From the NCBI GenBank assembly GCA_964350145.1, contig CAYGJL010000001.1, forward strand, positions 25,209 to 89,208: a DNA stretch of 64,000 nucleotides, given 5' to 3'. Each line of letters starts with the position of its first letter. The first letter of the stretch is position 1. Shown piece by piece: positions 1 through 64,000 of the stretch. The position numbers and the translations under genes are program-made. Source of the stretch: an uncultured Gemmatimonadaceae bacterium (GTDB lineage Bacteria; Gemmatimonadota; Gemmatimonadetes; Gemmatimonadales; Gemmatimonadaceae). Under the pieces are notes generated by a model. It had not been told where the DNA came from. It ran no database searches and worked only from the letters and a program-made list of their open reading frames with translations.

Positions 1-858
1 GGTTTGGCGCGGTTTGCCGGCGAGTTCGGCGTGACCTTGCCTGGCTCCGGGCAGACGCAGTCTTCCGAGTTTTACACGATGCTTCTGCACTCGCGTGCGG
101 TGCTCAACGAAATTGCGAACGACACGATCACCGTTCCCGAGTTGGCGGGACAGAAACGAACCGTCTTTCAGCTGTTCGGCGTCGAAGGGGGCTCAGCCGC
201 GAGCCGGGAAGAGCAGGCCGTGGCGGCGCTGAGGGGCGTCATCAAGCCGTCGGTGACAAGGACTACAGGCGTGGTTCACGTCACGGTCGGAACCCGTTGG
301 CCGAGCGTCTCTCTGGCTATTGCGACGCGCCTCGTTCAGGGCGTCAACGACTACAACCAGCGGACGCGTCAGGGGCAGGCGGTATCCGAGCGCAAATTTG
401 TCGAGGGGAGACTGGCTGTCGCTGGCTTCAACCTTCGCGTGGCGGAGGATCGCCTGCAGCGATTCCTGAGCACCAATCGGGAATTTGCACGGTCACCGGA
501 GCTGACATTTCAACACGAGCGCCTTCAGCGGGACCTGGTGTTCCAACAGCAGCTTTTCACCTCGTTGACGCAGGGGCTCGAAGAGGCTCGCATTCGCGAG
601 GTGCGTGACATGCCGGTCGTAAGTGTAGTAGAGGCGCCGTTTGTCTCGACGAATCCTGAAGGGAAGGGGCGCCGTACCCGCGCGCTTCTTGGATTTGCGA
701 TAGGGGGCTTTGTCGGAATTCTCGTGACGTTGATCGGCGCGGTCATGGCACACTACAAGAAAGAATCGGATCCCGAGGCGACTGAATTTCTCGGCGTTCT
801 CGGTGACGCGAAGCGCGACATTCTTTGGCCGGTGCGGTGGTTGCGCCGCAGATCTTGA
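1..858 (+). CDS. Polysaccharide co-polymerase / chain-length determinant (Wzz/GumC-like), C-terminal part; 5' end outside window
   Basis: Frame is open from base 1. Helical region ([20 protein letters not shown]...[16 protein letters not shown]) is followed by a Pro/Gly segment and a terminal TM helix [23 protein letters not shown], the usual PCP C-terminus. First gene of a glycan locus. Confidence 0.6.
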
Positions 859-1862
859 AAGTTCTCGTTACGGGCGCGGCCGGCTTCATCGGCTCCGCCT
901 TGTGCATCAGGCTCCTGGCGCGCGGCGACCATGTCGTCGGCTTCGACAACCATAACGACTATTACGACCCGTCGATCAAGGAGGCGAGGCTGGCGCGGCA
1001 CGCCGACCACGCGAACTACACGCACATTCGCGGCGACCTCGCTGACCGCGCCGCCGTCGATGATGCCTTTGCGCGGCATGCCCCCGCCCGCGTGGTTCAT
1101 CTCGCCGCCCAGGCCGGTGTCCGGTATTCGATGGAAAATCCGCTCGCCTATATCCACAGCAATCTCGTCGGATTCGGCCATATCCTCGAGGCCTGTCGTC
1201 ACGGGGCCGTCGAGCACCTCGTTTACGCCAGCAGCTCCAGCGTTTACGGCGCGAACACCGCGATGCCGTTTTCGGTTCACCACAACATCGACCATCCCCT
1301 CAGCCTGTACGCTGCAACCAAGAAGGCCAACGAGTTGATGGCGCACACCTACAGCCACTTGTACCGCCTGCCGACTACGGGCTTGCGGTTCTTCACGGTC
1401 TACGGGCCGTGGGGCAGGCCGGACATGGCACTTTTTAAGTTCACCAAGGCCATTCTCGCTGGCGAAGCGATTCCCGTTTTTAACCAGGGGAAACACAGGC
1501 GCGACTTCACGTACATCGACGACATCGTCGAAGGCGTGGTGCGCGTTCTCGACAAGCCGGCCGCGCCGAACCCCGATTGGAGCAGCGACCTGCCCGATCC
1601 CGGATCGAGTTTGGCCCCATGGCGGGTTTACAACATCGGCAACAACAGTCCTGTCGAGCTGATGGATTTCATCTCGGCGCTCGAGGCGGCGTTGGGCCGG
1701 ACGGCGACGAAAGAGTTCCTTCCACTTCAACCCGGCGACGTTCCCGAAACCTATGCCGACGTCGGTGATCTTGTCCGCGACATGGGTTACCAGCCGGCAA
1801 CGCGAGTGGAAGACGGAGTAGCACGCTTCGTCGCCTGGTACCGCGATTACTTCCGCGCATAA
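825..1862 (+). CDS. UDP-glucuronate 4-epimerase-like extended SDR (Cap1J/LpsL/WbnF type)
   Basis: [12 protein letters not shown] Rossmann motif; [11 protein letters not shown]; SSSSVYG and YAATKKANE (S-Y-K triad); [14 protein letters not shown]. True start is probably TTG 855 (TTGA overlap with the upstream stop) or GTG 837. Confidence 0.8.
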
Positions 1863-1875
1863 CAAACAACATTCC

Positions 1876-2907
1876 ATGAACAGATTTTCGAATTCGGTCT
1901 CCTCGGGCCGGTGCTACGTCATCGCCGAAGCGGGCCTCAACCACAACGGCTCGCTGGATATGGCCATGCGTCTGATCGACGTGGCGTCGGTCGCGGGCGT
2001 GGACGCGGTGAAATTCCAGAAGCGGACAGTGGACAAGCTCGCCATCGGGTCGGTGCTCGATGCCCCCGACGACCGGTTTCCGGAGTTCGGCAAGACCTAC
2101 AGGGAGATACGCGAGCATCTCGAGTTCACTCTCGACGAGTACCGTGCTCTCAAGGCCTACTCCGAGGCGAAGGGGCTGGATTTCCTCGTCACCGCATTCG
2201 ACACGGAGGCGGTTGATTTCCTCGAGGAGCTCGGCATCGATGTGTACAAACTGGCGAGCCATAGCCTCACAAACCCCGAGCTTCTCGATTACATCGCGCG
2301 GCTTCCCAAGACCGTGATCCTGTCTACGGGTATGGCGGAACTCGGCGAAATCGACGCGGCCGTGGCCGCGTTCAGCCAGCGCGAGGCAACTCTGGCGTTG
2401 ATGCACTGCGTCTCGGCGTACCCGACACCGCCCGCTGAGTGCAACCTCTCGATGATGGGCGTTCTCGCGGATCGTTACGGGCTCACGGTCGGATATTCGG
2501 GTCACGAGCTCGGGTACGTGCCGACGCTTGTCGCCGTGGTCATGGGCGCGGCGTTGATCGAAAGGCATTTCACGCTCGACAAGACGCTGCCCGGCTTCGA
2601 CCACAAGATGTCACTCTCTCCGGACGAGCTGATCGCGATGGTCCGCGACATCCGCCAGATCCCGGCCATCAAGGGCGCGGGTCGCAAGGCGGTAAGCGAC
2701 ACCGAGTGGATCACGCGCCGGAAGTACCACGTGTCGATGGCCTCGGCCGCGGCAATTCCCGCGGGTGCGGTGCTCACCGCGGAAATGGTCACGTGGCGCA
2801 ATCCTGGAACCGGGATACCGGCCAAGGATGCGCATACGGTCCTTGGCAGGCGCGCCAAGTCCAGCATCGGAGCCGACCAACTGCTCTCCGCGGACATGTT
2901 CGAATGA
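1876..2907 (+). CDS. NeuB-family nonulosonic acid synthase (PEP-condensing), copy 1
   Basis: YVIAEAGLNHNGSLDMAMRLID...DAVKFQ N-terminal TIM-barrel signature and a C-terminal SAF-like domain (IPAGAVLTAEMVTWRNPGTGI). About 50 percent identical by eye to the second copy at 31936. Confidence 0.85.
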   Translation: MNRFSNSVSSGRCYVIAEAGLNHNGSLDMAMRLIDVASVAGVDAVKFQKRTVDKLAIGSVLDAPDDRFPEFGKTYREIREHLEFTLDEYRALKAYSEAKGLDFLVTAFDTEAVDFLEELGIDVYKLASHSLTNPELLDYIARLPKTVILSTGMAELGEIDAAVAAFSQREATLALMHCVSAYPTPPAECNLSMMGVLADRYGLTVGYSGHELGYVPTLVAVVMGAALIERHFTLDKTLPGFDHKMSLSPDELIAMVRDIRQIPAIKGAGRKAVSDTEWITRRKYHVSMASAAAIPAGAVLTAEMVTWRNPGTGIPAKDAHTVLGRRAKSSIGADQLLSADMFE

Positions 2908-4283
2908 CGGCCGCCGCCCCGGAAATCTCCATCATCATCCGGACAAAGAACGAGGAGCGCTGGATCGGGCACTGTCTCGCGATGGTGCAGAAGCAGGATC
3001 GATCGGATTTCGAGGTAATCCTCGTTGACAACGCCAGCACCGACGACACGGTCAAGGTCGCGCGCCGGTACCCGCTCGCCGCTGCGTTGAACATCGACAA
3101 GTTCCTGCCGGGGCAAGCGCTGAATGAAGGGATTCGCGCGTCCCGCGGCCGGTTCATCGTCTGCCTGTCCGCGCACTGCATTCCCAAAGCCACGGATTGG
3201 CTTTCCTGCCTGCGGCGAAACTTCGAGGGCGACGAGATGCTGGCCGGGGTTTACGGGCGCCAGCTTCCGCTCAGCTTTACGGAAGCCCTCGACAAGCGCG
3301 ACCTGCTGATCGTCTTCGGGCAGGATCGGCGCGTCCAGATCAAAGACTACTTCTTCCATAACGCCAACAGCATGGTGCGCCGCGAGGTCTGGGATCGTTT
3401 CCCCTTTGATGAAGAGGTCACCAACATCGAAGACCGGGTGTGGGGCAAGGCCGTCACCCACGCGGGGTATCATTTGGTGTACGACCCCGACGCCGCGGTT
3501 TATCACCATCACGGACTGCATCAGGGAAACGCTCCCCAGCGAGCCAAGGGTGTAGTGTCGATCATCGAGCGGATCGACGAAGATGTGGTGAACGACCTGC
3601 CGCTCTCCCTTCGCCCTGAGCACGCCCACATCGTCGCCGTGATTCCGGTACAGGGCGGCGTGGAGCCCGGATCGCATTCACACCGGCTCCTCATGGATGC
3701 GATCGCTGCCGTCAAGAGAGCCCGTTACGTCAACGATGCCTATTTGGTCGCGCCCGCGTCGCTCGACCTCGGGGACGTGGAGGTCCGGCACATCGATCGC
3801 AACTCGATTCCCGGTGTCGATTCGCTCGGCGTGGACGGAGTGTTGCAGCGCAGTCTCCAGTTGATCGAACAGGCCGGCGATTTCCCGGAAGCGGTTCTGT
3901 ATGTCAACTACGATTATCTCCACCGGCCAGCGGGTCTGTTCGACGAGTTGATTCGCGATGCCCAGTACAAGGGTTACGACACTGTATTCCCGGGATATTC
4001 CGACTACGGGCATTACTGGGTCCGCGCGGGGGACGCCGAATACCACCAGACGGACGCATCGCTGAAGGCGCGGTCGGAGCGCGAGCCGGTATTTCGAGCG
4101 CTATACGGTCTCGGCTGCGTTACTTCCGCTTCGATGGTTCGCGCCGGAAAGCTCGTCGGCGGTAGGGTAGGCATCCTTCCCATCAACGATTTCAAGTACA
4201 CGATGCGGTTGAAGGACTCCGGCGCCGCCGAGTTGCCCGCGCTGGAGGGGAGAGCGGATCGTCCCGGCAGTCATGCCCGCTGA
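2904..4283 (+). CDS. Family-2 glycosyltransferase fused to a C-terminal domain of unclear function (possibly a degenerate NeuA/CTP-transferase-like fold)
   Basis: ATG 2904 forms an ATGA overlap with the neuB-like stop. ISIIIRTKNEE...VILVDNASTDDT...IVCLSAHC is a GT-A/GT2 signature. The C-terminal half begins HIVAVIPVQGG, resembling the VIPARGGSK start of cytidylyltransferases but without the RGGSK residues. The ORF-track start at 2439 is rejected because it overlaps neuB in another frame. Confidence 0.6.
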   Translation: MTAAAPEISIIIRTKNEERWIGHCLAMVQKQDRSDFEVILVDNASTDDTVKVARRYPLAAALNIDKFLPGQALNEGIRASRGRFIVCLSAHCIPKATDWLSCLRRNFEGDEMLAGVYGRQLPLSFTEALDKRDLLIVFGQDRRVQIKDYFFHNANSMVRREVWDRFPFDEEVTNIEDRVWGKAVTHAGYHLVYDPDAAVYHHHGLHQGNAPQRAKGVVSIIERIDEDVVNDLPLSLRPEHAHIVAVIPVQGGVEPGSHSHRLLMDAIAAVKRARYVNDAYLVAPASLDLGDVEVRHIDRNSIPGVDSLGVDGVLQRSLQLIEQAGDFPEAVLYVNYDYLHRPAGLFDELIRDAQYKGYDTVFPGYSDYGHYWVRAGDAEYHQTDASLKARSEREPVFRALYGLGCVTSASMVRAGKLVGGRVGILPINDFKYTMRLKDSGAAELPALEGRADRPGSHAR

Positions 4284-5055
4284 GGCCGTCGCGCCCCGCG
4301 TCCTCGGCGTGGTGCTGGCGCGCGGCGGATCGAAGGGCGTTCCACGGAAGAACATTCGCATCGTCGATGGTCATCCACTTATCGCCTACACGATCGTGGA
4401 AGCGCTTCGCTGCCCGCTGATCGACAGATTGATCGTCTCCTCGGAGGACGCGGAGATCAGGCGGGTCGCGATTGAGTACGGCGCCGAGGCGCCCTTTCGC
4501 CGGCCGCCGGAGCTGGCGGTCGATACTGCGCGGTCCGTTGACTGCGACAGGCACGCCGTCGAGTGGGCGGAGAGGGACGAGAGCCGCGCGTATGACTACG
4601 TGGTCGATCTACCGTGCACCAACCCAATGCGCACTTCGACGGACATCGAGGCGGCGCTGCGAAAGATCATCGAGACCGGAGCAGACTCGGTGATCGGCGT
4701 CGCCAGAATCGACGATCATCACCCGATCCGAATCAAGAAGATTGTTGACGATCGAATCCAGGATTTTTGCCTGAAAGAAATTCCCGAGACCAGACGACAG
4801 GACCTGAAGCCGGACGCATACATCAGAAACGGCTCGATCTACGCGGCACGCCGGGACCTGATCGTGAATGGGATTCGGTACGGCACGACGGAGTCGAGGC
4901 CGTACATAATGCCCCCTGAACGGAGCGTAAACGTCGATTCGGAGCTGGATCTCCTCCTAGCGGAGCTCATGCTGCAGCGCGCGGCGCGCGACTATGTCAG
5001 GCCGGTGCGCTCGCGAGCGGAAGCCCAGGCGATTCTGGATGCGTCCGGCGAATGA
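4273..5055 (+). CDS. Acylneuraminate cytidylyltransferase family (CMP-nonulosonate synthetase), copy 1
   Basis: VLGVVLARGGSKGVPRKNIRIVDGHPLIAYTI, the canonical NeuA/CTP_transf_3 N-terminus; 260 aa. Confidence 0.85.
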   Translation: MPAEAVAPRVLGVVLARGGSKGVPRKNIRIVDGHPLIAYTIVEALRCPLIDRLIVSSEDAEIRRVAIEYGAEAPFRRPPELAVDTARSVDCDRHAVEWAERDESRAYDYVVDLPCTNPMRTSTDIEAALRKIIETGADSVIGVARIDDHHPIRIKKIVDDRIQDFCLKEIPETRRQDLKPDAYIRNGSIYAARRDLIVNGIRYGTTESRPYIMPPERSVNVDSELDLLLAELMLQRAARDYVRPVRSRAEAQAILDASGE

Positions 5056-6095
5056 GCACGACCCCAGGCGTTGGGATAGCGGGAAGCGGGTTCGGCGTGC
5101 GGGTGGTGCTTCCTTGCCTCCGCGCGGCCGGCTTTGACGTTCGCACGGTGTGCAGCAGGACTCCTGCCCGTATTGAGGCGGAATCGCGCGCGCACGGCGT
5201 AACCCTGGTCACGTCCGATTATGGCGCGATGCTCGCGGACCCGGCGATCGATTTGGTTTGCGTCGCGACGTATCCGGCGCTGCACGCTGAGATGGCCATC
5301 GCGGCGCTCGAGGCGGGCAAGCATCTCCTGTGCGAGAAGCCGCTGGCGCCGACTGCGCCTGAAGCGATGCGGATTGCCGAAGCGGCGCGCGGCCGCCGGG
5401 TGGTGGCCGCCGTCGATCATGAGCTGAGATTTCATCCCAACTTCGTCCGCACGAGGCACTCGATCGCGAACGGAGAGATCGGCGCGGTGCGGCACGTCGA
5501 ACTGAGATATGCAAGCGCGGTGCGGGTCGATCCGACTCTCCCCTGGACCTGGTGGGCTGATGCTTCGGCCGGCGGCGGACAGCTGAACGCGTTGGGCTCG
5601 CACATGGTTGATGCGCTGACTTGGTGGCTCGATGACGCGGTGGTCGGATCGCAGGGAACGCTCGCCACGTTCGCGGGGACGCGGCCCGTTTCAGGCGGCG
5701 GCTCCGCCGCGGTTACCGCCGACGAGTTTGCATCGTTTCAGCTTCGCTTTTCGCGGGGCGCCGTCGCTTCCGTTGTTGTCAGCGCGGTTGATCCGACCGA
5801 CAGCGGGTTGCGCGTCGAAGTCGTGGGCGAGCGGGGCCGGCTGTCGCTGGACGGTTTCGATTCGCTATCGCTGGCGACCGATCATGCGCCGCCGCGCGAC
5901 ATATCCGTCGAGGACGACCTTTTGGGAATTGATGCGATCGGCTTGAACGGATGGCGCACGTCACTCGTCCGCTACGGCCAACACCTTATAGGCTGTATTC
6001 GCGACGACCTCCCTTTTCTTGGGGCCACACTCGAGGACGGCGTTGAAACACAGCGCGTCCTCGACGCGGTCAGGTCCCGGGACGGGTTGAAGTGA
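5052..6095 (+). CDS. Gfo/Idh/MocA-family NAD(P)-dependent oxidoreductase
   Basis: GIAGSGFGVRV Rossmann start and the HLLCEKPLA motif typical of the family. ATGA overlap with the upstream stop. Confidence 0.75.
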   Translation: MSTTPGVGIAGSGFGVRVVLPCLRAAGFDVRTVCSRTPARIEAESRAHGVTLVTSDYGAMLADPAIDLVCVATYPALHAEMAIAALEAGKHLLCEKPLAPTAPEAMRIAEAARGRRVVAAVDHELRFHPNFVRTRHSIANGEIGAVRHVELRYASAVRVDPTLPWTWWADASAGGGQLNALGSHMVDALTWWLDDAVVGSQGTLATFAGTRPVSGGGSAAVTADEFASFQLRFSRGAVASVVVSAVDPTDSGLRVEVVGERGRLSLDGFDSLSLATDHAPPRDISVEDDLLGIDAIGLNGWRTSLVRYGQHLIGCIRDDLPFLGATLEDGVETQRVLDAVRSRDGLK

Positions 6096-7150
6096 GGATT
6101 TCGGCGGGGGCACTGCAAGCGTTCGTCGCGGAACTGTTCGCGCGTCAGGGCGCCATGCCTGACGAGGCGCTGGAAGTTGCCCAGCACCTCGTGGGCTCCA
6201 ACCTCGCGGGGCACGATTCGCATGGCGTCATGCGCGCACCGTGGTACATGGAGAAGATCGACAAGGGCGAGATCGTGCCGGGCGCTCCGATAACTGTGGA
6301 GCGGGAGTCGGCGACGACGGCCGTAGTGAGTGGTCACTGGGGGTTCGGCCAGCCGATAGCGCGACGCGGAATGGAGTTGGCGATCGAGAAGGCTTCCGCC
6401 CATGACCTCGGATGCGTGACTGTGCGCGAGTGCAACCACATGGGCCGGCTCGGCGCGTACACCACTCTGGCATCGTCGCGCGGCTTCGTCGGAATCGGAA
6501 TGGCCAATCTCCATGGAACCAGCCATTGCGTGGCGCCCTTCGGGGGAATCGACCGCAAGCTGCCGACGAATCCGATCTCGATAGCGTTTCGTCGCGGCGA
6601 GACGCCGGACTTTCTGCTCGACATGACGTCGAGCATCGTCGCTGAAGGAAAGCTTAAGCTGCGCCTCAATCGCGGTGAGCCATTACCGGATGGATGGGCG
6701 ATAGACAGCGAGGGACTGCCTGCATCCAAGCCGGCTCAATTCTACGACGAGCCGCGGGGCGCCATCCTCCCGCTCGGCGGGCCGATGGGCCATAAAGGGT
6801 TCGGACTGTCGCTGGCGATCGATGCGTTGAGCGGGGCGCTGTCGGGCGCTGACTGCTCCAACCCGCGAAGTGGCCGCCACGGCAACGCGTGTCTTTTCCT
6901 GGCGATCAGGATCGAGGCGTTCTGCCCCCTCGCCGAGTTCGAGGCGAAAGTCCGGGAGCTGATGGCGCACGTGCAGAGCGCTCGGCCCATGCCGGGAGTC
7001 GACGGCATCATGGTGCCGGGCGAGCCCGAACATCGATCGGCGCAGGCGGGCGAGCGCGACGGCGTGCTCGTCGATGACATGACCTGGACGGCACTGCGAG
7101 AGCGAGCCGGACGCGCCGGTGTTCACGCGCCGGAGCCGCTCCAGCCATGA
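6092..7150 (+). CDS. Ldh_2 family (malate/L-lactate/sulfolactate-type) 2-hydroxyacid dehydrogenase
   Basis: HDSHGVMRAPWY..., GFGQPIARRGMELAIEKA, NHMGRLGAY, FGGIDRKLPTNPISIA, LDMTSSIVAEGKL, LPLGGPMGHKGFGLSL. These blocks are collinear with the Ldh_2 family as I recall it. GTGA overlap with the upstream gene. Confidence 0.75.
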   Translation: MRISAGALQAFVAELFARQGAMPDEALEVAQHLVGSNLAGHDSHGVMRAPWYMEKIDKGEIVPGAPITVERESATTAVVSGHWGFGQPIARRGMELAIEKASAHDLGCVTVRECNHMGRLGAYTTLASSRGFVGIGMANLHGTSHCVAPFGGIDRKLPTNPISIAFRRGETPDFLLDMTSSIVAEGKLKLRLNRGEPLPDGWAIDSEGLPASKPAQFYDEPRGAILPLGGPMGHKGFGLSLAIDALSGALSGADCSNPRSGRHGNACLFLAIRIEAFCPLAEFEAKVRELMAHVQSARPMPGVDGIMVPGEPEHRSAQAGERDGVLVDDMTWTALRERAGRAGVHAPEPLQP

Positions 7151-8958
7151 CCGCACCCCGCGCCGCGAGCACGTTGCGCCTGCTCGTGCGCCTCTGGCGG
7201 CATCTGAGCCGGCGGCGGCGACGCCAGCTGATGCTTCTTTTCGGCGTCATGCTCCTCTCCGGCGTGGCCGAGGTCGTCAGCCTCGGCGCGGTGCTGCCGT
7301 TTCTTCTCGTGCTCACCGCGCCCGAAAAGGCGTTGCAGCACCCGGTCATAGGGGACATGGCCCGGTCCTGGGGCATCACGACGCCCGATCAGCTCGTGGT
7401 GCCGCTGACCGTAGCCTTCATCGGGCTGGCGCTGGTCGCGGCGGGGATTCGAATGCTCCTGCTGTGGAGCAACACGCGCCTGGCGTTCGCCAGTGGAGCC
7501 GAGCTCAGCAGCGAGGTATACCGACGGACACTGTACCAGCCCTACCGCGTGCATACGGCGCGAAACAGCAGTGAGGTCATCAGCGGACTTTCGATAAAAG
7601 TCGCCGGTGCCGTGAGCGTCCTGTTGTCGCTGCTGATTCTGGCGAACTCGATCGTGCTGTTGGTGGCGATCATGTTCGCGCTGATCGCCATTGATCCCGT
7701 GGTGGCGCTCGAGGCGACGGCGGGGTTCGGTCTGGGGTACGTTCTCATCACGTGGATGACCCGGCGGCGCCTCAGACGGAACAGTGTGCTGATCGCGCAT
7801 GAGCAGACCCAGGTGATCAAGGCGCTGCAGGAGGGACTCGGCGGCATTCGCGACGTCCTGCTCGACGGTACCCAGGGAGTGTACTGCGATGTTTACCGGA
7901 AGGCCGACCATCCACTGCGGCGCGCGCAGGGAAACAACATTTTCATCAGTTCCAGTCCGCGCTACGCAATGGAGGCGCTGGGCATGGTGTTCATCGCTGT
8001 GCTGGCGTTCATCCTGAGCCGTGGAGCAGGCGGTCTCGCAACGGCCTTGCCGGTTCTGGGTGCGCTGGCCCTCGGTGCGCAGCGTCTGTTGCCGGCACTG
8101 CAGCAGGGGTACAGCGCGTGGGCTGCGATCGCGGGGAGCCACGCTTCGCTGTCGGATACGGTTGACCTGCTCGACCAGCCGCTCCCGGCGGAGATTCACC
8201 TGCCGGAGCCCGACCCGCTTCCATTCGGCCAGTCGATCCAGTTCAGCGGGGTGTGGTTTCGCTACGTGAGTGACGGCCCCTGGGTCGTCGAGGACATGAA
8301 CCTGGAAATTCCCAAGGGAGCCCGGGTCGGCTTCGTCGGAACCACGGGGAGCGGGAAGAGCACGACACTCGATCTGCTGATGGGCCTACTGCCTCCCACG
8401 CGAGGCGAAGTTCTCGTTGACGGGCAGCCACTGCGAGGAAGCCGGACAAGAGCGTGGCAGAGGACAATTGCGCACGTGCCGCAGAGCATCTTCCTCGCGG
8501 ACGTGAGCGTGGCGGAGAACATCGCGTTCGGTGTGCCGCGCGGGGCGATCGACATGGAGCGGGTCCACCGCGCCGCGCGTCAGGCGCAAATCGCCGACTT
8601 CATCGAGCACGGCCCCCTCGGGTACGACGCCATGGTGGGGGAGCGCGGCATTCGACTGTCCGGGGGGCAGCGCCAGCGAATCGGTATCGCCCGCGCTCTC
8701 TACAAGGATGCCAGTGTACTAGTTTTCGACGAGGCAACCAGCGCGCTCGACAGCGCCACCGAGCTCTCGGTGATGGAAGCCATAGACGAGCTCAACCGCG
8801 ATCTGACGATCCTGCTCATCGCCCACAGGCTGACGACCGTGCGGCGATGCGATACGATCGTGGAGCTGGAACATGGCAGCGTGGTGGCGCAGGGCACCTA
8901 CGAGCGCTTGCTAGAGACCAGCGCGAGCTTCCGCAGCATTGCGTCCACCATTCGCTGA
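7147..8958 (+). CDS. ABC exporter, fused TMD-NBD half transporter (MsbA/PglK-like)
   Basis: N-terminal hydrophobic half with about 6 helices. Walker A GTTGSGKST, signature LSGGQRQR, Walker B VLVFDEATSALD, H-loop IAHRL. Confidence 0.85.
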   Translation: MTAPRAASTLRLLVRLWRHLSRRRRRQLMLLFGVMLLSGVAEVVSLGAVLPFLLVLTAPEKALQHPVIGDMARSWGITTPDQLVVPLTVAFIGLALVAAGIRMLLLWSNTRLAFASGAELSSEVYRRTLYQPYRVHTARNSSEVISGLSIKVAGAVSVLLSLLILANSIVLLVAIMFALIAIDPVVALEATAGFGLGYVLITWMTRRRLRRNSVLIAHEQTQVIKALQEGLGGIRDVLLDGTQGVYCDVYRKADHPLRRAQGNNIFISSSPRYAMEALGMVFIAVLAFILSRGAGGLATALPVLGALALGAQRLLPALQQGYSAWAAIAGSHASLSDTVDLLDQPLPAEIHLPEPDPLPFGQSIQFSGVWFRYVSDGPWVVEDMNLEIPKGARVGFVGTTGSGKSTTLDLLMGLLPPTRGEVLVDGQPLRGSRTRAWQRTIAHVPQSIFLADVSVAENIAFGVPRGAIDMERVHRAARQAQIADFIEHGPLGYDAMVGERGIRLSGGQRQRIGIARALYKDASVLVFDEATSALDSATELSVMEAIDELNRDLTILLIAHRLTTVRRCDTIVELEHGSVVAQGTYERLLETSASFRSIASTIR

Positions 8959-8998
8959 TCAGTCGCATTCGCGTCAAATCATTAATACCGAGGAGTTG

Positions 8999-9943
8999 AT
9001 GAACACGCTGGTTACAGGGGGGTGCGGTTACAAGGGAAGTGTGCTGGTGCCAAAGTTGCTCGCGCGCGGCCACAAAGTTCGCGTGCTGGATACTGCCTGG
9101 TTCGGCAACTACCTCGCGCCGCATGAGAATCTGATTGTTACGGTGGGCGACGTTCGCGACACAGACGCGATTCCGCTCGACGACGTCGATACCATCATCC
9201 ACTTGTCTTCGGTCGCGAACGATCCGTGCGGGGATCTCGATCCGAAGCTGACGTGGGAGATAAGCGCGCTGGCAACGATGCAGCTCGCGGACAAGGCCGC
9301 GCGGGCCGGCGTCAGGCAGTTCATTTACGCGTCTTCGGGAAGCGTGTACGGCGTCAAGGACGAGGATCAGGTCACCGAAGACCTCGATCTCAAGCCGATA
9401 TCCGAGTACAACAAGACGAAGATGGTTTCGGAGCGCGTGCTGCTGAGTTATTCGGACGACATGGTCGTGCAGATCGTCCGGCCGGCGACCGTATGCGGCT
9501 ATTCGCCGCGGATGCGGCTCGACGTTTCAGTGAACCTCCTGACCATGCAGGCCCTGTCGAAGGGGAGGATGACCGTTTTCGGCGGCAAGCAGGTGCGCCC
9601 GAACATCCACATCGATGACATCACGGACGTGTACCTCCACATGATGGATCACCCGGAGGTTACCGGCACGTACAACGCCGGTTTCGAGAATATCTCCATT
9701 CTCGACATCGCCAGCCTCGTCGCCAAGCATCTGCCCGTCGAGATCGTGGTCACGGAGTCGAACGACCCCCGCTCCTACCGTGTCAACTCCGACAAGCTGC
9801 TGGCCACGGGATTCAGGCCGAAGAAGGACGTGGAGACCGCGATCACCGAGATGATAGACAAGTTCCGGGGCGGCGCACTGCGCGACGAAGACCGCTACTA
9901 CAATCTTAAGTGGATGCAGCAGACACTCTTTCAGCCCAAATGA
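8999..9943 (+). CDS. NAD-dependent epimerase/dehydratase (extended SDR)
   Basis: GAGGAG RBS 4-9 nt upstream of ATG 8999. LVTGGCGYKGS, ASSGSVYG, YNKTKMVSE (S-Y-K triad). Confidence 0.75.
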   Translation: MNTLVTGGCGYKGSVLVPKLLARGHKVRVLDTAWFGNYLAPHENLIVTVGDVRDTDAIPLDDVDTIIHLSSVANDPCGDLDPKLTWEISALATMQLADKAARAGVRQFIYASSGSVYGVKDEDQVTEDLDLKPISEYNKTKMVSERVLLSYSDDMVVQIVRPATVCGYSPRMRLDVSVNLLTMQALSKGRMTVFGGKQVRPNIHIDDITDVYLHMMDHPEVTGTYNAGFENISILDIASLVAKHLPVEIVVTESNDPRSYRVNSDKLLATGFRPKKDVETAITEMIDKFRGGALRDEDRYYNLKWMQQTLFQPK

Positions 9944-10530
9944 GCCCGCGAGCCGGCGCGACACAGGCGCCCTTCTTTGCGGACTACGCCTCGAGACTCC
10001 AGGCGGTCCTCAGCTCCACCGACTGGTCCGACGTCGAGCGGCTCGCGCGCGACATGCGAGATTGCTGGGCGGGTGAACGTCAGGTTTTCCTGTGCGGGAA
10101 CGGTGGCAGCTCCGGTAACGCGAGCCACCTCGCCAACGATCTCCTGTACGGGATCGCCAGGCAGACTGGGGCGGGGATGAAGGTCAACGCGCTGACGACC
10201 AACATCTCGGTCATCACCTGCCTCGCCAACGACGTCGGCTACGAACACATCTTCTCGGAGCAGCTGGCGGTGCAGGCGAATCGGGGCGACCTGCTGATCG
10301 TTCTGTCCGGCAGCGGTCAGTCCCCCAACATCGTCAAGGTGCTGGAGCAGGCGAAGGAGATGGGAGTCCGAAGCTACGCGATCCTCGGCTACTCCGGCGG
10401 GCGGAGCAAGTCACTCGCGGACGTCGCGATCCATTTTCCGATTGACGACATGCAGATCTCCGAGGACCTGCAGCTGATCGTGGGTCACATGGTCATCCAA
10501 TGGCTCTCGGCCAACCGCCCGGTGGCGTGA
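9940..10530 (+). CDS. SIS-domain sugar-phosphate isomerase, GmhA (sedoheptulose-7-P isomerase)-like
   Basis: FLCGNGGSSGNASHLANDLLYG and LLIVLSGSGQSPNIV match the GmhA/SIS pattern; 196 aa. ATGA overlap with the upstream stop. Confidence 0.7.
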   Translation: MSPRAGATQAPFFADYASRLQAVLSSTDWSDVERLARDMRDCWAGERQVFLCGNGGSSGNASHLANDLLYGIARQTGAGMKVNALTTNISVITCLANDVGYEHIFSEQLAVQANRGDLLIVLSGSGQSPNIVKVLEQAKEMGVRSYAILGYSGGRSKSLADVAIHFPIDDMQISEDLQLIVGHMVIQWLSANRPVA

Positions 10531-10533
10531 TCC

Positions 10534-11529
10534 GTGGCGGCGCAGCGGTATGCCGTCATCGGCAGCAACTCGTTCGGCGGGGCCGCATTCGTCGCTCGCG
10601 CGATCAATGATGGAGCGGAGGTCGTTGGCTTCAATCGCTCGCCCGAAGGGTCGGACATCTTCCTGCCGTACCGCCAATCCGCCCGGCGCGCGGCATACGC
10701 TTTCCACCAGGCCGATCTCAACCGGGACCTGACGCGCATTCTCGAGGAGATCGAGCGGTTCCGCCCTGACGCGGTGATCGATTTCGCCGGCCAGGGCATG
10801 GTGGCGGAGAGCTGGCAGAACCCGGCGCAATGGTACACGACGAACATCGTCGCGAAAGTCCGGCTGCACGACGAACTGCGCAAGCGGGAATGGCTCTCGC
10901 GATACGTGCGCGTCTCGACTCCCGAGGTGTACGGCAGTCAGAGCGGGCCCTCGCGGGAATCCTGGACCTACAGTCCGAGCACCCCGTACGCGGTGTCGCA
11001 CGCGGCGACGGACATGAGCTTGCGCGCGTTCCACGCCAACTACGGATTCCCCGTCGTGCTGCCGCGCTTCGCCAATTTTTACGGTCCGGGGCAGCAGCTG
11101 TATCGCATCATTCCGCGCACGATCATCTCCGCGCTGACCGGCAAGAAGCTGCAGCTCCACGGCGGTGGGACGGCTGTGCGGGCGTTCATTTTTGGGGACG
11201 ACGTCGCGGACGGAGTGATGCGGTGCATCCACACCGGCCGAACCGGCGAGGCGTATCATTTCTCGCCGGAGCGCTTCCTCACGATCCGGGAGGTGGTCGA
11301 GACGATTTGTCGGCGCCTCGATGTTCCGTTCGAGTCCGTAGCGGAAGTCGCTCCGGAGCGGCCGGGGAAGGATCACGCCTACCTCATGGATGCGAGCAAG
11401 GCGCGGTCCGAGCTGGGCTGGCAGGAATCGGTCACGTTCGAGGAGGGCGTGGATCGCACGATCGCCTGGATCCGGGCGAACCTCGACGAAATCAAGGGAA
11501 TGCCGTGGGATTACATCCACAAAGCATGA
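10534..11529 (+). CDS. Extended-SDR NDP-sugar dehydratase/epimerase-like protein with atypical active-site residues
   Basis: VIGSNSFGG glycine-rich N-terminus. VSTPEVYG and PYAVSHAA occupy the positions where RmlB-type enzymes have STDEVYG and YxxxK. Confidence 0.65.
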   Translation: MAAQRYAVIGSNSFGGAAFVARAINDGAEVVGFNRSPEGSDIFLPYRQSARRAAYAFHQADLNRDLTRILEEIERFRPDAVIDFAGQGMVAESWQNPAQWYTTNIVAKVRLHDELRKREWLSRYVRVSTPEVYGSQSGPSRESWTYSPSTPYAVSHAATDMSLRAFHANYGFPVVLPRFANFYGPGQQLYRIIPRTIISALTGKKLQLHGGGTAVRAFIFGDDVADGVMRCIHTGRTGEAYHFSPERFLTIREVVETICRRLDVPFESVAEVAPERPGKDHAYLMDASKARSELGWQESVTFEEGVDRTIAWIRANLDEIKGMPWDYIHKA

Positions 11530-11542
11530 GACGGCTACACTA

Positions 11543-12694
11543 ATGACGCAAACGGTAAACTTTCTTCCCGATCAATACCGGGAAACCGGCAAGCTCGAGA
11601 TCAATCACAGCTATCTTCGCGAGCAGTTCGCCGACCACGACGCGATCTGGGCCAGGATGCGGGAAGTGGTGGTTCGCGGCGACTTTACCCTGGGCTCCGA
11701 CGTAGATCTTCTGGAGCGGGAATTCGCGGAGCTGTGCGGCACGAGCCACGCGATCGCTGTTGGCAGCGGGACCGACGCTCTGTTCCTGAGCCTCAAGGCG
11801 CTCGGCGTGGACAAGGGTGACGAAGTCATCACCACGCCGTACACGTTCTATGCGACCATCGGCGCGATAGTGACGGCAGGGGCGACGCCGGTGTTCGTGG
11901 ATGCGGGCGACGACTACAACATTGATCCGGCAGGCATCGAACGGGCGATCACCGGCGCGACCAAGGCGATCATGCCGGTACACTGGTCGGGTAAGCCGTG
12001 TGACATGGATTCCATCGAGGCCACCGCGGCGGGACACGGGCTGGCGGTGGTGGCCGACGCCTGCCATGCGATCAAGGCGACGTACAAGGGGCGCCCCGCG
12101 GGCTCACTGGGCACGACGGCCTGCTTCAGCTTCCATCCGCTCAAGAACCTGAACGTGTGGGGAGACGGAGGAATCATCACCACCGGGTCTGACGACCTCG
12201 CCGACAAGCTGCGCCTGCTGCGCAACCACGGCCTGGCCGGCAGGGACGAGTGCCGCGTGTTCGCGTACAACTCGCGCCTCGACACGATCCAGGCAGTCGT
12301 TGCGCGGCATCTCCTGGGAAAGATCGACCACATCACGGGCTCGCGGGTCGCGAACGCCGAGTACTTCGACGCGGAGCTGCGCGGGATTCCGGAGGTCATC
12401 GTCCCCAAGCGGGAGCGTGACATTTATCAGGTCTACCATCTGTACATGATTCGCTGCGAGCGGCGGGACGAACTCCAGGCGCACCTCGTGGCTCGCGGCG
12501 TGGACGCCAAGGTCCACTATCCGGTGCCCATGCACCTGCAGCCGGCGGCGGCGATGTTCGGTCACAAGGCCGGCGATTTTCCCGTGGCCGAAGCCATCGC
12601 CGGCAGCGCCTTGTCCCTGCCCGTGCACGAATTCATCACGCGCGAGCAGCAGGCACGCGTGGTCGGCGCCATCCGGGAGTTCTATGGCCGCTGA
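11543..12694 (+). CDS. DegT/DnrJ/EryC1/StrS-family PLP-dependent sugar aminotransferase (1 of 2 in tandem)
   Basis: AVGSGTDALFLSLKALG, FSFHPLKNL (PLP lysine), LRNHG. Start ATG 11543; the ORF-track start at 11390 overlaps the upstream gene. Confidence 0.85.
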   Translation: MTQTVNFLPDQYRETGKLEINHSYLREQFADHDAIWARMREVVVRGDFTLGSDVDLLEREFAELCGTSHAIAVGSGTDALFLSLKALGVDKGDEVITTPYTFYATIGAIVTAGATPVFVDAGDDYNIDPAGIERAITGATKAIMPVHWSGKPCDMDSIEATAAGHGLAVVADACHAIKATYKGRPAGSLGTTACFSFHPLKNLNVWGDGGIITTGSDDLADKLRLLRNHGLAGRDECRVFAYNSRLDTIQAVVARHLLGKIDHITGSRVANAEYFDAELRGIPEVIVPKRERDIYQVYHLYMIRCERRDELQAHLVARGVDAKVHYPVPMHLQPAAAMFGHKAGDFPVAEAIAGSALSLPVHEFITREQQARVVGAIREFYGR

Positions 12695-13808
12695 AATGCA
12701 GGTTCCATTCGTGGATCTCGCCCGGCAGTTTCGCAGCATCGAGCCCGAGCTCACGCGGGCATTCCTCGAGGTTGGACGCAGCGGCGTGTACATCATGGGC
12801 GAGCGACTCGAGTCGTTCGAGGCGCGCGCGGCGAGCTATTGCGGCGTTCCACACGCGCTCGGCGTGGCGGACGGGTCCAACGCGCTGTTTCTCCTGCTGA
12901 AGGCGCTCGGTGTCGGACCGGGTGACGAGGTGATAACCGCCACGAACTCGTTCATCGCGACCGCGTGGGTGATCGTGGCGGCCGGCGCGAAGCCGGTGCT
13001 GGTGGACGTGGCCGACGACATGAACATCGACCCGGATCGCGTCGAAGCCGCGGTGACCGCGCGCACCCGGGCGGTGATCCCGGTGCACCTGACAGGACGT
13101 CCCGCGCGGATGGACGAGATCAACGCGATCGCCGGGAAGCACGACTTGTTCGTGATCGAGGACGCGGCCCAGGCGATCGGCGCGCGCTACCGCGGCCGGC
13201 GCGTCGGCTCCCTCGGAACGGGCGCCGGATTCAGCCTGCATCCGCTGAAGAATCTCGGCATCTACGGCGACGGCGGGATCATTACGACGGCGGACGCCGC
13301 GCTGGACGCGAAGCTGCGAAAGCTGCGCAATCACGGGCTCAGGAACCGGGACGAGTGCGAGATGTGGGGCTACAACTCGCGGCTCGATTCCATGCAGGCC
13401 GCATTCGCCGAGATCAAGCTCGACCTGCTCGACGGGTGGAACCAGCGATGCAGGGAGATCGCGGCCATCTACCGTGACGGTCTCGGTGAGATCGTACAGG
13501 TGCCGTCGGACGAGAGCTGGGAGGAGGCGGTATATCACAACTTCGTCATCCGGACCGATGCGCGGGACGCGCTCATTCTCCATCTCAGGGCGCACGGCGT
13601 GGACACGCGAATTCATTATCCGATCCCCATACACATGCAGGAAGCGGCCAAGGACCTCGGGTACGGGCCCGGCGACCTGCCCAACGCTGAGAAATACGCG
13701 AAGACCATGATCAGCCTACCAATCTTCCCGGAGATGACGGACGAGGAAGTCGCGCACGTCGTAGACGGTGTGCGGAGCTTTTCCCGCCCGGCCATGGCGC
13801 TCGCATGA
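12684..13808 (+). CDS. DegT/DnrJ/EryC1/StrS-family PLP-dependent sugar aminotransferase (2 of 2 in tandem)
   Basis: VADGSNALFLLLKALG, FSLHPLKNL (PLP lysine), LRNHG. Confidence 0.85.
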   Translation: MAAEMQVPFVDLARQFRSIEPELTRAFLEVGRSGVYIMGERLESFEARAASYCGVPHALGVADGSNALFLLLKALGVGPGDEVITATNSFIATAWVIVAAGAKPVLVDVADDMNIDPDRVEAAVTARTRAVIPVHLTGRPARMDEINAIAGKHDLFVIEDAAQAIGARYRGRRVGSLGTGAGFSLHPLKNLGIYGDGGIITTADAALDAKLRKLRNHGLRNRDECEMWGYNSRLDSMQAAFAEIKLDLLDGWNQRCREIAAIYRDGLGEIVQVPSDESWEEAVYHNFVIRTDARDALILHLRAHGVDTRIHYPIPIHMQEAAKDLGYGPGDLPNAEKYAKTMISLPIFPEMTDEEVAHVVDGVRSFSRPAMALA

Positions 13809-14647
13809 CGGTCGAGATCTCGCAAGGCGATCTCGACGGGCTGCGCGAGATCGCGCGCGACGCGCGGCTGCGCATCATCACGAATTCGCACGAAACGCAG
13901 ACCCCGCACCTGGGGTCGTGCCTGTCGTGCGTGGACATCCTGATAGCCGCGTACTTTCATTGCCTCAGGCTCGACCCCGCGAACGCGAGAGATCCGAATC
14001 GCGACCGGTTCATTCTGAGCAAGGGCCACGGCGCGGCGTCGTTGTTCCAGGTTCTGGCGATGAAGGGTTTCTATCCCGAGCAGATGCTGGAGACCTACGG
14101 GCAGGACGGAAGCTTGTTCGCGGAGCATCCGCCCAGCCCGGACTACCTGCCGGGGATCGAGGCGGCGACGGGATCGCTGGGTCACGGCCTGCCCATAGGA
14201 CTGGGCATGGCCCTCGCCGCCCGAATCCAGGGGCGCAGCTACAACGTGATCGCTCTGCTCGGTGACGGCGAGTGTAATGAAGGATCCATCTGGGAGTGCG
14301 CGATGATGGCCGCCGCTCAGAACGTGGGGAACCTCGTGGCGATCGTCGATGCGAACAAATGGCAGGCCACCGGCCGCAGCGCCGAAGTCAGCGGCGCCGC
14401 CCCGCTGGTGAACAAGTGGCGCGCTTTCGGGTGGGACGCGCGCGAGATAGACGGACACGACATGCGGCAGCTCGTCGAGGTGATCGCGGAGAGAAGGCCG
14501 AACGAGGGACAGCCGGTCGCGGTCGTCGCGCACACCGTCAAGGGCAAGGGAGTGTCGTTTATGGAAGACGACAACAACTGGCACTACAAGATTCCGTCCG
14601 CGGAGGACATGGTGGCCGTCCGCCGCGAGCTGGGAGCGGCTCGATGA
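13805..14647 (+). CDS. Transketolase, N-terminal (ThDP-binding) subunit of a split enzyme
   Basis: SKGHGAASLFQVLAMKGF, GSLGHGLPIGLGMA, LLGDGECNEGSIWE...VDANKWQ (ThDP GDG...N motif). ATGA overlaps on both sides. Confidence 0.85.
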   Translation: MTVEISQGDLDGLREIARDARLRIITNSHETQTPHLGSCLSCVDILIAAYFHCLRLDPANARDPNRDRFILSKGHGAASLFQVLAMKGFYPEQMLETYGQDGSLFAEHPPSPDYLPGIEAATGSLGHGLPIGLGMALAARIQGRSYNVIALLGDGECNEGSIWECAMMAAAQNVGNLVAIVDANKWQATGRSAEVSGAAPLVNKWRAFGWDAREIDGHDMRQLVEVIAERRPNEGQPVAVVAHTVKGKGVSFMEDDNNWHYKIPSAEDMVAVRRELGAAR

Positions 14648-15564
14648 GAAACGCGTTCGCCGACGAGGTGACGAAGATCGGGGCCGCGGATCCGCGCGTC
14701 GTGCTGCTCACAGGCGACATCGGAAATAAGCTTTTCGACAAGTTCAAGGACAACGCCGGCCCGCGCTTCTTCAACTGCGGCATCGCCGAGGCGAACATGA
14801 TGAGCGTCGCGGCCGGGATGGCTATGTCCGGCCTCCGGCCCGTCGTGTACACGATTACTCCGTTCACCACGACCCGCTGTTACGAGCAGATCCGGGTGGA
14901 CGCGTGCTACCACAATGTTCCCGTGGTCATCGTGGGAACGGGCTCCGGCCTGTCCTACGCCGACCTGGGGCCCACGCACCACTCGTGCGAGGACCTCGCG
15001 ATCATGCGCGTGCTGCCGAACATGACCGTGCTCGCGCCCGCTGACGAGGTCGAGCTGCGGCAGTGCCTGCGCGCCGCGCTCGAGCTGCCGGGTCCGGTGT
15101 ACATGCGGATCGGCAAGAAGGGCGAGCGCGTCACGCCAAAGAAGGACGACAGCTTCGAGCTCGGACGCGCGATCACGGTCCGCGAAGGGGCAGACGTCGC
15201 CCTTATCAGCACCGGCACCGTCCTGCCGATGGTGATGGACGCGTGCGAAATGCTCGCCGCGCGCGGTGTTGACGCGCGCGTCGAGAGCTTTCATACGGTC
15301 AAGCCGCTCGACGAGCCCCGGCTGGGAGAGCTGTTCACGGGCTACCGAGTGGTGGCGACCGTGGAGGAGCACAGCGTGATCGGCGGCCTTGGCGGAGGCG
15401 TCGCCGAGTGGCTCGCGCGGCAGGGGCACGTCAAGGGGCGCCTGATTCAGTTTGGCACCGCTGACGAGTTTCTCCATGAGATCGGCACGCAAACCTATGC
15501 CCGGGCCCGGTTCGGACTGACGGCCGAAAGCATCGCGCACCGTGTGATCGAATCGCTGGGCTGA
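14644..15564 (+). CDS. Transketolase, C-terminal (pyrimidine-binding) subunit of a split enzyme
   Basis: LLTGDIGNKLFDKF, FFNCGIAEANMMSVAAGMA, THHSCEDLAIMRVLPNM. Start ATG 14644; the ORF-track start at 14296 is rejected. Confidence 0.85.
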   Translation: MRNAFADEVTKIGAADPRVVLLTGDIGNKLFDKFKDNAGPRFFNCGIAEANMMSVAAGMAMSGLRPVVYTITPFTTTRCYEQIRVDACYHNVPVVIVGTGSGLSYADLGPTHHSCEDLAIMRVLPNMTVLAPADEVELRQCLRAALELPGPVYMRIGKKGERVTPKKDDSFELGRAITVREGADVALISTGTVLPMVMDACEMLAARGVDARVESFHTVKPLDEPRLGELFTGYRVVATVEEHSVIGGLGGGVAEWLARQGHVKGRLIQFGTADEFLHEIGTQTYARARFGLTAESIAHRVIESLG

Positions 15565-15569
15565 CGGAC

Positions 15570-16190
15570 GTGCGGATCGGCTTCGATTTCGACAACACGA
15601 TCGTCAACTACGACTCTCTCTTTCACAAGGTGGCGGTCGAGCAGGCGCTCGTTCCTCCCGGAACTTCACGGTCGAAGCTGGCCGTTCGCGATTACTTGCG
15701 ATCGATCGGGGGCGAGGAGGACTGGATCGTGCTCCAGGGCTATGTGTACGGCGCGAGGATGGACGAGGCCGATGCTTACCCGGGCGCCATCGAATTCATG
15801 CGGCGCGCGCGTGAGCGCGGCGTGACGATGTTCATCGTCAGCCACAAGACACGGCACCCCTTCAGGGGACCGCAATACGATCTACACGCCGCCGCCCGCC
15901 AGTGGGTGGACCACTACCTCACGGAGTCGGGCGCGCCGCTCATAGTGCCGGACCAGGTTTTTTTCGAGCTGACGAAGGAGGAGAAGATCGCCCGAATATG
16001 CGACACTGCGTGCGATTACTTCGTTGACGATCTGCCGGAAATACTGGTCATGCCCGGATTTCCGGCGAGCACGCGGGCGATCCTGTTCGATCCCGACGCC
16101 ACGCATCCGGCGCAGGAAGGATCGGTGCGCGTCGGATCATGGCTGGACATAGACGCGTTCTTCGAGCACGAGTGGAAGTCCGGCCGCTGA
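15570..16190 (+). CDS. HAD-superfamily hydrolase (phosphatase-like)
   Basis: N-terminal IGFDFDNTIV (DxDxT nucleophile motif), FIVSHKT (motif II-like), YFVDD (motif IV-like). Confidence 0.6.
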   Translation: MRIGFDFDNTIVNYDSLFHKVAVEQALVPPGTSRSKLAVRDYLRSIGGEEDWIVLQGYVYGARMDEADAYPGAIEFMRRARERGVTMFIVSHKTRHPFRGPQYDLHAAARQWVDHYLTESGAPLIVPDQVFFELTKEEKIARICDTACDYFVDDLPEILVMPGFPASTRAILFDPDATHPAQEGSVRVGSWLDIDAFFEHEWKSGR

Positions 16191-17185
16191 GTGAGACGAT
16201 CCAGCGGCTGCTCGCCGGCGCGGGGATCCACGCGCCGGTGCTCGAGGTGAGTCCGGTGGCCGGCGGGGGCAACAACAAGGTCTTCGCCGTGCGGACCGCG
16301 AGCGAGAAGCTCCTGGCCAAGCACTATTTCAGTGACCCGGCGGACACCCGCGACCGGTTGCGCGCGGAGTTCGCTTTCCTGTCCTATGCGCATGGGATCG
16401 GCGTACGCTGCGTGCCCCGTCCCGTGGCATGCGACGCCGCGGCGCACGTGGGGCTGTACGAGTATGTGGAGGGTGGCAAGCTGGGCGCGGGCGACGTGAC
16501 CCGGGAGCACGTCGCGCAGGCCGCCCGGTTCGTGCTGGCGCTCAACCTGTCCGATCGTCGCGCCGGCGCGCGGGATCTTCCGCCGGCATCGGCGAGCGGC
16601 TTCAGCGTCGAGCAGCATCTGGCCCGCGTCGAGGGAAGGATCGGGCGGCTGCTGGCGCTGCGCGGCGACTCGCCGGCCGATGGCGGGGCGGCCGCGCTCG
16701 CCGGACGGCTGGCCGGCGTGCTGCGGGAGCTGCGCGCAAGCCTGACGCTTGCCGGCGCCGCGGTGGGCGGGGAACTCCAGCACGCAGATCGTTGCGTCTC
16801 CCCGTCAGACTTCGGCTTTCACAACGCGCTGCTGAGGGCGGGCGGCGAAGTCGTTTTCATAGACTTCGAGTATGCGGGGTGGGACGATCCGGCCAAGCTC
16901 GTGTGCGATTTCTTCGCGCAGCCCGCCGTGTCTGTTTCGCTCGACCACTTCGAGGAGTTTCTGCGGGTGGCGCTGGGCTACTCGGGCAACGCGGACCTGC
17001 TCGCGGAGCGCGCGCGACTGTTGCTCCCCCTGGTCCAGCTCGAGTGGTGCTGCATTCTGCTGAACGAATTCCTGCCCGACGCCGCCAGCCGGCGCCGATT
17101 CGCCGACCCTGAGCTCGTGCACGGCGTCAGCCGGCGCCGACAGCTCGAGAAGGCACAAGTGCTATTCAATTCAACACTGGGATAA
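16139..17185 (+). CDS. Aminoglycoside/choline-kinase (APH) fold small-molecule kinase
   Basis: GGGNNKVF nucleotide loop. FGFHNALL...VVFIDFEYAGWDDP (Brenner catalytic loop plus DFE metal site). Start may be GTG 16172. Confidence 0.65.
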   Translation: MAGHRRVLRARVEVRPLSETIQRLLAGAGIHAPVLEVSPVAGGGNNKVFAVRTASEKLLAKHYFSDPADTRDRLRAEFAFLSYAHGIGVRCVPRPVACDAAAHVGLYEYVEGGKLGAGDVTREHVAQAARFVLALNLSDRRAGARDLPPASASGFSVEQHLARVEGRIGRLLALRGDSPADGGAAALAGRLAGVLRELRASLTLAGAAVGGELQHADRCVSPSDFGFHNALLRAGGEVVFIDFEYAGWDDPAKLVCDFFAQPAVSVSLDHFEEFLRVALGYSGNADLLAERARLLLPLVQLEWCCILLNEFLPDAASRRRFADPELVHGVSRRRQLEKAQVLFNSTLG

Positions 17186-17187
17186 CC

Positions 17188-17856
17188 ATGGCTTACATAG
17201 ATTTTCTCTCCTCCACGCACAAGAGCACCAAGCGCGATTACCTGGCCCGGGTGAACGATCCGGAGTATCCCAAGGCCAAGGCGGCGGTTCTAGCCAAGCA
17301 GTGGGCGTACGACTACTGGGACGGCGACCGCCGTATCTGTTACGGCGGGTACAAGTACATGCCCGGCCGGTGGGCGCCGGTCGCCATGGCGATGATAGAT
17401 CATTACGGGCTCAAGGTCGGCGACAAGGTCCTCGACATCGGATGTGGGAAAGGGTTTCTGCTGTACGAGATGAGTCTGATCGAGCCGGGCCTCGAACTGC
17501 ACGGAATCGACGTCTCCGAGTACGCCATCGAGAACGCCAAGGAGGAGATCAAGGACCGGCTGCAGGTCGGGAACGCCACCAGCCTCCCGTTTCCCGACAA
17601 TCACTTCGACTTCGTGTTCTCTATCACCACGCTCCACAACCTGCACAACTACGATCTCGACCAGGCCCTTCGCGAGATGGAGCGTGTAGGGAAGAAGAAG
17701 TACCTGTGCGTCGAGTCCTACCGGAACGAGAGCGAGAAAGCCAACCTGATGTACTGGCAAGTCACCTGTGAGGCGTTCTGCACCCCCGAGGAATGGGAGT
17801 GGTGGTTCAAGCAGACCGGCTTTACCGGCGACTATTCGCTGATCTTCTTCGAGTGA
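17188..17856 (+). CDS. Class I SAM-dependent methyltransferase
   Basis: KVLDIGCGKGFLLYE (motif I), LHGIDVSE (motif II), FDFVFSITTLHNL. Confidence 0.75.
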   Translation: MAYIDFLSSTHKSTKRDYLARVNDPEYPKAKAAVLAKQWAYDYWDGDRRICYGGYKYMPGRWAPVAMAMIDHYGLKVGDKVLDIGCGKGFLLYEMSLIEPGLELHGIDVSEYAIENAKEEIKDRLQVGNATSLPFPDNHFDFVFSITTLHNLHNYDLDQALREMERVGKKKYLCVESYRNESEKANLMYWQVTCEAFCTPEEWEWWFKQTGFTGDYSLIFFE

Positions 17857-17861
17857 CGGAC

Positions 17862-18923
17862 ATGGAAATTCCCCGGACGATGAAAGCCGCGATCCTGGTT
17901 GAGCTGCAGCGCCCTCTGGTCGTGGACGAAGTGGAGCTGCCGACGCGGCTCGAAGCTGGCCAGGTACTGGTCAGGATACTGTACAGCGGCATTTGCGGCT
18001 CGCAGCTCGGCGAGATAGACGGCTCGAAGGGGGAGGACAAGTATTTGCCCCACCTGCTGGGGCACGAGGCATCCGGAACCGTGCAGGCAGTCGGGCCCGG
18101 CGTACGATACGTCGCGCCGGGCGACGCCGTAGTCCTCCACTGGCGGAAGGGTCGCGGCATTGACTCCGTTCCCCCCAGCTACAAGTGGAAGGGCGGGACC
18201 CTGAACGCAGGCCATATCGCGACGTTCAACGAGTACGCGATCGTATCGGAGAATCGCGCCACGAAGATCGATTCATCGTACGACATGGAGACGGCCGCGC
18301 TGTTCGGGTGCGCGGTGACGACTGGTTTTGGCGTGGTGGAGAACAACGCGAAGGTGAAGTGCGGCGAGTCGGTGGTCGTGTTCGGAGCCGGCGGAGTCGG
18401 GCTAAACATCGTGCAGGCCGCCGCCATCCGCGGCGCGTATCCCATCATCGCGCTGGACCTCCACGACGGACGACTCGACCTGGCGCGGCAGTTCGGCGCG
18501 ACGCACACGATCAACTCCGGGCGAACCGAAGCACGGGCAGCCATTCTCGAAGCTCTTGGCGGCATACAAGTGGATGTGTTCGTTGACAACACCGGCCAGC
18601 CGGCCATCATCGAGTTGGGTTACGGGCTGACGGGACCGCAGGGCCGCGTCATTCTCGTCGGGGTTCCGCGGAAGGGAAGGAACGTGACCCTCTACTCCCT
18701 CCCGCTGCACTTCGGCAAAGTGATGACGGGCTCCCACGGCGGAGAGGCGAGTCCGGATGAGGACATTCCACGGTATCACAGGCTCGTGACTGCCGGACGG
18801 ATACAACTCAAGCCGCTCATCACGGACCGGTTCCGCCTCGACGACATCAACATCGCGATCGGGAAGATGCGCAGCGGGGAAGTCAGCGGCCGGTGTTCGA
18901 TCGCGATGTCCCCGTCCCCGTAG
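17862..18923 (+). CDS. Zinc-dependent medium-chain alcohol/polyol dehydrogenase
   Basis: CGSQ...LLGHEASGTV (catalytic Zn ligands) and VVFGAGGVGLNIVQAA (GxGxxG). Start ATG 17862. Confidence 0.8.
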   Translation: MEIPRTMKAAILVELQRPLVVDEVELPTRLEAGQVLVRILYSGICGSQLGEIDGSKGEDKYLPHLLGHEASGTVQAVGPGVRYVAPGDAVVLHWRKGRGIDSVPPSYKWKGGTLNAGHIATFNEYAIVSENRATKIDSSYDMETAALFGCAVTTGFGVVENNAKVKCGESVVVFGAGGVGLNIVQAAAIRGAYPIIALDLHDGRLDLARQFGATHTINSGRTEARAAILEALGGIQVDVFVDNTGQPAIIELGYGLTGPQGRVILVGVPRKGRNVTLYSLPLHFGKVMTGSHGGEASPDEDIPRYHRLVTAGRIQLKPLITDRFRLDDINIAIGKMRSGEVSGRCSIAMSPSP

Positions 18924-20032
18924 GATCCCCATTGCAGGCGGTTAGCGACCGACTCGCCGAACGAAGGAGAAAGCGCGCCCTGAAGCGCTTGCCGTTTCGC
19001 GAAGTCAGCGACGCGGCAGCGGGGGTCGACAATCTCAGCGGTCCGGTCAAGGCTGCGCGGCTGCTCACCCGGTACCTGGTGAGGGCAGCCGGTTATCGGT
19101 CTGCCGGGACGATCCTTCGCGTCGTGCTGCGGGGGTTCGGCCCCACGCGCGCCGGGGACCGAACCGGGACACGGGAATACGTCCGATACCTGCTGGAGGT
19201 AAACCGGCTCCGGGTCGAGTACCTCGAGCGGCTGTGCGCGGGCGATCTTCACGGCGCCGTGCAAAGCAAGATCCGGTGGGCGGAGCATGTAATCGCCCGC
19301 TCGCGCAGCACGCTATCCCGCTGGGATGCGCGCAACTATCTGGCCCTGCTCGCGCGACATGGCCACTACGCGGGCGTGGAAGGTCGTTGCGCTGTCCGGA
19401 TCGAGCGGAGGACGGACAGGAAGTTTTACATCTACGGGCCGAACGCCGGGCACCCGCCCGACGAGAAGTACCGCGACTACACCCTTGTCATAACCAAGCC
19501 CGTGGAGCTCGATCTGCGCGCCTTCACCGACAAGATGCTGTTCATCAACAGCATGTACTACGCGAAGCTCGCGCGCGAGCCGGGTCTACGGGAGAGCATC
19601 GTGCGCGAGTACGGCACCATCTTCGTCAGCTGCCGTGAGGCGGAGCTGTCGGAGCCTTTTGTCCGCTCGAAGTTTCCGCTCGGCGGCGACATCGCGTCGG
19701 CGCAGGGCCTCGGGAGGGTGATATACAATCTCCTGCGGACGTACGGCCGGTTCACGTGTGTGATCGAGGGGTTTGACATGTACGTGGGGAAGAGAACCTA
19801 CGCACCTTACTACCCGCATCTGGGGCGCGACAGCAAGGCGATGGTCAGCGAGCGATCTGCCTGCAACGGGCTCAAGGATCATGACGCGCTGTTCAATTTC
19901 TTGTACGTGAAGGAACTGGCCGGGATGCTGGAGGTAGTGGATTCGCTTGCGTTCAAGCGCCTCGTGGGGCTGAGTGGCACACAGTACTTGGACGAACTGG
20001 CCCTGGCCCGGGATTTCACGTCGCTGTGCTGA
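18893..20032 (+). CDS. Orphan protein, no family recognised; C-terminal half has a Cst-II (GT42)-like motif order (tentative)
   Basis: A 379-codon ORF fills the only otherwise unassigned + strand space here, with codon style like its neighbours. FYIYGPNAG..., GRVIYNLLRTYGRFTCVIEGFDMYVG, KDHDALFNFLYVKEL are discussed in findings. Confidence 0.45.
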   Translation: MFDRDVPVPVGSPLQAVSDRLAERRRKRALKRLPFREVSDAAAGVDNLSGPVKAARLLTRYLVRAAGYRSAGTILRVVLRGFGPTRAGDRTGTREYVRYLLEVNRLRVEYLERLCAGDLHGAVQSKIRWAEHVIARSRSTLSRWDARNYLALLARHGHYAGVEGRCAVRIERRTDRKFYIYGPNAGHPPDEKYRDYTLVITKPVELDLRAFTDKMLFINSMYYAKLAREPGLRESIVREYGTIFVSCREAELSEPFVRSKFPLGGDIASAQGLGRVIYNLLRTYGRFTCVIEGFDMYVGKRTYAPYYPHLGRDSKAMVSERSACNGLKDHDALFNFLYVKELAGMLEVVDSLAFKRLVGLSGTQYLDELALARDFTSLC

Positions 20033-20056
20033 CTATCCTTACTTTCATGACTATCC
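20030..20056. repeat. 9-bp direct repeat TGACTATCC x2 (18 bp start to start) in the largest AT-richer intergenic gap
   Basis: Read directly: TGACTATCC at 20030-20038 (includes the upstream TGA stop) and again at 20048-20056. Confidence 0.9.
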
Positions 20057-20062
20057 ACGAAT

Positions 20063-21649
20063 TTGGCGCGCAACGCCCGGTCTCCCCTGGACGGACCGCG
20101 CGCGCGCCCATTCCGATCAATACGGTTAGTGCATAATAAGATTCTCGATCTGGACGAGCTCGCCCGCCAGTTGGATCAGCTCAGGGCGGAAGGAAAGAAG
20201 GTGGTCTTGTCGCACGGTGTGTTCGACTTGCTGCACGTCGGCCACATCCGGCACTTCGAACAGGCAAAGCGTATGGGCGACGTGCTGGTCGTCACGCTGA
20301 CGCAGGACCAGTTCGTGAACAAGGGGCCGCACCGGCCCGCGTTCCCGGAGAACGTGCGCGCCGAATCGCTGGCCGCTCTACGATCCATAGACTTCGTCGC
20401 CGTCAATCGCTGGCCACGGTCGGTGGAGACCATCCGCCTGCTCAAGCCCGATGTGTACGCCAAGGGGCCGGACTACAAGATCGCCGAGAAGGACATCACC
20501 GGTGGAATCACGGCCGAAGCCGAGGCAATTCGCGAGATCGGCGGCGAGATTCGCTTCACGGAAGATGTGAGCTTCAGCTCGTCGCAGTTGCTGAACAAGT
20601 ACTTCTCGCCGTTCACGAAGGAGGTCGCGGATTATCTGGAAGGATTCCGCAAGCGGTATTCGAGCGACGAGATTCTGGACTGGCTCGACAAGGCGTCCCG
20701 CGTGCGCGCTCTTATCGTCGGCGAGGCGATCATCGACGAGTATCTCTTCTGCACTGGTATCGGCAAGTCTACCAAGGACCCGGTGCTCGCGGTGCTGCAG
20801 GAGTGCATCGAGCCCGTCGCCGGCGGCACGCTCGCGATCGCGAATCACCTCGCCGGGCTGTGTGCCGAGGCCGGACTGCTGACGCAGCTTGGCGAGATCG
20901 ATCGGAGAGAGGAGTTCGTGCGCGGCTCGCTCCGCTCGAACATCCGACCTGTGTTCCTCACCAAGTCGGGCAGCCCGACCGTGCGCAAGCGGCGGATCGT
21001 TGACCAGTACTCGGGCAACAAGCTGCTCGAGGTGTACGTGATGGACGACAAGACCACGCAGGGAGAAGACGCGGTGGCCCTCCGGGGGGCGCTGGAGTCC
21101 GAGCTCGACGCGTGGGATATCGCGATCGTCGCCGACTACGGTCACGGCATGATGACCCCGGCGGCCATTCACACCATGTGCGAGCGCGCCCCGTTCCTCG
21201 CCGTGAACGCCCAGTCCAATGCGGGCAATCGCGGCTTCAACCCGCTGTCGCGCTATAAGCGCGCAAGTTACATGTGCGTCGCCGCGCACGAGGCCCGAAT
21301 GGAGTTGCGCGACCGGAACTGCAACCTGAAGGACGCCGTGCTGGAGATCGCCCGTCGTGTGGACTGCCCGCGCTTCACCGTTACATGCGGCAAGGAGGGG
21401 AGCATTCACTTCGACCGGAGCAGCGGTTTCGTCGAAGCGCCCGCGCTCGCCACCAAGATCGAGGACCGCGTCGGAGCGGGCGACGCCGTCCTCGCGATCA
21501 CCTCGCTGCTGTCGTACCTCGACGCGCCGTGGGAGATCATTGCGTTCCTGGGCAACGTCGCCGGGGCGGAGCTGGTCGGCGAGGTCGGCAGCCGGGTCCC
21601 GCTCAACCGCGTGGACCTCGGCAAACACGTCGTTTCGCTGCTCAAGTAA
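20063..21649 (+). CDS. Bifunctional cytidylyltransferase-fold nucleotidyltransferase (N-terminal) / PfkB-family sugar kinase (C-terminal); HldE/RfaE-like with swapped domain order
   Basis: KVVLSHGVFDLLHVGHIRHFEQAK (HxGH nucleotidyltransferase motif) in the N-terminal ~165 aa. C-terminal EDRVGAGDAVLA (PfkB DxxGAGD signature). Start may be GTG 20129. Confidence 0.75.
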   Translation: MARNARSPLDGPRARPFRSIRLVHNKILDLDELARQLDQLRAEGKKVVLSHGVFDLLHVGHIRHFEQAKRMGDVLVVTLTQDQFVNKGPHRPAFPENVRAESLAALRSIDFVAVNRWPRSVETIRLLKPDVYAKGPDYKIAEKDITGGITAEAEAIREIGGEIRFTEDVSFSSSQLLNKYFSPFTKEVADYLEGFRKRYSSDEILDWLDKASRVRALIVGEAIIDEYLFCTGIGKSTKDPVLAVLQECIEPVAGGTLAIANHLAGLCAEAGLLTQLGEIDRREEFVRGSLRSNIRPVFLTKSGSPTVRKRRIVDQYSGNKLLEVYVMDDKTTQGEDAVALRGALESELDAWDIAIVADYGHGMMTPAAIHTMCERAPFLAVNAQSNAGNRGFNPLSRYKRASYMCVAAHEARMELRDRNCNLKDAVLEIARRVDCPRFTVTCGKEGSIHFDRSSGFVEAPALATKIEDRVGAGDAVLAITSLLSYLDAPWEIIAFLGNVAGAELVGEVGSRVPLNRVDLGKHVVSLLK

Positions 21650-21655
21650 CCGGGA

Positions 21656-22903
21656 GTGAAGGCGGGAGAACACGCGTGCACCCTCTGCGCAGGGCGCGTC
21701 ACTGATCTGCTGGATTTCGGGCCGCAGCCGGTATGCAATCGGTTTCTCCCGGCGCCCGACGCAAATGAATACTCGCATGATCTCGCGCTTGGACAATGCG
21801 AATCGTGCGCTCTCGTCCAGATAGTGGACCCGGTGCCGATAGCGGAGCTCGCGTCGCGGTACGAGTGGGTGGTGTATCGCGAGCCCGAGGATCACCTCGA
21901 CGCTCTAGCGCGCGTCATCGCGGAGCTGCCCGGTATCACGCCCGAGTCGGTGGTGGCCGGGCTCAGCACCGTGGATGACTCGCTGCTCCGCCGGCTGCGC
22001 CAGCTCGGTCTGTCGAGGCAGTGGCGGCTGGACACGGCGATAGACCTGGGAGAGGATGTCTATCCGCCGGGAGTGCAGCTCGTGCAGGCGCGGCTCGACG
22101 CCGGCCTGGCGAGCCGGCTCGCGGCCACGCACGGCCGTCCGGACGTATTGATCGGGCGCTTCCTGCTGGAGCACGCGCAGGACGCGAGCCGGTTCCTCGC
22201 CGGCATCAAGGCGCTGATCGGCGACGGCGGGTACGTGGTCGTGGAAGTGCCGGACTGCCGAAAGGCGCAGGAAACGGGTGACTACAGCGCCGTGTGGGAG
22301 GAGCACGCGCTTTATTTCACCGAAGTGACGCTTCAGGAGGCGTTTCGTCGCTCCGGCTTCGAGGTCGTGCGCTTCGTCGCGTACCCGTACGCCATCCAGG
22401 ATTCGCTCGTCCTCATCGCCAGGCCCACGGCGGCGCCGGCAGCCGCCGCGGACGCCCTAGGCGAGGAGCGGGCCCGCTGGCGGGCCTGGGTGCGGGAGCT
22501 ACCGGGCACGCGCGCGCGGGTCCGGAGATTCCTCGGGGACCGGGCTCGCGGCGGCCGTCTGGCGATGTTCGGAGCGGCGCAGCGCGGGTGCAGCTTCATC
22601 AACCTGCTGGAGCTGCAGAGCGAGCTCCACGCCGTGCTGGACGACGACCCGAGGAAGCAGGGCTACTACATGCCCGGCTCGCGCGCGCCGATCCTGCCGT
22701 CCAGCGCTCTGCAAGACGGCGGTTACACTCTATGCTTGCTGGCGGCGCGCCCGGAGAGCCAGGAGCAGCTGCGCCGGGCGCACGCGTCGTTTTCGAAGGC
22801 GGGCGGATCCTTCATCTCCATCTATCCGGACGCGACGTCCGGCCTGCCACTGCTGACCCACATCGAGACAGGGAAAAATGAAGACCACAAAATTCAATCC
22901 TGA
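21656..22903 (+). CDS. NDP-sugar C-methyltransferase family protein (TylCIII/NovU-like architecture), copy 1, with a divergent SAM motif I
   Basis: N-terminal Zn-ribbon CTLC...CESC followed by FGPQPVCNRFL. C-terminal domain (MFGAAQRGCSFINLL...DDDPRKQGYYMPGS) is typical of the family. The motif I position reads VVAGLSTVDDS instead of the (D/E)IGSNDG type. Confidence 0.7.
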   Translation: MKAGEHACTLCAGRVTDLLDFGPQPVCNRFLPAPDANEYSHDLALGQCESCALVQIVDPVPIAELASRYEWVVYREPEDHLDALARVIAELPGITPESVVAGLSTVDDSLLRRLRQLGLSRQWRLDTAIDLGEDVYPPGVQLVQARLDAGLASRLAATHGRPDVLIGRFLLEHAQDASRFLAGIKALIGDGGYVVVEVPDCRKAQETGDYSAVWEEHALYFTEVTLQEAFRRSGFEVVRFVAYPYAIQDSLVLIARPTAAPAAAADALGEERARWRAWVRELPGTRARVRRFLGDRARGGRLAMFGAAQRGCSFINLLELQSELHAVLDDDPRKQGYYMPGSRAPILPSSALQDGGYTLCLLAARPESQEQLRRAHASFSKAGGSFISIYPDATSGLPLLTHIETGKNEDHKIQS

Positions 22904-23435
22904 AGTCTATTTCGCCGCGGGCGACGTCGTGCACGCGACCCGAAGCGACTTCGAATTCCTGCAGCAAGCGGCCGCGGACAGCCCGCGCCGGCGAGCGCGG
23001 GTGTGCGCCCATAAGGACGCGGAAGAGATATTGCACGAAATGATCGTCGTGCTCAAGCGCGATTCGTACCTCATCCCGGAGAAGCACTTCGTCAAGCGGG
23101 AGTCTTATCACGTCATCGAAGGGCTCGCCGACGTCGTGATCTTCGACGAGGAGGGAGAGATCAAGGACGTGGTGCGCCTGGGCGACTACGGCTCGGGCCG
23201 GAGCTTCTACTTCCGCGTGCGCGCGTCGGACTTCTACCACAGCGTGCTCATTCGCTCGGATCACCTGCTGTACCACGAATCGGCGACCGGCCCCTTCCGG
23301 AAAGAAGACACGTTCGTGGCGCCGTGGGCTCCGCCGGAGAGCGACACGGAAGGAAAGAACGCCTATATGAAGGAGCTCGAGCGGCGGGTTGACGAGTTTC
23401 TCGCGAAGCGCGGGGACGGCGATGCCGCAAGCTGA
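22878..23435 (+). CDS. WbuC-family cupin-fold protein
   Basis: About 185 aa. RRRARVCAHKD...LHEMIVVLKRDSYLIPEKH...ESYHVIEG resembles the WbuC cupin family seen in O-antigen clusters. Confidence 0.6.
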   Translation: MKTTKFNPEVYFAAGDVVHATRSDFEFLQQAAADSPRRRARVCAHKDAEEILHEMIVVLKRDSYLIPEKHFVKRESYHVIEGLADVVIFDEEGEIKDVVRLGDYGSGRSFYFRVRASDFYHSVLIRSDHLLYHESATGPFRKEDTFVAPWAPPESDTEGKNAYMKELERRVDEFLAKRGDGDAAS

Positions 23436-24684
23436 CGCCGGCCCGAAGGCGACCGTCCATCACCGGGACAATTGCCGCCTGTGTACGTCATCGGCGGTCG
23501 AGCTGGTGCTCCCGCTCGCGGCCACGCCGCCCGCGGACGCGTACGTTCCGAGGAGCCGTCTCGCCGAGCCTCAGGACCGGTTCCCGCTGGACCTGTACAT
23601 GTGCCGCGACTGCGGGCATGCCCAGCTGCTCGATGTCGTGGACCCAGAGGTCCTGTTCGGCGATTACATCTACGTCACCACCAGCTCCCCGGGCCTCGTG
23701 GAGCATTTCCGGCAATACGCCGAGTGGCTCGAGACCGAGGCGGGCCCGCTGGATGGGAAGCTCGCAGTGGATATCGGCAGCAATGACGGCACGCTGCTGC
23801 GTTTCCTTCAGGGCAGGGGAATGCGCGCTCTCGGTGTGGATGCCGCGGAGCAGATCGCGCGGGACGCCACCGCGTCGGGAGTCGAGACGATCGGCGGCTT
23901 CTTCACGTCCGGGCTCGGCGCCCGGCTCAAGGTCGAGCGCGGCGCCGCGAGCGTCGTGACAGCGAACAACGTCTTCGCTCATGCCGACGACCTCGGCGAC
24001 ATCGCCGATGGGATCCGGGCGCTGCTCGCGCCTGGCGGCATCTTCGTGTTCGAGGTCTCGTACCTGGTGGATCTGGTCACCGGAAAGGTGTTCGACTACA
24101 TCTACCACGAGCATCTCGCCCATCACTCGGTCCGCCCGCTGCAGGGGTTCCTCAAGCGGCACGGCATGGAGCTCGTGGGAGCGGAGCGCGTCGGAACCAA
24201 GGGCGGCTCGCTCCGCTGCACGGCTCAGTTGGCCGCCGGCCCGCGCAGTCAAACCGCTGGCGTTCGCGAGCTGGTTCGCATCGAGGACGAGCTGCGCGTG
24301 CACGAGCCCGAAACGTTCAAGGCTCTGGCGCGGGAGTTGGACGGCATCAAGTCCCGGCTCGCCGGAATGATCCGCGCTTGGCAAGCGGAGGGAAAGACGA
24401 TCGCCGGCTACGGCGCCTCGGCTACCGTCACGACGCTGGTATATCACTTCGACCTTGGCGATTCGCTGAGCTTCATAGTGGACGACAATCCGCGGAGGCA
24501 GGGACTGTACAGCCCCGGTCTGCACATCCCGGTCGTCGCGCCCGGCGCGCTGTACGAGCGGAAGCCGGATGTGGTGATAATTCTCGCCTGGCGTTTCGCC
24601 GAGCCGATCCTCAAGGCCCACCAGCGTTATCTGAAGCAGGGAGGACGGTTCATCATGCCGCTCCCGGAGATCCGCGTCATTTGA
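23422..24684 (+). CDS. NDP-sugar C-methyltransferase (TylCIII/NovU-like), copy 2, canonical motifs
   Basis: Zn-ribbon CRLC...CRDC, LAVDIGSNDGTLLRF (SAM motif I), FVFEVSYL, C-terminal IAGYGASATVTTL...VDDNPRRQGLYSPG. Confidence 0.8.
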   Translation: MPQADAGPKATVHHRDNCRLCTSSAVELVLPLAATPPADAYVPRSRLAEPQDRFPLDLYMCRDCGHAQLLDVVDPEVLFGDYIYVTTSSPGLVEHFRQYAEWLETEAGPLDGKLAVDIGSNDGTLLRFLQGRGMRALGVDAAEQIARDATASGVETIGGFFTSGLGARLKVERGAASVVTANNVFAHADDLGDIADGIRALLAPGGIFVFEVSYLVDLVTGKVFDYIYHEHLAHHSVRPLQGFLKRHGMELVGAERVGTKGGSLRCTAQLAAGPRSQTAGVRELVRIEDELRVHEPETFKALARELDGIKSRLAGMIRAWQAEGKTIAGYGASATVTTLVYHFDLGDSLSFIVDDNPRRQGLYSPGLHIPVVAPGALYERKPDVVIILAWRFAEPILKAHQRYLKQGGRFIMPLPEIRVI

Positions 24685-24697
24685 GGTTCCTGGCAAA

Positions 24698-25573
24698 ATG
24701 AAGGTTCTGCTGATTGGGGGAAGGGGACAGCTCGCAACCAGCTTGCGGGGGGCGCTGGCGGACGACGAAGTCGTGGCTGCCACCCATGGCGAACTGGAGA
24801 TCTGCGACCGGGCGCAAGTGGACGAGTTTGTGGACAGGCTGCGACCCGACATCGTCGTCAACCCAGCGGCGATTCGGAAGCCGGACGAGTGCGAAGCGAA
24901 CCCGGAGAAAGCCTGGGCGGTGAACGCGCTCGGGCCGCGCAATCTTGCGTTAGCCTGTGAGCGCGTCGGGGCGAAGCTGGTCCACATCAGCACGGACAAC
25001 GTTTTCGACGGCACCGCGTCCGCGCCCTATCTCGAGGGGGACCGGACGAATCCGGTCAACGTATACGGGATCACCAAGCTCGCCGCCGAGCAGTTCGTGA
25101 AGGAGATAGCCGGCCGACACCTCATCGTTCGAACGTCGGCGCTCTTCGGGGGTGCACGCGACCCGGGGCGACCGACTAACTTCGTTATGACTTTGTTACA
25201 GCGAGACGCATCCGGCCTCGACACGCATGTCGTGACGGACCAACAGGTGTCGCCGAGCTACACGGAGGACGTCGCGCGGAAGATCGCCTGGCTCGTCCGG
25301 AAGGAGGTCGAGGGAATCTGTCACGTAGCCAACGCGGGCGATTGCAGCTGGCACGAGTTCGCGGAAGCGGTGTTCGAGCTGGCGGGACTCCGCTCGCGGC
25401 TGATATCGATGACGACCGACAAGCTGGGTAGCCCCGCGAGGCGCCTCAAGTATGCCGTGCTGGGCAACGGCGTGCTCGCCCGGCTCGGCGCTGACGACAT
25501 GCCGTTGTGGCGGGACGCGCTGGAGCGATATCTGCGGGAGCTCGGTGCGCGCTCACCGGCCGCTGTGTCGTGA
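24698..25573 (+). CDS. dTDP-4-dehydrorhamnose reductase (RmlD)-like NDP-4-keto-sugar reductase
   Basis: MKVLLIGGRGQLA, HISTDNVFDG, VYGITKLAAEQ (YxxxK), 291 aa. Confidence 0.75.
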   Translation: MKVLLIGGRGQLATSLRGALADDEVVAATHGELEICDRAQVDEFVDRLRPDIVVNPAAIRKPDECEANPEKAWAVNALGPRNLALACERVGAKLVHISTDNVFDGTASAPYLEGDRTNPVNVYGITKLAAEQFVKEIAGRHLIVRTSALFGGARDPGRPTNFVMTLLQRDASGLDTHVVTDQQVSPSYTEDVARKIAWLVRKEVEGICHVANAGDCSWHEFAEAVFELAGLRSRLISMTTDKLGSPARRLKYAVLGNGVLARLGADDMPLWRDALERYLRELGARSPAAVS

Positions 25574-25621
25574 ACTGGAACGTGCCCGCGCGGCGCGATC
25601 ATCTAAAGAAGAGGAGCTGTA

Positions 25622-26611
25622 GTGAGTAACGAAGATTTCATCGCCATGTACCGGACGATGCGGCTGATCCGGCGGTTCGAGGAGCGAATCGTCGAGTTGG
25701 TCAATCGCAACGAGGTGCCTGGCGTTACGCATGAGTACATCGGGCAGGAAGCTGTGGCGACCGGGGTGTGTCACGCGCTGCAGGTGGACGACGTGATCAC
25801 CAGCACGCACCGCGGGCACGGCCACATCCTGGCCAAGGGCGGCGAGCCGCGGCGAATGATGGCGGAGCTGATGGGCAAGTCCACGGGATACAACAGGGGA
25901 CGTGGCGGGTCCATGCACATCGCCGACCTCGGGCTCGGCATTTACGGCGCCAACGGCATGGTCGGCGGCGGCGTTCCGATCGCGTGCGGCGCCGCGTTTG
26001 CGGCCAAGTCGAACGGCACGGGGCGCGTCGCGGTGGCGTTCTTCGGGGACGGCGGCATCAATCAGGGGGTCGTGCTCGAAGCGATGAACCTAGCCGCCGT
26101 GTGGAAGCTCCCGGTGATCTTTGTGTGCGAGAACAACCGCTACGCCGCGACTACGCCGCTGACCGAAGTGGTCGCCATCGAGCGGCTGGCCGATCGGGCG
26201 GCGGGCTACGGCATGCCCGGCTACACGGTGGACGGCATGGACGTTCTCGCGGTGTACGAGGCTACCGCGAAGGCCGTGGCGCGCGCGCGGGCCGGCGGGG
26301 GACCCACTCTGCTCGAGTGCCTGACGTACCGGTACGTCGGACATTTCACCGCGGAGAAGGCGCGCGGATTCAAGTACCGCACCGAAGAAGAGATCACGGG
26401 CATGAGGCGCCGCGATCCGCTCGTCACTTTTCCCGCGTGGCTCGAGCGGGAGAAGATCTGCGATGTCCCGGCCGTTGACGCCGAAGTGGAGCAGCAACTC
26501 GAGGAAGCGGTACAGTTCGCCCGGGAGAGCAAGGAGTCGGCTCCTGAGGAAGCACTCGAAGGAATGTACGCGGTCACGTATCCTGGTCTTCCTGCGCGGG
26601 GATGGATATGA
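25622..26611 (+). CDS. ThDP-dependent 2-oxoacid dehydrogenase E1 component, alpha subunit (pyruvate/acetoin dehydrogenase type)
   Basis: AAGAGGAG RBS upstream of GTG 25622. YRTMRLIRRFEE, HEYIGQEAV, GGSMH, FFGDGGINQG...CENNRYA (ThDP motif). Confidence 0.85.
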   Translation: MSNEDFIAMYRTMRLIRRFEERIVELVNRNEVPGVTHEYIGQEAVATGVCHALQVDDVITSTHRGHGHILAKGGEPRRMMAELMGKSTGYNRGRGGSMHIADLGLGIYGANGMVGGGVPIACGAAFAAKSNGTGRVAVAFFGDGGINQGVVLEAMNLAAVWKLPVIFVCENNRYAATTPLTEVVAIERLADRAAGYGMPGYTVDGMDVLAVYEATAKAVARARAGGGPTLLECLTYRYVGHFTAEKARGFKYRTEEEITGMRRRDPLVTFPAWLEREKICDVPAVDAEVEQQLEEAVQFARESKESAPEEALEGMYAVTYPGLPARGWI

Positions 26612-27579
26612 GAGAGATTCGATACATGGAGGCGTTCCAGGAGGCGATGCACGCCGAAATGGCCAGAGATCCCAGCATCGTCGCCATGGGTGAGGATGTC
26701 CGGCTCGCCATGCGCGGCTTCATGAAGGGGATCCTCGACAGGTTCGGGCCCGAGCGCATCTACGACACGCCGATCTCCGAATCGGCGTTCACGGGACTCG
26801 CGACCGGCGCGGCGATGGCGGGCATGCGGCCGGTGATAGAGTACCAGATCAACACGTTGTTGTACGTCGCGTTCGACCAGTTGGTGAATCAGGCGCAGAA
26901 GCTCCGATACATGATGGGCGGGCAGGGCACCATCCCTGTCACGTACATCATTCCGTCGGGCGCCCGACGCGGTCTCGCCGGACAGCATTCCGATCATCCG
27001 TATCCGCTACTGATGCACATGGGGATGAAGGTCGTGATGCCGTCCACGCCATACGACGTGAAGGGACTGTTGAGCGCTGCGATCCGCGAGGATGACCCCG
27101 TCGCCTTCTTTGTGCCGGTCTCGCTGTTCGGAGTGAAGGGCCCTGTCCCCGAAGAGGAGTATCTCATCCCGCTTGGCCAGGCCGACGTGAAGCGTGAGGG
27201 GACCGACATTACGGTGATCGCCGTTGGCCCGCTGGTGTCCGATGCGCTCGCGTGCGCGGAGACTCTCGCCGCTGAGGGCGTTTCGCTGGAGGTCGTCGAT
27301 CCGAGATCGCTCCTCCCGCTCGACCGTGACACGATTCTCGGATCTGTCCGAAAGACCGGGCGTGTGGTGATATTCGACGACTCCAACAGAACGTGCGGCT
27401 TCGGAGCCGAGCTCGCCGCGATCATCGCGGAGGAGGCTTTCGACTCGCTAAAGGGCCCTGTCCGGCGCATTACGCGGGCGGACGTTCCCGTGCCGTTCAG
27501 CACGCCGATCGAGACCTACGTATTGCCCTCACGCGCACTGCTTCTCGACAGCTGCCGCGCACTGCTCGCCACAGTCTGA
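26602..27579 (+). CDS. ThDP-dependent 2-oxoacid dehydrogenase E1 component, beta subunit
   Basis: VAMGEDV, DTPISESAFTGLATGAAMAGMRPV, NQAQKLRYMMGG, and a C-terminal transketolase-C-like domain. Confidence 0.85.
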   Translation: MDMREIRYMEAFQEAMHAEMARDPSIVAMGEDVRLAMRGFMKGILDRFGPERIYDTPISESAFTGLATGAAMAGMRPVIEYQINTLLYVAFDQLVNQAQKLRYMMGGQGTIPVTYIIPSGARRGLAGQHSDHPYPLLMHMGMKVVMPSTPYDVKGLLSAAIREDDPVAFFVPVSLFGVKGPVPEEEYLIPLGQADVKREGTDITVIAVGPLVSDALACAETLAAEGVSLEVVDPRSLLPLDRDTILGSVRKTGRVVIFDDSNRTCGFGAELAAIIAEEAFDSLKGPVRRITRADVPVPFSTPIETYVLPSRALLLDSCRALLATV

Positions 27580-27815
27580 TGCTGCACGAAGTCCGCATTC
27601 CGAAGCTCGGGCTCGATACGCTCGAGTGCGACATACGGCAGTGGTTCGTCGCTGTAGGCGAGCGCGTGGAGAAGGGCGCGCCGCTTCTGGAGGTCGAGAC
27701 CGAGAAAGCGGTGATGCCGATCGAGGCCGAGGTGGCAGGCATCCTGCGCGAAGCGCGGGTCAAGCCGGGCGAGACCATTGACGTTGGCGCCGTGATCGGC
27801 CTGATCGAGGACTAG
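27579..27815 (+). CDS. Free-standing lipoyl (biotin/lipoyl attachment) domain protein, 78 aa
   Basis: ATG 27579 shares its A with the upstream TGA. IPKLG...EGAPLLEVETEKAVMPIEAEVAGIL carries the lipoyl-lysine context (E-T-E-K-A). No E2 catalytic domain follows. Confidence 0.75.
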   Translation: MLHEVRIPKLGLDTLECDIRQWFVAVGERVEKGAPLLEVETEKAVMPIEAEVAGILREARVKPGETIDVGAVIGLIED

Positions 27816-27872
27816 CTGACGCTGCTGTCCCGCGCGTGCGACTGGATCGAGCAGTCGTTCGCGACAATCGTC

Positions 27873-29111
27873 ATGACGCCGCACCCTGTCGCGGTGGGCA
27901 ACTGCGCCGAAGAGATTTACTTCGGGCTGCTGAAAGCGCGGCGGGAGCGAAAAAAGCTCGCGATACTGCTCCCGTTCGAGCTGTTTCGGCGGGGCGGCCC
28001 ACGGACGGCCAACGGAGTGGTGGCGGCGGTCGGCTCCGAATTCCGCGCCGTCTCCCCTCGCTCGCCTGCCGGGCTGCTCGGCAGGGCGGCTATCACGGCC
28101 TATTTCGGCTTCTTTCGCGTTCTCGGCTTTCTGCTCAGAAAGCTGTTCCGGCGCGAGCTTCCCGCGGTCTATCTCCACCCTGCCCTGGGGACGTACACGC
28201 TCTGGCAGCCGCGCGACGACATGTCCTTCTCCTGGGCGGTCGTTGACGAGTACCGGTGGCGGGAGCAGCTCGCGACGCCATTGCCGGTGTGGCTGGACGA
28301 CGCCGACGGGCAGGTGGCGCTCGGCCAGCTGGGTGCGCTCGGCCTTCCCGGGGACGCGTGGTGGGTGTGCCTGCACGTTCGCGAGGGCGGCTTCTGGGGA
28401 GACCAGTGCGTTGAGCGCAACGCCGACATCGCCAATTACATCGGGGCGATCGAGGAGATAACCAGCCGTGGCGGATGGGTCGTGCGAATGGGCGATTCGA
28501 CCATGAAACGGCTGCCGCCGATGGAGCGGGTGATAGACTATCCCTTCACGGGGGCCAAAAGCCCGCTGATGGACGTGTTTCTGATCAGCGGGTGCCGCAT
28601 GTACATCGGCATGTCTTCCGGCATCTACGAGATAGCGATTCTCTTTCAGCGACCCATAATTCTCACGAATATGTGGAGCTGGATATTTCCCTATCCCCAG
28701 AAGCCCGGCGATCTGAGTCTGCTCAAGCACGTGTATTCCAGGTCGCGCGGCAGATTCCTGTCGCTGAGCGAGTGGCTCGCCGAGCCCTTCGACTCCCACT
28801 TCTTCTACACGGTCGGCGAGGACTACGAGTATCACGAGAACGACAGCGACGAGCTCCGCGCGGTGGTAAGGGAATTTTTCGAGCGGCCCGATAACTGGCA
28901 GCCGACCGAGCTGCAGCGGGCGTTCAGCGAGGGGCGGCTCGTGCACGGACGCCGGCTGCTGGGGCAGGCCGAGCCGATCATCCCGAACAACGACTTCGCC
29001 GACTCGCACCAGCGCTACCGGCTGGCCTCGCGCTTGGAATCCTCAACCGGGTTCCTGGGCTCGGAGTTCGCTCGGCGCAACTGGGAGCGGGACGCGAGAA
29101 ATCCATCATGA
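27873..29111 (+). CDS. Orphan protein, possible glycosyltransferase-like enzyme
   Basis: 412-codon ORF between the lipoyl carrier and legB. N-terminus GNCAEEIYFGLLKARRERKKLAILLP. I loosely recall a similar N-terminus in an NCBIfam family annotated as a putative glycosyltransferase (TIGR04372). This is not verifiable here. Confidence 0.4.
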   Translation: MTPHPVAVGNCAEEIYFGLLKARRERKKLAILLPFELFRRGGPRTANGVVAAVGSEFRAVSPRSPAGLLGRAAITAYFGFFRVLGFLLRKLFRRELPAVYLHPALGTYTLWQPRDDMSFSWAVVDEYRWREQLATPLPVWLDDADGQVALGQLGALGLPGDAWWVCLHVREGGFWGDQCVERNADIANYIGAIEEITSRGGWVVRMGDSTMKRLPPMERVIDYPFTGAKSPLMDVFLISGCRMYIGMSSGIYEIAILFQRPIILTNMWSWIFPYPQKPGDLSLLKHVYSRSRGRFLSLSEWLAEPFDSHFFYTVGEDYEYHENDSDELRAVVREFFERPDNWQPTELQRAFSEGRLVHGRRLLGQAEPIIPNNDFADSHQRYRLASRLESSTGFLGSEFARRNWERDARNPS

Positions 29112-29124
29112 CATCACCAGCAAA

Positions 29125-30123
29125 GTGAAGAAAGTCCTGATCACCGGTGCCGATGGCTTCATCGGCTCGCATCTCACCGAGGCGGCGGTGCGCGCCGGGT
29201 TCGACGTGCGGGCCTTCGTCTTCTACAACTCCTTCAACTCGTGGGGCTGGCTGGATCGGTGCGCGCCCGACGTGAAGGGGAAGTTCGAGGTGTTCGCCGG
29301 CGACGTGCGCGATCCGAACGGGGTGCGGACCGCGATGAAGGACCGCGACGCGGTTCTGCATCTGGCGGCCATGATTGCTATTCCGTATTCGTACGACTCC
29401 CCTGACACGTACGTGGACACCAACGTCAAGGGCACGCTGAACATCGTACAGGCCGCGCGCGATCTCGGCATCGCGAAGGTCGTGCACACTTCGACCAGCG
29501 AGGTCTATGGCACGGCCCGCTTCGTCCCCATCACGGAGGAGCATCCGCTGCAGGGACAGTCGCCCTATTCGGCGACCAAGATCGGGGCCGACCAGCTGGC
29601 GATGTCCTTTCATTCATCGTTCGGGACGCCGGTCAGCATCGTGCGCCCGTTCAACACATACGGCCCGCGGCAGTCGGCCAGGGCGGTGATCCCGACGGTG
29701 ATCACGCAGATCGCCAGCGGGGAGCGCGCCATCCGGCTGGGCGACACGAGACCCACGCGGGATTTCAGCTTCGTGTCGGACACCGTGGCTGGTTTTCTTG
29801 CCGCGATGACATCCGAGCGGAGCGTGGGCGAGGTCATCAACCTCGGGAGCAACTTCGAGATATCCATCAGGGACGCCGCCGCAGCGATCGCCGACGTGAT
29901 GGGGGTGGAGATAGAGATTGTCACGGACCAGCAGCGCGTGCGTCCGGAGGCTAGCGAGGTGGAACGGCTGTACGCCTCGAACGAGAAGGCGCGCGATCTT
30001 CTGGGATGGTCTCCGCGCTACGGCGGCCTCGAGGGGTTCCTCCGGGGGATCGGGGAGACGGTGAACTGGTTCCGAGAGCCCGCCAACCTCGCGGCGTACA
30101 AGTCGGACATCTACAACCTGTAA
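29125..30123 (+). CDS. legB: NDP-GlcNAc 4,6-dehydratase of the legionaminic acid pathway (LegB-type extended SDR)
   Basis: KVLITGADGFIGSHL, FVFYNSFNSWGWLD (typical of the LegB-type family), TSTSEVYG, YSATKIGAD. First gene of a collinear leg set. Confidence 0.75.
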   Translation: MKKVLITGADGFIGSHLTEAAVRAGFDVRAFVFYNSFNSWGWLDRCAPDVKGKFEVFAGDVRDPNGVRTAMKDRDAVLHLAAMIAIPYSYDSPDTYVDTNVKGTLNIVQAARDLGIAKVVHTSTSEVYGTARFVPITEEHPLQGQSPYSATKIGADQLAMSFHSSFGTPVSIVRPFNTYGPRQSARAVIPTVITQIASGERAIRLGDTRPTRDFSFVSDTVAGFLAAMTSERSVGEVINLGSNFEISIRDAAAAIADVMGVEIEIVTDQQRVRPEASEVERLYASNEKARDLLGWSPRYGGLEGFLRGIGETVNWFREPANLAAYKSDIYNL

Positions 30124-30128
30124 CGCAC

Positions 30129-31310
30129 TTGCCCACCCGGACACCGCTCGCTGATCAGGTCGTCGCCGCCGTCGCGGCAGTCGTCGGAAAAGGTCCGGTC
30201 GCGCTGCACGAACCGCTCTTCGTCGGCAACGAGTGGAGCTATCTGAAAGAATGTTTGGACTCGACGTTCGTTTCCTCCGTCGGAAAGTTCGTAGACCGTT
30301 TCGAAGGTGATTTGGCCGCATTCACCGGCGCCGGGTACGCGGTCGCGGTTGTGAACGGCACCGCGGCGCTGCATATCGCGTTGAGCCTCGCCGGCGTACA
30401 GCGGGACGACGAAGTGCTCATCCCCTCGCTCACCTTCATCGCGACCGCGAACGCCGTGAAGTACTGCGGCGCTGTGCCGCACTTCGCCGAGAGCGAGGCG
30501 GCGACGCTTGGACTCGACCCGCGCGCCCTGCGCGAATACCTGACGGCCGCGGCCGAGCTGCGCGGCGGGGTGCTCGTGAACCGCGCTACGGGGCGCGTGA
30601 TCCGCGCACTGGTCCCGATGCACACCTTCGGACACCCGGTGGACATGGAGGGCACGCTGGCCGTTGCCCGGGATTTCAATCTCGCGCTCGTCGAGGACGC
30701 CGCCGAGTCGCTGGGCAGCACCATAGGCGGACGGCATGCCGGGACGTTCGGTCTCCTGAGCTCGCTCAGCTTCAACGGGAACAAGACCATCACTACCGGC
30801 GGCGGGGGAGCGATCCTCACCAACGACCCGACTCTCGCGAAACGCGCCAAGCACCTCACGACCACCGCGAAGGTGCCGCATCGCTGGGAGTACCGGCACG
30901 ACGAAGTCGGATACAATTACCGGCTGCCGAACCTCAACGCCGCGCTCGGGTGCGCGCAGCTGGAGCAGCTACCGCGCTTCGTCGAGGCGAAGCGAAAGCT
31001 GTTCGAGCTGTATCGCGATGCTTTCAGCGGCGTACGCGGCGCCCGCGTGTTCGCGGAGCCGGCTGGCTGCCGGAGCAACTATTGGCTGCAGACGCTGCTG
31101 CTGGACGAGTCCGCCGCGGGGGAACGCGACGCGGTGCTGGCTGCCACGAACGATGCGGGACTGATGACGCGTCCTCCGTGGACTCTGATGCACAGGCTCG
31201 AGCCTTACAAAGACTGCCCCCGGATGCCGTTGGCGGTTGCCGAATCGCTCGAGCGGCGTCTGCTCAACCTGCCAAGCAGCTCGCAGCTGGTGCTGAAGGA
31301 CGGACCGTGA
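30129..31310 (+). CDS. legC: Legionaminic acid pathway aminotransferase (LegC-type DegT family)
   Basis: HEPLFVGNEWSYLKECLDS, VVNGTAALHIAL, SFNGNKTITTGGGGAILTND (PLP lysine). Start inferred as TTG 30129, just after the legB stop. Confidence 0.75.
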   Translation: MPTRTPLADQVVAAVAAVVGKGPVALHEPLFVGNEWSYLKECLDSTFVSSVGKFVDRFEGDLAAFTGAGYAVAVVNGTAALHIALSLAGVQRDDEVLIPSLTFIATANAVKYCGAVPHFAESEAATLGLDPRALREYLTAAAELRGGVLVNRATGRVIRALVPMHTFGHPVDMEGTLAVARDFNLALVEDAAESLGSTIGGRHAGTFGLLSSLSFNGNKTITTGGGGAILTNDPTLAKRAKHLTTTAKVPHRWEYRHDEVGYNYRLPNLNAALGCAQLEQLPRFVEAKRKLFELYRDAFSGVRGARVFAEPAGCRSNYWLQTLLLDESAAGERDAVLAATNDAGLMTRPPWTLMHRLEPYKDCPRMPLAVAESLERRLLNLPSSSQLVLKDGP

Positions 31311-31939
31311 GCAAGGCCGGCCTGCTGCTGCTCGGGGCGGGCGGCCACGCCCGCGCGTGTATCGACGTCATCGAGCAGGAAGACCGGTTTACCGTAGCGG
31401 GTCTGGTCGGGCTGCCGGCAGAAAAGGGCACCGACGTGCTTGGCTATCCGGTGCTGGGCGCGGATGCGGACCTGCCCGAGCTCCTGGCCCAGTTCGAGCA
31501 CGCGCTGGTCACGGTAGGGCAGATCAAGACGCCTGAGCTGAGAATCCGGCTGTTCGGCATCGCCGAGGAGCACGGGCGCACGCTGCCCGCGGTGATATCG
31601 CCGTTGGCGTACGTCTCGCGCCACGCGCGAATCGGCGCCGGCACGGTGGTGCTGCATGGCGCGGTCGTGAATGCAGGCGCCAGCGTGGGGCGGAACTGCA
31701 TTGTGAACAGCCAGGTTCTGATCGAGCACGACGCCGAGATCGGGGATCACTGCCACATCGCCACGGCGGCGGCGGTCAACAGCGGCGTGCACGTCGGCGC
31801 GGGCACGTTCATCGGCAGTGGCACCTGCGTGCGACAGGCTATCCGCATCGGCGAGCGGTGCGTGATCGGCATGGGCCAGCGCGTTCTGGCGGATTGTGAG
31901 CCTGGTACGCGCATGCCACCCTGGTCGGGGCGCGTTTGA
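31307..31939 (+). CDS. legH: NeuD/PglD-family hexapeptide N-acetyltransferase (LegH-type)
   Basis: GTG 31307 (GTGA overlap). LLLLGAGGHARACIDVIE N-terminal Rossmann-like domain and left-handed beta-helix repeats IGAGTVVLHGAVVNAGASVGRNCIVNS. Confidence 0.7.
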   Translation: MSKAGLLLLGAGGHARACIDVIEQEDRFTVAGLVGLPAEKGTDVLGYPVLGADADLPELLAQFEHALVTVGQIKTPELRIRLFGIAEEHGRTLPAVISPLAYVSRHARIGAGTVVLHGAVVNAGASVGRNCIVNSQVLIEHDAEIGDHCHIATAAAVNSGVHVGAGTFIGSGTCVRQAIRIGERCVIGMGQRVLADCEPGTRMPPWSGRV

Positions 31940-32937
31940 AGACGCTGATCATCGCCGAGGCGGGCGTAAATCACAACGGCGATCTCGATCTCGCGCGCCG
32001 CCTGATCGACGTGGCTGCGGCGGCCGGGGCGGACGCGGTGAAATTCCAGACGTTCGTGGCCGACAGGCTCGTGACGGGGCACGCGGAGAAGGCGCAGTAC
32101 CAGAAGGACTCCGGGACCCCCGGCGAATCGCAGCGCGACATGATCCGCCGGCTGGAGCTCGATCGCGAAGCGCATGTGAGTCTCAAGGCGCACGCGATCT
32201 CGCGGAACATCGCCTTTCTCTCGACGGGCTTCGACGTGGAGAGCGTGGACATGCTGGTCGAGCTCGGAGTGTCGCTGCTCAAGGTTCCGTCGGGGGAGAT
32301 TGCCAACCTCCCTTACCTCCGACACGTGGGGCGGTTGGGCTTGCCGGTGATTCTTTCCACGGGCATGGCGACGATGGATGAGATCGGGGCCGCTCTGGAG
32401 ACTCTCGTCGGGGCCGGAGCGCGCCGGGACCGGATCACGGTCCTGCACTGCACGACGGAATACCCGACGCCGATGGATGACGTAAACCTCAAGGCTATGG
32501 TCGCCATCCGGGACGCATTCGGCGTGGACGTCGGCTACTCCGACCACACGATGGGTATCGAGGTCGCCATCGCCGCGGTGGCGCTCGGGGCTTCGGTGAT
32601 CGAAAAACACTTCACGCTCGACCGGAGTCTCCCTGGACCCGACCACAAGGCCAGCCTCGAGCCGGCGGAGCTCGAGTCGATGGTGCGGGCCATCCGGGGA
32701 ATCGAGCGCGCTCTTGGCGACGGCCTCAAGCGGCCGACGGCGGGCGAGGCGCGCAACAGGCTTGTCGCGCGCAAGTCTCTGGTCGCCCGCGTGCCTATTC
32801 GCGCGGGCGAGCAGTTTACAGAGGCGAACCTTGCTGTGAAGCGTCCGGGTAACGGGGTGTCCCCAATGCGGTGGGACGAGGTGTTGGGGCGGAAAGCGTC
32901 CCGTGACTTCGCGCCGGACGAGTTGATCGAGCTGTGA
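31936..32937 (+). CDS. legI: Legionaminic acid synthase (NeuB family), copy 2
   Basis: LIIAEAGVNHNGDLDLARRLID...DAVKFQ, C-terminal SAF domain. TTGA overlap with legH. Confidence 0.85.
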   Translation: MKTLIIAEAGVNHNGDLDLARRLIDVAAAAGADAVKFQTFVADRLVTGHAEKAQYQKDSGTPGESQRDMIRRLELDREAHVSLKAHAISRNIAFLSTGFDVESVDMLVELGVSLLKVPSGEIANLPYLRHVGRLGLPVILSTGMATMDEIGAALETLVGAGARRDRITVLHCTTEYPTPMDDVNLKAMVAIRDAFGVDVGYSDHTMGIEVAIAAVALGASVIEKHFTLDRSLPGPDHKASLEPAELESMVRAIRGIERALGDGLKRPTAGEARNRLVARKSLVARVPIRAGEQFTEANLAVKRPGNGVSPMRWDEVLGRKASRDFAPDELIEL

Positions 32938-34094
32938 CGCGAAAGATCTGCGTCGTCACCGGCACGCGCGCGGACTACGGTCTGCTGCGCCTCGTGATAC
33001 AGGGAATCCGCGACGCACCGGATCTGCGGCTCCAGCTGATCGTTACCGGCACGCACTTCTCGCCCGACTTCGGATCCACCTATCAGGAAATCGAAAGGGA
33101 CGGATTCGTCGCGGACGCCAAGGTGGACATGATGATCGGGGCGGACACGCCTGCTGGCGTGGCAAGGTCGATGGGCACGGGGCTGATCGGATTCGGCGAA
33201 GCGTTCGATCGCCTGCGGCCGGACGTGCTGGTGCTGCTGGGCGATCGGTTCGAGACACTTGCCGCCGGGGCGGCGGCTCTCGTCGCGCGAATTCCCATCG
33301 CGCACCTGCACGGAGGCGAGTCGAGCGAAGGCGCGTTCGACGAGGCTATCCGGCACGCGCTCACGAAGATGGCGCACCTGCACTTCGTCGCCGCCGAGCC
33401 TTATCGGCGGCGGGTGATTCAGTTAGGAGAAGATCCCGCTCGCGTGTTTCACGTTGGAGGCCTGGGCGTGGACGCCGTGAAGCGGCTAAAGCTGCTGGAT
33501 CGCGCCGCGCTCGAGGCCGCGCTCGACTTCCAACTGGGCCGCAGAAACCTCCTCGTTACCTTTCACCCGGTCACGCTGGAGCCGGCGACTTCAGCGTGTC
33601 ACATGGAAGAGCTGCTCGCCGCGCTCGTCGGGCTCGAAGACACGCATCTCATCTTCACCCTGCCTAATGCCGATACCGATCATCGCGTTCTCTTCAACAT
33701 GATCGAGCGATTCGTCGCGGAACGTGCCACAGCCCGCGCGTTCGCGTCGCTCGGACAGTTGCGGTACTTCTCCTGTGTGGCGCAGGTGGACGGTGTCGTC
33801 GGGAATTCGTCGAGCGGCATCACGGAGGTTCCGAGCTTCGGAAAGGGCACCGTGAATATCGGTGACCGGCAGCGAGGAAGGCTGAAGGCCGCTAGCGTGA
33901 TTGACTGCGAGCCGGACAGGGCCGCGATCTCCGCCGCTATTGCGCGGCTGTACTCGCCCGCGTTTCAGTCCACGGCGCTCGAGGCCCGCAATCCCTACGG
34001 CGACGGGGGCGCGAGCGAGGCGATCGTTCGCATTCTGGCGAGCTATCCGTTGGATGGTATCCTCAAGAAGTCCTTTTACGATCTTCCGCAGTAG
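32934..34094 (+). CDS. legG: Hydrolysing NDP-sugar 2-epimerase (NeuC/LegG family)
   Basis: KICVVTGTRADYGLLRLV, VLLGDRFE, AHLHGGE, GNSSSGITE. Confidence 0.8.
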   Translation: MTRKICVVTGTRADYGLLRLVIQGIRDAPDLRLQLIVTGTHFSPDFGSTYQEIERDGFVADAKVDMMIGADTPAGVARSMGTGLIGFGEAFDRLRPDVLVLLGDRFETLAAGAAALVARIPIAHLHGGESSEGAFDEAIRHALTKMAHLHFVAAEPYRRRVIQLGEDPARVFHVGGLGVDAVKRLKLLDRAALEAALDFQLGRRNLLVTFHPVTLEPATSACHMEELLAALVGLEDTHLIFTLPNADTDHRVLFNMIERFVAERATARAFASLGQLRYFSCVAQVDGVVGNSSSGITEVPSFGKGTVNIGDRQRGRLKAASVIDCEPDRAAISAAIARLYSPAFQSTALEARNPYGDGGASEAIVRILASYPLDGILKKSFYDLPQ

Positions 34095-34172
34095 CGAGAG
34101 TTCACACTGAAGACAGACATCGAGAGTGCGGCGACGGACCGGACTGCCCCGACAGAAGCCTGGCGGCAGGCG

Positions 34173-35195
34173 ATGCTCCCGACCGAGGGCACGGTGCAGG
34201 ATGCCATCCGCAGCCTGGACAAATCGGGATTGCAGATAGTTCTGGTCACCGCTGGCGACGAGCGTCTCGTCGGCACGCTCACGGACGGGGACATCAGGCG
34301 CGGTTTGTTGCGCGGCCTCGGCATGGGCGACTCGATCGGCGGAATCGTCAATCGTTCGCCGCTCGTCGTTCCGCCCGAGCTCGGGCGCGATGCGGTCATT
34401 CAGTTCATGCAGGCGAACAAGATTCACCAGTTGCCGATCGTGGGTCCGGATCGCCGCCTCGTCGGCCTGCATCTGTGGGACGAGCTGCTCGTGCCGAGCG
34501 AGCGTGGCAACCTCATGGTGATTCTTGCTGGCGGGAAGGGCTCGCGCCTGAGGCCCGCTACCGACAGCTGCCCCAAGCCGCTGCTGCACGTCGGCGGCAA
34601 GCCCATGCTCGAGCACATCATCGAGCGGGCGAAGGCCGAGGGGTTCCGCCGGTTCGTGATAGCGGTGCACTACCTCGGACACATGATCGAGGCGCATTTC
34701 GGCGACGGGAGCAATTGGGGAGTGGAGATAACGTACCTGCGTGAGGAGAGCCCGCTCGGCACGGCCGGCGCGATCGCCTTGCTGGATCCGCGCCCTACGG
34801 CCCCGTTTCTCGTGACGAATGGCGACGTTCTTACCGACATTCGGTACGGCGAGGTGCTGGATTTCCACTGGCGAAACGGCGCCGGCGCGACCATGGCAGT
34901 GCGACTGCATGAGTGGCAACATCCGTTCGGCGTGGTGCGGACGAACGGAGTGGACATTATCGGTTTCGAGGAGAAGCCGATTGCGAAAAGCCACATCAAC
35001 GCCGGGATCTACGTACTGGAGCCGATGGCGCTGGACGTGCTGCGGGCGGGCGAGCCGTGCGACATGCCGACACTCTTCTCCAGACTGAAGGAAAGATCCG
35101 CCCGTACGATCGTGTACCCGATGCACGAGCCATGGCTCGACGTAGGAAGAGCCAGTGATCTCGAGCAGGCGCAAGGGAATCATTCCGACCGCTGA
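34173..35195 (+). CDS. ptmE: CBS-pair + sugar-1-phosphate nucleotidyltransferase (PtmE-type, GDP-sugar forming)
   Basis: CBS region VQDAIRSLDKSGLQIVLV...GTLTDGDIRR. NTP-transferase motif MVILAGGKGSRLRPATDSCPKPLL. No ATG/GTG/TTG start upstream in frame back to the stop at 34092. Confidence 0.75.
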   Translation: MLPTEGTVQDAIRSLDKSGLQIVLVTAGDERLVGTLTDGDIRRGLLRGLGMGDSIGGIVNRSPLVVPPELGRDAVIQFMQANKIHQLPIVGPDRRLVGLHLWDELLVPSERGNLMVILAGGKGSRLRPATDSCPKPLLHVGGKPMLEHIIERAKAEGFRRFVIAVHYLGHMIEAHFGDGSNWGVEITYLREESPLGTAGAIALLDPRPTAPFLVTNGDVLTDIRYGEVLDFHWRNGAGATMAVRLHEWQHPFGVVRTNGVDIIGFEEKPIAKSHINAGIYVLEPMALDVLRAGEPCDMPTLFSRLKERSARTIVYPMHEPWLDVGRASDLEQAQGNHSDR

Positions 35196-36285
35196 CAGCA
35201 CGGGTCCTCGCGCCGTCACTCGTTCCGCGGAGTCGGGCGGAATCGAGCGCGCGCTGGTGGTGGGGTTGGGCAGCATCGGTCTGCGGCATGCGCGATTGCT
35301 GCGGGAACTCCTTCCCGGCGTCGAGCTGGTGGCGCTGCGGCACGACGCATCGAAGATCGGTGGATCGAGCGGCGTGGACAGGTCATTTTACACCATCGAG
35401 GAGGCTCTGCGCGCGCGGCCGCAAATCGCGGTGATCGCGAGCCCCGCGACGAGGCACCTGGATGCCGCGCTGCCGTTGGCGCAGGCGGGTGTGCATCTGC
35501 TCATCGAAAAGCCGATCGCCGCGGACGTGGAAGGAGTCGCGGAACTGATAGACGTTTGCGCGGCGCGTGGCGTGGTCCTCATGACCGGCTACAACCTTCG
35601 CTTTCTGAGTTCGCTGCGGACATTCCGGGAACTGTTGTCCGGCGGCCGTGTCGGGCGTGTTCTCTCTGTCCGGGCGGAAGTCGGTCAGTATCTACCAGCA
35701 TGGCGTCCGTCCGCCGATTATCGCGCCGGTGTGTCGGCGTCGAGCTCGCTTGGCGGGGGAGTGCTGCTCGAGCTCAGCCACGACATCGACTATCTGCGCT
35801 GGCTGTTCGGAGAGATCGAATGGGTCAGCGCTATTCAGCGAAAGCAGAGCGCGCTCGATATTGATGTGGATGACACCGCGCATCTCACTTTCGGTTTTGC
35901 TTCCGCCGATGCGAGCGCACCGCTGGTCGCGAATCTCAACATGGATTTCATCCGCCACGACGCGTGTCGGACCTGCACGGCGATCGGCGAGACCGGTACG
36001 CTCCGCTGGGACGCGCGGCACGGCGCGGTGGACGTGTACGACGAAGGCAGCACCGATTGGGCCTCGTTGTTCGTCGAGGAGCCGGAGCGGGACGTGAGCT
36101 ACCGCGCCCAATGGCTCCACTTCCTTTCGTGCATCGCTGGTGAGGCGAGGCCTCTCGTATCGGGTGAGGATGGGCTGGCCGCGCTGAGCGTGGTCGCTGC
36201 CTGTCGCGAATCGTCGCGTTCCGGAATGGTCGTTCCCGTAAATACGGAGCGCCTGCGACACGCGCCTGCGGTGGTGCCGACGTGA
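35155..36285 (+). CDS. Gfo/Idh/MocA-family oxidoreductase accompanying the leg genes
   Basis: LVVGLGSIGLRHARLL Rossmann start and HLLIEKPIA family motif. Start uncertain (35155 overlaps ptmE by 41 nt). Confidence 0.7.
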   Translation: MISSRRKGIIPTADSTGPRAVTRSAESGGIERALVVGLGSIGLRHARLLRELLPGVELVALRHDASKIGGSSGVDRSFYTIEEALRARPQIAVIASPATRHLDAALPLAQAGVHLLIEKPIAADVEGVAELIDVCAARGVVLMTGYNLRFLSSLRTFRELLSGGRVGRVLSVRAEVGQYLPAWRPSADYRAGVSASSSLGGGVLLELSHDIDYLRWLFGEIEWVSAIQRKQSALDIDVDDTAHLTFGFASADASAPLVANLNMDFIRHDACRTCTAIGETGTLRWDARHGAVDVYDEGSTDWASLFVEEPERDVSYRAQWLHFLSCIAGEARPLVSGEDGLAALSVVAACRESSRSGMVVPVNTERLRHAPAVVPT

Positions 36286-36986
36286 GCGTCGTAGCCCTCA
36301 TCTGCGCGCGCGGCGGATCCAAGGGAGTTCCGGGAAAGAACATCCGCCCGCTCGGCGGCCGGCCGCTCATGGCCTGGGCGGTCGATCAGGCGCTCGCGGT
36401 GGAGCGGATCGAGCGGGTGATCGTTTCCACGGATTCTCCCGAGATAGCCGACGTCGCCCGCGCAGCCGGAGCCGACGTTCCCTTTCTCCGCCCGGCGGAG
36501 CTTGCCCGGGACGACAGCTCGGAGTGGCTCGTGTGGCGGCACGCGCTCGATTTCATGAAAGCGCGCGACGGCGAATATCCGGACGTGCTGATCGTGGTGC
36601 CGGCGACCGCGCCGCTGCGCAGCGTCTCGGACCTGGAACGCTGCCTCGATGAATTCGCTCTTGGCGGTGCAGACATCATCATTACTGTCAGCGACGCGCA
36701 CCGCAGTCCGTATTTCAACATGGTCAAGCTCGGTCCGGACGGCGCAGTGTCGCTCGTCATACCGGGCGCGACGATCGACCGGCGGCAGGACGTACCGGTG
36801 GTCTACGACATGACGACCGTAGCGTACGTGGCAAAACCCGAGACCATCATGACGCGAAACGGCATCTTCGACGCGAGAGTCAGGTCGGTTTACGTTCCAG
36901 CGGAGCGCGCTCTGGACATCGACACGTTGTTGGACTTCCGGATCGCGGAATGTCTCATGGCAAGTGCCAAGGCAGGCGCGGAATGA
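36282..36986 (+). CDS. legF: CMP-legionaminic acid synthetase (NeuA/CTP_transf_3 family), copy 2
   Basis: VVALICARGGSKGVPGKNIRPLGGRPLMAWAV; 234 aa. GTGA overlap with the upstream gene. Confidence 0.8.
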   Translation: MSVVALICARGGSKGVPGKNIRPLGGRPLMAWAVDQALAVERIERVIVSTDSPEIADVARAAGADVPFLRPAELARDDSSEWLVWRHALDFMKARDGEYPDVLIVVPATAPLRSVSDLERCLDEFALGGADIIITVSDAHRSPYFNMVKLGPDGAVSLVIPGATIDRRQDVPVVYDMTTVAYVAKPETIMTRNGIFDARVRSVYVPAERALDIDTLLDFRIAECLMASAKAGAE

Positions 36987-37783
36987 CTGGCCTCGCCGGG
37001 TTGATGAGTCTCGAGGGCCGCCGCGCCGTCGTGACCGGCGCGGCTGGGCGGCTGGGCGGTGTAATCGCGGGAACTCTCGCCGAACTCGGTGCCAGTCTGG
37101 TGCTGGTGGATAAGCCGGGGTCGGACTACGGTGCGCTCCTGAAGGATCTGGAGTCGGTCGGCAAATCTCCCGTCGAGACGATGGACTGCGACCTGGAGCT
37201 CGAGCAGGATCGGGAGGGCCTGATCCAGCGAATCCGACTGGCCGGGTCGCTGCATGTCCTCGTCAACAACGCGGCGTTCGTTGGCGACTCGAAGCTGACA
37301 GGCTGGTCAACGGAGTTCGAGCGGCAAACGGTGGCCACCTGGCGCCGAGCGCTCGAGGTCAACCTTACGGCCGTGTTCGACCTCTCGAAGGGACTCGCCG
37401 GGCTGCTGCGCGAGAGCGACGGGGGAAACATCATAAACGTGGCGTCGATTTACGGGTCGTACGCGCCCGATTACAGCTTGTATGCCGGGACCGCAATGGG
37501 AAATCCGGCGGCGTACGCCGCATCCAAGGGCGGCATGATTCAGCTTACGCGCTGGCTGGCGACTACTCTCGCGCCGCAGGTGCGCGCGAACGCGATTTCG
37601 CCGGGCGGTATCCTGCGCGGCCAGCCTGACATTTTCGTCAAACGGTACGAGGAGCGAACACCGCTGGGGCGGATGGCGCGCGAGGAGGACTTCATTGGCG
37701 CTGTCGCCTATCTGGCTACAGACCTCTCGCGCTACGTCACTGGTCAGAACCTGGCCGTTGATGGCGGCTGGGGACTGTGGTGA
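36983..37783 (+). CDS. Classical SDR oxidoreductase accompanying the leg genes (PtmA-like position)
   Basis: ATGA overlap at 36983. AVVTGAAGRLGG, NNAAF, YAASKGGM (YxxxK). Confidence 0.75.
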   Translation: MTGLAGLMSLEGRRAVVTGAAGRLGGVIAGTLAELGASLVLVDKPGSDYGALLKDLESVGKSPVETMDCDLELEQDREGLIQRIRLAGSLHVLVNNAAFVGDSKLTGWSTEFERQTVATWRRALEVNLTAVFDLSKGLAGLLRESDGGNIINVASIYGSYAPDYSLYAGTAMGNPAAYAASKGGMIQLTRWLATTLAPQVRANAISPGGILRGQPDIFVKRYEERTPLGRMAREEDFIGAVAYLATDLSRYVTGQNLAVDGGWGLW

Positions 37784-37805
37784 TGCGGTCGCGCAGGGCG
37801 CGGAA

Positions 37806-39086
37806 ATGAAGTTCACGCGAACGGCCAGAGTACTGCTGACCGAGTTGAAATACATCAGACGGGGTTTGACCTGGCCCGAGTTCGCCTTGTTCGTGTCCCG
37901 AAGGGCGGGATACCGCGCGTGGCAGCGGGTCTCCGATCCGAGCGCGTTCAAAGCGAAGTGGCAATCGATGGCCGCGCCATCCGCGGCAGGCAGGCTTAAC
38001 GAGCGGGTCTCCTGGCCCGCGGGCGAACCCACATCCGGCGTGCGTGTGCCGGAGTGCACGATCAACTGGGTAATGCCGGACTTCGGCACCACGCACGGCG
38101 GACATCTCAACATTTTCCGCTTCATGCAGATGATCGAAAGCCAGGGGTACCGGTGCCGCGTTTACATCGACGGCAACACGCAGTTCGCTTCCGCGGCGAG
38201 AGCGCGGGCGGCAATTCGGAAGCACTTCGGGCCGGTCGAGGCGGAAGTTTTCCTTGGCAGCACGGAAATGGCCCCGGCGGAGTTTACGTTCGCGACCACC
38301 TGGTGGTCGGCATACGCTGTGCGGCGCTTCGCCGACACGAGGCACAAGTGCTACTTCGTGCAGGATTTCGAGCCGGCGTTTTTCCCGGCCGGAAGCGAAT
38401 ACATCTTCGCCGAGAACACGTACCGGTTCGGCTTCACGGCGATAACGGCAGGGACGTGGCTGTCGGAGAAGCTGCATCACGAATACGGGGCGCGGACGTT
38501 CCCGCTGGGATTTTCTTACGACAAGCGACTGTACAGCGGGAGTGTCGCGCTGCCCAAGGTCGGGAAGCCGATCCGTATTTTCTTCTATGCCAGGCCGACG
38601 ACGCCGCGGCGTGGATTCGACGTCGGGGTTCTCGTTCTCGCCGAGGTGGCACGTAGGCATCCGGACGTGGAGATCGTGATGGCCGGCTGGGATCTCTCGG
38701 CGTACGACATTCCGTTCAAGCACAACGATTTGGGCGCGCTGTCGCACAGCGCTCTGCCCGCTCTCTTCGAAAGCTGTGACATCGGCCTGGTGCTATCGTA
38801 TTCGAATCTTTCGCTGCTTCCGCTCGAGCTCATGGCATGTGGCTGCGCGGTCGTAAGCAACAGAGGCCCGAATGTCGAGTGGCTCTTGAGCGAAGCCAAC
38901 TCGGTCCTGGTCGATTCCGACATCGACGCTCTCGCTGGCGCAATTTGCGGGCTGATCGAAGATTCGGCCGCGCGAGCGGCGCAGCAGCGAGCGGGTCTCG
39001 AATTCGCGGCGGGGACGGATTGGCGGGCTGAGGGCGCGCGATTCCATGCGGCGCTAGAGCAGATCCGCGCGGCAGGCAAGGCCTAG
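37806..39086 (+). CDS. GT-B glycosyltransferase, WsaF-like / group 1
   Basis: INWVMPDFGTTHGGHLNIFRF (WsaF-like N-domain). C-terminal DIGLVLSYSNLSLLPLELMACGCAVVS (group-1 EX7E-type region). Start ATG 37806. Confidence 0.7.
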   Translation: MKFTRTARVLLTELKYIRRGLTWPEFALFVSRRAGYRAWQRVSDPSAFKAKWQSMAAPSAAGRLNERVSWPAGEPTSGVRVPECTINWVMPDFGTTHGGHLNIFRFMQMIESQGYRCRVYIDGNTQFASAARARAAIRKHFGPVEAEVFLGSTEMAPAEFTFATTWWSAYAVRRFADTRHKCYFVQDFEPAFFPAGSEYIFAENTYRFGFTAITAGTWLSEKLHHEYGARTFPLGFSYDKRLYSGSVALPKVGKPIRIFFYARPTTPRRGFDVGVLVLAEVARRHPDVEIVMAGWDLSAYDIPFKHNDLGALSHSALPALFESCDIGLVLSYSNLSLLPLELMACGCAVVSNRGPNVEWLLSEANSVLVDSDIDALAGAICGLIEDSAARAAQQRAGLEFAAGTDWRAEGARFHAALEQIRAAGKA

Positions 39087-39120
39087 CTCGTGACCCTTCG
39101 CGCATTCGGCGGCTGATGGG

Positions 39121-40059
39121 ATGACGCCGAAGTCGAAGCGTGTTCTTGTCACCGGTGGTAGCGGCTTCATAGGGACTCACCTGTGCGCGGGGCTCAGGAC
39201 GCGTGGATGGGAGCCGGTCGTGCTCGATCCCGTCGCTCCGAATGGCGGCGACTGCGAGTTCCACCAGGGCGACATGTCCACGCTGATTGGCCCGAAGGCG
39301 TTCCTGCTGGAAGATGTCGGCGCCGTAATTCATCTGGCGTGGACGACCAAGCCGGGCTCCGCCACTGACGCTCCGCTGCACGACGTCGAGACGAACCTCG
39401 CCGCGGGGATTCGCATGCTGGATATCATCGTGAAGCTTCCGAGACCGCCTCGCGTCATCTTCGCCTCGAGCGGCGGAGCGGTGTACGGTGCGACCACGAG
39501 CACGTTGATCGACGAAGATCATCCGACGGCGCCGCTCAGCGCCTACGGTGTCGGAAAGCTCGCGTTCGAGAATTATCTCCGGCTGTATGGGCATCTGCAC
39601 GGTCTCGACTACCTTGTTTTCAGGCCGAGCAACCCCTACGGTGAATTCCAAAATCCGCTGGGAAGCCAGGGCGCCGTAGCGGTCTTTTTGGGGAAGATCG
39701 CCCGCGGTCATGACATCGCCGTTTGGGGTGACGGTAGCGTGGTGCGGGATTATCTGTATGTGGGAGATCTCGCGGACGCGTTCGAGCGGGCACTGGAATA
39801 CCGTCCCGGCGACGATGAGCCTCGCGTGTTCAACGTGGGGAGTGGGCTCGGCATGAACATTCGCGAACTGGTCGCGGCACTGTCCGAGATCGCCGCGCGT
39901 CCCGCGCGAATCGTCTACTCGGCGGGAAGGATGACCGACGCCCCGCGGGTCGTCCTCAATATCGACCGCATCCGGCGGCATCTTGGCTGGCAGCCATCGA
40001 CTTCGATGGATGTCGGATTGCGACGCACGTGGGAATGGGTCCGGGCCCGCGTTCAATGA
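39121..40059 (+). CDS. NAD-dependent NDP-sugar epimerase (GalE-like extended SDR)
   Basis: VLVTGGSGFIGTHL, ASSGGAVYG, YGVGKLAFE (S-Y-K). Confidence 0.75.
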   Translation: MTPKSKRVLVTGGSGFIGTHLCAGLRTRGWEPVVLDPVAPNGGDCEFHQGDMSTLIGPKAFLLEDVGAVIHLAWTTKPGSATDAPLHDVETNLAAGIRMLDIIVKLPRPPRVIFASSGGAVYGATTSTLIDEDHPTAPLSAYGVGKLAFENYLRLYGHLHGLDYLVFRPSNPYGEFQNPLGSQGAVAVFLGKIARGHDIAVWGDGSVVRDYLYVGDLADAFERALEYRPGDDEPRVFNVGSGLGMNIRELVAALSEIAARPARIVYSAGRMTDAPRVVLNIDRIRRHLGWQPSTSMDVGLRRTWEWVRARVQ

Positions 40060-40066
40060 GCAGAAT

Positions 40067-41407
40067 GTGACCGATGCCGGGATTGTTCCCGCGGAGTTGT
40101 ACCGCAGGCACCGAGAACAGTTCAGCGAAATCCTCCCCTGGCTCTCGGCGTATTACGACGGTCATGCAAACGCGGCGAAGATCATCACGCTGCTTGATTA
40201 TTGGCTGTTTGCCAGCCGTGCCGTGGCTGCTGCATACGGGCTCGACGGCGTGCGGGCGTTCTGCGGAAGCGGATTCCGGAGTCCCATCCGATTCGCATAT
40301 CAGTTCGAGTTCGAAGTGGACATCAGCCTGAGGTTGTCCCGTCGCCCATACACGTCGGTCGCACGGCTGGTCGCCGCCTCATTGCCGAAGGCGTACCTTC
40401 CCGGTGGACGGGTCCGTTCGATTCATTCCAGGGTCCTGGCGCGCCTGACGCGCTTCGCGCTGGCAAGCTCCCCGATCTCGTTTCGCGATGAGCGGAAGGC
40501 CGAGCTTGCGGAGAGGCTCACTCCTTTCTTCGCCGACGCTGGATCCTCGGCGCGGCAGCTCGTCGACCAGTCTATGCCGGTCGTTTTTTTCGCTGATCAG
40601 ATCGACGTCCCACGCCGGCGGATCCTGAACGTGGATGGGGCGCCCGCGGCGTTCATGGATTTCTGCGGCTTCGAGAACCTCCTTCTGTTCAGCTGTGGCG
40701 CCAACATCACTGGCCGCCAGCACGGAGGCGGATACGACCTTTTTCGCGTGGATTACTTTCTAGCATACGAGCGGCGACTGTGCGACCGCTTCGTGGGTTG
40801 GGGGCTGAGCGGGGACGACGAGCGGCAGCATAGATATCCGCGAACACGCTCCACCAGCGCGTCGTCGCGCTCCCCGAGGAGAGTCGTGATCGTGGAGCGG
40901 CCGCTGTATCCCAGGCTGATGTTGTATCTCAGCCCCTCTTCATACGTGCAGTACCACGACAACGACCTCGTCTCGTACGTTTACGCCGAGCTCCAGGACT
41001 GGGGGCGGCCGTACTTCAGCATGCCGTATCCGGGCCGCCTGCGGTCGCACGCCTACGACGGGAAGCGAGGCGAAGAGCTGCCGAGCAGAGGGAGAGGTGA
41101 AGCCGGCCTGCGTCCGGACGACATCGTAATCTTCGATATCACGAGTGCGTCGCTGATGCACCACTGCATCGAAAACGATATGATCTTCATTCTCGTGGTC
41201 GGTCGCTCGGACGTCGATGAGTTCACGCCCCGCCAGGCGGAGTGGTTTCGAATTCTGCGCGAGGCTGGACTCGCGTTTTTCCAGGACGACGCGGGAATGC
41301 TCGCGTCGAAGTTGCGGGAGGCCACGGCCGACAGTTTCGAGCTGCCGCGCTCAGTGCGGGAGTATCATCAGAGGACGTTCATCGAAATCCCGGGCGTGGC
41401 CGCGTGA
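40067..41407 (+). CDS. Orphan protein, no domain recognised; candidate transferase
   Basis: Long ORF (39983-41407 in the track; GTG 40067 avoids the overlap with the epimerase). I loosely recall similar proteins (LIC12162-type putative transferases) beside nonulosonate genes. This is not verifiable here. Confidence 0.4.
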   Translation: MTDAGIVPAELYRRHREQFSEILPWLSAYYDGHANAAKIITLLDYWLFASRAVAAAYGLDGVRAFCGSGFRSPIRFAYQFEFEVDISLRLSRRPYTSVARLVAASLPKAYLPGGRVRSIHSRVLARLTRFALASSPISFRDERKAELAERLTPFFADAGSSARQLVDQSMPVVFFADQIDVPRRRILNVDGAPAAFMDFCGFENLLLFSCGANITGRQHGGGYDLFRVDYFLAYERRLCDRFVGWGLSGDDERQHRYPRTRSTSASSRSPRRVVIVERPLYPRLMLYLSPSSYVQYHDNDLVSYVYAELQDWGRPYFSMPYPGRLRSHAYDGKRGEELPSRGRGEAGLRPDDIVIFDITSASLMHHCIENDMIFILVVGRSDVDEFTPRQAEWFRILREAGLAFFQDDAGMLASKLREATADSFELPRSVREYHQRTFIEIPGVAA

Positions 41408-41472
41408 TCCCGGTCCATGAGGTGGCGTCCGCCGGAGCGCCCACACAAACACATTGAGTAATCGGAGAAACG

Positions 41473-41769
41473 GTGCCGTCCGAGAGTGAGTTGCTGGAAT
41501 CCATTTACGAAACGATTCGCGAATTCAACGGCCAGCTCCCGCCGGACGCGCGTCTGGCGTGCGCCCCTGAGACGGTGCTGGTTGGCGACGGCGGTGTGCT
41601 GGATTCGCTCGGCCTGATCAACTTTCTGGTCATGCTGGAGGATTCGCTGGAGGCGGGTCTGGGGCGCCGCGTGACACTGCTCGACGAGCGTTACATGTCG
41701 GCCGAAGACGGGCCGTTTCGCACCGTTCGATCACTGGCCCGGCATGCCGCAGCCGAGGCCGCGAAGTGA
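41473..41769 (+). CDS. Acyl/peptidyl carrier protein (phosphopantetheine-binding)
   Basis: 98 aa. GGVLDSLGLINFLVMLE contains the DSL serine attachment motif at the start of helix II. GGAGAA RBS upstream of GTG 41473. Confidence 0.65.
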   Translation: MPSESELLESIYETIREFNGQLPPDARLACAPETVLVGDGGVLDSLGLINFLVMLEDSLEAGLGRRVTLLDERYMSAEDGPFRTVRSLARHAAAEAAK

Positions 41770-41829
41770 GCGGTGACTTCGCCGCCGACTGTCGTCGCGG
41801 CCGGGCATTCACAACCCAGATAGTTACCA

Positions 41830-43614
41830 ATGACTGACACGACGACTTCGGCCGCTCGCTTTGCTGCGGACGGTTTTCTGGTTTTACATCCGGAACAGGT
41901 CTTTACTCCAACTGATCTGTCCGAGCTGGAGCGGCTTGCCAGCGCTGCGTTGCCGGCGTGGGCGGACGGGAGCGTCAACCCGCTGGAGAACGACAGCCAC
42001 GCGGATCCGCGCTTCGACTACGCCATTGACCGCGAGGACGGAGTCCAGCTGCGCGGTGTCGCGCTGCGGCACCGTTTCCTGAGAGGTCATGGCAGCCTGG
42101 ACAGCGCGCTCGACGACAACTTCCTGTTCGGAAAGCGCGCGGCGCTCGAAATCCGGAGGTGGCCCGATCCGCTGATCAGCTTCGCGGAGAACTCCAGGTT
42201 GCGCGGCCACGTTGCCGGCGTCCTGGGCTGCTCCGAGCTAGCGTTGCATGATGGGGCGATAGCGGCGGTTTATCCCGGGTGTGCGGGCGAGGCCCGGCAA
42301 TATCACATCGATACCCCGTCATTCATGCAGAGCCCTTCGGACCCGCTACCCTCAACGGCCGTACTCATGACGGCGGTGGTGTATCTGTCCGACGTGGATT
42401 CGGCCTCGGCGCCCTTGCGGCTGATCCCTGGCTCGCACGCACGTTACCAGGAAATCAACGAGAGTGCGGCGCGCTCTTTGAGACGGTCGCCGGAGCGGAA
42501 CAACGTCTTGCCGGGCGGCCACACGTGGGAGGAGATGTTGCCGGCCGGTTTGCCGACCCCGCGCACGATCATCGGGCGGAAAGGCACGGTCGTATTCCTG
42601 CACGGCAACCTGCTGCACGCCTGGGCGGAAAACGCGACTGAAAGCACGACGAGGACGATGTTACTGCACTTCTCCTGTGCGTCGCACGCGAGCGCGTTCA
42701 CGCGGAGGCCGCTCGATCGCGCGAGTTCGGCGCGCGCGTATCGCGCGTTCAGCGACAAGGCCCTGGTCGCGAGAACGATTGGCACGGAGGCGCGGCTGCT
42801 GTCGCGCAAGCGCGTGATCAAGCATCGCGATTCCGTAACGGAGTTTTTCAAGGACGGCTGGAAAGAGCCGATCCGCCCATACTACTACCGGCTGCAGAAG
42901 AAGCTCCGCCGCGTGCGCGACAAGCCCGTCGAGTCCAAGCGTTTTCTCAACGTGGGAGCGGGTGTGGCCTGGCGGCATCCGGAAGTGATCTGCCTGGACC
43001 ACGAGCTGCCGAACTCGGAAGTGGCGCTGGATCTGAATTACCCGGTCCCGCTGCCGTTCGAGGATGCCCGCTTCGAGGGAGTGTACACCTCTCACTGCAT
43101 GGAGCATTTGAAGGAATCACAGGTGGTGTGGTGGATTCGCGAAGTGCTGCGGACGTTGCGGCCCGGCGGCGTGTTTCGGGTCACGGCTCCCGACATCAAG
43201 GCCTATCTCGACGCGTACGATGCGCGGGACGCGAGCTACTTCGACTGGATCCGGGGAAGAGCGGCGTACCACTACGACGGTTGGCTTCGGTTGATCGTGC
43301 GGATGTTCGCCGAGCCCGTCGTGGACAACTATTCGGATGAGGAGCTCAAGCGTCTCTACGAAACGATGCCACGCGCGGAGTTTCTCGAGTTCTTCAACGC
43401 GCAGGTGGAGAAAGTCGAGGATGAGCGGTACCTGAACCCGAGCTGTCACAAGTCGTGGTGGTCGGGGGAGAAGTTCCGCGACTGCATGCTGGAAGCGGGG
43501 TTCTCCTCCGCCGCGCTCACGTCCCGGACCGGCTCGGCGTGCGCGGTGTTTCGCGAAAACGCGTTCAACCGCACTAGGACGCACATGAGCTTTTACGTCG
43601 AGGGCACGAAGTAG
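41830..43614 (+). CDS. Fusion: PhyH-type Fe(II)/2-oxoglutarate dioxygenase (N-terminal) + class I SAM methyltransferase (C-terminal)
   Basis: FAADGFLVL, YHIDTPSF (HxD), LRLIPGSH, GTVVFLHGNLLHAW (distal His). C-terminal FLNVGAGVAW (motif I) and FEGVYTSHCMEHL...LRPGGVFRVTAPD. Confidence 0.7.
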   Translation: MTDTTTSAARFAADGFLVLHPEQVFTPTDLSELERLASAALPAWADGSVNPLENDSHADPRFDYAIDREDGVQLRGVALRHRFLRGHGSLDSALDDNFLFGKRAALEIRRWPDPLISFAENSRLRGHVAGVLGCSELALHDGAIAAVYPGCAGEARQYHIDTPSFMQSPSDPLPSTAVLMTAVVYLSDVDSASAPLRLIPGSHARYQEINESAARSLRRSPERNNVLPGGHTWEEMLPAGLPTPRTIIGRKGTVVFLHGNLLHAWAENATESTTRTMLLHFSCASHASAFTRRPLDRASSARAYRAFSDKALVARTIGTEARLLSRKRVIKHRDSVTEFFKDGWKEPIRPYYYRLQKKLRRVRDKPVESKRFLNVGAGVAWRHPEVICLDHELPNSEVALDLNYPVPLPFEDARFEGVYTSHCMEHLKESQVVWWIREVLRTLRPGGVFRVTAPDIKAYLDAYDARDASYFDWIRGRAAYHYDGWLRLIVRMFAEPVVDNYSDEELKRLYETMPRAEFLEFFNAQVEKVEDERYLNPSCHKSWWSGEKFRDCMLEAGFSSAALTSRTGSACAVFRENAFNRTRTHMSFYVEGTK

Positions 43615-45303
43615 GTGAGCGCCGCGGATCAGGGTAGTGGCGTGAAGGTCATTTCAGACTTCAACGCCGATCTGTTCGGCCGGTACCTGACGAACGCGCT
43701 CGGTGCGGAGATGCCCGTGGAGGTCTGCGCTTTCGGCCAGGTCTATCAGGAACTCGCCGCACCGAACGACAACGCATCCACTGCCGCGGCGGTAGTGTGG
43801 ACGCGCGCGCAGGGCGTCGTTGCGAGCTTCGCGCGGGCGATGGAGTTTCATGAGGTGCCCCATGAGGCGGTGCTCGCCGAAGTGGATGCGTTCGCGGATG
43901 TCGTCGCACGATTCGCCACGGGCATCAGGTACGTTTTCCTCACGAGCTGGATCGTGCCGCCTGGTCGGGGCTACGGATTGCTCGATCATCGTCCGGGTCT
44001 GGGAATCGCGCATTTGGTAGCGCGCATGAACGCGCGGCTGTCGGAGCGGCTGGCTTCGGCTTCGAACGTCTACATCCTCGACGCGGAGCGATGGATGAGA
44101 GCCGCCGGCGCGCGCGCCGCAGCGCCGAAGATGTGGTACGCGGGCAAGGTTCCGTACGGCAATTCCGTCTTCGAGCAGGCGGCGCTCGACGTGGCGGCCG
44201 CGCTGGAAGGTCTCGCTGGCCGGTCGCGTCGCCTCATTGTCCTCGACCTCGACAATACCCTATGGGGTGGCGTGGTCGGTGAAGGCGGCTGGCAGGGTTT
44301 GACTTTGGGTGGTCACGATCACGTCGGTGAGGCGTTCGCCGACTTTCAGCGTGCCCTGGCCGGGCTCCGCCGCCGCGGCGTTCAGCTCGCCGTCGTCAGC
44401 AAGAACGACGAGGACGTCGCGCTCGATGCCATCGACAAGCACCCGGAGATGGTCCTGCGCCGCGGAGATCTCGCCGGCTGGAGAATCAACTGGGGAGACA
44501 AGGCGCAGAACATTGCTGCTCTTGTCGCGGAGATCAACCTCGGTCTCGCATCGGTGGTGTTCATCGATGATAGCGCCATCGAGCGGGCGCGAGTCAGGGA
44601 GACCTTCCCGGAAATCCTGGTGCCGGAATGGCCCGCGGATCCTGCCCAATACCGGGCAGCGCTCGAATCGCTGCGTTGCTTTGACTCGGGTCCGCTCAGC
44701 GGGGAGGATCGCCAGCGCGGAGACATGTATGCCGCCGAGCGTGAGCGCCGCGCCAGCTTCGAGCGTGTCGGCTCGCTCGATGATTGGCTGAAGACGCTGG
44801 ACATCACCGTCGAGGCAGCCGACGTGAGCGACGCCAACATCAAGCGCGCGGCTCAGCTCTTCAACAAGACGAACCAGATGAACCTCTCGACTCGGCGCTT
44901 GACCGAGCGCGAGTTGCTGGAATGGGCCACTGATCCGGCGAGACGGCTGTGGGCGATTACAGTCGCGGACCGGTTCGGCACGTCCGGCCTCACGGGCATA
45001 GTCGCGATCGAAGTGGAAGGCGAGAAGGCGAGACTGACTGATTTCCTGCTGAGCTGCCGCGTGATGGGAAGGAGGGTGGAGGAGACCATGCTGTATCTCG
45101 CGGAGTCGCACGCCCGGGCTGCCGGCGCCCGCGCGATCGTCGCGGAGTTCGTTCCCACGGATCGCAACCGGCCGTGTCGCGAGTTTTTCGAGGGCACGGG
45201 AATGCGACTGGCGGGCGACAACCTGTTTGTGCGGGATCTCGACGGCGCGCCGCAGCCGCCCGAGTGCGTCACTCTGGTCGAAACCGCGGACGCGCGAGGT
45301 TGA
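43615..45303 (+). CDS. FkbH-like HAD-IIIC phosphatase / glyceryl-loading enzyme with C-terminal GNAT-like domain
   Basis: LIVLDLDNTLWGGVVGE (DxDxT), VVSKNDEDVA, INWGDKAQNI, VFIDDSAIE, and FLLSCRVMGRRVE (the conserved Cys motif of FkbH/OzmB-type enzymes). Confidence 0.8.
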   Translation: MSAADQGSGVKVISDFNADLFGRYLTNALGAEMPVEVCAFGQVYQELAAPNDNASTAAAVVWTRAQGVVASFARAMEFHEVPHEAVLAEVDAFADVVARFATGIRYVFLTSWIVPPGRGYGLLDHRPGLGIAHLVARMNARLSERLASASNVYILDAERWMRAAGARAAAPKMWYAGKVPYGNSVFEQAALDVAAALEGLAGRSRRLIVLDLDNTLWGGVVGEGGWQGLTLGGHDHVGEAFADFQRALAGLRRRGVQLAVVSKNDEDVALDAIDKHPEMVLRRGDLAGWRINWGDKAQNIAALVAEINLGLASVVFIDDSAIERARVRETFPEILVPEWPADPAQYRAALESLRCFDSGPLSGEDRQRGDMYAAERERRASFERVGSLDDWLKTLDITVEAADVSDANIKRAAQLFNKTNQMNLSTRRLTERELLEWATDPARRLWAITVADRFGTSGLTGIVAIEVEGEKARLTDFLLSCRVMGRRVEETMLYLAESHARAAGARAIVAEFVPTDRNRPCREFFEGTGMRLAGDNLFVRDLDGAPQPPECVTLVETADARG

Positions 45304-45337
45304 CGAAGCCGCGCGATGGCGGCGCCTGGTTGCCTGA

Positions 45338-46378
45338 ATGAGTCTGGAAGTACGCCTGTGCGAGGCCCACGAGATCGGTCTCGTCATGAAGTTCCTCCAC
45401 GAGCATTGGGCCAGGGACCACGTTCTGTCGCGCGATCGCGCGTTGATGGACTGGCAGCATGAGCGCCCGGACGGGCGGTATAACTTCATCGTCGCCTCGC
45501 GCGGCAGTGACAGCGGGTTGCTAGCCGTGCTCGGCTTCATTCCGACGTCCAGGTATGACCCCCAACTCGCCGAGCAGACCGTCTGGCTGGCGCTCTGGAA
45601 AGTCAGGCCCGACGCTGCGGCGGCTGGCCTCGGCCTCGCAATGCTCCGGCATCTCACGTCCATGCATGGTGATTCCGCTGTAGGGGTGGTCGGAATCGGG
45701 CCGGCGGAGCACCTGGGGATGTATCGGGCATTGCGCTTCGCGACGGGACATTTGTCGCAGCACTACATGCTCAACGACTCCGTGACGGATTTCCGGATCG
45801 CGCGCGTGCCCGTTCGCCCGGCGAGTGGCGCTCCAAGGTCCGGCGGCGCGAGCCTCCGCCTGCTCGCGGACGACGACCTCAGGGATGACGGCGCCCTGGC
45901 CCGGCGACTGCGGGACGAATCGGCCATCCCGCGCAAGAGCGCGCGGTATTTCCGGTCGCGCTTCTTCAACCACCCGGTGTACACCTACGAACTGTACGCC
46001 GTCGAGGCCGGAGATCGTGCCGGCATCGTCGCGACCAGACTGGCCGTTCACGAAGGGCGCAGTGCGTTGAGAATCGTGGACTATCTCGGGAGCGAGTCGC
46101 TCTTTGGCGAGATCGGGGAGGGGGTCCAGGAGCTGCTACAGTCCGCGGGCGCCGAATACGCCGACGTGTGGAATGCCGGCTTTTCACCTTCTACGTTCGC
46201 GGAAGCCGGGTTCGCCAAGGTGGAGCCGGAGGGAGCGATCGTGATCCCGAATTACTTCGAGCCGTTCCTGCAGCGTAACGGGCGTATCTCGTACGCTCTC
46301 CGGTCCACGCTGTCGCGGCCACTCGCGATCTTCCGCGCCGATGGCGATCAGGATCGCCCGAACGAGCCGGGCCGATGA
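45338..46378 (+). CDS. Hypothetical protein, possibly a GNAT-fold acyltransferase
   Basis: 346-codon ORF. N-terminal region (VLGFIPTS...WLALWKVRPDAAAAGLGLAMLRHL) is GNAT-like by eye. No firm motif. Confidence 0.4.
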   Translation: MSLEVRLCEAHEIGLVMKFLHEHWARDHVLSRDRALMDWQHERPDGRYNFIVASRGSDSGLLAVLGFIPTSRYDPQLAEQTVWLALWKVRPDAAAAGLGLAMLRHLTSMHGDSAVGVVGIGPAEHLGMYRALRFATGHLSQHYMLNDSVTDFRIARVPVRPASGAPRSGGASLRLLADDDLRDDGALARRLRDESAIPRKSARYFRSRFFNHPVYTYELYAVEAGDRAGIVATRLAVHEGRSALRIVDYLGSESLFGEIGEGVQELLQSAGAEYADVWNAGFSPSTFAEAGFAKVEPEGAIVIPNYFEPFLQRNGRISYALRSTLSRPLAIFRADGDQDRPNEPGR

Positions 46379-47802
46379 GCTCCGAGGTGATCGGAACGCG
46401 CGCGTTCTCGACGCTGGATCAGCGCTTCTTCAGCGATCTCTCGGGAGACTGGAATCCGGTGCACGTGGACGGGGAGTACGCCCGGAGAACGATGTTCGGC
46501 GACGTCGTAGTCCACGGGATCCACGCCGTGTTGTGGGCGCTGGACAGATACGCCGCGGTCGGCGGCGAGGCGCCCGCGACCTTGGGGGCGCAGTTCGTGA
46601 AGCCGATCTTTCTACATGAAACGATCACTCTGCGATCGATCGACGAGGGCGGCACCAGGATGCTCGTGTTGTCCAGCGACTCGGTCACGCTGGCGACTGT
46701 GTCTCTCAACCCGCAGGTGCGGGCTTCGAACGTAGCCGCGGCCCGCGCCACGGGTTGGCCCACTGGGCCGCGGGCGCTTGGCCGGGAAGAACTCGCTAGA
46801 AGCGAAGCGGAACTGCCCTTCGATTCCGACCTGGAAGCGCTTGCCGCCGCATTTCCGTCGCTAGCCCGGTTGATCGGGAGTCGCGCCTGCGGAACGATCA
46901 TGCTGTTGTCCCGTCTGGTGGGGATGGAGTGTCCGGGCAAGCAGTCCTTGTTCGCCGGTCTGCGGTTGTCGTTGGAGCGCAGCGAACGCGACGCGCTCAC
47001 GTACCGCGTGAAACGGTCGGAGCCAGCCTTCGCGCCGGTCGAGATGGAGTTTTCCGGACCCGACGCGACCGGAACCGTGGCCGCGTTCTTCCGTCCCGCG
47101 GAAGTCGCGCAGCCCACGTTCGCGGAGCTGCGCCGGCGCGTCGAGGCGTCGGAGTTCGCGACCACCCGCGCGCTGGTCGTTGGCGGCTCGCGGGGACTCG
47201 GCGAAGCGACGGCCAAGCTGCTTGCGGCTGGCGGCGCCGAAGTAGCCGTCACGTACGCCGTGGGGGCCAGCGACGCCGAGCGCGTGCGTCGCGAGATCGT
47301 GGAGGGAGGCGGTCGTTGCCAGGTGCACCAGCTCGACGTGCTCGACCCGGAGCGGTCGCTCGCCGGCATTTGCAAGGGATTCGACTTCGATACCGCGTAC
47401 TACTTCGCGACGCCCCGGATCAACGGACGCCGGAAGGCCATGTTCGAGCCGGAGAGACTCCGCGCCCTCGAACGGTACTATGTGGATGCATTCGCCGACT
47501 TCTGCCGGCTGATCGGTGCCGCCACGGGCGCCGACACGGTGGTGTTTTATCCGTCCACGATCTTCATCGACGAGCATAGCCGGGACAACATCGAGTACGC
47601 GGCGGCCAAGGCGGCGGGCGAAACTCTCGGCGCGTATCTGACCAGTTCGCGGGTGGTGCGTGTGATCTCGAAGCGCCTGCCTCGGATGGCGACGGATCAG
47701 ACGGCCGGAATCGTCCAGGTCACGGTCGCAGAGACGGTCTCCGTGCTGCTCGACGCGGTGCGGGAGGTGAACGCCGCCGCGCTCGCCCTCTCCGCTCGGT
47801 AG
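46375..47802 (+). CDS. Fusion: MaoC-like (R)-hydratase/dehydratase hot-dog (N-terminal) + SDR (C-terminal)
   Basis: FSDLSGDWNPVHVDGEYA (MaoC hydratase motif). C-terminal ALVVGGSRGLGEA and EYAAAKAAGE (YxxxK). ATGA overlap upstream. Confidence 0.7.
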   Translation: MSSEVIGTRAFSTLDQRFFSDLSGDWNPVHVDGEYARRTMFGDVVVHGIHAVLWALDRYAAVGGEAPATLGAQFVKPIFLHETITLRSIDEGGTRMLVLSSDSVTLATVSLNPQVRASNVAAARATGWPTGPRALGREELARSEAELPFDSDLEALAAAFPSLARLIGSRACGTIMLLSRLVGMECPGKQSLFAGLRLSLERSERDALTYRVKRSEPAFAPVEMEFSGPDATGTVAAFFRPAEVAQPTFAELRRRVEASEFATTRALVVGGSRGLGEATAKLLAAGGAEVAVTYAVGASDAERVRREIVEGGGRCQVHQLDVLDPERSLAGICKGFDFDTAYYFATPRINGRRKAMFEPERLRALERYYVDAFADFCRLIGAATGADTVVFYPSTIFIDEHSRDNIEYAAAKAAGETLGAYLTSSRVVRVISKRLPRMATDQTAGIVQVTVAETVSVLLDAVREVNAAALALSAR

Positions 47803-47806
47803 ACGC

Positions 47807-48784
47807 GTGCCACTCACCGTCGTGATGTACCACTACGTCAGGCCGCTCCGAGGCTCGCGCTATCCTGGGATCAAGGGGCTCGAGCTCGAGCACTTTGAAG
47901 GGCAGCTGGCGTACATCGACCGGCATTACACTCCGGTGACGATGGAAGCCGTGGTCGCCTCGCTGCGGGGTGAGACGGAGCTGCCAGCCAATGCCGCGCT
48001 GTTGACGTTTGACGACGGTTACCGCGACCACTACGATCACGTTTTGCCGCGGCTCGCAAAGCGGCGCTGGCAGGGTTGCTTCTTCGTCCCGGCGTCGCCC
48101 GTCCTGGCGAGCGTCATGCTCGCCGTGAACAAGCTTCATTTCGTTCTCGCCGTGGCTCCGTCCGCCGGAGGGCTGGTTCACGAAACCGAGCGGCTCATGG
48201 ACTCGGCGCGTGGCGAGTTGGAGCTTCCATCGTCGGCCGAGTTGCGCGCGAAGCTGTACAGCCCGACCCGTTTCGATTCCGCCGACGTCGCGTATCTCAA
48301 ACGCCTGCTGCAGCGAGTGCTGCCCGAAGGATTCAGGTCGTCGGTTCTCTCGACTCTCTTCGCGCAATTCGTGACCGAGGACGAACGTGGATTCGCCGAA
48401 GAACTTTATCTGTCGGTTGACGACCTGAGCGAGATGCTCTCGGCGGGAATGCACGTCGGCGGTCACGGCGACAGGCACCGGTGGCTCGGCAGTCTCTCGC
48501 CCGCGGAGCAGCGCGAGGAGCTGACCGCGTCGGTCGGCTTCCTCCGGTCGATCGGAGCCGCCGGTGAGGCCTTCAGCTTTTGCTATCCGTACGGTGACTA
48601 CAACACCGTCACGCTCGACCTATTGGCCGAGCTCGGTTGTTCCGTCGCGTTCACTACGCGCGTGGACCTGGCCACGATGGGCGCTGTCCCGCGGCTCGGG
48701 GTGCCGCGGCTCGACACGAACGACCTGCCGACGACGGCTGGCGCGGCGGCGAACGAGTGGGCCCGCAAAGCCCTCGTCGTCTAG
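47807..48784 (+). CDS. Polysaccharide deacetylase (NodB homology, CE4-like)
   Basis: VVMYHYV, ALLTFDDGYRDHY (TFDDG motif 1), GGHGDRH (His motif 2). Confidence 0.75.
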   Translation: MPLTVVMYHYVRPLRGSRYPGIKGLELEHFEGQLAYIDRHYTPVTMEAVVASLRGETELPANAALLTFDDGYRDHYDHVLPRLAKRRWQGCFFVPASPVLASVMLAVNKLHFVLAVAPSAGGLVHETERLMDSARGELELPSSAELRAKLYSPTRFDSADVAYLKRLLQRVLPEGFRSSVLSTLFAQFVTEDERGFAEELYLSVDDLSEMLSAGMHVGGHGDRHRWLGSLSPAEQREELTASVGFLRSIGAAGEAFSFCYPYGDYNTVTLDLLAELGCSVAFTTRVDLATMGAVPRLGVPRLDTNDLPTTAGAAANEWARKALVV

Positions 48785-48901
48785 AGGCCGCCCATGGAGC
48801 AGGGGCCGGCGTGTGGGCGTCGCACGTGAAAGCGGCACCGATTATTATCAGATTCCGGCGCGAGGTCCGCGACGCGCCCCGCTACGTCGTTCAATCCTGA
48901 G

Positions 48902-49543
48902 ATGAAAGACAACGCAATCGTAATCATAGATTATGGAATGGGGAACTTGCGATCGGTGAGTAACGCCCTCGCATTCCTCGGCTGTGAATCCAGCATCTCC
49001 GATCGGCCGGAAGAAATCGAGCGCGCCGCGGCTCTGATCCTGCCGGGTGTCGGCGCGTTCGGCGAGGCCATGCACAACCTCGCTGAAAGGAATCTGGTGG
49101 ATCCTATCCGGCGAGCGGTGGGCGGGAGTGGCACGCCGCTGCTCGGGATCTGTCTCGGCATGCAATTGATAGCTGAGCGGAGCGATGAGCGCGGACGGCA
49201 CGAGGGGCTCGCGCTCATTCCCGGAGAAGTGAGCCGCATACCGGTTCCAGCGGGTCTACCGCTGCCGCATGTGGGCTGGAACCCGATTTCCGTCGTTCGG
49301 CCGGACCCGTTTCTCTCGGGCCTGGAAGATGGCGAAAGCTTCTACTTTGTTCATAGCTACTGCCTCAGCACCGACGATGAGTACGTTGCCGCGCGCTGTT
49401 CCTACGGCGTCGATTTCGTCGCGGCGGTCCAGCACGACAACATCTTCGCTACACAGTTCCACCCCGAGCGGAGCCAGACGAGCGGCCTGCGCATTCTCCG
49501 GAACTTCGTAACGTTCGCTCAAGCGGCTCAGCCGACCGTTTAG
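48902..49543 (+). CDS. hisH: Glutamine amidotransferase subunit, HisH family (glycan-locus paralogue)
   Basis: IVIIDYGMGNLRSV, LPGVGAFG, LLGICLGMQL (nucleophile Cys), FHPERS. Confidence 0.85.
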   Translation: MKDNAIVIIDYGMGNLRSVSNALAFLGCESSISDRPEEIERAAALILPGVGAFGEAMHNLAERNLVDPIRRAVGGSGTPLLGICLGMQLIAERSDERGRHEGLALIPGEVSRIPVPAGLPLPHVGWNPISVVRPDPFLSGLEDGESFYFVHSYCLSTDDEYVAARCSYGVDFVAAVQHDNIFATQFHPERSQTSGLRILRNFVTFAQAAQPTV

Positions 49544-49547
49544 CGCA

Positions 49548-50420
49548 GTGTTGAAGAAGCGCTTGATCGCCTGTCTCGTGGTGCGGGACGGGCTGATCGT
49601 TCAGAGCATCGGGTTCAGCCGCTACCTGCCCATCGGCCGTCCGAAGATCGCCATCGAATTCGTCGCGCGGTGGGACGTGGACGAGATTGTCGTGCTGGAC
49701 ATGAGCGCTGCGCGCGCCGGACGGGGCCCCGATCTGGAAGTGATCGCCATGGCCGTGGAGCGCTGCTTCGTGCCCCTTACGATCGGCGGCGGAATCCGGT
49801 CGCTGACGCAGGTCACGGACGTGATCCGCGCCGGGGCCGACAAGATCGCCATCAACACCATGGCAATAGAGTCGCCCGACTTCATCACCCGGTGCGCGGA
49901 CGCCTACGGCAGCCAGTGCGTGGTCGTGTCCATCGACGCCAGGCGCGCGGCCGACGGAAGGCACGAAGTGTTCGCCGACTCAGGCACGAGACCAACGGGT
50001 GTTGATGCTCCGGCATGGGCCGCTGAAGTCGAGCGGCGCGGCGCTGGCGAAATCTTCATCAATTCGATCGACCGGGACGGGTCGAAGCTCGGTTACGACG
50101 TGGATCTGATTCGCAGCGTCACCGACGCGGTCAGCATCCCCGTCATCGCCTGCGGTGGCGTCGGAACGTATCGCGACTTTGCGCCCGGCATCATCGACGG
50201 TGGCGCCTCGGCGGTAGCGGCCGCGAACATCTTCCACTACATCGAGCACAGCACCATCGTCGCCAAGGCCCACCTGCGCCGCGCGGGCATCGACATTCGC
50301 CTCGACAGCCTGGCCAACTATGCCAAGCTGAACTTCGACGAGCAGGGGCGTCTGCTGAAGCTGACTGACGCGGAGCTCGAAGAGATCACGCACGAGCGTT
50401 TCGAGCTCAACTCGATATGA
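49548..50420 (+). CDS. hisF: Cyclase/synthase subunit, HisF family (glycan-locus paralogue)
   Basis: [43 protein letters not shown]; 290 aa with a C-terminal extension. Confidence 0.8.
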
Positions 50421-51745
50421 AATACTGCGCGCGTTGCATGTATCCGGCGAATCATCCCTACGGCATCGTATTCGACGAGGCCGGAGTGTGCAGCGGCTGC
50501 CGCGTGCACGAGGAAAAGGATTTTCTCGACTGGGGCGCGCGCGGCAGGACGCTCGAAGGCATCCTGGACGGATACCGGACCAAGGCGGGACACAACTTCG
50601 ACTGTGTAATTCCAGTCACGGGCGGAGGCGACAGCTATTTCATCGTTCACGTGGCGAAGCACGTCTACGGGCTGAACCCCCTGCTCGTCACCTACAACCA
50701 CGAGTACAACACCAGGCGCGGCATACGGAACCTGGGAAATCTCGTCTCGGCGCTGGACTGCGATCTAATGCAGTACACGCTTGCGCCGGACCAGCTGCAG
50801 AAGATCACGCGGCACACGCTACGGAAGTACGGCAGCATGTATTGGCACGTGCTCGCTGGGTACCTGACCTTCCCGGTCCAGGTAGCGGTGAAGTTCAAGA
50901 TCCCGCTGATCATCTGGGGAGTGCAGCCGTTCTCGGATCAGGTTGGCATGTTTTCCCATCTCGACGAAGTGGAGATGACGGAGAAGGCGCGGAAGGAGCA
51001 CGGCCTGTTCGGCGTCAGCGCTGAAGACGTGGTGGACCAGTCGGCCGGGGTGACGCGCCGCGACGTGCAGCCGTTCATCTACCCGTACGACAACGAGCTG
51101 GAGCGAATCGGTGTACGTGGTCTGTACCTGAGCAACTACATCCGCTGGGACTCGAAGGCGCAGCACGAGCTGATGATAGACATGTATGGCTACGAGTCGG
51201 CCGCCCAGCAGCGCACGTTCAACACGTACGAGGACGTTCACTGCTTTCACTCTGCCGGTGTGCACGATTACCTGAAGTTCCTGAAGCTGGGTTACGGCAA
51301 GGTGACCGACCACGCCTCCCGGGAGATCCGCCTGCGGCGCATGTCGCGGGAGGAAGGGGCGCGGATGGTGGAGCGGTATTCCTCGCAGCCGCCCGCGGAT
51401 TTGCCGCTCTTTCTCGAGTGGGTCGGCATGACGGAACGCGAGTTCTACGACTGCGTCCGTGATCGCCGTGATCCGGCGATCTGGAAGAAGGCGCGCGGCG
51501 TCGAATACGAGCTGCTCGACTCGATCGCGAATCACGTGGACGGGCCGCAGGTCGAGGCGGTGAGGCTAGAGCGCCGCGAAGCGTGCGAGTTTCGCGTCAC
51601 GCCGCAGGCCGAGGACACGGCGGAGGACTCGTATCTGCTGATGGGTCGCGGCTACATCGACGGGATGAATTACGCTTCGGTGGAGGATCGAGTTCCCGGT
51701 GGGGGGATGACTCCGCGTCTCGAGCCGATCCCGTCGCCGCTATGA
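50417..51745 (+). CDS. N-acetyl sugar amidotransferase family (WbpG/PseA-like PP-loop enzyme), copy 1, with variant PP-loop
   Basis: N-terminal Cys cluster CARC...CSGC. PP-loop position reads CVIPVTGGGDSYF (TGGGDS instead of SGGKDS). Confidence 0.7.
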   Translation: MKYCARCMYPANHPYGIVFDEAGVCSGCRVHEEKDFLDWGARGRTLEGILDGYRTKAGHNFDCVIPVTGGGDSYFIVHVAKHVYGLNPLLVTYNHEYNTRRGIRNLGNLVSALDCDLMQYTLAPDQLQKITRHTLRKYGSMYWHVLAGYLTFPVQVAVKFKIPLIIWGVQPFSDQVGMFSHLDEVEMTEKARKEHGLFGVSAEDVVDQSAGVTRRDVQPFIYPYDNELERIGVRGLYLSNYIRWDSKAQHELMIDMYGYESAAQQRTFNTYEDVHCFHSAGVHDYLKFLKLGYGKVTDHASREIRLRRMSREEGARMVERYSSQPPADLPLFLEWVGMTEREFYDCVRDRRDPAIWKKARGVEYELLDSIANHVDGPQVEAVRLERREACEFRVTPQAEDTAEDSYLLMGRGYIDGMNYASVEDRVPGGGMTPRLEPIPSPL

Positions 51746-52881
51746 ACGCCTATCCGGTGCGACACTGCAAGCGGTGCGTGCTTCCGAGCACGAAACCCGG
51801 CCTCCTCATCGATGACGAGGGCGTGTGCAGTGCCTGCCGTCAGGTCGAGCGGAAGAAGCTGATCGACTGGGACGCGCGGGAGGCCGAGTTGGCGGCGCTG
51901 TGCGACAGCATCCGCGGCAAGAACGGCAATGGCTACGACTGCATCGTGCCCGTGAGCGGCGGCAAGGACAGCACGTACCAGGTCTGGGTGATGAGCAAGG
52001 TACACGGCCTGAAAGTGCTTGCCGTGAACGTCGTCGCGCACCTCCAGACGCGCGAGGGCATACACAATCTGAACGCGATGGTCGAACACCTCAATGTCGA
52101 TCTCATCAAGGTGAACGTCCGTCCGACCACCTTGAAGAAGATCCGGAACTCCGCGTTCTTCAAGATCGGCAACCCCAACTGGGCCGAGCATCGGGTGATC
52201 TTCGCGGCGGTAGCGCGCACGGCCCTGCTGTACCACGTTCCCCTGGTGGCATGGGGCGAGGACATTGCGGTCGAGTTTGGCGGCAATCGCGCGAAGTCCG
52301 TCACGCAGGAGGGCTCGGCCGAAGAGCTCATCAACAACGATCTTTTCCGGGAAGCAACGCTGGAGGACTTGCTCGGTACGGACGTCAGGCCGAGCGAGCT
52401 CCTTTTCTATATGCACCCCGACAAGGACGAGCTGAAGCGTCGTGGAATCCGGAGCATCTATCTGGGGCACTACCGGTGGTGGGACGGAACCAAGCACTAC
52501 CTGAAGGCGAAGGAATTCGGCTTCCGGCCGCGCAGAGAAGGTCCGCTCTCCGGCAACATCCTCGACTACGACAACATCGACGAGAAGCTCTGCGAGGTCA
52601 ACATCTGGTTCAAGTTCCTCAAGCACGGCTTCTGGCGCCCGCACGATCAGTCCTGCTACAAGATCTGGAACGGGTACATGAGCCGCGAGGAAGCGGTCGA
52701 GCTGATTCATGCCAAGCAATACGAGTTTCCGATCGAGTACTTCCAGGAGTACCTGGAGTATCATGAGATGACCGAGCGGCAGTTCCGGGACAACGAGGAC
52801 AAGTGGAGAAATCCGCGCCTGTGGCATCAGGTCAACGGCGAGTGGAGGCTCCGCTACCCCATTGAACAGCTGGTTGAGTAG
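51742..52881 (+). CDS. N-acetyl sugar amidotransferase family (WbpG/PseA-like PP-loop enzyme), copy 2, canonical
   Basis: ATGA overlap at 51742. CKRC...CSAC. CIVPVSGGKDSTY (canonical PP-loop). Confidence 0.75.
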   Translation: MNAYPVRHCKRCVLPSTKPGLLIDDEGVCSACRQVERKKLIDWDAREAELAALCDSIRGKNGNGYDCIVPVSGGKDSTYQVWVMSKVHGLKVLAVNVVAHLQTREGIHNLNAMVEHLNVDLIKVNVRPTTLKKIRNSAFFKIGNPNWAEHRVIFAAVARTALLYHVPLVAWGEDIAVEFGGNRAKSVTQEGSAEELINNDLFREATLEDLLGTDVRPSELLFYMHPDKDELKRRGIRSIYLGHYRWWDGTKHYLKAKEFGFRPRREGPLSGNILDYDNIDEKLCEVNIWFKFLKHGFWRPHDQSCYKIWNGYMSREEAVELIHAKQYEFPIEYFQEYLEYHEMTERQFRDNEDKWRNPRLWHQVNGEWRLRYPIEQLVE

Positions 52882-52896
52882 CCGCGGCGTGACGGC

Positions 52897-53673
52897 ATGA
52901 TGAAGCTTTTTAGCCACTATCCGTACTACGCCCAGCTCGGTCTCACCGTGGCTGCGAGAGCGTTCAACATCGCGACCCGACGGCGCTGCTCGGATTACGG
53001 TAAACTGGCGCCGTTTTTCCAGGGCAAGGTCGGCCTTGAGATCGGGGGGCCGAGCACGATTTTCAAGGCCAACCACCTGATTCCGGTCTACGACCGCGCC
53101 AGTTCGGTGGACAGCTCGAACTTCAGCGACAAGACAGTCTGGACCAGAGGGCGCGAGCGTGACGTCTTCGGACTGGCGCTAAGGGATACCTTCGTTTGCG
53201 ACGCATCGGAGATGAATGCGTTTGAAGACGAGTCCTACGACTTCATTCTGGCGTCTCATGTGCTCGAGCATCTGGCCAATCCGCTGAAAGCGTTGACCCA
53301 CTGGAAGCGTGTGGTGAAGCGAGGGGGAGCGATTCTCCTTGTGGTGCCGCACAAATCGCGAACCTTCGACGTCCGACGTCCCTTCACGACTTTCGAGCAT
53401 CTCGCGGAGGATTACAGGAACGACACTCCGGAAACCGACATGACTCACGTCGAGGAGGTACTGGAGATGCATGAATGGCGGCGCGACGCCGGATGCCTTG
53501 ACGCGGAGCACTTTAGGGCACGGTGCCTGGATAATGCCGCGAACCGCTGCATTCACCACCACGTCTACAGCCCGGAGCTGCTTGCGAGCTGTTTTGAGTT
53601 CTGCGGGATGGAGACGGTGAGTGTTTCGGTCGAGTATCCCTACCACATCGTTGGAACGGCGATGAAACGCTGA
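52897..53673 (+). CDS. Class I SAM-dependent methyltransferase
   Basis: VGLEIGGPS (motif I variant), YDFILASHVLEHLANP, GGAILLVVP. Confidence 0.65.
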   Translation: MMKLFSHYPYYAQLGLTVAARAFNIATRRRCSDYGKLAPFFQGKVGLEIGGPSTIFKANHLIPVYDRASSVDSSNFSDKTVWTRGRERDVFGLALRDTFVCDASEMNAFEDESYDFILASHVLEHLANPLKALTHWKRVVKRGGAILLVVPHKSRTFDVRRPFTTFEHLAEDYRNDTPETDMTHVEEVLEMHEWRRDAGCLDAEHFRARCLDNAANRCIHHHVYSPELLASCFEFCGMETVSVSVEYPYHIVGTAMKR

Positions 53674-53676
53674 GGG

Positions 53677-54696
53677 ATGAGAACCACGCCAACGCTTCTC
53701 CCATCAGCGATGCCAGCCGCCACGCGGGTCATGAGACTGAAAAGACCGCAGGTGGTGCCCGAGCAGAAAGCCCTGTTCTTTCTTGGAAATGCCGCGGTGT
53801 TCGTCATCGTGGCCGTGTTCCTCAATCTCCTGGGAAGGTACGTATCAAATGACGTAGGCGAGTATGTCCTGCTATGGGACAGGGTGCGTGACCTCGACTT
53901 TCTGGACGCGTGGCTAGGCTTGCGGTACGAGATAGGATCGCTTTTGGTGTTCTGGCTTGTCGCCCAGGTGCTCTCCCCGCTGGCGACTTTCTATTTCGTG
54001 GGTCTGGCCGCGTTCTCGGTCAAATTCTATTTGATCAGAAGGTATCTGCACTATCCATTGATCGCGCTATGTCTCTACGTCGCGCTGTTTCTCCACCTGC
54101 ACGATGCCAACCAGATCCGGGCCGCCATCGCGGCGTGCTTCGTTCTATATGCCGTCGTGGCGCCCACCGGCGGGCGGCTGTCTTTCCTGGTGCTTGCCGG
54201 CATCGCGAGTCTGTTCCACTATTCGGGATGGATCATTCTGGTGCTGTATGGTGTTCGCGCGCCGATAACCGGGCTTGCGGCAATCGTCGTAGTGAGCTTC
54301 GCTTGGGATTACGTCATAGCCAGCTCGGCAGCGCTCAGCTTCGCGGTGCTTTTTCTATCCAGAGAGGCGAAAGGGGTGAATCTGACCAACTCGCTTTTCG
54401 TCATGCAGGCGGTCATCGCGATCGCGATCGCGTTGCAGTGGAAGCGCTTGAGCGAAGCTCAAAAAAAAGGTGCCTACCTTGTCGTGTGCGGGGTCGTGTT
54501 TTACGTATCGTTCATCGACAATCCGATCATGGCCCACCGCCTGCGCGAGCTGTCCATGATTGGAGTCTTCCCGCTGTTGTTCTTGGGCGACCGCAAGTGG
54601 AGGTACACGTTCGTCATGATATGGATGGGAGTCGCCTATATGGCGGCATACGACCTGGCCCTTGTTCTGATTGAGATGTTTTCGGCCATGGCGTGA
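53677..54696 (+). CDS. Polytopic membrane protein, EpsG-family Wzy-type glycan polymerase
   Basis: About 9-10 hydrophobic helices. YEIGSLLVFWL and HDANQIRAAIAACFVLYA resemble EpsG-family conserved blocks. Visibly lower GC than its neighbours. Confidence 0.6.
   Translation: MRTTPTLLPSAMPAATRVMRLKRPQVVPEQKALFFLGNAAVFVIVAVFLNLLGRYVSNDVGEYVLLWDRVRDLDFLDAWLGLRYEIGSLLVFWLVAQVLSPLATFYFVGLAAFSVKFYLIRRYLHYPLIALCLYVALFLHLHDANQIRAAIAACFVLYAVVAPTGGRLSFLVLAGIASLFHYSGWIILVLYGVRAPITGLAAIVVVSFAWDYVIASSAALSFAVLFLSREAKGVNLTNSLFVMQAVIAIAIALQWKRLSEAQKKGAYLVVCGVVFYVSFIDNPIMAHRLRELSMIGVFPLLFLGDRKWRYTFVMIWMGVAYMAAYDLALVLIEMFSAMA
54461..54468 (+). repeat. A8 homopolymer inside the Wzy-like CDS
   Basis: Read directly: gctc-AAAAAAAA-ggtg, encoding QKK. 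Confidence 0.9.
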
Positions 54697-54875
54697 GACG
54701 GCAAAGCCCCCTCCGCGGGGCGACGCCGCTTCCATCCCCAGTGATATGGCCAATCCTAAGGTCCATGACGTCGTTGAAGGAAACGTGTCAACGCTTGGGC
54801 TTGCTGGCTCGCTGGCTGCCACGTGGCATCGCCGGCGAAGCCGCGCGCAAAGACGTCCGGGAAATGGGGGGAGTG

Positions 54876-55952
54876 ATGCGCGTATTGCTGCTGCATAAAT
54901 ATGGGCGTCGGGCCGCAAGTTTCAGGCATCGCTTCGAGCAGTACATCCCGTATCTCGACGAGGCTGGGCTACAGTGTACCGTTTCGTCGCTGCTTGAGGA
55001 GGATTATCTCAAGGACATGTTCCTTGCGGACAGGCGAAATCTTTTTGCCGTTATGCGCGGCATTTTCCGGCGCGTGCGAGTGCTCGTCGGCGTTCGCAAG
55101 TATGATCTCGTCATCATCGGGCAGGATCTGTTTCCGTTCGCTCCGGCCATTTTTGAGCGGTATCTGAACATTCGCGGCGTTCCGTATATCTTCGACTACG
55201 ACGATCCCATTTTCCACCAGTACGACATGCACCGCTCGCCGGCTGTGCGACTTCTGCTGGGAAGGAAACTGCAGGCTGTTATCAGAGGGGCGGAGCTGGT
55301 GTTCGCCGGCAGCCCGTATATCGCTGCTTACGCCCGCGTCGTAAACGCGAATGTCGAGTATCTGCCAACTGTCGTCGATCTCGAGGTTTTCCGCCAGCTA
55401 AAGGACCATCGCGTCCGGAACGGCCAGTTCGTGGTCGGCTGGATCGGCTCACCGTCCACGGCGGTTTACCTCAAAGCGCTCGTGCCGGTGCTGAGGCGCT
55501 TCTGCGCGAGTACCGGCGCGCGAGTCGTGCTCGTGGGCTCCGGCCCGGTCGATCTGCCTGGCGTGCCCACCGAGATCCGGGAGTGGAGTGAGCAGACCGA
55601 AGTCGAAGAAATCTTGCGATTCGACGTAGGCATCATGCCAATGGCCGATGACCAGTGGGCGCGCGGCAAGTGCGGGTTCAAGCTGGTTCAGTACATGGCT
55701 TGTGGCCTTCCAATAATCGCTTCACCCGTCGGAGTCAGTCCCGTGGTCGTGACGGATGGTGTGGAGGGGTTTCTTCCCCCGGGAGACGAGGGATGGCTCG
55801 CCGCCATGCATTCGCTGCATGCCGATGCGGAATTGGCGGCGCGCATGGGTCGCGCCGCGCGCAAGCGAGTGGAGGCCGCATACTGTCTGCAGGTCACAGC
55901 TCCACGCTTCGTTGCCGGAGTACAACGCGTGCTGGCGGGCACGCCGAAATGA
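54876..55952 (+). CDS. GT-B glycosyltransferase, family 4 / group 1
   Basis: GGGGGGAG RBS about 4-5 nt upstream of ATG 54876. MRVLLLHKYG start. C-terminal FDVGIMPMADDQWARGKCGFKLVQYMACGLPIIASPVG. The alternative GTG 54693 would add a 61-aa Arg/Pro-rich extension. Confidence 0.7.
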   Translation: MRVLLLHKYGRRAASFRHRFEQYIPYLDEAGLQCTVSSLLEEDYLKDMFLADRRNLFAVMRGIFRRVRVLVGVRKYDLVIIGQDLFPFAPAIFERYLNIRGVPYIFDYDDPIFHQYDMHRSPAVRLLLGRKLQAVIRGAELVFAGSPYIAAYARVVNANVEYLPTVVDLEVFRQLKDHRVRNGQFVVGWIGSPSTAVYLKALVPVLRRFCASTGARVVLVGSGPVDLPGVPTEIREWSEQTEVEEILRFDVGIMPMADDQWARGKCGFKLVQYMACGLPIIASPVGVSPVVVTDGVEGFLPPGDEGWLAAMHSLHADAELAARMGRAARKRVEAAYCLQVTAPRFVAGVQRVLAGTPK

Positions 55953-56857
55953 CGTCAGAGCCGGTGATGGAAAAAGGCGCGTTCTGCATCTCGATCGACT
56001 TGGAGGCCGCGTGGGGTGTCTGGGACAAGCTGACCCCGCAATATCTCTCGAAATGCCTCGAGCTCGAACGGATGATCGTAGATCGGATTCTCTCGATCTT
56101 CGACCGGTACGACATTTCCGCGACTTGGGCGATCGTGGGGCATCTGCTCGAGAAGCGTGGGGACCGGGCCGCTGGCGAGCTACCCGCCTGGTACGCCCCT
56201 GACATGATCGAGGCGATTCGCGCCGCCAGAACGGAGCAGGAGATCGGTTCCCACAGCTTCGCCCACATTTATTTCTCGGAGAACACGAGCGAACGGGTGC
56301 AGTCCGACCTCGCTGCCGCGCGCACGATTCATGAGCGATACGGACTCGAGTTCACCTCTTTCGTGTTCCCGCGCAACATGGTGAGTCACCTGCCGTTGCT
56401 GGCGCGCGCGGGCATCAGGGTTTTCCGGGGGATCGATCACGGCTGGCACATGGCAGCGCCCGGGCGTCATCCGGTTGCCAGAATCCTGCATCTCCTCGAC
56501 ACGATGATTCCATTGGCGCCCGCCGTGGTGCGGCCCGTGATGCATCCCGGCGGATTGGTGGAGCTACCCGGGTCAAGGCTGCTCATGGGACGCAACGGCC
56601 TCCGCAAGCTTGTCCGCCCCGCGGTTCTCGAACTCAAGGCGAAACGCGGACTTAGGGCGGCTGCCCGCGACAAGGGCGTGTTTCATCTCTGGTTCCATCC
56701 GACCAACTTCTACTACGACAGCGAGCGTCAGTTTGCAACTCTCGAGACCATCGTCAGGGAAGCCGCACTTTTGCGCGGCCAGCAGCGCCTCGACATCGTG
56801 CCAATGCGAAGTTTCGCAGGCGACACGGTCAGGGCTCGCGCGATGGCGGCGCACTGA
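55949..56857 (+). CDS. Polysaccharide deacetylase-family protein (second, divergent)
   Basis: ATGA overlap at 55949. FCISIDLEAAWG (Asp motif), ISATWAIVGHLL, IGSHSFAH (HSxxH motif). Confidence 0.65.
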   Translation: MTSEPVMEKGAFCISIDLEAAWGVWDKLTPQYLSKCLELERMIVDRILSIFDRYDISATWAIVGHLLEKRGDRAAGELPAWYAPDMIEAIRAARTEQEIGSHSFAHIYFSENTSERVQSDLAAARTIHERYGLEFTSFVFPRNMVSHLPLLARAGIRVFRGIDHGWHMAAPGRHPVARILHLLDTMIPLAPAVVRPVMHPGGLVELPGSRLLMGRNGLRKLVRPAVLELKAKRGLRAAARDKGVFHLWFHPTNFYYDSERQFATLETIVREAALLRGQQRLDIVPMRSFAGDTVRARAMAAH

Positions 56858-56880
56858 CTCCACACGCGCCAGAAGGCATC

Positions 56881-57792
56881 GTGAATGCTCGAATCACCGC
56901 CGAAACCGCCCACACCGGCCATATGCCGGATCTGATCAGCTTGGGACGGACGTACTATCGGCCTGACAGCCCCGTGCTGAACGAGGCATCCCTGAAATGG
57001 TTATATGTGGACAACCCGGACGGCGCCGCTACTCTGATCATCGCGCGGGAAGGCGACCTGTGGATAGGCCTTATCGCGCTGATTCCAGTGATGCTGGAGC
57101 ACTCGGGCCGGCTGCAGCGGTCGACATACGCGGTCAATGTGCTCACCCATCCGGAACACCGCGGCAAGAAGCTGTTCGTGAAAATGATCGGACACGCGCG
57201 GAGTCTGCTTGCGGCCGAGGACCGCTGGCTGCTCGGCCATCCTAGCGCCAGCGCCACGCCGGGCTGGACACGGCAGGCGATGGAGTTCAGGGATCCGCGG
57301 GATCTGTACATCGCGAAGTTCCACCCGCCGTTTTCGTCCGTGCGCAAAAGGCGGATCAGGACGCTGGAGGAGTTGCGGGACATTTCGCCACTTTTCTGGA
57401 TCGAGGTGGCGAACCGGCCGGACGTGCATGTCAGATACACACCGGAGTTCTTCGCGTGGCGCTTTCTCGACGCGCCGCACAGGGAGTACGTTGTGTCGGC
57501 TGTCGAAGAGCGCGGGACACTGCTCGGCCTGACCGTGACGCGACGATTCAAGGGACCGTTCGATCTCATGGTCGATTTCGTGGGACCCGTGCGCACGATG
57601 GGAAAAATCCTTGCCAGTGGGCGGCGCCCGACTCTGGTCGCCCATCCGATCGCTGGAAGCGTCGGGGCCGAGGTGACGAAGGCATGCTGGAAGCTGCCCG
57701 TACGTCGCCAGCTCCCGTTCTTCGCGACGACTTGGGACCCAGACAATGTCTTCGACATGACTGGAATCAGTCTTGCCGCAAGCGATATTTAA
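56881..57792 (+). CDS. GNAT-family acyltransferase (probable)
   Basis: AVNVLTHPEHRGKKLFVKMIGHA resembles GNAT motif A (R/Q-x-x-G-x-G/A variant); 303 aa. Confidence 0.5.
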   Translation: MNARITAETAHTGHMPDLISLGRTYYRPDSPVLNEASLKWLYVDNPDGAATLIIAREGDLWIGLIALIPVMLEHSGRLQRSTYAVNVLTHPEHRGKKLFVKMIGHARSLLAAEDRWLLGHPSASATPGWTRQAMEFRDPRDLYIAKFHPPFSSVRKRRIRTLEELRDISPLFWIEVANRPDVHVRYTPEFFAWRFLDAPHREYVVSAVEERGTLLGLTVTRRFKGPFDLMVDFVGPVRTMGKILASGRRPTLVAHPIAGSVGAEVTKACWKLPVRRQLPFFATTWDPDNVFDMTGISLAASDI

Positions 57793-57840
57793 GCCCGCCC
57801 GCGCTCCGGCTGGTCAACTACCTTGAATACGAAGGAAGGA

Positions 57841-58587
57841 ATGCAGGTTAATAAGGATCGCGTATGTTTCGTCACCGGCGGCACCCGAGGGATCGGCAAA
57901 GCGATCGCTCTTGCGTTTCTCGCCCAGGGGGTGAGGGTCGCGGTGAATTATTTCGGCGACGAAGCGTCCGCGGCCCAGATGAAGCACGAATGCTCGGAGT
58001 TCGACGATCGCTTTCTCCTCGTGCGGGGCGATGTTTCCAACTGGGCCGAAGTCGAGGGTGGGTTTCAGCAGATCTTCGACCGCTTCGGAAGCGTTGACAT
58101 TCTCATCAACAACGCCGGGATCGCGATGGACCGATCCTTCCTCAAGATATCGAACGAGGACTGGAATCGCGTCCTGGCGGTGAATCTCACCGGGCCGTTT
58201 TACTGCTGCCGCATGGCCGTTCCCAAAATGATAGAGGCGAAGTGGGGAAGGATCATCAATATGTCCTCAGTCATTGGTCAGGCGGGCAATTTTGGGCAGA
58301 CGAACTATGCCGCGTCGAAGGCGGGATTGATCGGATTCACCAAGGCTCTGTCGAGAGAGCTTGCCCCCAAGAACATTACGGTGAACGCGATCGCTCCAGG
58401 ATTCGTGAATACCTCGATGACGCAGGGGATACCGTCTGCGATCCGGGAGAGTATCACCGAGAAGATCTCCATCGGCAGGTTCGGGGACACCCGTGACATT
58501 GTCGCCGCCGCCGCCTTCCTCTGCGCTGACGAATCCAGCTACTTGACCGGCAGCGTGCTCAACGTTGACGGCGGCTATCATGGCTAG
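57841..58587 (+). CDS. fabG: 3-oxoacyl-(ACP/CoA) reductase, FabG-type classical SDR
   Basis: GAAGGAAGGA RBS before ATG 57841. FVTGGTRGIGKA, NNAGI, NMSSV...YAASKAG (S-Y-K). Confidence 0.8.
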   Translation: MQVNKDRVCFVTGGTRGIGKAIALAFLAQGVRVAVNYFGDEASAAQMKHECSEFDDRFLLVRGDVSNWAEVEGGFQQIFDRFGSVDILINNAGIAMDRSFLKISNEDWNRVLAVNLTGPFYCCRMAVPKMIEAKWGRIINMSSVIGQAGNFGQTNYAASKAGLIGFTKALSRELAPKNITVNAIAPGFVNTSMTQGIPSAIRESITEKISIGRFGDTRDIVAAAAFLCADESSYLTGSVLNVDGGYHG

Positions 58588-58631
58588 GTCGCAGTGCGAT
58601 CCGAAAGCTCCAGGCTCCAGGTCGTGAATTA

Positions 58632-60605
58632 ATGTGCGGTTTCGCCGGCTTCCTTGGCGGAGTTGCCCGTGAGAGCCAGGCTGCGGAAGAGTCTCTTCTG
58701 CGATCGCTCGCCGACACGATTAAACACCGCGGTCCGGACGACTCGGGCTACTGGTGTGACCAGGACCGGCGGATAGGCTTGTGCCTCCGTCGCTTGTCTA
58801 TCGTAGACCTGTCGCAGGCGGGACATCAGCCGATGCACTCGGCAAGCGAACGCTACGTGATAGTCTACAACGGAGAGATCTATAACCACGTTGACCTGCG
58901 AAAGGCGCTGGACGCATCCCTGAAATCGCACCCGTGGCGCGGTCACTCGGACACCGAAACGTTGCTGGCGGGCTTCGATGCTTGGGGCATCGAGGCCACC
59001 CTGAATCGCGCCGTCGGAATGTTCGCGTTCGGTGTGTGGGATCGCCGGGAGCACACGCTCACCCTCGCGCGGGATCGGATCGGGGAGAAGCCGTTGTACT
59101 ACGGGTGGCAAGGCGGGGGTAGCGACGCGGTTTTTCTGTTCGGGTCGGAACTCAAGGCATTGCGCGCGCACCCGGCTTTCGAAAACAGGATCGACAGGAA
59201 CGCGCTGAATCTTCTCCTGCGGCACAACTGTATCCCCGCACCGTACTCCATCTATCAGGGAATCTTCAAGCTCCGGCCCGGACATCTATTGACGGTTTCG
59301 CTGGCTGAACGCGAGCCGAGGACCTGGGCCTATTGGTCCGCGGCGCAGGCGGCGAGAAGCGGCGTAGCCAATCCATTCGCCGGGAGCGACTCGGAGGCGA
59401 TTGACGCGCTGGAGGAGATTCTGACCGACGCGGTAGGACGGCAGATGATGGCGGATGTGCCGCTTGGCGCTTTTCTCTCGGGAGGGGTTGATTCTTCGAC
59501 TGTGGTCGCGCTGATGCAGGCACAGTCCCCACGTCCGGTGAAGACTTTTACGATCGGCTTTCACGAGGCGGGCTATGATGAAGCCGGGCACGCGAAGGCG
59601 GTCGCCGCGCATCTCGGCACGGATCATACGGAGCTGTACATCAGTGCGGAGCAGGCGATGGCGGTCATTCCCGCCCTGCCGACCATGTACGACGAGCCGT
59701 TCTCCGACTCGTCCCAGATTCCCACTTTTTTGGTGTCGCAGCTCGCGAGGGAGCGCGTCACCGTTTCGCTTTCAGGGGATGGAGGCGACGAGCTGTTCGG
59801 CGGATACAACAGGTACGCGATTACGGCGAGACTCTGGAACGGATTGGGGTATGTGCCGCCCGCATTGCGCGAGATGATGGCGAAAGGATTGAACGTGGTT
59901 TCCCTGAACTCATGGAACAGGATCGCGAGCGCCGTCGAAAATTGGCTCCCTCGTTCCGCGCGCCCCACGCAATTGGGAAATTTCCCCCACAAGGCCGCCG
60001 GAGTTCTTGCGAGCCGGTCGCCGGAGGAACTGTACTTCCGTCTCGTCTCGCATTGGCAGAAGCCGGAGTCGGTGGTGCTGGGCGGCCATGAGCCTCCCAC
60101 GCTGGTGACCAGCGACGCGCCCGACCTCGAGGGGCTTGACGACGTGCAGCGAATGATGGCGCTCGACATCATGACTTATCTTCCCGATGACATCCTCGTC
60201 AAATTGGACAGAGCGGCGATGGCCGTGTCGCTCGAGGCGCGGGTTCCGTTTCTCGACCACCGCGTCGTGGAGTTCGCATGGCACCTCCCCCAGGTGATGA
60301 AGATTCGCCGCGGGCAAACCAAATGGGCGCTGCGTCAGGTTCTTTCCCGGCATGTGCCTTCGAGCCTGATCGAGCGGCAGAAGAAGGGATTCGGGATTCC
60401 GCTCGACGCGTGGCTGCGCGGTCCGCTGCGGGGGTGGGCGGAAGATATGCTCGACGAATCGCGGCTGATGCGGGAGGGATATTTTGATCCCGCGCCGATT
60501 CGCTGGCGATGGAAGGAGCATCTCTCCGGCCGGCGCAATTGGCAGCATCACTTGTGGGATGTCTTGATGTTTCAGGCGTGGCTTGAGTCCCAGCGGTCGC
60601 AATGA
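58632..60605 (+). CDS. asnB: Asparagine synthase (glutamine-hydrolysing) family amidotransferase, AsnB/WbpS-like
   Basis: MCGFAGF N-terminal nucleophile Cys, YNGEIYNH, FLSGGVDSS PP-loop; 657 aa. Confidence 0.85.
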   Translation: MCGFAGFLGGVARESQAAEESLLRSLADTIKHRGPDDSGYWCDQDRRIGLCLRRLSIVDLSQAGHQPMHSASERYVIVYNGEIYNHVDLRKALDASLKSHPWRGHSDTETLLAGFDAWGIEATLNRAVGMFAFGVWDRREHTLTLARDRIGEKPLYYGWQGGGSDAVFLFGSELKALRAHPAFENRIDRNALNLLLRHNCIPAPYSIYQGIFKLRPGHLLTVSLAEREPRTWAYWSAAQAARSGVANPFAGSDSEAIDALEEILTDAVGRQMMADVPLGAFLSGGVDSSTVVALMQAQSPRPVKTFTIGFHEAGYDEAGHAKAVAAHLGTDHTELYISAEQAMAVIPALPTMYDEPFSDSSQIPTFLVSQLARERVTVSLSGDGGDELFGGYNRYAITARLWNGLGYVPPALREMMAKGLNVVSLNSWNRIASAVENWLPRSARPTQLGNFPHKAAGVLASRSPEELYFRLVSHWQKPESVVLGGHEPPTLVTSDAPDLEGLDDVQRMMALDIMTYLPDDILVKLDRAAMAVSLEARVPFLDHRVVEFAWHLPQVMKIRRGQTKWALRQVLSRHVPSSLIERQKKGFGIPLDAWLRGPLRGWAEDMLDESRLMREGYFDPAPIRWRWKEHLSGRRNWQHHLWDVLMFQAWLESQRSQ

Positions 60606-60636
60606 CCCCGGAGGCGCGCCAACGCTCGGCTGAAAG

Positions 60637-61758
60637 GTGAAAGTCGTCGTCATATCGAACTATTCCGAGTCGCTGATCAACATCCGCGGCCCCTTGCTGC
60701 GGGCGATGACGGCTGCAGGGCACGATGTCGTCGCCTGCGCGCCCGGGGAGAACGAGGCCCTGCGCGCCCGACTCCGAGCGCTGGGTGTCCGGTACCAGCC
60801 CGTGCCGCTGCAGCGCACGGGACTTAACCCGCTGATGGACCTGCGGTCGGTGATCACGCTGGCTCGCCTCTTCCGGCGCGAGAAGCCGGATCGCCTTTTC
60901 ACCTATACGATCAAGCCCGTGATGTACGGCTCGCTGGCTGCCAGGCTAGCGGGGATGCAGCGCGAGCAGGTGTTCTCGATGATAACGGGGCTGGGTTTTG
61001 CGTTCACGTCCAATTCGGTCAAGCAGCGGTTATTGAGTTCTCCGGTGCGCGCGATGTACACGGCCGCGCTCGCGCACAATGCCGGCGTATTCTTTCACAA
61101 TCCGGATGACAGGAGGCTGTTCCTGGACCTGGGCATTCTTCGGCCCCCGACCCGGGGACTACTGATGAACGGTTCCGGCATCGATCTCGTCGAGTTCGCC
61201 GAGCTGCCACCGCCGCTCGGACCGCCCGTCTTCCTTCTGATCGCGCGCCTTCTCAAGGGGAAGGGAATCGAGGAATACGTAGAGGCCGCGTCCGCGCTCA
61301 AGGCGCGCTACCCTGCGGTGAGATTCCGGCTGGTTGGTCCTGAGGACACGAACCCGGCCGGCATCGCCGCGGAGAAGCTGCGGCAGTGGGCAGCGCGGGG
61401 GGACATCGAATACGGCGGAGGGGTGCGGGACGTCAGGCCAGAGCTGGCCGGAGCCAGCGTGTTCGTTCTGCCATCCCACCGGGAAGGTACCCCTCGCGCC
61501 GTCTTAGAGGCGATGGCGGTGGGGCGCGCCATCGTCACGACGGACGCGCCAGGCTGCCGCGAAACAGTGCGGGAGGGTGAGAACGGCTTTCTAGTCCCCG
61601 TCGAGGATCCGCTCGCTCTCGCGCGGGCGATGGAGCGCTTCATTCTCGACCCCGATCTTATCATGCCGATGGGACGGGCCAGCCGCGCGATTGCCGTGGA
61701 GAAGTACGATGTCAATAAGGTGAACAGGGGCCTGCTTCGAGAAATGGGACTGAAGTAG
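60637..61758 (+). CDS. GT-B glycosyltransferase, family 4 (PglA/WbuB-like context)
   Basis: KVVVISNYSESLINIRGPLL N-terminus. FVLPSHREGTPRAVLEAMAVGRAIVTTD (EX7E region). Confidence 0.75.
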   Translation: MKVVVISNYSESLINIRGPLLRAMTAAGHDVVACAPGENEALRARLRALGVRYQPVPLQRTGLNPLMDLRSVITLARLFRREKPDRLFTYTIKPVMYGSLAARLAGMQREQVFSMITGLGFAFTSNSVKQRLLSSPVRAMYTAALAHNAGVFFHNPDDRRLFLDLGILRPPTRGLLMNGSGIDLVEFAELPPPLGPPVFLLIARLLKGKGIEEYVEAASALKARYPAVRFRLVGPEDTNPAGIAAEKLRQWAARGDIEYGGGVRDVRPELAGASVFVLPSHREGTPRAVLEAMAVGRAIVTTDAPGCRETVREGENGFLVPVEDPLALARAMERFILDPDLIMPMGRASRAIAVEKYDVNKVNRGLLREMGLK

Positions 61759-61823
61759 GCGCTGCGAGTCGCGAACCTGTTTATACTCAGCGACCACCCC
61801 ACGAGACAGCGTTCTAATCCCGA

Positions 61824-62930
61824 ATGACAGCTCCCTCCTTCCGGTACTATCGCGGCCGCGTCGGCCTCTATGACATCCTGCGTCAGCTGGGTGTCGGCCT
61901 TGGCGACGAGGTGGTGCTTCAGGCTTTTACCTGCGTGGCCGTGCCTGAGGCCATCATGGCGGTGGGCGCGACGCCCGTGTGGGCGGATATCGCTCCGAAT
62001 AGCGTCAACGTGGACCCCGCGAATCTGGCTGCCAGGATCACTCCGCGAACCCGGGCCGTCATCGTACAGCACACGTTTGGCGTTCCGGCCGAGCTCGACT
62101 CGATCCTGCCCCTGGTGCAACGGCATGATCTTCCGCTCGTGGAGGACTGCTGCCATGCCCTGGCTTCCACTTTCAGGCAGCGCATCCTCGGAACCATCGG
62201 CGTCGCGGCTTTCTGGTCCTACGAATGGGGCAAGCCGATTGTAGCTGGAGTCGGTGGCGAAGCGGTGTTCAACGATCTGACCCTGCGAGCCAAGGCGGAG
62301 GCCGTTTTTGGGAAGGATTTCGCGCCGGCACCGACTATGAAATCCGGAGTGATTGCGGCGCAATATCTGATGCACGCACTGCTGTACTCGCCACGTCGCT
62401 TCTGGTGGGTCCGGAGCGCGTTCCACGCGCTCGGGCGCGCTGGAATCGCGCAGTCCAACTACAATCCCGTCGGCCCAGGCGTCGCCAAGGCCGCCGATTT
62501 CGGATGGCGCATGTGCGGCTTTTCCCAAGGCCGTTTGGAACGGGCACGTGCCCGCGCGCACGCATCGTTACCCGCGCGCGTGCGGCAGGCGGAGCGATAT
62601 GCCACCGGGTTGCGACCGACGTCTGCCCAGCGCGTCGAAATTCCCCCTGGCGCCGAAGCCGTCTACTCGCGGTTCCCGATTTTCGTACCCCGCAAGCGGG
62701 AACTACTCGCGAGCGCGCGGTCATCCAATCTCGAGATAGCCGAATGGTATGCGACCCCCGTGCATCCTCTCCTCGGCGATGATCTGCGACATGTGCACTA
62801 TGCCCCTGGAATGTGCCCTCGCGCGGAAGCTGCGGCCGAGTCGTTCGTTTCGTTGCCGTTGGGCGACAAGGTTACGCCGGGCTTCCAGGATGAGCTGATC
62901 GACCTGATCAATCGGCATGCAGCCGGCTGA
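61824..62930 (+). CDS. DegT-family PLP-dependent sugar aminotransferase (fourth in the window)
   Basis: LGDEVVLQAFTCVAVPEAIMAVGATPVWADI, VIVQHTFG, LVEDCCHA, SYEWGKP (putative PLP lysine). Confidence 0.65.
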   Translation: MTAPSFRYYRGRVGLYDILRQLGVGLGDEVVLQAFTCVAVPEAIMAVGATPVWADIAPNSVNVDPANLAARITPRTRAVIVQHTFGVPAELDSILPLVQRHDLPLVEDCCHALASTFRQRILGTIGVAAFWSYEWGKPIVAGVGGEAVFNDLTLRAKAEAVFGKDFAPAPTMKSGVIAAQYLMHALLYSPRRFWWVRSAFHALGRAGIAQSNYNPVGPGVAKAADFGWRMCGFSQGRLERARARAHASLPARVRQAERYATGLRPTSAQRVEIPPGAEAVYSRFPIFVPRKRELLASARSSNLEIAEWYATPVHPLLGDDLRHVHYAPGMCPRAEAAAESFVSLPLGDKVTPGFQDELIDLINRHAAG

Positions 62931-63591
62931 AATTCGGCTGCTGTCCAGCTCGGAATCGCCCGAGCTGTTCACCGAGATCGCGCGCCTGCACGCGGAAGAG
63001 ATAAGCGAAGGTTTTCTGACGTCGTTGGGCGTGCCGCTGCTGAGCAGGCTCTACCGCGCCATCGCGTGCAGCCCACACGCGTTCATCCTCGTCGCCGGCG
63101 GGGACGGACACATCGTCGGATTTCTCTGCGGATCGACCGACACTGGCGAGGTCTACCGCCATGTCCTGACGCGCTCCTGGCCGCACATCCTCCCGAAGCT
63201 CGCTGGTCGCGTCTTCCGCTGGACTACAGTCAAGCGGCTGTGGGAAACCATACGTTATCCTTCGCGTACGCCGTCACCGGATCTGCCTTCGGCAGAGATC
63301 CTGAATTTCTGTGTGACCGGGCGACTTCAGCGCAGCGGCGTTGGGCGTCGCCTTTTCGCGGTCATGGAATCAGAATTCTCCCGGCGGGGAGTCCGGGAGA
63401 TCCGGATCGTTACAGGCGCTCAACAGCTTTCGGCGATTCATTTTTACGAGAAGATCGGGGCTGAGCCCGCAGGCTCCATCGAGGTCCACTCGCAATCCGA
63501 GTCACGTTTGTTTCGATATTCGATCAAGGAAGCGCGACCACCCGAGCCGGGATCAGTTCCGTCGAGACCCAATGACAAAACGCTTTATTGA
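62917..63591 (+). CDS. GNAT-family N-acetyltransferase
   Basis: ILNFCVTGRLQRSGVGRRLF (motif A, QxxGxG), FYEKIG. Confidence 0.65.
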   Translation: MQPAEIRLLSSSESPELFTEIARLHAEEISEGFLTSLGVPLLSRLYRAIACSPHAFILVAGGDGHIVGFLCGSTDTGEVYRHVLTRSWPHILPKLAGRVFRWTTVKRLWETIRYPSRTPSPDLPSAEILNFCVTGRLQRSGVGRRLFAVMESEFSRRGVREIRIVTGAQQLSAIHFYEKIGAEPAGSIEVHSQSESRLFRYSIKEARPPEPGSVPSRPNDKTLY

Positions 63592-64000
63592 TGTGGTGCT
63601 GAGCGCGGTTGCGCTGCTGGTTTTTTCACCCTTGCTGCTCGCGATTGCCGTCTGGGTCAAGCTCGACTCACCCGGACCCGTGTTCTACCGCGGCCAGCGT
63701 GCCGGGAAACACAATCGGCCGTTCGGGATTTACAAGTTCCGTAGCATGGTGATGAACGCGGAGCGCGTGGGCGGGTCGTCCACGGGTGATCACGACCCGC
63801 GCATAACCCGCTCCGGTCGCTTCATTCGCAAATACAAGATCGACGAGCTCTCGCAGCTCATCAACGTGCTGATCGGCGACATGAGTCTGGTCGGTCCGCG
63901 GCCGGAGGTGCTTTCCTACACGTCGAAATATCAGGGCGAGCTGCTGGAAATCCTGGAAGTGCGCCCAGGTATCTCCGATTGGGCGACGATCTGGAACGCC
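63572..64000 (+). CDS. Small PglC/WbaP-C-type phosphoglycosyl transferase (bacterial sugar transferase), 3' end outside window; NOT in the supplied ORF track
   Basis: My own translation from ATG 63572 is open to base 64000: [60 protein letters not shown]...[38 protein letters not shown]. The re-entrant helix, the KFRSM block and the DE...PRP blocks are the PF02397 signature. Confidence 0.85.

What the first reader, a model, noticed from the sequence alone, without database searches (positions are those of the whole stretch)
1876..7150. Second nonulosonate-type synthase/CMP-transferase set, with non-canonical partners
The complete leg set sits at 29-37 kb. In addition there is a separate NeuB-family synthase (1876-2907) and a NeuA-family cytidylyltransferase (4273-5055). 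Both are only moderately similar by eye to legI and legF, so they are old paralogues and not a recent duplication. Their operon partners are not the usual Neu/Pse/Leg enzymes. They are a GT2 fusion protein, a Gfo/Idh/MocA oxidoreductase and an Ldh_2 dehydrogenase. The downstream block (SDRs, SIS isomerase, two tandem aminotransferases, transketolase) could supply a non-standard aldose acceptor. The locus may therefore make two different 2-keto-3-deoxy-ulosonic acids, and I cannot assign the second to a known pathway. One speculative option is condensation of PEP with a heptose-derived or otherwise extended sugar.
Basis: partly seen in the sequence, partly recalled or inferred. Interest (0 to 1): 0.6.

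Follow-up and report, generated by a model that had tools for sequence, protein, structure and literature searches.

The report
Second, uncharacterised CMP-ulosonic acid cassette
Next to a normal legionaminic-acid gene set, this Gemmatimonadaceae genome carries a rare version of a widespread gene cassette that I found described in no paper and that most likely builds and CMP-activates a different, still unidentified acidic keto-sugar for the cell surface.

Summary
Genes 1876-7150 are translationally coupled: a NeuB-family synthase, a GT2 fusion, a CMP-ulosonate synthetase, a Gfo/Idh/MocA oxidoreductase and an Ldh_2 dehydrogenase.

The synthase is not a spare LegI. It is 41% identical to LegI, scores below the NeuB and PseI equivalog cut-offs, and sits in its own fully supported clade. 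Its sugar pocket is changed (E134S, D214G, T56K/H57R, R314N).

The set is conserved elsewhere. In 57 of 68 informative related loci the same synthase clade lies directly upstream of the same fusion protein. That fusion is a GT-A domain with SxH in place of DxD, joined to a CMP-nonulosonate-synthetase fold without its P-loop.

The redox partners come in three forms: 2-hydroxyacid dehydrogenase (common), enolase-type dehydratase plus dehydrogenase, and Gfo plus Ldh_2. The last is the window's form and was seen in only about five other loci.

The downstream SIS/aminotransferase/transketolase block does not travel with the cassette. A UDP-glucuronate 4-epimerase does.

The best reading is a self-contained pathway to a second CMP-activated ulosonic acid made from an anionic aldose. 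The sugar's identity is not resolved.

Earlier notes from this scan flagged the same fusion in other genomes.

The parts
825..1862 (+). UDP-glucuronate 4-epimerase-like SDR, 13 nt upstream of the synthase. It is a frequent but not universal companion of the cassette.
   Evidence: It is 68% identical to PDB 5u4q (462 bits) and next-closest to B. cereus UGAepi 6zl6 (167 bits). It keeps the UGAepi carboxylate-binding Arg185 and the Ser/Thr triad (PMC12338863). Homologues at 45% identity or more occur in 15 of 90 cassette loci and in 0 of 76 other NeuB-family loci.
1876..2907 (+). NeuB-family PEP-condensing synthase of a distinct clade ('NeuBL'), 343 aa, TIM barrel plus SAF domain.
   Evidence: Pfam NeuB 257 bits plus SAF. 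NCBIfam NeuB 314 bits (cut-off 399.65) and PseI 230 bits (cut-off 340.25). 41% identical to LegI. Own clade with 100% SH-aLRT support. Metal and PEP residues are kept, but E134S, G133H, D214G, T216E, T56K, H57R and R314N differ from NmNeuB and are invariant in the clade.
2904..3608 (+). N-terminal GT-A (GT2-like) domain of the fusion protein 'GT2f'. The DxD motif is replaced by an invariant S89-A-H91. The ED motif (E176-D177) and a His-rich VYHHHGLHQ block are conserved.
   Evidence: Pfam Glycos_transf_2 72 bits. Profile alignment to the chondroitin polymerase K4CP puts SAH on its DSD/DCD motifs. Invariant columns are listed. AF2 model and Foldseek hits to GT2 enzymes.
3609..4283 (+). C-terminal domain of GT2f: a CMP-nonulosonate-synthetase fold that lacks the CTP-binding ARGGSK..KN motif (pseudo-cytidylyltransferase).
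   Evidence: No Pfam hit. AF2 model of the domain alone has pLDDT 88. Foldseek top hits are CMP-Pse, CMP-Neu5Ac and CMP-Kdn synthetases, TM 0.65-0.74 at 11-14% identity. Motif loss is seen.
4273..5055 (+). Intact CMP-ulosonate synthetase ('CMPt'), 260 aa.
   Evidence: CTP_transf_3 67 bits. PseF model 129 bits (cut-off 205.7). Best solved relative is V. cholerae CMP-Neu5Ac synthetase, 123 bits. 34% identical to LegF. 84% identical to the copy in the sister locus L005 but about 61% and 44% to the copies in the other two cassette variants.
5052..6095 (+). Gfo/Idh/MocA NAD(P) oxidoreductase. Part of the rare 'variant C' redox module.
   Evidence: Pfam GFO_IDH_MocA plus its C-terminal domains. 70% identical to the L005 orthologue. 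Same position in L005, L194 and L195.
6092..7150 (+). Ldh_2-family 2-oxo/2-hydroxy-acid dehydrogenase. The second half of the variant C redox module.
   Evidence: Pfam Ldh_2 334 bits. Nearest solved relatives are type-2 malate and L-sulfolactate dehydrogenases. 81% identical to the L005 orthologue.
7147..8958 (+). Fused TMD-NBD ABC exporter (MsbA/PglK/HepA-like), translationally coupled to Ldh_2.
   Evidence: An ABC exporter lies near the cassette in 14 of 25 long loci, but the exporters are not orthologous to each other.
41830..43614 (+). PhyH dioxygenase::methyltransferase fusion. It is the orthologue of the gene that directly follows Ldh_2 in the other variant C loci, so it is probably part of the same system although it lies 35 kb away here.
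   Evidence: 54-55% identical over full length to L194:14650-16557 and L005:15756-17264. Gene order is shown.
39983..41407 (+). 474-aa protein with faint LIC12162-family similarity. Candidate transferase for the activated sugar.
   Evidence: TIGR04331 22.6 bits only. 45-47% identical to genes upstream of the cassette in L005 and L194. LIC12162-family transferases accompany the cassette in 8 of 25 long loci.
37695..40059 (+). WsaF-like GT4 glycosyltransferase (37695-39086) and a 312-aa SDR epimerase/dehydratase (39121-40059). Their orthologues directly precede the cassette in L005 and L194.
   Evidence: 61% identical each to the L005 genes. Pfam hits.
18893..20032 (+). Orphan 379-aa protein. 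It co-travels with variant C cassettes.
   Evidence: 50% and 47% identical to L005:2318-3424 and L194:3415-4521. No Pfam family.
51583..53673 (+). PP-loop (WbpG/QueC-like) protein (51583-52881) and a methyltransferase (52897-53673). Both co-travel with variant C cassettes.
   Evidence: 82% and 67% identical to L005 genes, and 62% to L194. Pfam hits.

Best explanation
Genes 1876-7150, with the epimerase at 825-1862, are this genome's copy of a horizontally spread, self-contained cassette. It makes and CMP-activates an ulosonic acid that is not legionaminic, pseudaminic or neuraminic acid.

Shown:
- The synthase, the GT-A::pseudo-cytidylyltransferase fusion and a true cytidylyltransferase form a fixed trio in about 90 loci from many phyla.
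- The synthase keeps its metal and PEP residues but has a remodelled sugar pocket. The pocket gains Lys/Arg and loses the Arg that binds the N-acetyl group in NeuB.
- The trio is always joined by a redox module. All families in that module act next to a carboxylate.

Inferred pathway:
1. The upstream epimerase gives UDP-galacturonate.
2. The GT-A half of the fusion releases the free aldose from a UDP-sugar. It does the job that NeuC, LegG or PseG do in known pathways. Its dead cytidylyltransferase half binds the (CMP-)ulosonate, perhaps as a feedback sensor.
3. The synthase condenses PEP with this anionic aldose. A hexuronate is my first choice, which would give a dicarboxylic 'ulosaric' acid. 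A sugar 6-phosphate giving a Kdn-like acid is my second choice.
4. The cytidylyltransferase activates the product.
5. Gfo plus Ldh_2 oxidise and re-reduce one carbinol, as ElaA/ElaC do on CMP-Leg. This gives the variant specific to this lineage.
6. A LIC12162-like or other transferase and the ABC exporter deliver the sugar.

My confidence is about 0.8 that this is a distinct second CMP-ulosonic acid pathway. It is about 0.45 for the hydrolase role of the fusion and about 0.3 for a uronate acceptor.
For: Family assignments and translational coupling.

Distinct clade and pocket:
- 41% identical to LegI.
- Below both equivalog cut-offs.
- 100% SH-aLRT split from LegI, NmNeuB, PseI and SpsE.
- Residue changes.

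Conservation:
- Thousands of homologues at 64-79% identity for the synthase and the fusion.
- NeuBL lies directly upstream of the fusion in 57 of 68 loci. CMPt is present in 24 of 25 long loci and a 2-hydroxyacid dehydrogenase in 15 of 25.
- No orthologue in 40 relatives of the genome.

Fusion anatomy.

Order of steps:
- Between redox variants the synthase and fusion stay as similar as within a variant (synthase 66-70%, fusion 55-59%).
- CMPt falls from 73% to 44-61%.

Anionic or uronate acceptor:
- The UGA-epimerase is enriched, 15 of 90 versus 0 of 76, and keeps its carboxylate-binding residues.
- UDP-sugar 6-dehydrogenase-family genes occur in 13 loci.
- The variant B partner is an enolase-superfamily acid-sugar dehydratase, which needs a carboxylate alpha-proton. 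C2 of an ulosonate cannot offer one.
- No phosphatase family is conserved with the cassette.

Precedent for Gfo + cytidylyltransferase + reductase acting on a CMP-nonulosonate: PMC13656337.
Against: - No enzyme here has been assayed, and I found no paper on this cassette.
- The GT-A domain could be a true transferase. Its fold matches two-domain polymerases, and sialyltransferases often tolerate distal changes in the donor.
- CMPt may covary with the redox module only because the two genes are inherited as one unit.
- In the Ela system the redox steps act after CMP activation, not before.
- The UGA-epimerase is absent from most loci and may simply supply another sugar of the polymer.
- I know of no reported nonulosaric acid in nature.
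- The sister NeuB group sits next to sugar-phosphate enzymes. That favours a phosphorylated acceptor.
- E134, counted as catalytic in NeuB (PMC8208679), is Ser here.
Confidence: 0.55

Rival explanations
1. The pathway is the same, but the GT2 fusion is the glycosyltransferase (or a two-domain polymerase) that uses the CMP-activated sugar. Its cytidylyltransferase-like half would be the CMP-sugar binding site and its GT-A half would add a UDP-uronate. It would not be a precursor-releasing hydrolase.
For: - Whole-protein Foldseek hits are the two-GT-A polymerases K4CP and PmHS2.
- Loss of DxD fits enzymes that do not need a metal-bound diphosphate.
- The C-domain has a CMP-sugar synthetase fold.
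- ABC exporters, typical of polymerase-made capsules, are frequent neighbours.
- UDP-GalA supply genes are enriched.
- The window has no clear LIC12162 transferase.
Against: - The fusion is as conserved as the synthase (50-75% identity across phyla) and is always glued to the synthase gene. It pairs with at least two NeuB lineages.
- It does not covary with the redox variant although its donor would differ between variants.
- Without it the pathway has no enzyme to free an aldose.
- LIC12162-family transferases are present in many loci.
Confidence: 0.25
2. The acceptor is a common sugar 6-phosphate such as mannose-6-phosphate. The cassette would then make a Kdn-like, amino-free nonulosonic acid by the NANS/Kdn-9-P route, later tailored by the dehydrogenases.
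For: - The Arg that binds the N-acetyl group is lost and Lys/Arg are gained in the pocket.
- The sister SAF-less group sits beside SIS isomerases and transketolase.
- No dehydratase, aminotransferase or acetyltransferase is conserved with the cassette.
- The closest structural relatives of the C-domain include a CMP-Kdn synthetase.
Against: - No phosphatase is conserved with the cassette.
- This reading leaves the GT-A domain, the uronate-supply genes and the carboxylate-directed redox enzymes (2-Hacid_dh, Ldh_2, enolase-type dehydratase) without an obvious role.
Confidence: 0.2
3. One reading: the downstream block (SIS isomerase, two aminotransferases, split transketolase, kinase/HAD) builds a heptose-derived or otherwise extended aldose. 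The synthase would turn it into a higher-carbon (C10 or longer) ulosonic acid.
For: - The block is adjacent and co-directional in this window.
- The window's SIS is a second, divergent GmhA-like copy (111 versus 163 bits for the other copy in the genome).
- Relatives of the synthase in other genomes sit next to SIS or split-transketolase genes.
- CMP-activated C10 keto acids, with no genes assigned, have been reported in Magnetospirillum (bioRxiv 10.64898/2026.04.20.719630).
Against: - In 25 long loci with the same cassette, SIS occurs once and transketolase never.
- The closest variant C loci (L005, L194, L195) lack the block altogether.
- The synthase is equally conserved with and without the block.
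Confidence: 0.08
4. Simple redundancy: the set is a second copy of the Leg (or Pse) synthase and activating enzyme with the same substrates.
For: Both proteins hit the NeuB and CTP_transf_3 families. The synthase scores higher on the NeuB/LegI model than on the PseI model.
Against: - 41% and 34% identity to LegI and LegF.
- Below all equivalog cut-offs.
- Separate clade.
- N-acetyl-binding Arg and other pocket residues changed.
- None of the other Leg or Pse enzymes travels with it.
Confidence: 0.02

Closest known systems
Legionaminic, pseudaminic and neuraminic acid pathways (LegI/PseI/NeuB synthase plus LegF/PseF/NeuA cytidylyltransferase)
   Same: A NeuB-fold PEP-condensing synthase with a SAF domain and an intact CTP_transf_3 CMP-synthetase lie in one operon of a surface-glycan locus. 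The metal and PEP-binding residues are kept.
   Different: - Separate clade, below the equivalog cut-offs.
- E134, D214 and R314 are replaced.
- No dehydratase, aminotransferase, acetyltransferase or NeuC/LegG/PseG hydrolase.
- Instead a GT-A::pseudo-cytidylyltransferase fusion and carboxylate-directed dehydrogenases.
ElaABC, the CMP-Leg5,7Ac2 C8-epimerisation module of Acinetobacter KL49 (PMC13656337), and EpaAB for 8-epi-Pse (PMC12053666)
   Same: A cytidylyltransferase is paired with a Gfo/Idh/MocA oxidase and a second reductase that together invert one carbinol of a nonulosonate.
   Different: - The reductase here is Ldh_2 family, not SDR or aldo-keto reductase.
- Orthology was not shown. 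The two Gfo proteins of the window share only 31% identity over 136 residues.
- Most cassettes use a single 2-hydroxyacid dehydrogenase instead.
NANS / Kdn-9-phosphate synthase route (animals, Bacteroides thetaiotaomicron)
   Same: A NeuB-fold enzyme whose acceptor carries an anionic group and need not carry an N-acetyl group. Motifs KFQK and GYSGHE are shared (from a sequence recalled from memory).
   Different: No phosphatase partner. Only 33% identical. E134 is Ser rather than Asp. The partners are different.
UDP-sugar hydrolases of nonulosonate pathways (NeuC, LegG, PseG) and the CMP-Neu5Ac feedback control of mammalian GNE
   Same: This is the proposed role of the fusion: free the aldose from a nucleotide sugar at the committed step, with a domain that could sense the CMP-activated end product.
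   Different: Those enzymes have GT-B or epimerase folds. A GT-A hydrolase fused to a dead cytidylyltransferase has no described precedent that I found. The role is inferred, not tested.
Two-GT-A-domain capsule polymerases (E. coli K4 chondroitin polymerase, Pasteurella heparosan synthase 2)
   Same: They are the best whole-protein fold matches. The loci also share an association with UDP-uronate supply and ABC export.
   Different: Only the first domain is a GT2. Its DxD is SxH. The second domain is closest to CMP-sugar synthetases, not to glycosyltransferases.

Membership tests
NeuB/LegI/PseI nonulosonate synthases | NeuB TIM-barrel domain plus C-terminal SAF (antifreeze-like) domain | tested here: met
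   PF03102 257 bits and PF08666 41 bits.
NeuB/LegI/PseI nonulosonate synthases | Metal ligands (His215, His236) and PEP/catalytic residues Glu25, Lys53, Gln55, Lys129, Ser132, Glu234, Asp247 (N. meningitidis numbering) | tested here: met
   All align to identical residues that are invariant in the clade.
NeuB/LegI/PseI nonulosonate synthases | Glu134 (listed as catalytic in PMC8208679) and the N-acetyl-binding Arg314 of the SAF domain | tested here: not met
   Glu134 aligns to Ser130 and Arg314 to Asn309, with an Arg one position earlier. Both are invariant in the clade.
NeuB/LegI/PseI nonulosonate synthases | Score above the curated equivalog cut-off (TIGR03569 NeuB/LegI type or TIGR03586 PseI) | tested here: not met
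   314.4 bits against a cut-off of 399.65, and 229.6 against 340.25. The window's LegI scores 493.
NeuB/LegI/PseI nonulosonate synthases | Groups with characterised LegI, NeuB or PseI in a family tree | tested here: not met
   148-row tree. The GT2f-adjacent clade is one side of a 100% SH-aLRT branch. LegI of the window, NmNeuB, CjPseI and BsSpsE are on the other side. This was a quick search with LG+G4, and the reference sequences were rebuilt from the printed alignments.
CMP-nonulosonate synthetases (CTP_transf_3) | CTP_transf_3 domain with the N-terminal ARGGSKxxPxKN CTP-binding motif | tested here: met
   The stand-alone protein 4273-5055 meets this: 67 bits and LARGGSKGVPRKN. Best solved relatives are CMP-Neu5Ac and CMP-Pse synthetases. 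It is below the PseF equivalog cut-off (129 against 206).
CMP-nonulosonate synthetases (CTP_transf_3) | The same motif in the C-terminal domain of the GT2 fusion | tested here: not met
   The fold matches (TM 0.65-0.74). There is no Pfam hit, hhalign probability is 8%, and the Arg/Lys motif is absent from the family alignment.
GT2 inverting glycosyltransferases | GT-A fold with a DxD metal/diphosphate motif and a catalytic Asp in an ED motif | tested here: inconclusive
   The fold and ED (E176-D177) are present. DxD is replaced by an invariant S-A-H that aligns to the DSD/DCD of K4CP. Whether it transfers, hydrolyses or only binds cannot be told from sequence.
ElaABC-type CMP-nonulosonate epimerisation module | Cytidylyltransferase + Gfo/Idh/MocA oxidase + SDR reductase acting on a CMP-nonulosonate | tested here: inconclusive
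   The cytidylyltransferase and Gfo are present at family level. The reductase is Ldh_2, not SDR. No Ela protein was available for comparison. The description of the module comes from PMC13656337.
UDP-glucuronate 4-epimerase (for 825-1862) | Extended SDR with catalytic Tyr/Lys, the carboxylate-binding Arg185 and the Ser/Thr triad of BcUGAepi | tested here: met
   The alignment to 6zl6 shows SSS for T126-S127-S128, YxxxK, and WGRPDMA for RQR185PDMA. The residue roles are from PMC12338863.
Kdn-9-phosphate / NANS route | Dedicated HAD phosphatase partner for the 9-phosphate product | tested here: not met
   No phosphatase family appears among gene clusters shared by 4 or more of 90 loci.

The most novel reading that the evidence does not exclude
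The cassette makes a sugar class not yet described. One candidate is a dicarboxylic 3-deoxy-non-2-ulosaric acid, formed by condensing PEP with a free hexuronate that a GT-A enzyme releases from UDP-GalA. That GT-A enzyme would carry a dead CMP-synthetase domain as a product sensor. The other candidate is a higher-carbon acid made from a heptose phosphate. In either case the three redox modules would generate three natural variants of the sugar, and the window would hold the rarest one.
Probability: 0.3. Interest if true: 0.85.

Novelty: new variant of a known kind. Interest (0 to 1): 0.64.

Why it matters
Sialic-acid-like sugars shape how bacteria meet phages, predators and immune systems. The known repertoire (Neu, Leg, Pse, Kdn, Kdo and their epimers) rests on a handful of pathways.

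This cassette has thousands of members in metagenomes from Nitrospira, Gallionellales, Bacteriovorax, Magnetococcales, Planctomycetia and marine plankton. I found no paper that describes it.

It offers three things:
- A defined, small gene set that can be expressed to look for a new CMP-activated acidic sugar.
- A new enzyme architecture, GT-A fused to a pseudo-cytidylyltransferase.
- Candidate genes for some of the unassigned CMP-sugars that untargeted mass spectrometry now reports in environmental bacteria.

Tried and rejected
- Literature: searches for the gene combination, for LIC12162 and for NeuB clades found no description of the cassette. PMC8208679 gives only a coarse NeuB tree.
- GT2f C-domain: Pfam found nothing. 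Profile-profile comparison with CTP_transf_3 gave only 8% probability. The relationship became clear only after folding the domain alone.
- Leptospira-type small GT2: the small GT2 that accompanies another NeuB type (L102:4672-5313) is not detectably related to the fusion.
- GTDB species-representative scan: it returned only four members of the clade. The search patterns also caught a sister group that carries AVKFQKRT. The identity gap of 57% or more versus 48% or less is partly shaped by that sampling.
- Genome look-ups for L005 and L194 were not possible.
- Ela proteins did not turn up in the PDB copy as relatives of either Gfo gene.
- Two exceptional loci (L139, L149) have a faint Epimerase_2-like gene upstream of the fusion instead of a synthase. 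This was uninformative.
- A strict reading of the CMPt covariation as proof that the redox steps precede activation was dropped. Co-inheritance of CMPt with its redox genes explains it equally well, and the Ela enzymes act on the CMP-sugar.

Full report
**1.
The window is about 64% G+C and all genes discussed are on the + strand.
- ORF 1876-2907 has a NeuB domain (257 bits) and a SAF domain.
- ORF 4273-5055 is a CTP_transf_3 cytidylyltransferase.
- ORF 5052-6095 is Gfo/Idh/MocA.
- ORF 6092-7150 is Ldh_2 (334 bits).
- The GT2 gene starts at 2904, where its ATG overlaps the synthase stop (ATGA), and ends at 4283 (459 aa).

Overlaps of 4-11 nt join every gene from the synthase to the ABC exporter at 7147-8958. 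An SDR gene ends 13 nt before the synthase.

The Leg set at 29-37 kb is authentic. LegB, LegC, a NeuD-type acetyltransferase, LegI (493 bits on the NeuB/LegI model), a NeuC-type hydrolysing epimerase, a PtmE-like nucleotidyltransferase, a Gfo protein, a LegF-like cytidylyltransferase and a PtmA-like SDR are all there.

RpoB places the genome, a 2.9-Mb MAG, in the Gemmatimonadaceae.

**2. It is not a spare Leg set.**
- The synthase is 41% identical to LegI and the cytidylyltransferase 34% to LegF.
- The synthase scores 314 bits on the NeuB/LegI equivalog model (cut-off 399.65) and 230 on PseI (cut-off 340.25). The cytidylyltransferase scores 129 on PseF (cut-off 205.7).
- In a 148-sequence tree, the synthase and its relatives form one side of a branch with 100% SH-aLRT support. 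The window's LegI, N. meningitidis NeuB, C. jejuni PseI and B. subtilis SpsE are on the other side. This was a quick LG+G4 search, and the PDB references were rebuilt from printed alignments.

Aligned to N. meningitidis NeuB, the metal ligands and PEP residues are kept. Seven positions around the sugar site differ and are invariant in the clade:

| N. meningitidis NeuB | This clade |
|---|---|
| E134 | S130 |
| G133 | H129 |
| D214 | G209 |
| T216 | E211 |
| T56 | K49 |
| H57 | R50 |
| R314 | N309 |

E134 is listed as catalytic and R314 as the conserved SAF-domain residue in PMC8208679.

**3. The gene set is a conserved cassette.**
- The synthase and the GT2 protein each have thousands of homologues at 64-79% identity in metagenomes. 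The few named sources include Nitrospira, Nitrosomonadaceae and Gallionellales.
- Contigs fetched around eight synthase homologues, four genome loci and 80 metagenome loci found through the GT2 protein gave about 90 non-redundant loci.
- Of 68 loci with enough upstream sequence, 57 have the same synthase clade directly upstream of the GT2 protein. Five have another NeuB lineage there.
- In 25 long loci the counts are: cytidylyltransferase 24, 2-hydroxyacid dehydrogenase 15, enolase-superfamily (MR_MLE) protein 7, ABC exporter 14, LIC12162-family transferase 8, a further NeuB-type gene (second nonulosonate set) 9.
- None of 40 relatives of the window's genome has an orthologue. Their best matches are 38-43% identical. 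The cassette has therefore moved horizontally.

**4. The GT2 'fusion'.**
The N-terminal half is a GT-A domain.
- In a profile alignment its invariant S89-A-H91 lies on the DSD and DCD motifs of chondroitin polymerase K4CP.
- The ED motif and a His-rich block (VYHHHGLHQ) are invariant.

The C-terminal half has no Pfam match.
- Folded alone (pLDDT 88), its best structural matches are CMP-Pse5Ac7Ac, CMP-Neu5Ac and CMP-Kdn synthetases, at TM 0.65-0.74 and 11-14% identity.
- The ARGGSK..KN motif that binds CTP is absent.
- It is thus a pseudo-cytidylyltransferase that probably still recognises a cytidine nucleotide and/or the keto acid.

**5. Three redox variants; the window has the rare one.**
- Variant A has a PGDH-like D-2-hydroxyacid dehydrogenase. 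It is the majority form.
- Variant B has an acid-sugar-dehydratase-like MR_MLE protein plus a GhrB-like dehydrogenase. It is common in marine contigs.
- Variant C has Gfo plus Ldh_2. It was found only in the window, L005/L006, L194, L195 and probably L109.

Mean pairwise identities over 39 complete loci:

| Protein | Within variant A | Between variants |
|---|---|---|
| Synthase | 66% | 68-70% |
| Fusion | 57% | 55-59% |
| Cytidylyltransferase | 73% | 46% (A-B), 61% (A-C), 44% (B-C) |

So the synthase and the fusion see the same substrates in all variants, while the activating enzyme goes with the redox module. Either the redox enzymes change the sugar before activation, or the activating and redox genes are exchanged as one unit. 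The Ela precedent, where the enzymes act on CMP-Leg (PMC13656337), keeps the second option open.

**6. The variant C system is larger than the finding.**
In L005, L194 and L195 the gene after Ldh_2 is a PhyH::methyltransferase fusion. The window's copy (41830-43614) is 54-55% identical to it over full length.

Genes upstream of the cassette in L005 and L194 also have orthologues scattered through the window:
- 51583-52881 (82% to L005, 62% to L194)
- 52897-53673 (67%)
- 37695-39086, a WsaF-like GT (61%)
- 39121-40059, an SDR (61%)
- 18893-20032, an orphan protein (50% and 47%)
- 39983-41407, a faintly LIC12162-like protein (45-47%)

The window therefore looks like an expanded version of those compact loci, with the Leg set and other modules inserted.

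**7. Which acceptor?**
SIS occurs in 1 of 25 long loci. Transketolase and aminotransferases at 40% identity or more occur in none, and the block is absent from the other variant C loci.

What does travel with the cassette is the SDR at 825-1862.
- It is 68% identical to PDB 5u4q and next-closest to B. cereus UDP-glucuronate 4-epimerase.
- It keeps that enzyme's carboxylate-binding Arg185 and Ser/Thr triad (PMC12338863).
- Homologues at 45% identity or more occur in 15 of 90 cassette loci and in 0 of 76 other NeuB-family loci.
- UDP-sugar 6-dehydrogenase-family genes occur in 13 loci.

Four points lead me to favour a hexuronate acceptor, which would give a dicarboxylic ulosaric acid:
- the Lys/Arg gained in the synthase pocket;
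- the lack of any phosphatase among conserved neighbours;
- the fact that 2-Hacid_dh, Ldh_2 and MR_MLE enzymes all work at the alpha-carbon of a carboxylate;
- the fact that C2 of a CMP-activatable ulosonate has no alpha-proton and must stay a ketone.

The main rival is a sugar 6-phosphate (Kdn-like route).
- The SAF-less sister group that shares these motifs sits next to SIS or split-transketolase genes in other genomes.

These two readings cannot be separated by sequence.

**8. Proposed mechanism.**
Shown: the family of each protein, the gene order and coupling, the clade, the residue changes, the domain folds and the co-occurrence statistics.

Inferred:
- (a) The epimerase supplies UDP-GalA.
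- (b) The GT-A domain frees the aldose, which no other conserved gene could do. Its pseudo-cytidylyltransferase domain binds the (CMP-)product, possibly for feedback as CMP-Neu5Ac does on GNE. The GNE comparison rests on my own knowledge.
- (c) The synthase condenses PEP with the aldose.
- (d) The cytidylyltransferase activates the acid.
- (e) Gfo oxidises and Ldh_2 re-reduces one position, in Ela fashion.
- (f) A LIC12162-like or other transferase uses the CMP-sugar, and the ABC exporter moves the product.

The fusion could instead be the transferase. I give that 0.25.

**9. Comparison, novelty and limits.**
The system works like a nonulosonate pathway, but it fails several membership tests for LegI, PseI and NeuB. 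It has partner enzymes for which I found no description in the papers searched.

Untargeted mass spectrometry has recently found unassigned CMP-linked keto acids in environmental bacteria (bioRxiv 10.64898/2026.04.20.719630). That makes an uncharacterised pathway plausible. No link to this cassette was shown.

Earlier notes of this scan flagged the same fusion in other genomes, in this form and next to MR_MLE or DAHP-synthase-like genes. I confirmed the fusion and the MR_MLE variant independently. I did not test the DAHP-synthase pairing.

Everything about chemistry here is inference from sequence, and no expression data were examined.

Noticed in passing
window 35155-37783: The Leg set ends with Gfo/Idh/MocA (35155-36285), a LegF-like cytidylyltransferase (36282-36986) and a PtmA-like SDR (36950-37783). 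This trio has the same families as ElaA, ElaB and ElaC, which convert CMP-Leg5,7Ac2 to its C8 epimer in Acinetobacter KL49 (PMC13656337). The 'Leg' product here may therefore be an epimer such as 8-epi-Leg.
   Followed up: partly
window 41473-48784: The carrier-protein acyl module was earlier read as an N-acyl swap for legionaminic acid. It begins with a PhyH::methyltransferase whose orthologues directly follow the Ldh_2 gene of the second cassette in L005, L194 and L195. In L005 and L195 those orthologues are followed by KAS III, a ketoreductase, a methyltransferase and a small ACP-sized gene. The acyl decoration may belong to the second sugar rather than to Leg.
   Followed up: partly
window 18893-20032: The orphan 379-aa protein, with no family hit, has 47-50% identical orthologues just upstream of variant C cassettes in L005 and L194. 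It is a conserved member of that gene group and a candidate transferase.
   Followed up: partly
window 50417-53673: The second of two PP-loop (WbpG/QueC-like) paralogues (51583-52881) is 82% identical to a gene in L005. That is more than any gene of the cassette itself. The following methyltransferase is 67% identical. Both sit upstream of the cassette in L005 and L194.
   Followed up: partly
loci L017, L018, L019, L026, L032, L041, L056, L059 (SIS) and L037, L051, L074 (split transketolase): A large group of SAF-less NeuB homologues shares the FQKRT, AS.S and SGHE pocket motifs of the window's synthase. It includes Lachnospiraceae, Melainabacteria, Actinomycetota and Bacteroidota. In these loci the homologue lies next to SIS-domain isomerases or split transketolases, which hints at sugar-phosphate acceptors in that group.
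   Followed up: partly
loci L121, L122, L143, L166: A second, unrelated NeuB lineage also sits directly upstream of the same GT2::pseudo-cytidylyltransferase fusion. It is SAF-less, keeps E134 and shares H129 and the D214G change. The fusion therefore pairs with more than one synthase type.
   Followed up: partly
window 9910-10530 and G000:C32:3914-4366: The window's SIS protein is the more divergent of two GmhA-like genes in the genome (111 versus 163 bits on TIGR00441, both below the cut-off of 209).
   Followed up: no
G000 contigs C23:20542-21126, C9:73740-74306, C20:55679-56254: Three further weak NeuB-domain matches (35-48 bits, covering only part of the model) lie elsewhere in the genome. 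Their nature was not examined.
   Followed up: no
locus L102 3593-8864: A Leptospira-type set lies beside the cassette in one metagenome contig: a NeuB homologue, a small 213-aa GT2, a cytidylyltransferase, a methyltransferase and a LIC12162 transferase. Its small GT2 is not detectably related to the fusion.
   Followed up: partly

What the first reader, a model, noticed from the sequence alone, without database searches (positions are those of the whole stretch)
25622..27815. ThDP-dependent E1 alpha/beta plus a free-standing lipoyl carrier, without E2 core or E3, inside a glycan operon
The E1 alpha (GDGGINQG...CENNRYA) and E1 beta genes are followed, with a shared-nucleotide stop/start, by a 78-aa protein that is only a lipoyl domain (LLEVETEKAVMPIEAEV). 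No acyltransferase (E2 catalytic) or dihydrolipoamide dehydrogenase gene occurs anywhere in the 64 kb. As far as I recall, E1-type pairs are implicated in installing two-carbon branches on deoxysugars in actinomycete antibiotic pathways (AviB1/B2 in avilamycin; AlmDI/DII for aldgarose). A dedicated lipoyl carrier suggests something different. Oxidative decarboxylation of a 2-oxoacid could give an S-acyl-dihydrolipoyl protein, which would then serve as the acyl donor for sugar N- or O-acylation or C-acylation by a neighbouring enzyme. Candidates are the orphan at 27873 or one of the GNATs. I am not aware of a described glycan pathway that uses a lipoyl protein as acyl carrier.
Basis: partly seen in the sequence, partly recalled or inferred. 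Interest (0 to 1): 0.7.

Follow-up and report, generated by a model that had tools for sequence, protein, structure and literature searches.

The report
E2-less E1 plus free lipoyl protein
A sugar-coat gene cluster carries a pyruvate/acetoin-dehydrogenase-type E1 enzyme pair and a tiny stand-alone lipoyl protein but lacks the rest of the usual complex; this trio is a conserved, uncharacterised module found in many bacteria, and what it does to the sugar is still unknown.

Summary
E1 alpha (25622-26611), E1 beta (26602-27579) and a 78-aa lipoyl-only protein (27579-27815, TGATG overlap) are real. No E2 core or E3 occurs in the 64 kb by Pfam, motif search or tblastn.

The trio is not a local oddity. 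About 80 genomes and MAGs carry E1a-E1b-free Lip in this order, in two clades. One of them holds cultured Erythrobacter, Porphyrobacter and Blastomonas, and most loci are not glycan-related.

A distinct sub-clade sits in glycan clusters as RmlD-E1a-E1b-Lip, after two sugar C-methyltransferases and a WbuC cupin. There Lip is under purifying selection (dN/dS 0.1-0.27). The residues for ThDP activation and reductive acylation are all kept. The glycan sub-clade alone has Ala at the thiazolium-contact residue (I206alpha of G. stearothermophilus E1p).

The "orphan" at 27873 is a GT-B glycosyltransferase closest to GT9 heptosyltransferases, not an acyltransferase. A Herbaspirillum cluster has the same sugar genes without the trio.

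Best reading (about 0.4): E1 loads an acyl unit onto its private lipoyl protein, which is used to tailor an NDP-sugar. Direct AviB-type C-branching is not excluded.

This is a new variant of a known kind. The biochemistry is untested.

The parts
25622..26611 (+). E1 alpha subunit (ThDP-binding), 329 aa
   Evidence: PF00676, E 2.5e-86. TIGR03182 PDH_E1_alph_y scores 347 bits, below its 394 cutoff. Best PDB match is human PDH E1 alpha, E 1e-64. G142-D143-G ... N171-N172 and H241 (= H271alpha of G. stearothermophilus E1p) are conserved. A176 is equivalent to I206alpha and is Ala only in the glycan sub-clade.
26602..27579 (+). E1 beta subunit, 325 aa
   Evidence: Transket_pyr plus Transketolase_C. 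NF006667 scores 310 bits against a 321 cutoff. Best PDB match is T. thermophilus 2-oxoacid DH beta, E 1e-77. E60 (= E59beta) and H129 (= H128beta) are conserved. The F82beta and F85beta positions are I83 and L86.
27579..27815 (+). Free-standing lipoyl-domain protein (Lip), 78 aa, start overlapping the E1 beta stop (TGATG)
   Evidence: PF00364, E 5.6e-18. Best NCBIfam match is the N-terminus of acetoin-DH E2, NF011457, 75 bits. K43 aligns with the lipoyl-lysine of E. coli E2p. AF2 model pLDDT 96.4; the best folds are E2 lipoyl domains, TM 0.81-0.95. The family has 18 invariant columns, including RIPKLG and ExEK. dN/dS is 0.10-0.27.
24698..25573 (+). RmlD-type NDP-4-keto-6-deoxyhexose reductase, conserved directly upstream of E1 alpha in glycan-context loci
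   Evidence: TIGR01214 rmlD scores 264 bits, above its 224 cutoff. It precedes E1 alpha in the window, L005, L006, L171, L172 and L174.
21656..24684 (+). Sugar C-methyltransferase, WbuC-family cupin, second sugar C-methyltransferase: a block co-conserved with the trio
   Evidence: Methyltransf_13/14 domains are present twice. The cupin matches TIGR04366 cupin_WbuC, E 3.8e-31. The same order occurs in L005, L006 and L171, and the genes lie beside Lip in L017.
27873..29111 (+). TIGR04372-family protein, GT-B glycosyltransferase-like; a recurrent downstream neighbour, not an acyltransferase
   Evidence: TIGR04372, E 2e-48. AF2 model pLDDT 91.6. Foldseek best hits are GT9 heptosyltransferases 3tov, 1psw, 2h1h and 4rb4, probability 1.0. 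Homologues follow Lip in L172, L173, L005 and L006. It is also present in L175 without the trio.

Best explanation
The three genes encode a self-contained, E2-less variant of a pyruvate/acetoin-dehydrogenase system: a ThDP-dependent alpha2beta2 E1 and its own private lipoyl carrier protein.

Proposed mechanism: E1 forms the ThDP-bound enamine from a 2-oxoacid or an acyloin-type donor. It then reductively acylates the lipoyl-lysine (K43) of the 78-aa protein, giving an S-acyl-dihydrolipoyl protein.

In this cluster the module was recruited, together with an RmlD-type reductase, as a late tailoring step on a C-methylated, aminated NDP-(hepto/hexo)se made by the upstream genes. The acyl unit would be delivered to that sugar as an N-, O- or C-acyl group. 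A housekeeping dihydrolipoamide dehydrogenase would re-oxidise the carrier.

Shown here:
- The gene anatomy and the absence of E2 and E3 in the window.
- Conservation and purifying selection of the trio.
- Intact catalytic residues.
- A glycan-specific active-site substitution.

Inferred:
- Lipoylation of the 78-aa protein.
- The identity of the donor.
- The fate of the acyl group.
- The re-oxidation route.
For: 1. Lip is a bona fide lipoyl domain. Its lysine is in register with the E. coli E2p lipoyl-lysine.

2. All homologues found by sequence are free-standing, 76-99 aa. In 78 of 80 genome loci the order is E1a-E1b-Lip and the Lip ORF stops 0-7 aa after the domain.

3. Every locus where the partner could be scored and E1 alpha is at least 58% identical has a free Lip, about 20 loci in all. 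E1 alpha relatives at 45-55% mostly carry a full E2, with 288-416 aa after the lipoyl domain, most of those checked containing DHRxxDG.

4. The residues for ThDP activation (E59beta) and for reductive acylation (H128beta, H271alpha; roles from PMC2663715) are invariant in all trio groups.

5. In glycan-context pairs, Lip dN/dS is 0.10-0.27 against 0.04-0.15 for E1 alpha and beta. Lip is therefore needed there too.

6. The TGATG overlap suggests translational coupling.

7. Glycan-context trios form one E1 alpha sub-clade. RmlD lies upstream in 6 of 6 loci where the upstream is visible.

8. The sugar sub-cluster at 8.9-29 kb has two aminotransferases but no acyltransferase gene. This is circumstantial.

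9. A precedent exists for an E1/transketolase-type enzyme loading a C2 acyl unit on lipoyl in secondary metabolism: QncN/L/M and SclQ1-4 (PMC6335953).
Against: - No enzyme that could take an acyl group from the lipoyl protein was identified. There is no E2 core, no AcoC-type alpha/beta-hydrolase domain and no ACP in the window. The neighbour at 27873 is a glycosyltransferase.
- Across glycan and non-glycan trios no common fourth partner is visible.
- The glycan sub-clade carries Ala at the I206alpha-equivalent. In G. stearothermophilus E1p the I206A mutation raised DCPIP activity 13-fold and cut PDH-complex activity to 35% (PMC2663715). That favours access of a non-lipoyl acceptor.
- The neighbours (C-methyltransferases, RmlD) all work on 4-keto sugars. 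That is the substrate of the known AviB-type branching reaction.
- Lipoylation, substrate and product are all untested.
Confidence: 0.4

Rival explanations
1. AviB1/B2-type branching. The E1 pair decarboxylates pyruvate and adds the hydroxyethyl-ThDP carbanion directly to the C4 keto group of the NDP-sugar, giving a C-acetyl branch. The RmlD-like enzyme then reduces a keto group. Lip is only an accessory that orders the active-site loops, acts as an overflow acceptor or regulates.
For: - The trio sits in a block of enzymes that act on NDP-4-keto sugars: two TylC3-type C-methyltransferases, a cupin and RmlD.
- E1 pairs are the proposed installers of C4 acetyl branches in avilamycin and paulomycin (PMC4425429 and PMC4753412).
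- Only the glycan sub-clade has Ala at the thiazolium-contact residue (6 of 6, against I/V/Q, E or M/E/I/S in the other 150 sequences).
- The same change, I206A in G. stearothermophilus E1p, opens the pocket and boosts reaction with a non-lipoyl acceptor.
Against: - Lip is kept in all 8 glycan-context loci (window, L005, L006, L017, L171-L174). Its lipoyl-lysine motif is intact and its dN/dS is 0.1-0.27.
- H128beta, which is needed for the lipoate step, is conserved. This residue also acts in the first step, so the argument is weak.
- Known branching pairs need no lipoyl protein.
- Orthology to AviB1/B2 could not be tested, because no sequences were available here.
Confidence: 0.27
2. Acyl-CoA supply through housekeeping enzymes. 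E1 acylates the free Lip, and the cell's general E2 core and E3 (encoded elsewhere) convert acyl-Lip to acyl-CoA. The N-acetyltransferases and GNATs of the cluster use that acyl-CoA. In effect this is a displaced acetoin/pyruvate dehydrogenase front end.
For: - The nearest relatives outside the clade are ordinary E1a-E1b-E2 operons, often followed by Zn-ADH (acetoin type).
- The Lip domain is most similar to the AcoC N-terminus.
- Databases annotate the clade as pyruvate or acetoin dehydrogenase E1.
- The cluster has several CoA-dependent acyltransferases: PglD-like at 30950, and GNATs at 56881 and 62917.
Against: - In L022 a canonical E1a-E1b-E2 operon and the trio lie side by side, which suggests separate roles.
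- The loss of the E2 core and of the peripheral-subunit-binding domain is ancient and is conserved across at least 120 E1 alpha clusters.
- The active-site stretch around H128beta is remodelled in the trio clade.
- Acetyl-CoA is not limiting enough to explain a dedicated, selected module.
Confidence: 0.13
3. Oxidative C-C cleavage. As in acetoin cleavage, E1 splits an alpha-hydroxyketone or a 2-keto-acid function on the sugar itself, such as a keto side chain of a heptose or an ulosonic acid. Lip acts as oxidant and acyl acceptor. The result is a chain-shortened sugar acid, or its thioester.
For: - The E1 has acetoin-dehydrogenase-type ancestry.
- SDR or RmlD-type dehydrogenases are recurrent neighbours in glycan, Rokubacteria-type and Sphingomonadales loci.
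- The cluster makes heptose-type and nonulosonic (2-keto acid) sugars.
- The enlarged pocket (A176) could admit a sugar-sized donor.
Against: - No precedent was found.
- Nothing in the cluster is predicted to use a sugar thioester.
- The chemistry is speculative and rests on inference only.
Confidence: 0.08

Closest known systems
Acetoin dehydrogenase enzyme system (AcoA/AcoB/AcoC/AcoL) and heterotetrameric pyruvate dehydrogenase E1
   Same: It has E1 alpha/beta of the same families with all catalytic residues. The lipoyl domain is most similar to the AcoC N-terminus. The nearest outgroup operons are E1a-E1b-E2, with or without Zn-ADH.
   Different: There is no E2 catalytic or peripheral-subunit-binding part and no E3. 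The lipoyl domain is a separate 78-aa protein. The F82beta/F85beta nest around H128beta is replaced by I and L. The genes are embedded in a glycan operon.
AviB1/AviB2, Pau11/Pau12 (E1-like pairs proposed to attach the two-carbon branch of eurekanate and paulomycose)
   Same: It is an E1 alpha/beta pair inside a deoxysugar pathway next to enzymes that handle 4-keto sugars.
   Different: The described pairs have no lipoyl partner. Here a conserved, selected lipoyl protein is translationally coupled to E1 beta. Sequence relatedness to AviB1/B2 was not tested.
QncN/QncL/QncM and SclQ1-4 (glycolyl unit for quinocarcin, naphthyridinomycin and scleric acid)
   Same: A ThDP E1/transketolase-type enzyme loads a C2 acyl unit onto a lipoyl group for use in secondary metabolism (PMC6335953).
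   Different: There the lipoyl domain is fused to an E2-type acyltransferase domain and hands the acyl group to an ACP. Here neither an acyltransferase domain nor an ACP exists. The pathway here is a glycan, not an NRPS product.
Alphaproteobacterial PDH E1 beta with an N-terminal lipoyl domain (NCBIfam NF008854)
   Same: A lipoyl domain is associated with E1 rather than with E2. Lip matches positions 1-77 of that model.
   Different: In that system the domain is fused to E1 beta, and a full E2 and E3 are still present (general knowledge). Here it is separate and E2 and E3 are missing.
Stand-alone lipoyl proteins such as the glycine-cleavage H protein
   Same: It is a small free carrier with a lipoyl-lysine that shuttles between enzymes.
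   Different: GcvH belongs to a different Pfam family from PF00364 (general knowledge, not tested here). Lip is an E2-type lipoyl domain.

Membership tests
Heterotetrameric 2-oxoacid/acetoin dehydrogenase E1 (alpha2beta2, ThDP) | E1_dh domain in alpha; Transket_pyr plus Transketolase_C domains in beta | tested here: met
   (E 2.5e-86; 4e-31; 5e-38). PDB homologues at E 1e-64 and 1e-77.
Heterotetrameric 2-oxoacid/acetoin dehydrogenase E1 (alpha2beta2, ThDP) | ThDP/Mg motif GDG...NN, cofactor-activating Glu (E59beta), and His residues for reductive acylation (H128beta, H271alpha) | tested here: met
   G142-D143, N171-N172, H241 alpha, E60 beta and H129 beta are invariant in all trio groups. Their roles are taken from PMC2663715.
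Heterotetrameric 2-oxoacid/acetoin dehydrogenase E1 (alpha2beta2, ThDP) | Scores above the curated equivalog cut-offs for PDH E1 alpha and beta | tested here: not met
   TIGR03182 scores 347.5 against a 393.85 cutoff. NF006667 scores 310 against 321. Both are close but below: it is a family member, not a PDH equivalog.
2-oxoacid dehydrogenase multienzyme complex (E1-E2-E3) | [quoted passage not shown] | tested here: not met
   None in the 64 kb. In the +/-10 kb flanks of 31 close-clade loci there is no E3. The only E2-type catalytic domains are the canonical Aco-type operon and a separate AcoC-type alpha/beta-hydrolase ORF in L022, plus a similar alpha/beta-hydrolase ORF in L009. The rest of the genome is not visible.
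Lipoyl domain (PF00364, E2 type) | Flattened beta-barrel fold with the modifiable Lys at the hairpin tip, in a (D/E)K(A/V) context rather than the biotin MKM context | tested here: met
   Pfam E 5.6e-18. K43 in ETEKA aligns with the lipoyl-Lys of E. coli E2p. Model pLDDT is 96.4, with TM 0.81-0.95 to lipoyl domains. K43 is invariant in 26 sequences.
Lipoyl domain (PF00364, E2 type) | Actual lipoylation of the lysine | not testable with these tools
   This needs mass spectrometry or an anti-lipoate blot. No lipoate ligase or synthase gene is in the window (Pfam).
AviB1/AviB2-type sugar C2-branching E1 pair | E1 alpha/beta pair inside a deoxysugar pathway with 4-keto-sugar enzymes | tested here: met
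   C-methyltransferases, a WbuC cupin and RmlD lie directly upstream.
AviB1/AviB2-type sugar C2-branching E1 pair | Works without a lipoyl carrier (none encoded with the pair) | tested here: not met
   A conserved Lip is coupled to E1 beta. The paulomycin and avilamycin pairs are listed without one.
AviB1/AviB2-type sugar C2-branching E1 pair | Sequence orthology to AviB1/B2 or Pau11/12 | not tested
   Those sequences could not be obtained.
QncN/QncL/QncM-type C2-acyl loading system | ThDP enzyme plus lipoyl domain | tested here: met
QncN/QncL/QncM-type C2-acyl loading system | E2-type acyltransferase domain fused to the lipoyl domain, and a dedicated ACP | tested here: not met
   The Lip ORF ends at the domain boundary. 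There is no E2 core and no ACP motif.
TIGR04372 / GT-B glycosyltransferase (for the neighbour at 27873) | Match to the TIGR04372 model and a two-Rossmann-domain GT-B fold | tested here: met
   164.5 bits against a 45 cutoff. Model pLDDT 91.6. Best folds are GT9 heptosyltransferases, probability 1.0, but TM is only 0.3-0.39. Transferase activity is untested.

The most novel reading that the evidence does not exclude
The S-acyl-dihydrolipoyl form of the 78-aa protein is itself the acyl donor for a sugar, with no E2 and no CoA. That would be a lipoyl-protein-based acyl carrier system in glycan biosynthesis. More broadly, E1 plus free Lip would be a widespread, unrecognised two-component oxidative acyl-transfer module used in both catabolism and biosynthesis.
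Probability: 0.27. Interest if true: 0.85.

Novelty: new variant of a known kind. Interest (0 to 1): 0.6.

Why it matters
2-oxoacid and acetoin dehydrogenases are textbook three-component machines. Here E1 and a lipoyl carrier persist under selection without E2 or E3. The arrangement is present in at least 120 E1 alpha sequence clusters. It is found in cultured Sphingomonadales, which makes it experimentally tractable.

If the acyl-lipoyl protein is used directly, that would be a new way to activate and deliver acyl groups. It would also explain an unassigned step in a family of very large glycan clusters that build C-methylated higher sugars next to legionaminic-acid genes.

If instead E1 branches the sugar directly, the natural I206A-type substitution would show how a dehydrogenase E1 is retuned into a carboligase.

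Either outcome assigns a function to genes now annotated as pyruvate or acetoin dehydrogenase in the wrong context.

Tried and rejected
- **Lipoyl-profile search of protein representatives.** The search covered 1.84 billion representatives. The ranking was dominated by multi-lipoyl E2 proteins, so it gave no family size.
- **Literature searches.** Queries covered E1 or lipoyl with O-antigen, nonulosonic acids and stand-alone lipoyl proteins, older annotation phrases, and TIGR04372. No description of an E1-plus-free-lipoyl module was found. "Lipoylation" in PMC4875605 means fatty acylation. LarG in Pelobacter is GcvH-like and unrelated.
- **Search for a split-off AcoC catalytic part.** AcoC-type alpha/beta-hydrolase homologues lie near the trio only in L022, L009 and L087, and none is in the window. 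This was rejected as a general partner.
- **TIGR04372 as the acyltransferase.** Rejected on fold and because it occurs without the trio.
- **Lip as a biotin carrier.** Sequence matches to BCCP models are far weaker than to E2 lipoyl domains, and the MKM motif is absent. Rejected.
- **Lip as a decaying E2 remnant.** Rejected by conservation and dN/dS.
- **Cys17 of Lip as a general catalytic feature.** It is nearly invariant only in the close clade, and it is Met or Val in Sphingomonadales. Left unexplained.
- **Organism of the window.** Exact-sequence look-ups gave no name.
Full report
**1. The observation**

E1 alpha (25622-26611, 329 aa) matches PF00676 at E 2.5e-86. E1 beta (26602-27579, 325 aa) has Transket_pyr and Transketolase_C. 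The 78-aa product of 27579-27815 is nothing but a Biotin_lipoyl domain (E 5.6e-18).

The E1 beta stop and the Lip start share one base, reading cTGATGc. E1 alpha and E1 beta overlap as well. GC3 of the short ORF (0.85) matches its neighbours.

The claim that no E2 core or E3 is present in the 64 kb holds by three independent tests:
- Pfam on all 60 plus-strand genes.
- Six-frame motif searches for DHRxxDG and GGxCxNxGC.
- tblastn with five E2 and three E3 proteins taken from related loci, which hit only the lipoyl domain.

There is also no ACP motif and no sizeable intergenic gap.

**2. The proteins**

E1 alpha is closest to PDH-type E1 alpha (human, E 1e-64). E1 beta is closest to T. thermophilus and G. 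stearothermophilus E1 beta (E 1e-77 and 1e-71). Both score just under NCBI's PDH equivalog cut-offs.

The following are all present and invariant in every trio examined:
- the ThDP/Mg motif (GDG...NN);
- the cofactor-activating Glu (E59beta);
- the two histidines assigned to the lipoate half-reaction (H128beta, H271alpha; PMC2663715).

Lip aligns with E2 lipoyl domains. Its K43 is in register with the lipoyl-lysine of E. coli E2p. Its best NCBIfam match is the N-terminus of the acetoin-dehydrogenase E2. Its AlphaFold model (pLDDT 96.4) superposes on solved lipoyl domains with TM 0.81-0.95.

**3. The trio is a conserved module**

A sequence search with Lip returned 31 proteins, all free-standing and 76-99 aa long. 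A scan of one genome per species found 80 loci. In 78 of them my tblastn maps show E1a-E1b-Lip in that order, with the Lip frame ending 0-7 residues after the domain.

Two clades exist:
- **Close clade** (E1 alpha 58-84% identical): MAGs of Rokubacteria/Methylomirabilia, Tectomicrobia, Elusimicrobia, Betaproteobacteria, Bryobacterales and Gaiellales. It amounts to at least 120 clusters at 90% identity.
- **Second clade** (about 41% identical): fills the Sphingomonadales, including cultured Erythrobacter, Porphyrobacter, Blastomonas and Altererythrobacter. There the operon is TonB receptor-SDR-E1a-E1b-Lip-SnoaL.

A metagenome scan with E1 alpha gives the contrast. Relatives at 45-55% identity mostly have a full E2, with 288-416 residues after the lipoyl domain (most of those checked contain DHRxxDG), and often Zn-ADH genes. 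These are ordinary acetoin- or pyruvate-dehydrogenase operons.

The +/-10 kb flanks of 31 close-clade loci hold no E3. The only E2-type catalytic domains found there are a canonical Aco-type operon and an AcoC-type alpha/beta-hydrolase ORF in L022, and a similar ORF in L009. The E2-less state is therefore ancestral to the clade and maintained, not a local deletion.

**4. Context in this window**

The window is one unidirectional glycan cluster of about 60 genes.

Upstream of the trio lies a nucleotide-heptose-type route:
- GmhA-like SIS protein (9910);
- HAD phosphatase (15570);
- APH-type kinase (16139);
- HldE-like protein with swapped domain order (20063);
- its own split transketolase (13805-15564);
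- a 4,6-dehydratase;
- two aminotransferases;
- two TylC3-type sugar C-methyltransferases flanking a WbuC cupin;
- an RmlD equivalog.

Downstream lies a TIGR04372 protein and a complete legionaminic-acid-type cassette: LegB- and LegC-like genes, a PglD-like acetyltransferase, NeuB, NeuC, a PtmE-like NTP-transferase, a GFO/MocA oxidoreductase, a CMP-synthetase and an SDR.

Seven other loci place the trio in the same kind of cluster (L005, L006, L017, L171, L172, L173, L174). RmlD directly precedes E1 alpha in all six loci where the upstream is visible. TIGR04372 paralogues and/or B12-radical-SAM genes follow Lip.

In an NJ tree of 156 E1 alpha sequences the glycan-context trios form one group. 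It is sister to the non-glycan Rokubacteria-type trios. This points to one recruitment into glycan clusters.

Herbaspirillum rhizosphaerae has the same methyltransferase/ADH/C-MT/cupin/C-MT/HldE-like/TIGR04372 block without RmlD and the trio. The trio is therefore an optional tailoring add-on.

**5. Is Lip needed in the glycan clusters?**

Between the window and L171, L005 and L006, dN/dS for lip is 0.10-0.27, against 0.04-0.15 for E1 alpha and beta. dS is near saturation, so these values are rough. Eighteen columns, including RIPKLG, W22 and ExEK43, are invariant across 26 sequences. A vestigial or dispensable Lip is unlikely.

**6. Clade-specific active-site changes**

- **The nest around H128beta.** The two phenylalanines that embed H128beta in G. 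stearothermophilus E1p (F82beta, F85beta) are Ile and Leu in 22 of 23 close-clade trios. The first is Leu in all 57 Sphingomonadales trios. E2-linked relatives keep Phe or Tyr at the first position in 22 of 23.
- **The thiazolium-contact residue.** Only seven positions are fixed differently between glycan and non-glycan trios. One is alpha-176, which by ungapped motif alignment (NNRYA-A vs NNRFA-I) equals I206alpha, the residue that contacts the thiazolium ring. It is Ala in 6 of 6 glycan trios and never Ala in the other 150 sequences, which have I/V/Q, E or M/E/I/S.
- **Experimental context.** The engineered I206A mutant of the Geobacillus enzyme had 13-fold higher activity with the artificial acceptor DCPIP and 35% of PDH-complex activity (PMC2663715, Table 3). 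The glycan lineage therefore has a naturally opened pocket at the enamine. This fits a bulkier donor or the entry of a non-lipoyl acceptor such as a keto sugar.

**7. The neighbour proposed as acyltransferase**

The 412-aa "orphan" is TIGR04372 (E 2e-48). With a 42-sequence alignment it models at pLDDT 91.6. It matches GT-B enzymes best, above all the GT9 heptosyltransferases (3tov, WaaF 1psw, WaaC 2h1h, TibC 4rb4). Probability is 1.0, but TM is only 0.3-0.39, so this is a fold-level assignment.

That fits the heptose-type pathway upstream. Together with its presence in the trio-less Herbaspirillum cluster, it argues against a role as acceptor of acyl-Lip.

**8. Mechanism**

Best-supported reading: the trio works as it is built. 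E1 makes the ThDP enamine and reductively acylates its private lipoyl protein. In the glycan lineage the resulting acyl unit is used to tailor the NDP-sugar, and a housekeeping E3 re-oxidises the carrier. I give this about 0.4.

The steps from acyl-Lip onward are inference. No acyl-accepting enzyme was found. The lack of an acyltransferase beside the two aminotransferases of the sugar sub-cluster is only circumstantial.

Rivals:
- **Direct AviB-type carboligation onto the 4-keto sugar, with Lip as accessory (about 0.27).** The 4-keto-sugar neighbours and the I206A-type change favour it. The selected, intact Lip argues against it.
- **Hand-over to housekeeping E2/E3 to make acyl-CoA (about 0.13).**
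- **Acetoin-like oxidative cleavage of a keto function on the sugar itself (about 0.08).**

**9. Comparison with known systems and novelty**

The module belongs to the E1 and lipoyl-domain families but fails the defining feature of the complex, a co-encoded E2 core and E3. It resembles AviB1/B2 and Pau11/12 in context but differs by its lipoyl partner. It resembles QncN/L/M and SclQ1-4 in using lipoyl as a C2-acyl station outside central metabolism, but it lacks their acyltransferase domain and ACP.

Six further literature searches found no description of an E1-plus-free-lipoyl module or of TIGR04372. The library is incomplete, so this is not proof of absence.

I class it as a new variant of a known kind. 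Interest is 0.6: a conserved, tractable and apparently unstudied module with two concrete, testable mechanistic alternatives, but no biochemical evidence yet.

Noticed in passing
window 9910-21649: A nucleotide-heptose-type route with unusual parts: a GmhA-like SIS protein (9910-10530), a split transketolase (13805-14647 and about 14650-15564), a HAD phosphatase, an APH-type kinase, a SAM methyltransferase, a Zn-ADH, and an HldE-like bifunctional protein with the cytidylyl/adenylyl-transferase domain N-terminal to the PfkB kinase, the reverse of HldE.
   Followed up: partly
window 1876-2907 and 31936-32937: Two NeuB-family synthases in one cluster. The second sits in a complete legionaminic-acid-type cassette (29125-37783). 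The first has its own CMP-synthetase (4273), a GFO/MocA oxidoreductase (5052) and an Ldh_2-family dehydrogenase (6092).
   Followed up: no
window 27873-29111: A TIGR04372 protein with no Pfam match. The confident AF2 model has a GT-B fold nearest to GT9 heptosyltransferases. The family has at least 378 members at E below 1e-10, and no paper in the library mentions it.
   Followed up: yes
window 26602-27579 (E1 beta residues 80-91): The active-site stretch reads EYQIN(T/A)LL(Y/F)VAF in the trio clade and E(L/I)MFxDFxxVAM in E2-linked relatives. The F82beta position is Ile or Leu in both free-Lip clades (79 of 80) but Phe or Tyr in 22 of 23 E2-linked relatives. This is possibly convergent and is unexplained.
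   Followed up: partly
window 27579-27815 (Lip residue 17): A Cys replaces the Gly of the usual E2 'TEG' surface loop next to the lipoyl-lysine hairpin. It is nearly invariant in the close clade but is Met or Val in the Sphingomonadales clade. Its function is unknown.
   Followed up: partly
L022 5927-6742; L009 13009-13722: A separate alpha/beta-hydrolase protein homologous to the C-terminal domain of one AcoC-type E2 lies just upstream of the trio in L022 and about 9 kb downstream in L009. L022 also carries a canonical E1a-E1b-E2 operon on the other strand.
   Followed up: partly
L025-L090 (e.g. L035, Erythrobacter donghaensis DSM 16220, 4258-11019): Cultured Sphingomonadales carry TonB-dependent receptor-SDR-E1a-E1b-free Lip-SnoaL-like protein, with no E2 or E3 nearby. 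This looks like a catabolic operon of unknown substrate.
   Followed up: partly
L175 (Herbaspirillum rhizosphaerae GCA_001189965.1): A cultured organism has a closely related sugar block: methyltransferase 87% and Zn-ADH 71% identical, plus C-MT, DUF6016 cupin, C-MT, HldE-like and TIGR04372. It lacks RmlD and the trio, which makes it a natural comparison strain.
   Followed up: partly
L005 10251-16914; L006 11707-13626; L174 2798-4339; L007 4383-5774: B12-binding radical-SAM genes recur next to the trio in four loci, three of them glycan-type. None is present in the window.
   Followed up: no
window 41830-43614, 46375-47802, 48902-50420, 58632-60605: Further tailoring genes: a PhyH-dioxygenase/methyltransferase fusion, a MaoC-dehydratase/SDR fusion, a HisH/HisF-like amidotransferase pair and an asparagine-synthase-like enzyme. 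Several 350-560-aa proteins have no family match: 39983, 43615, 45338, 50417 and 51583.
   Followed up: no
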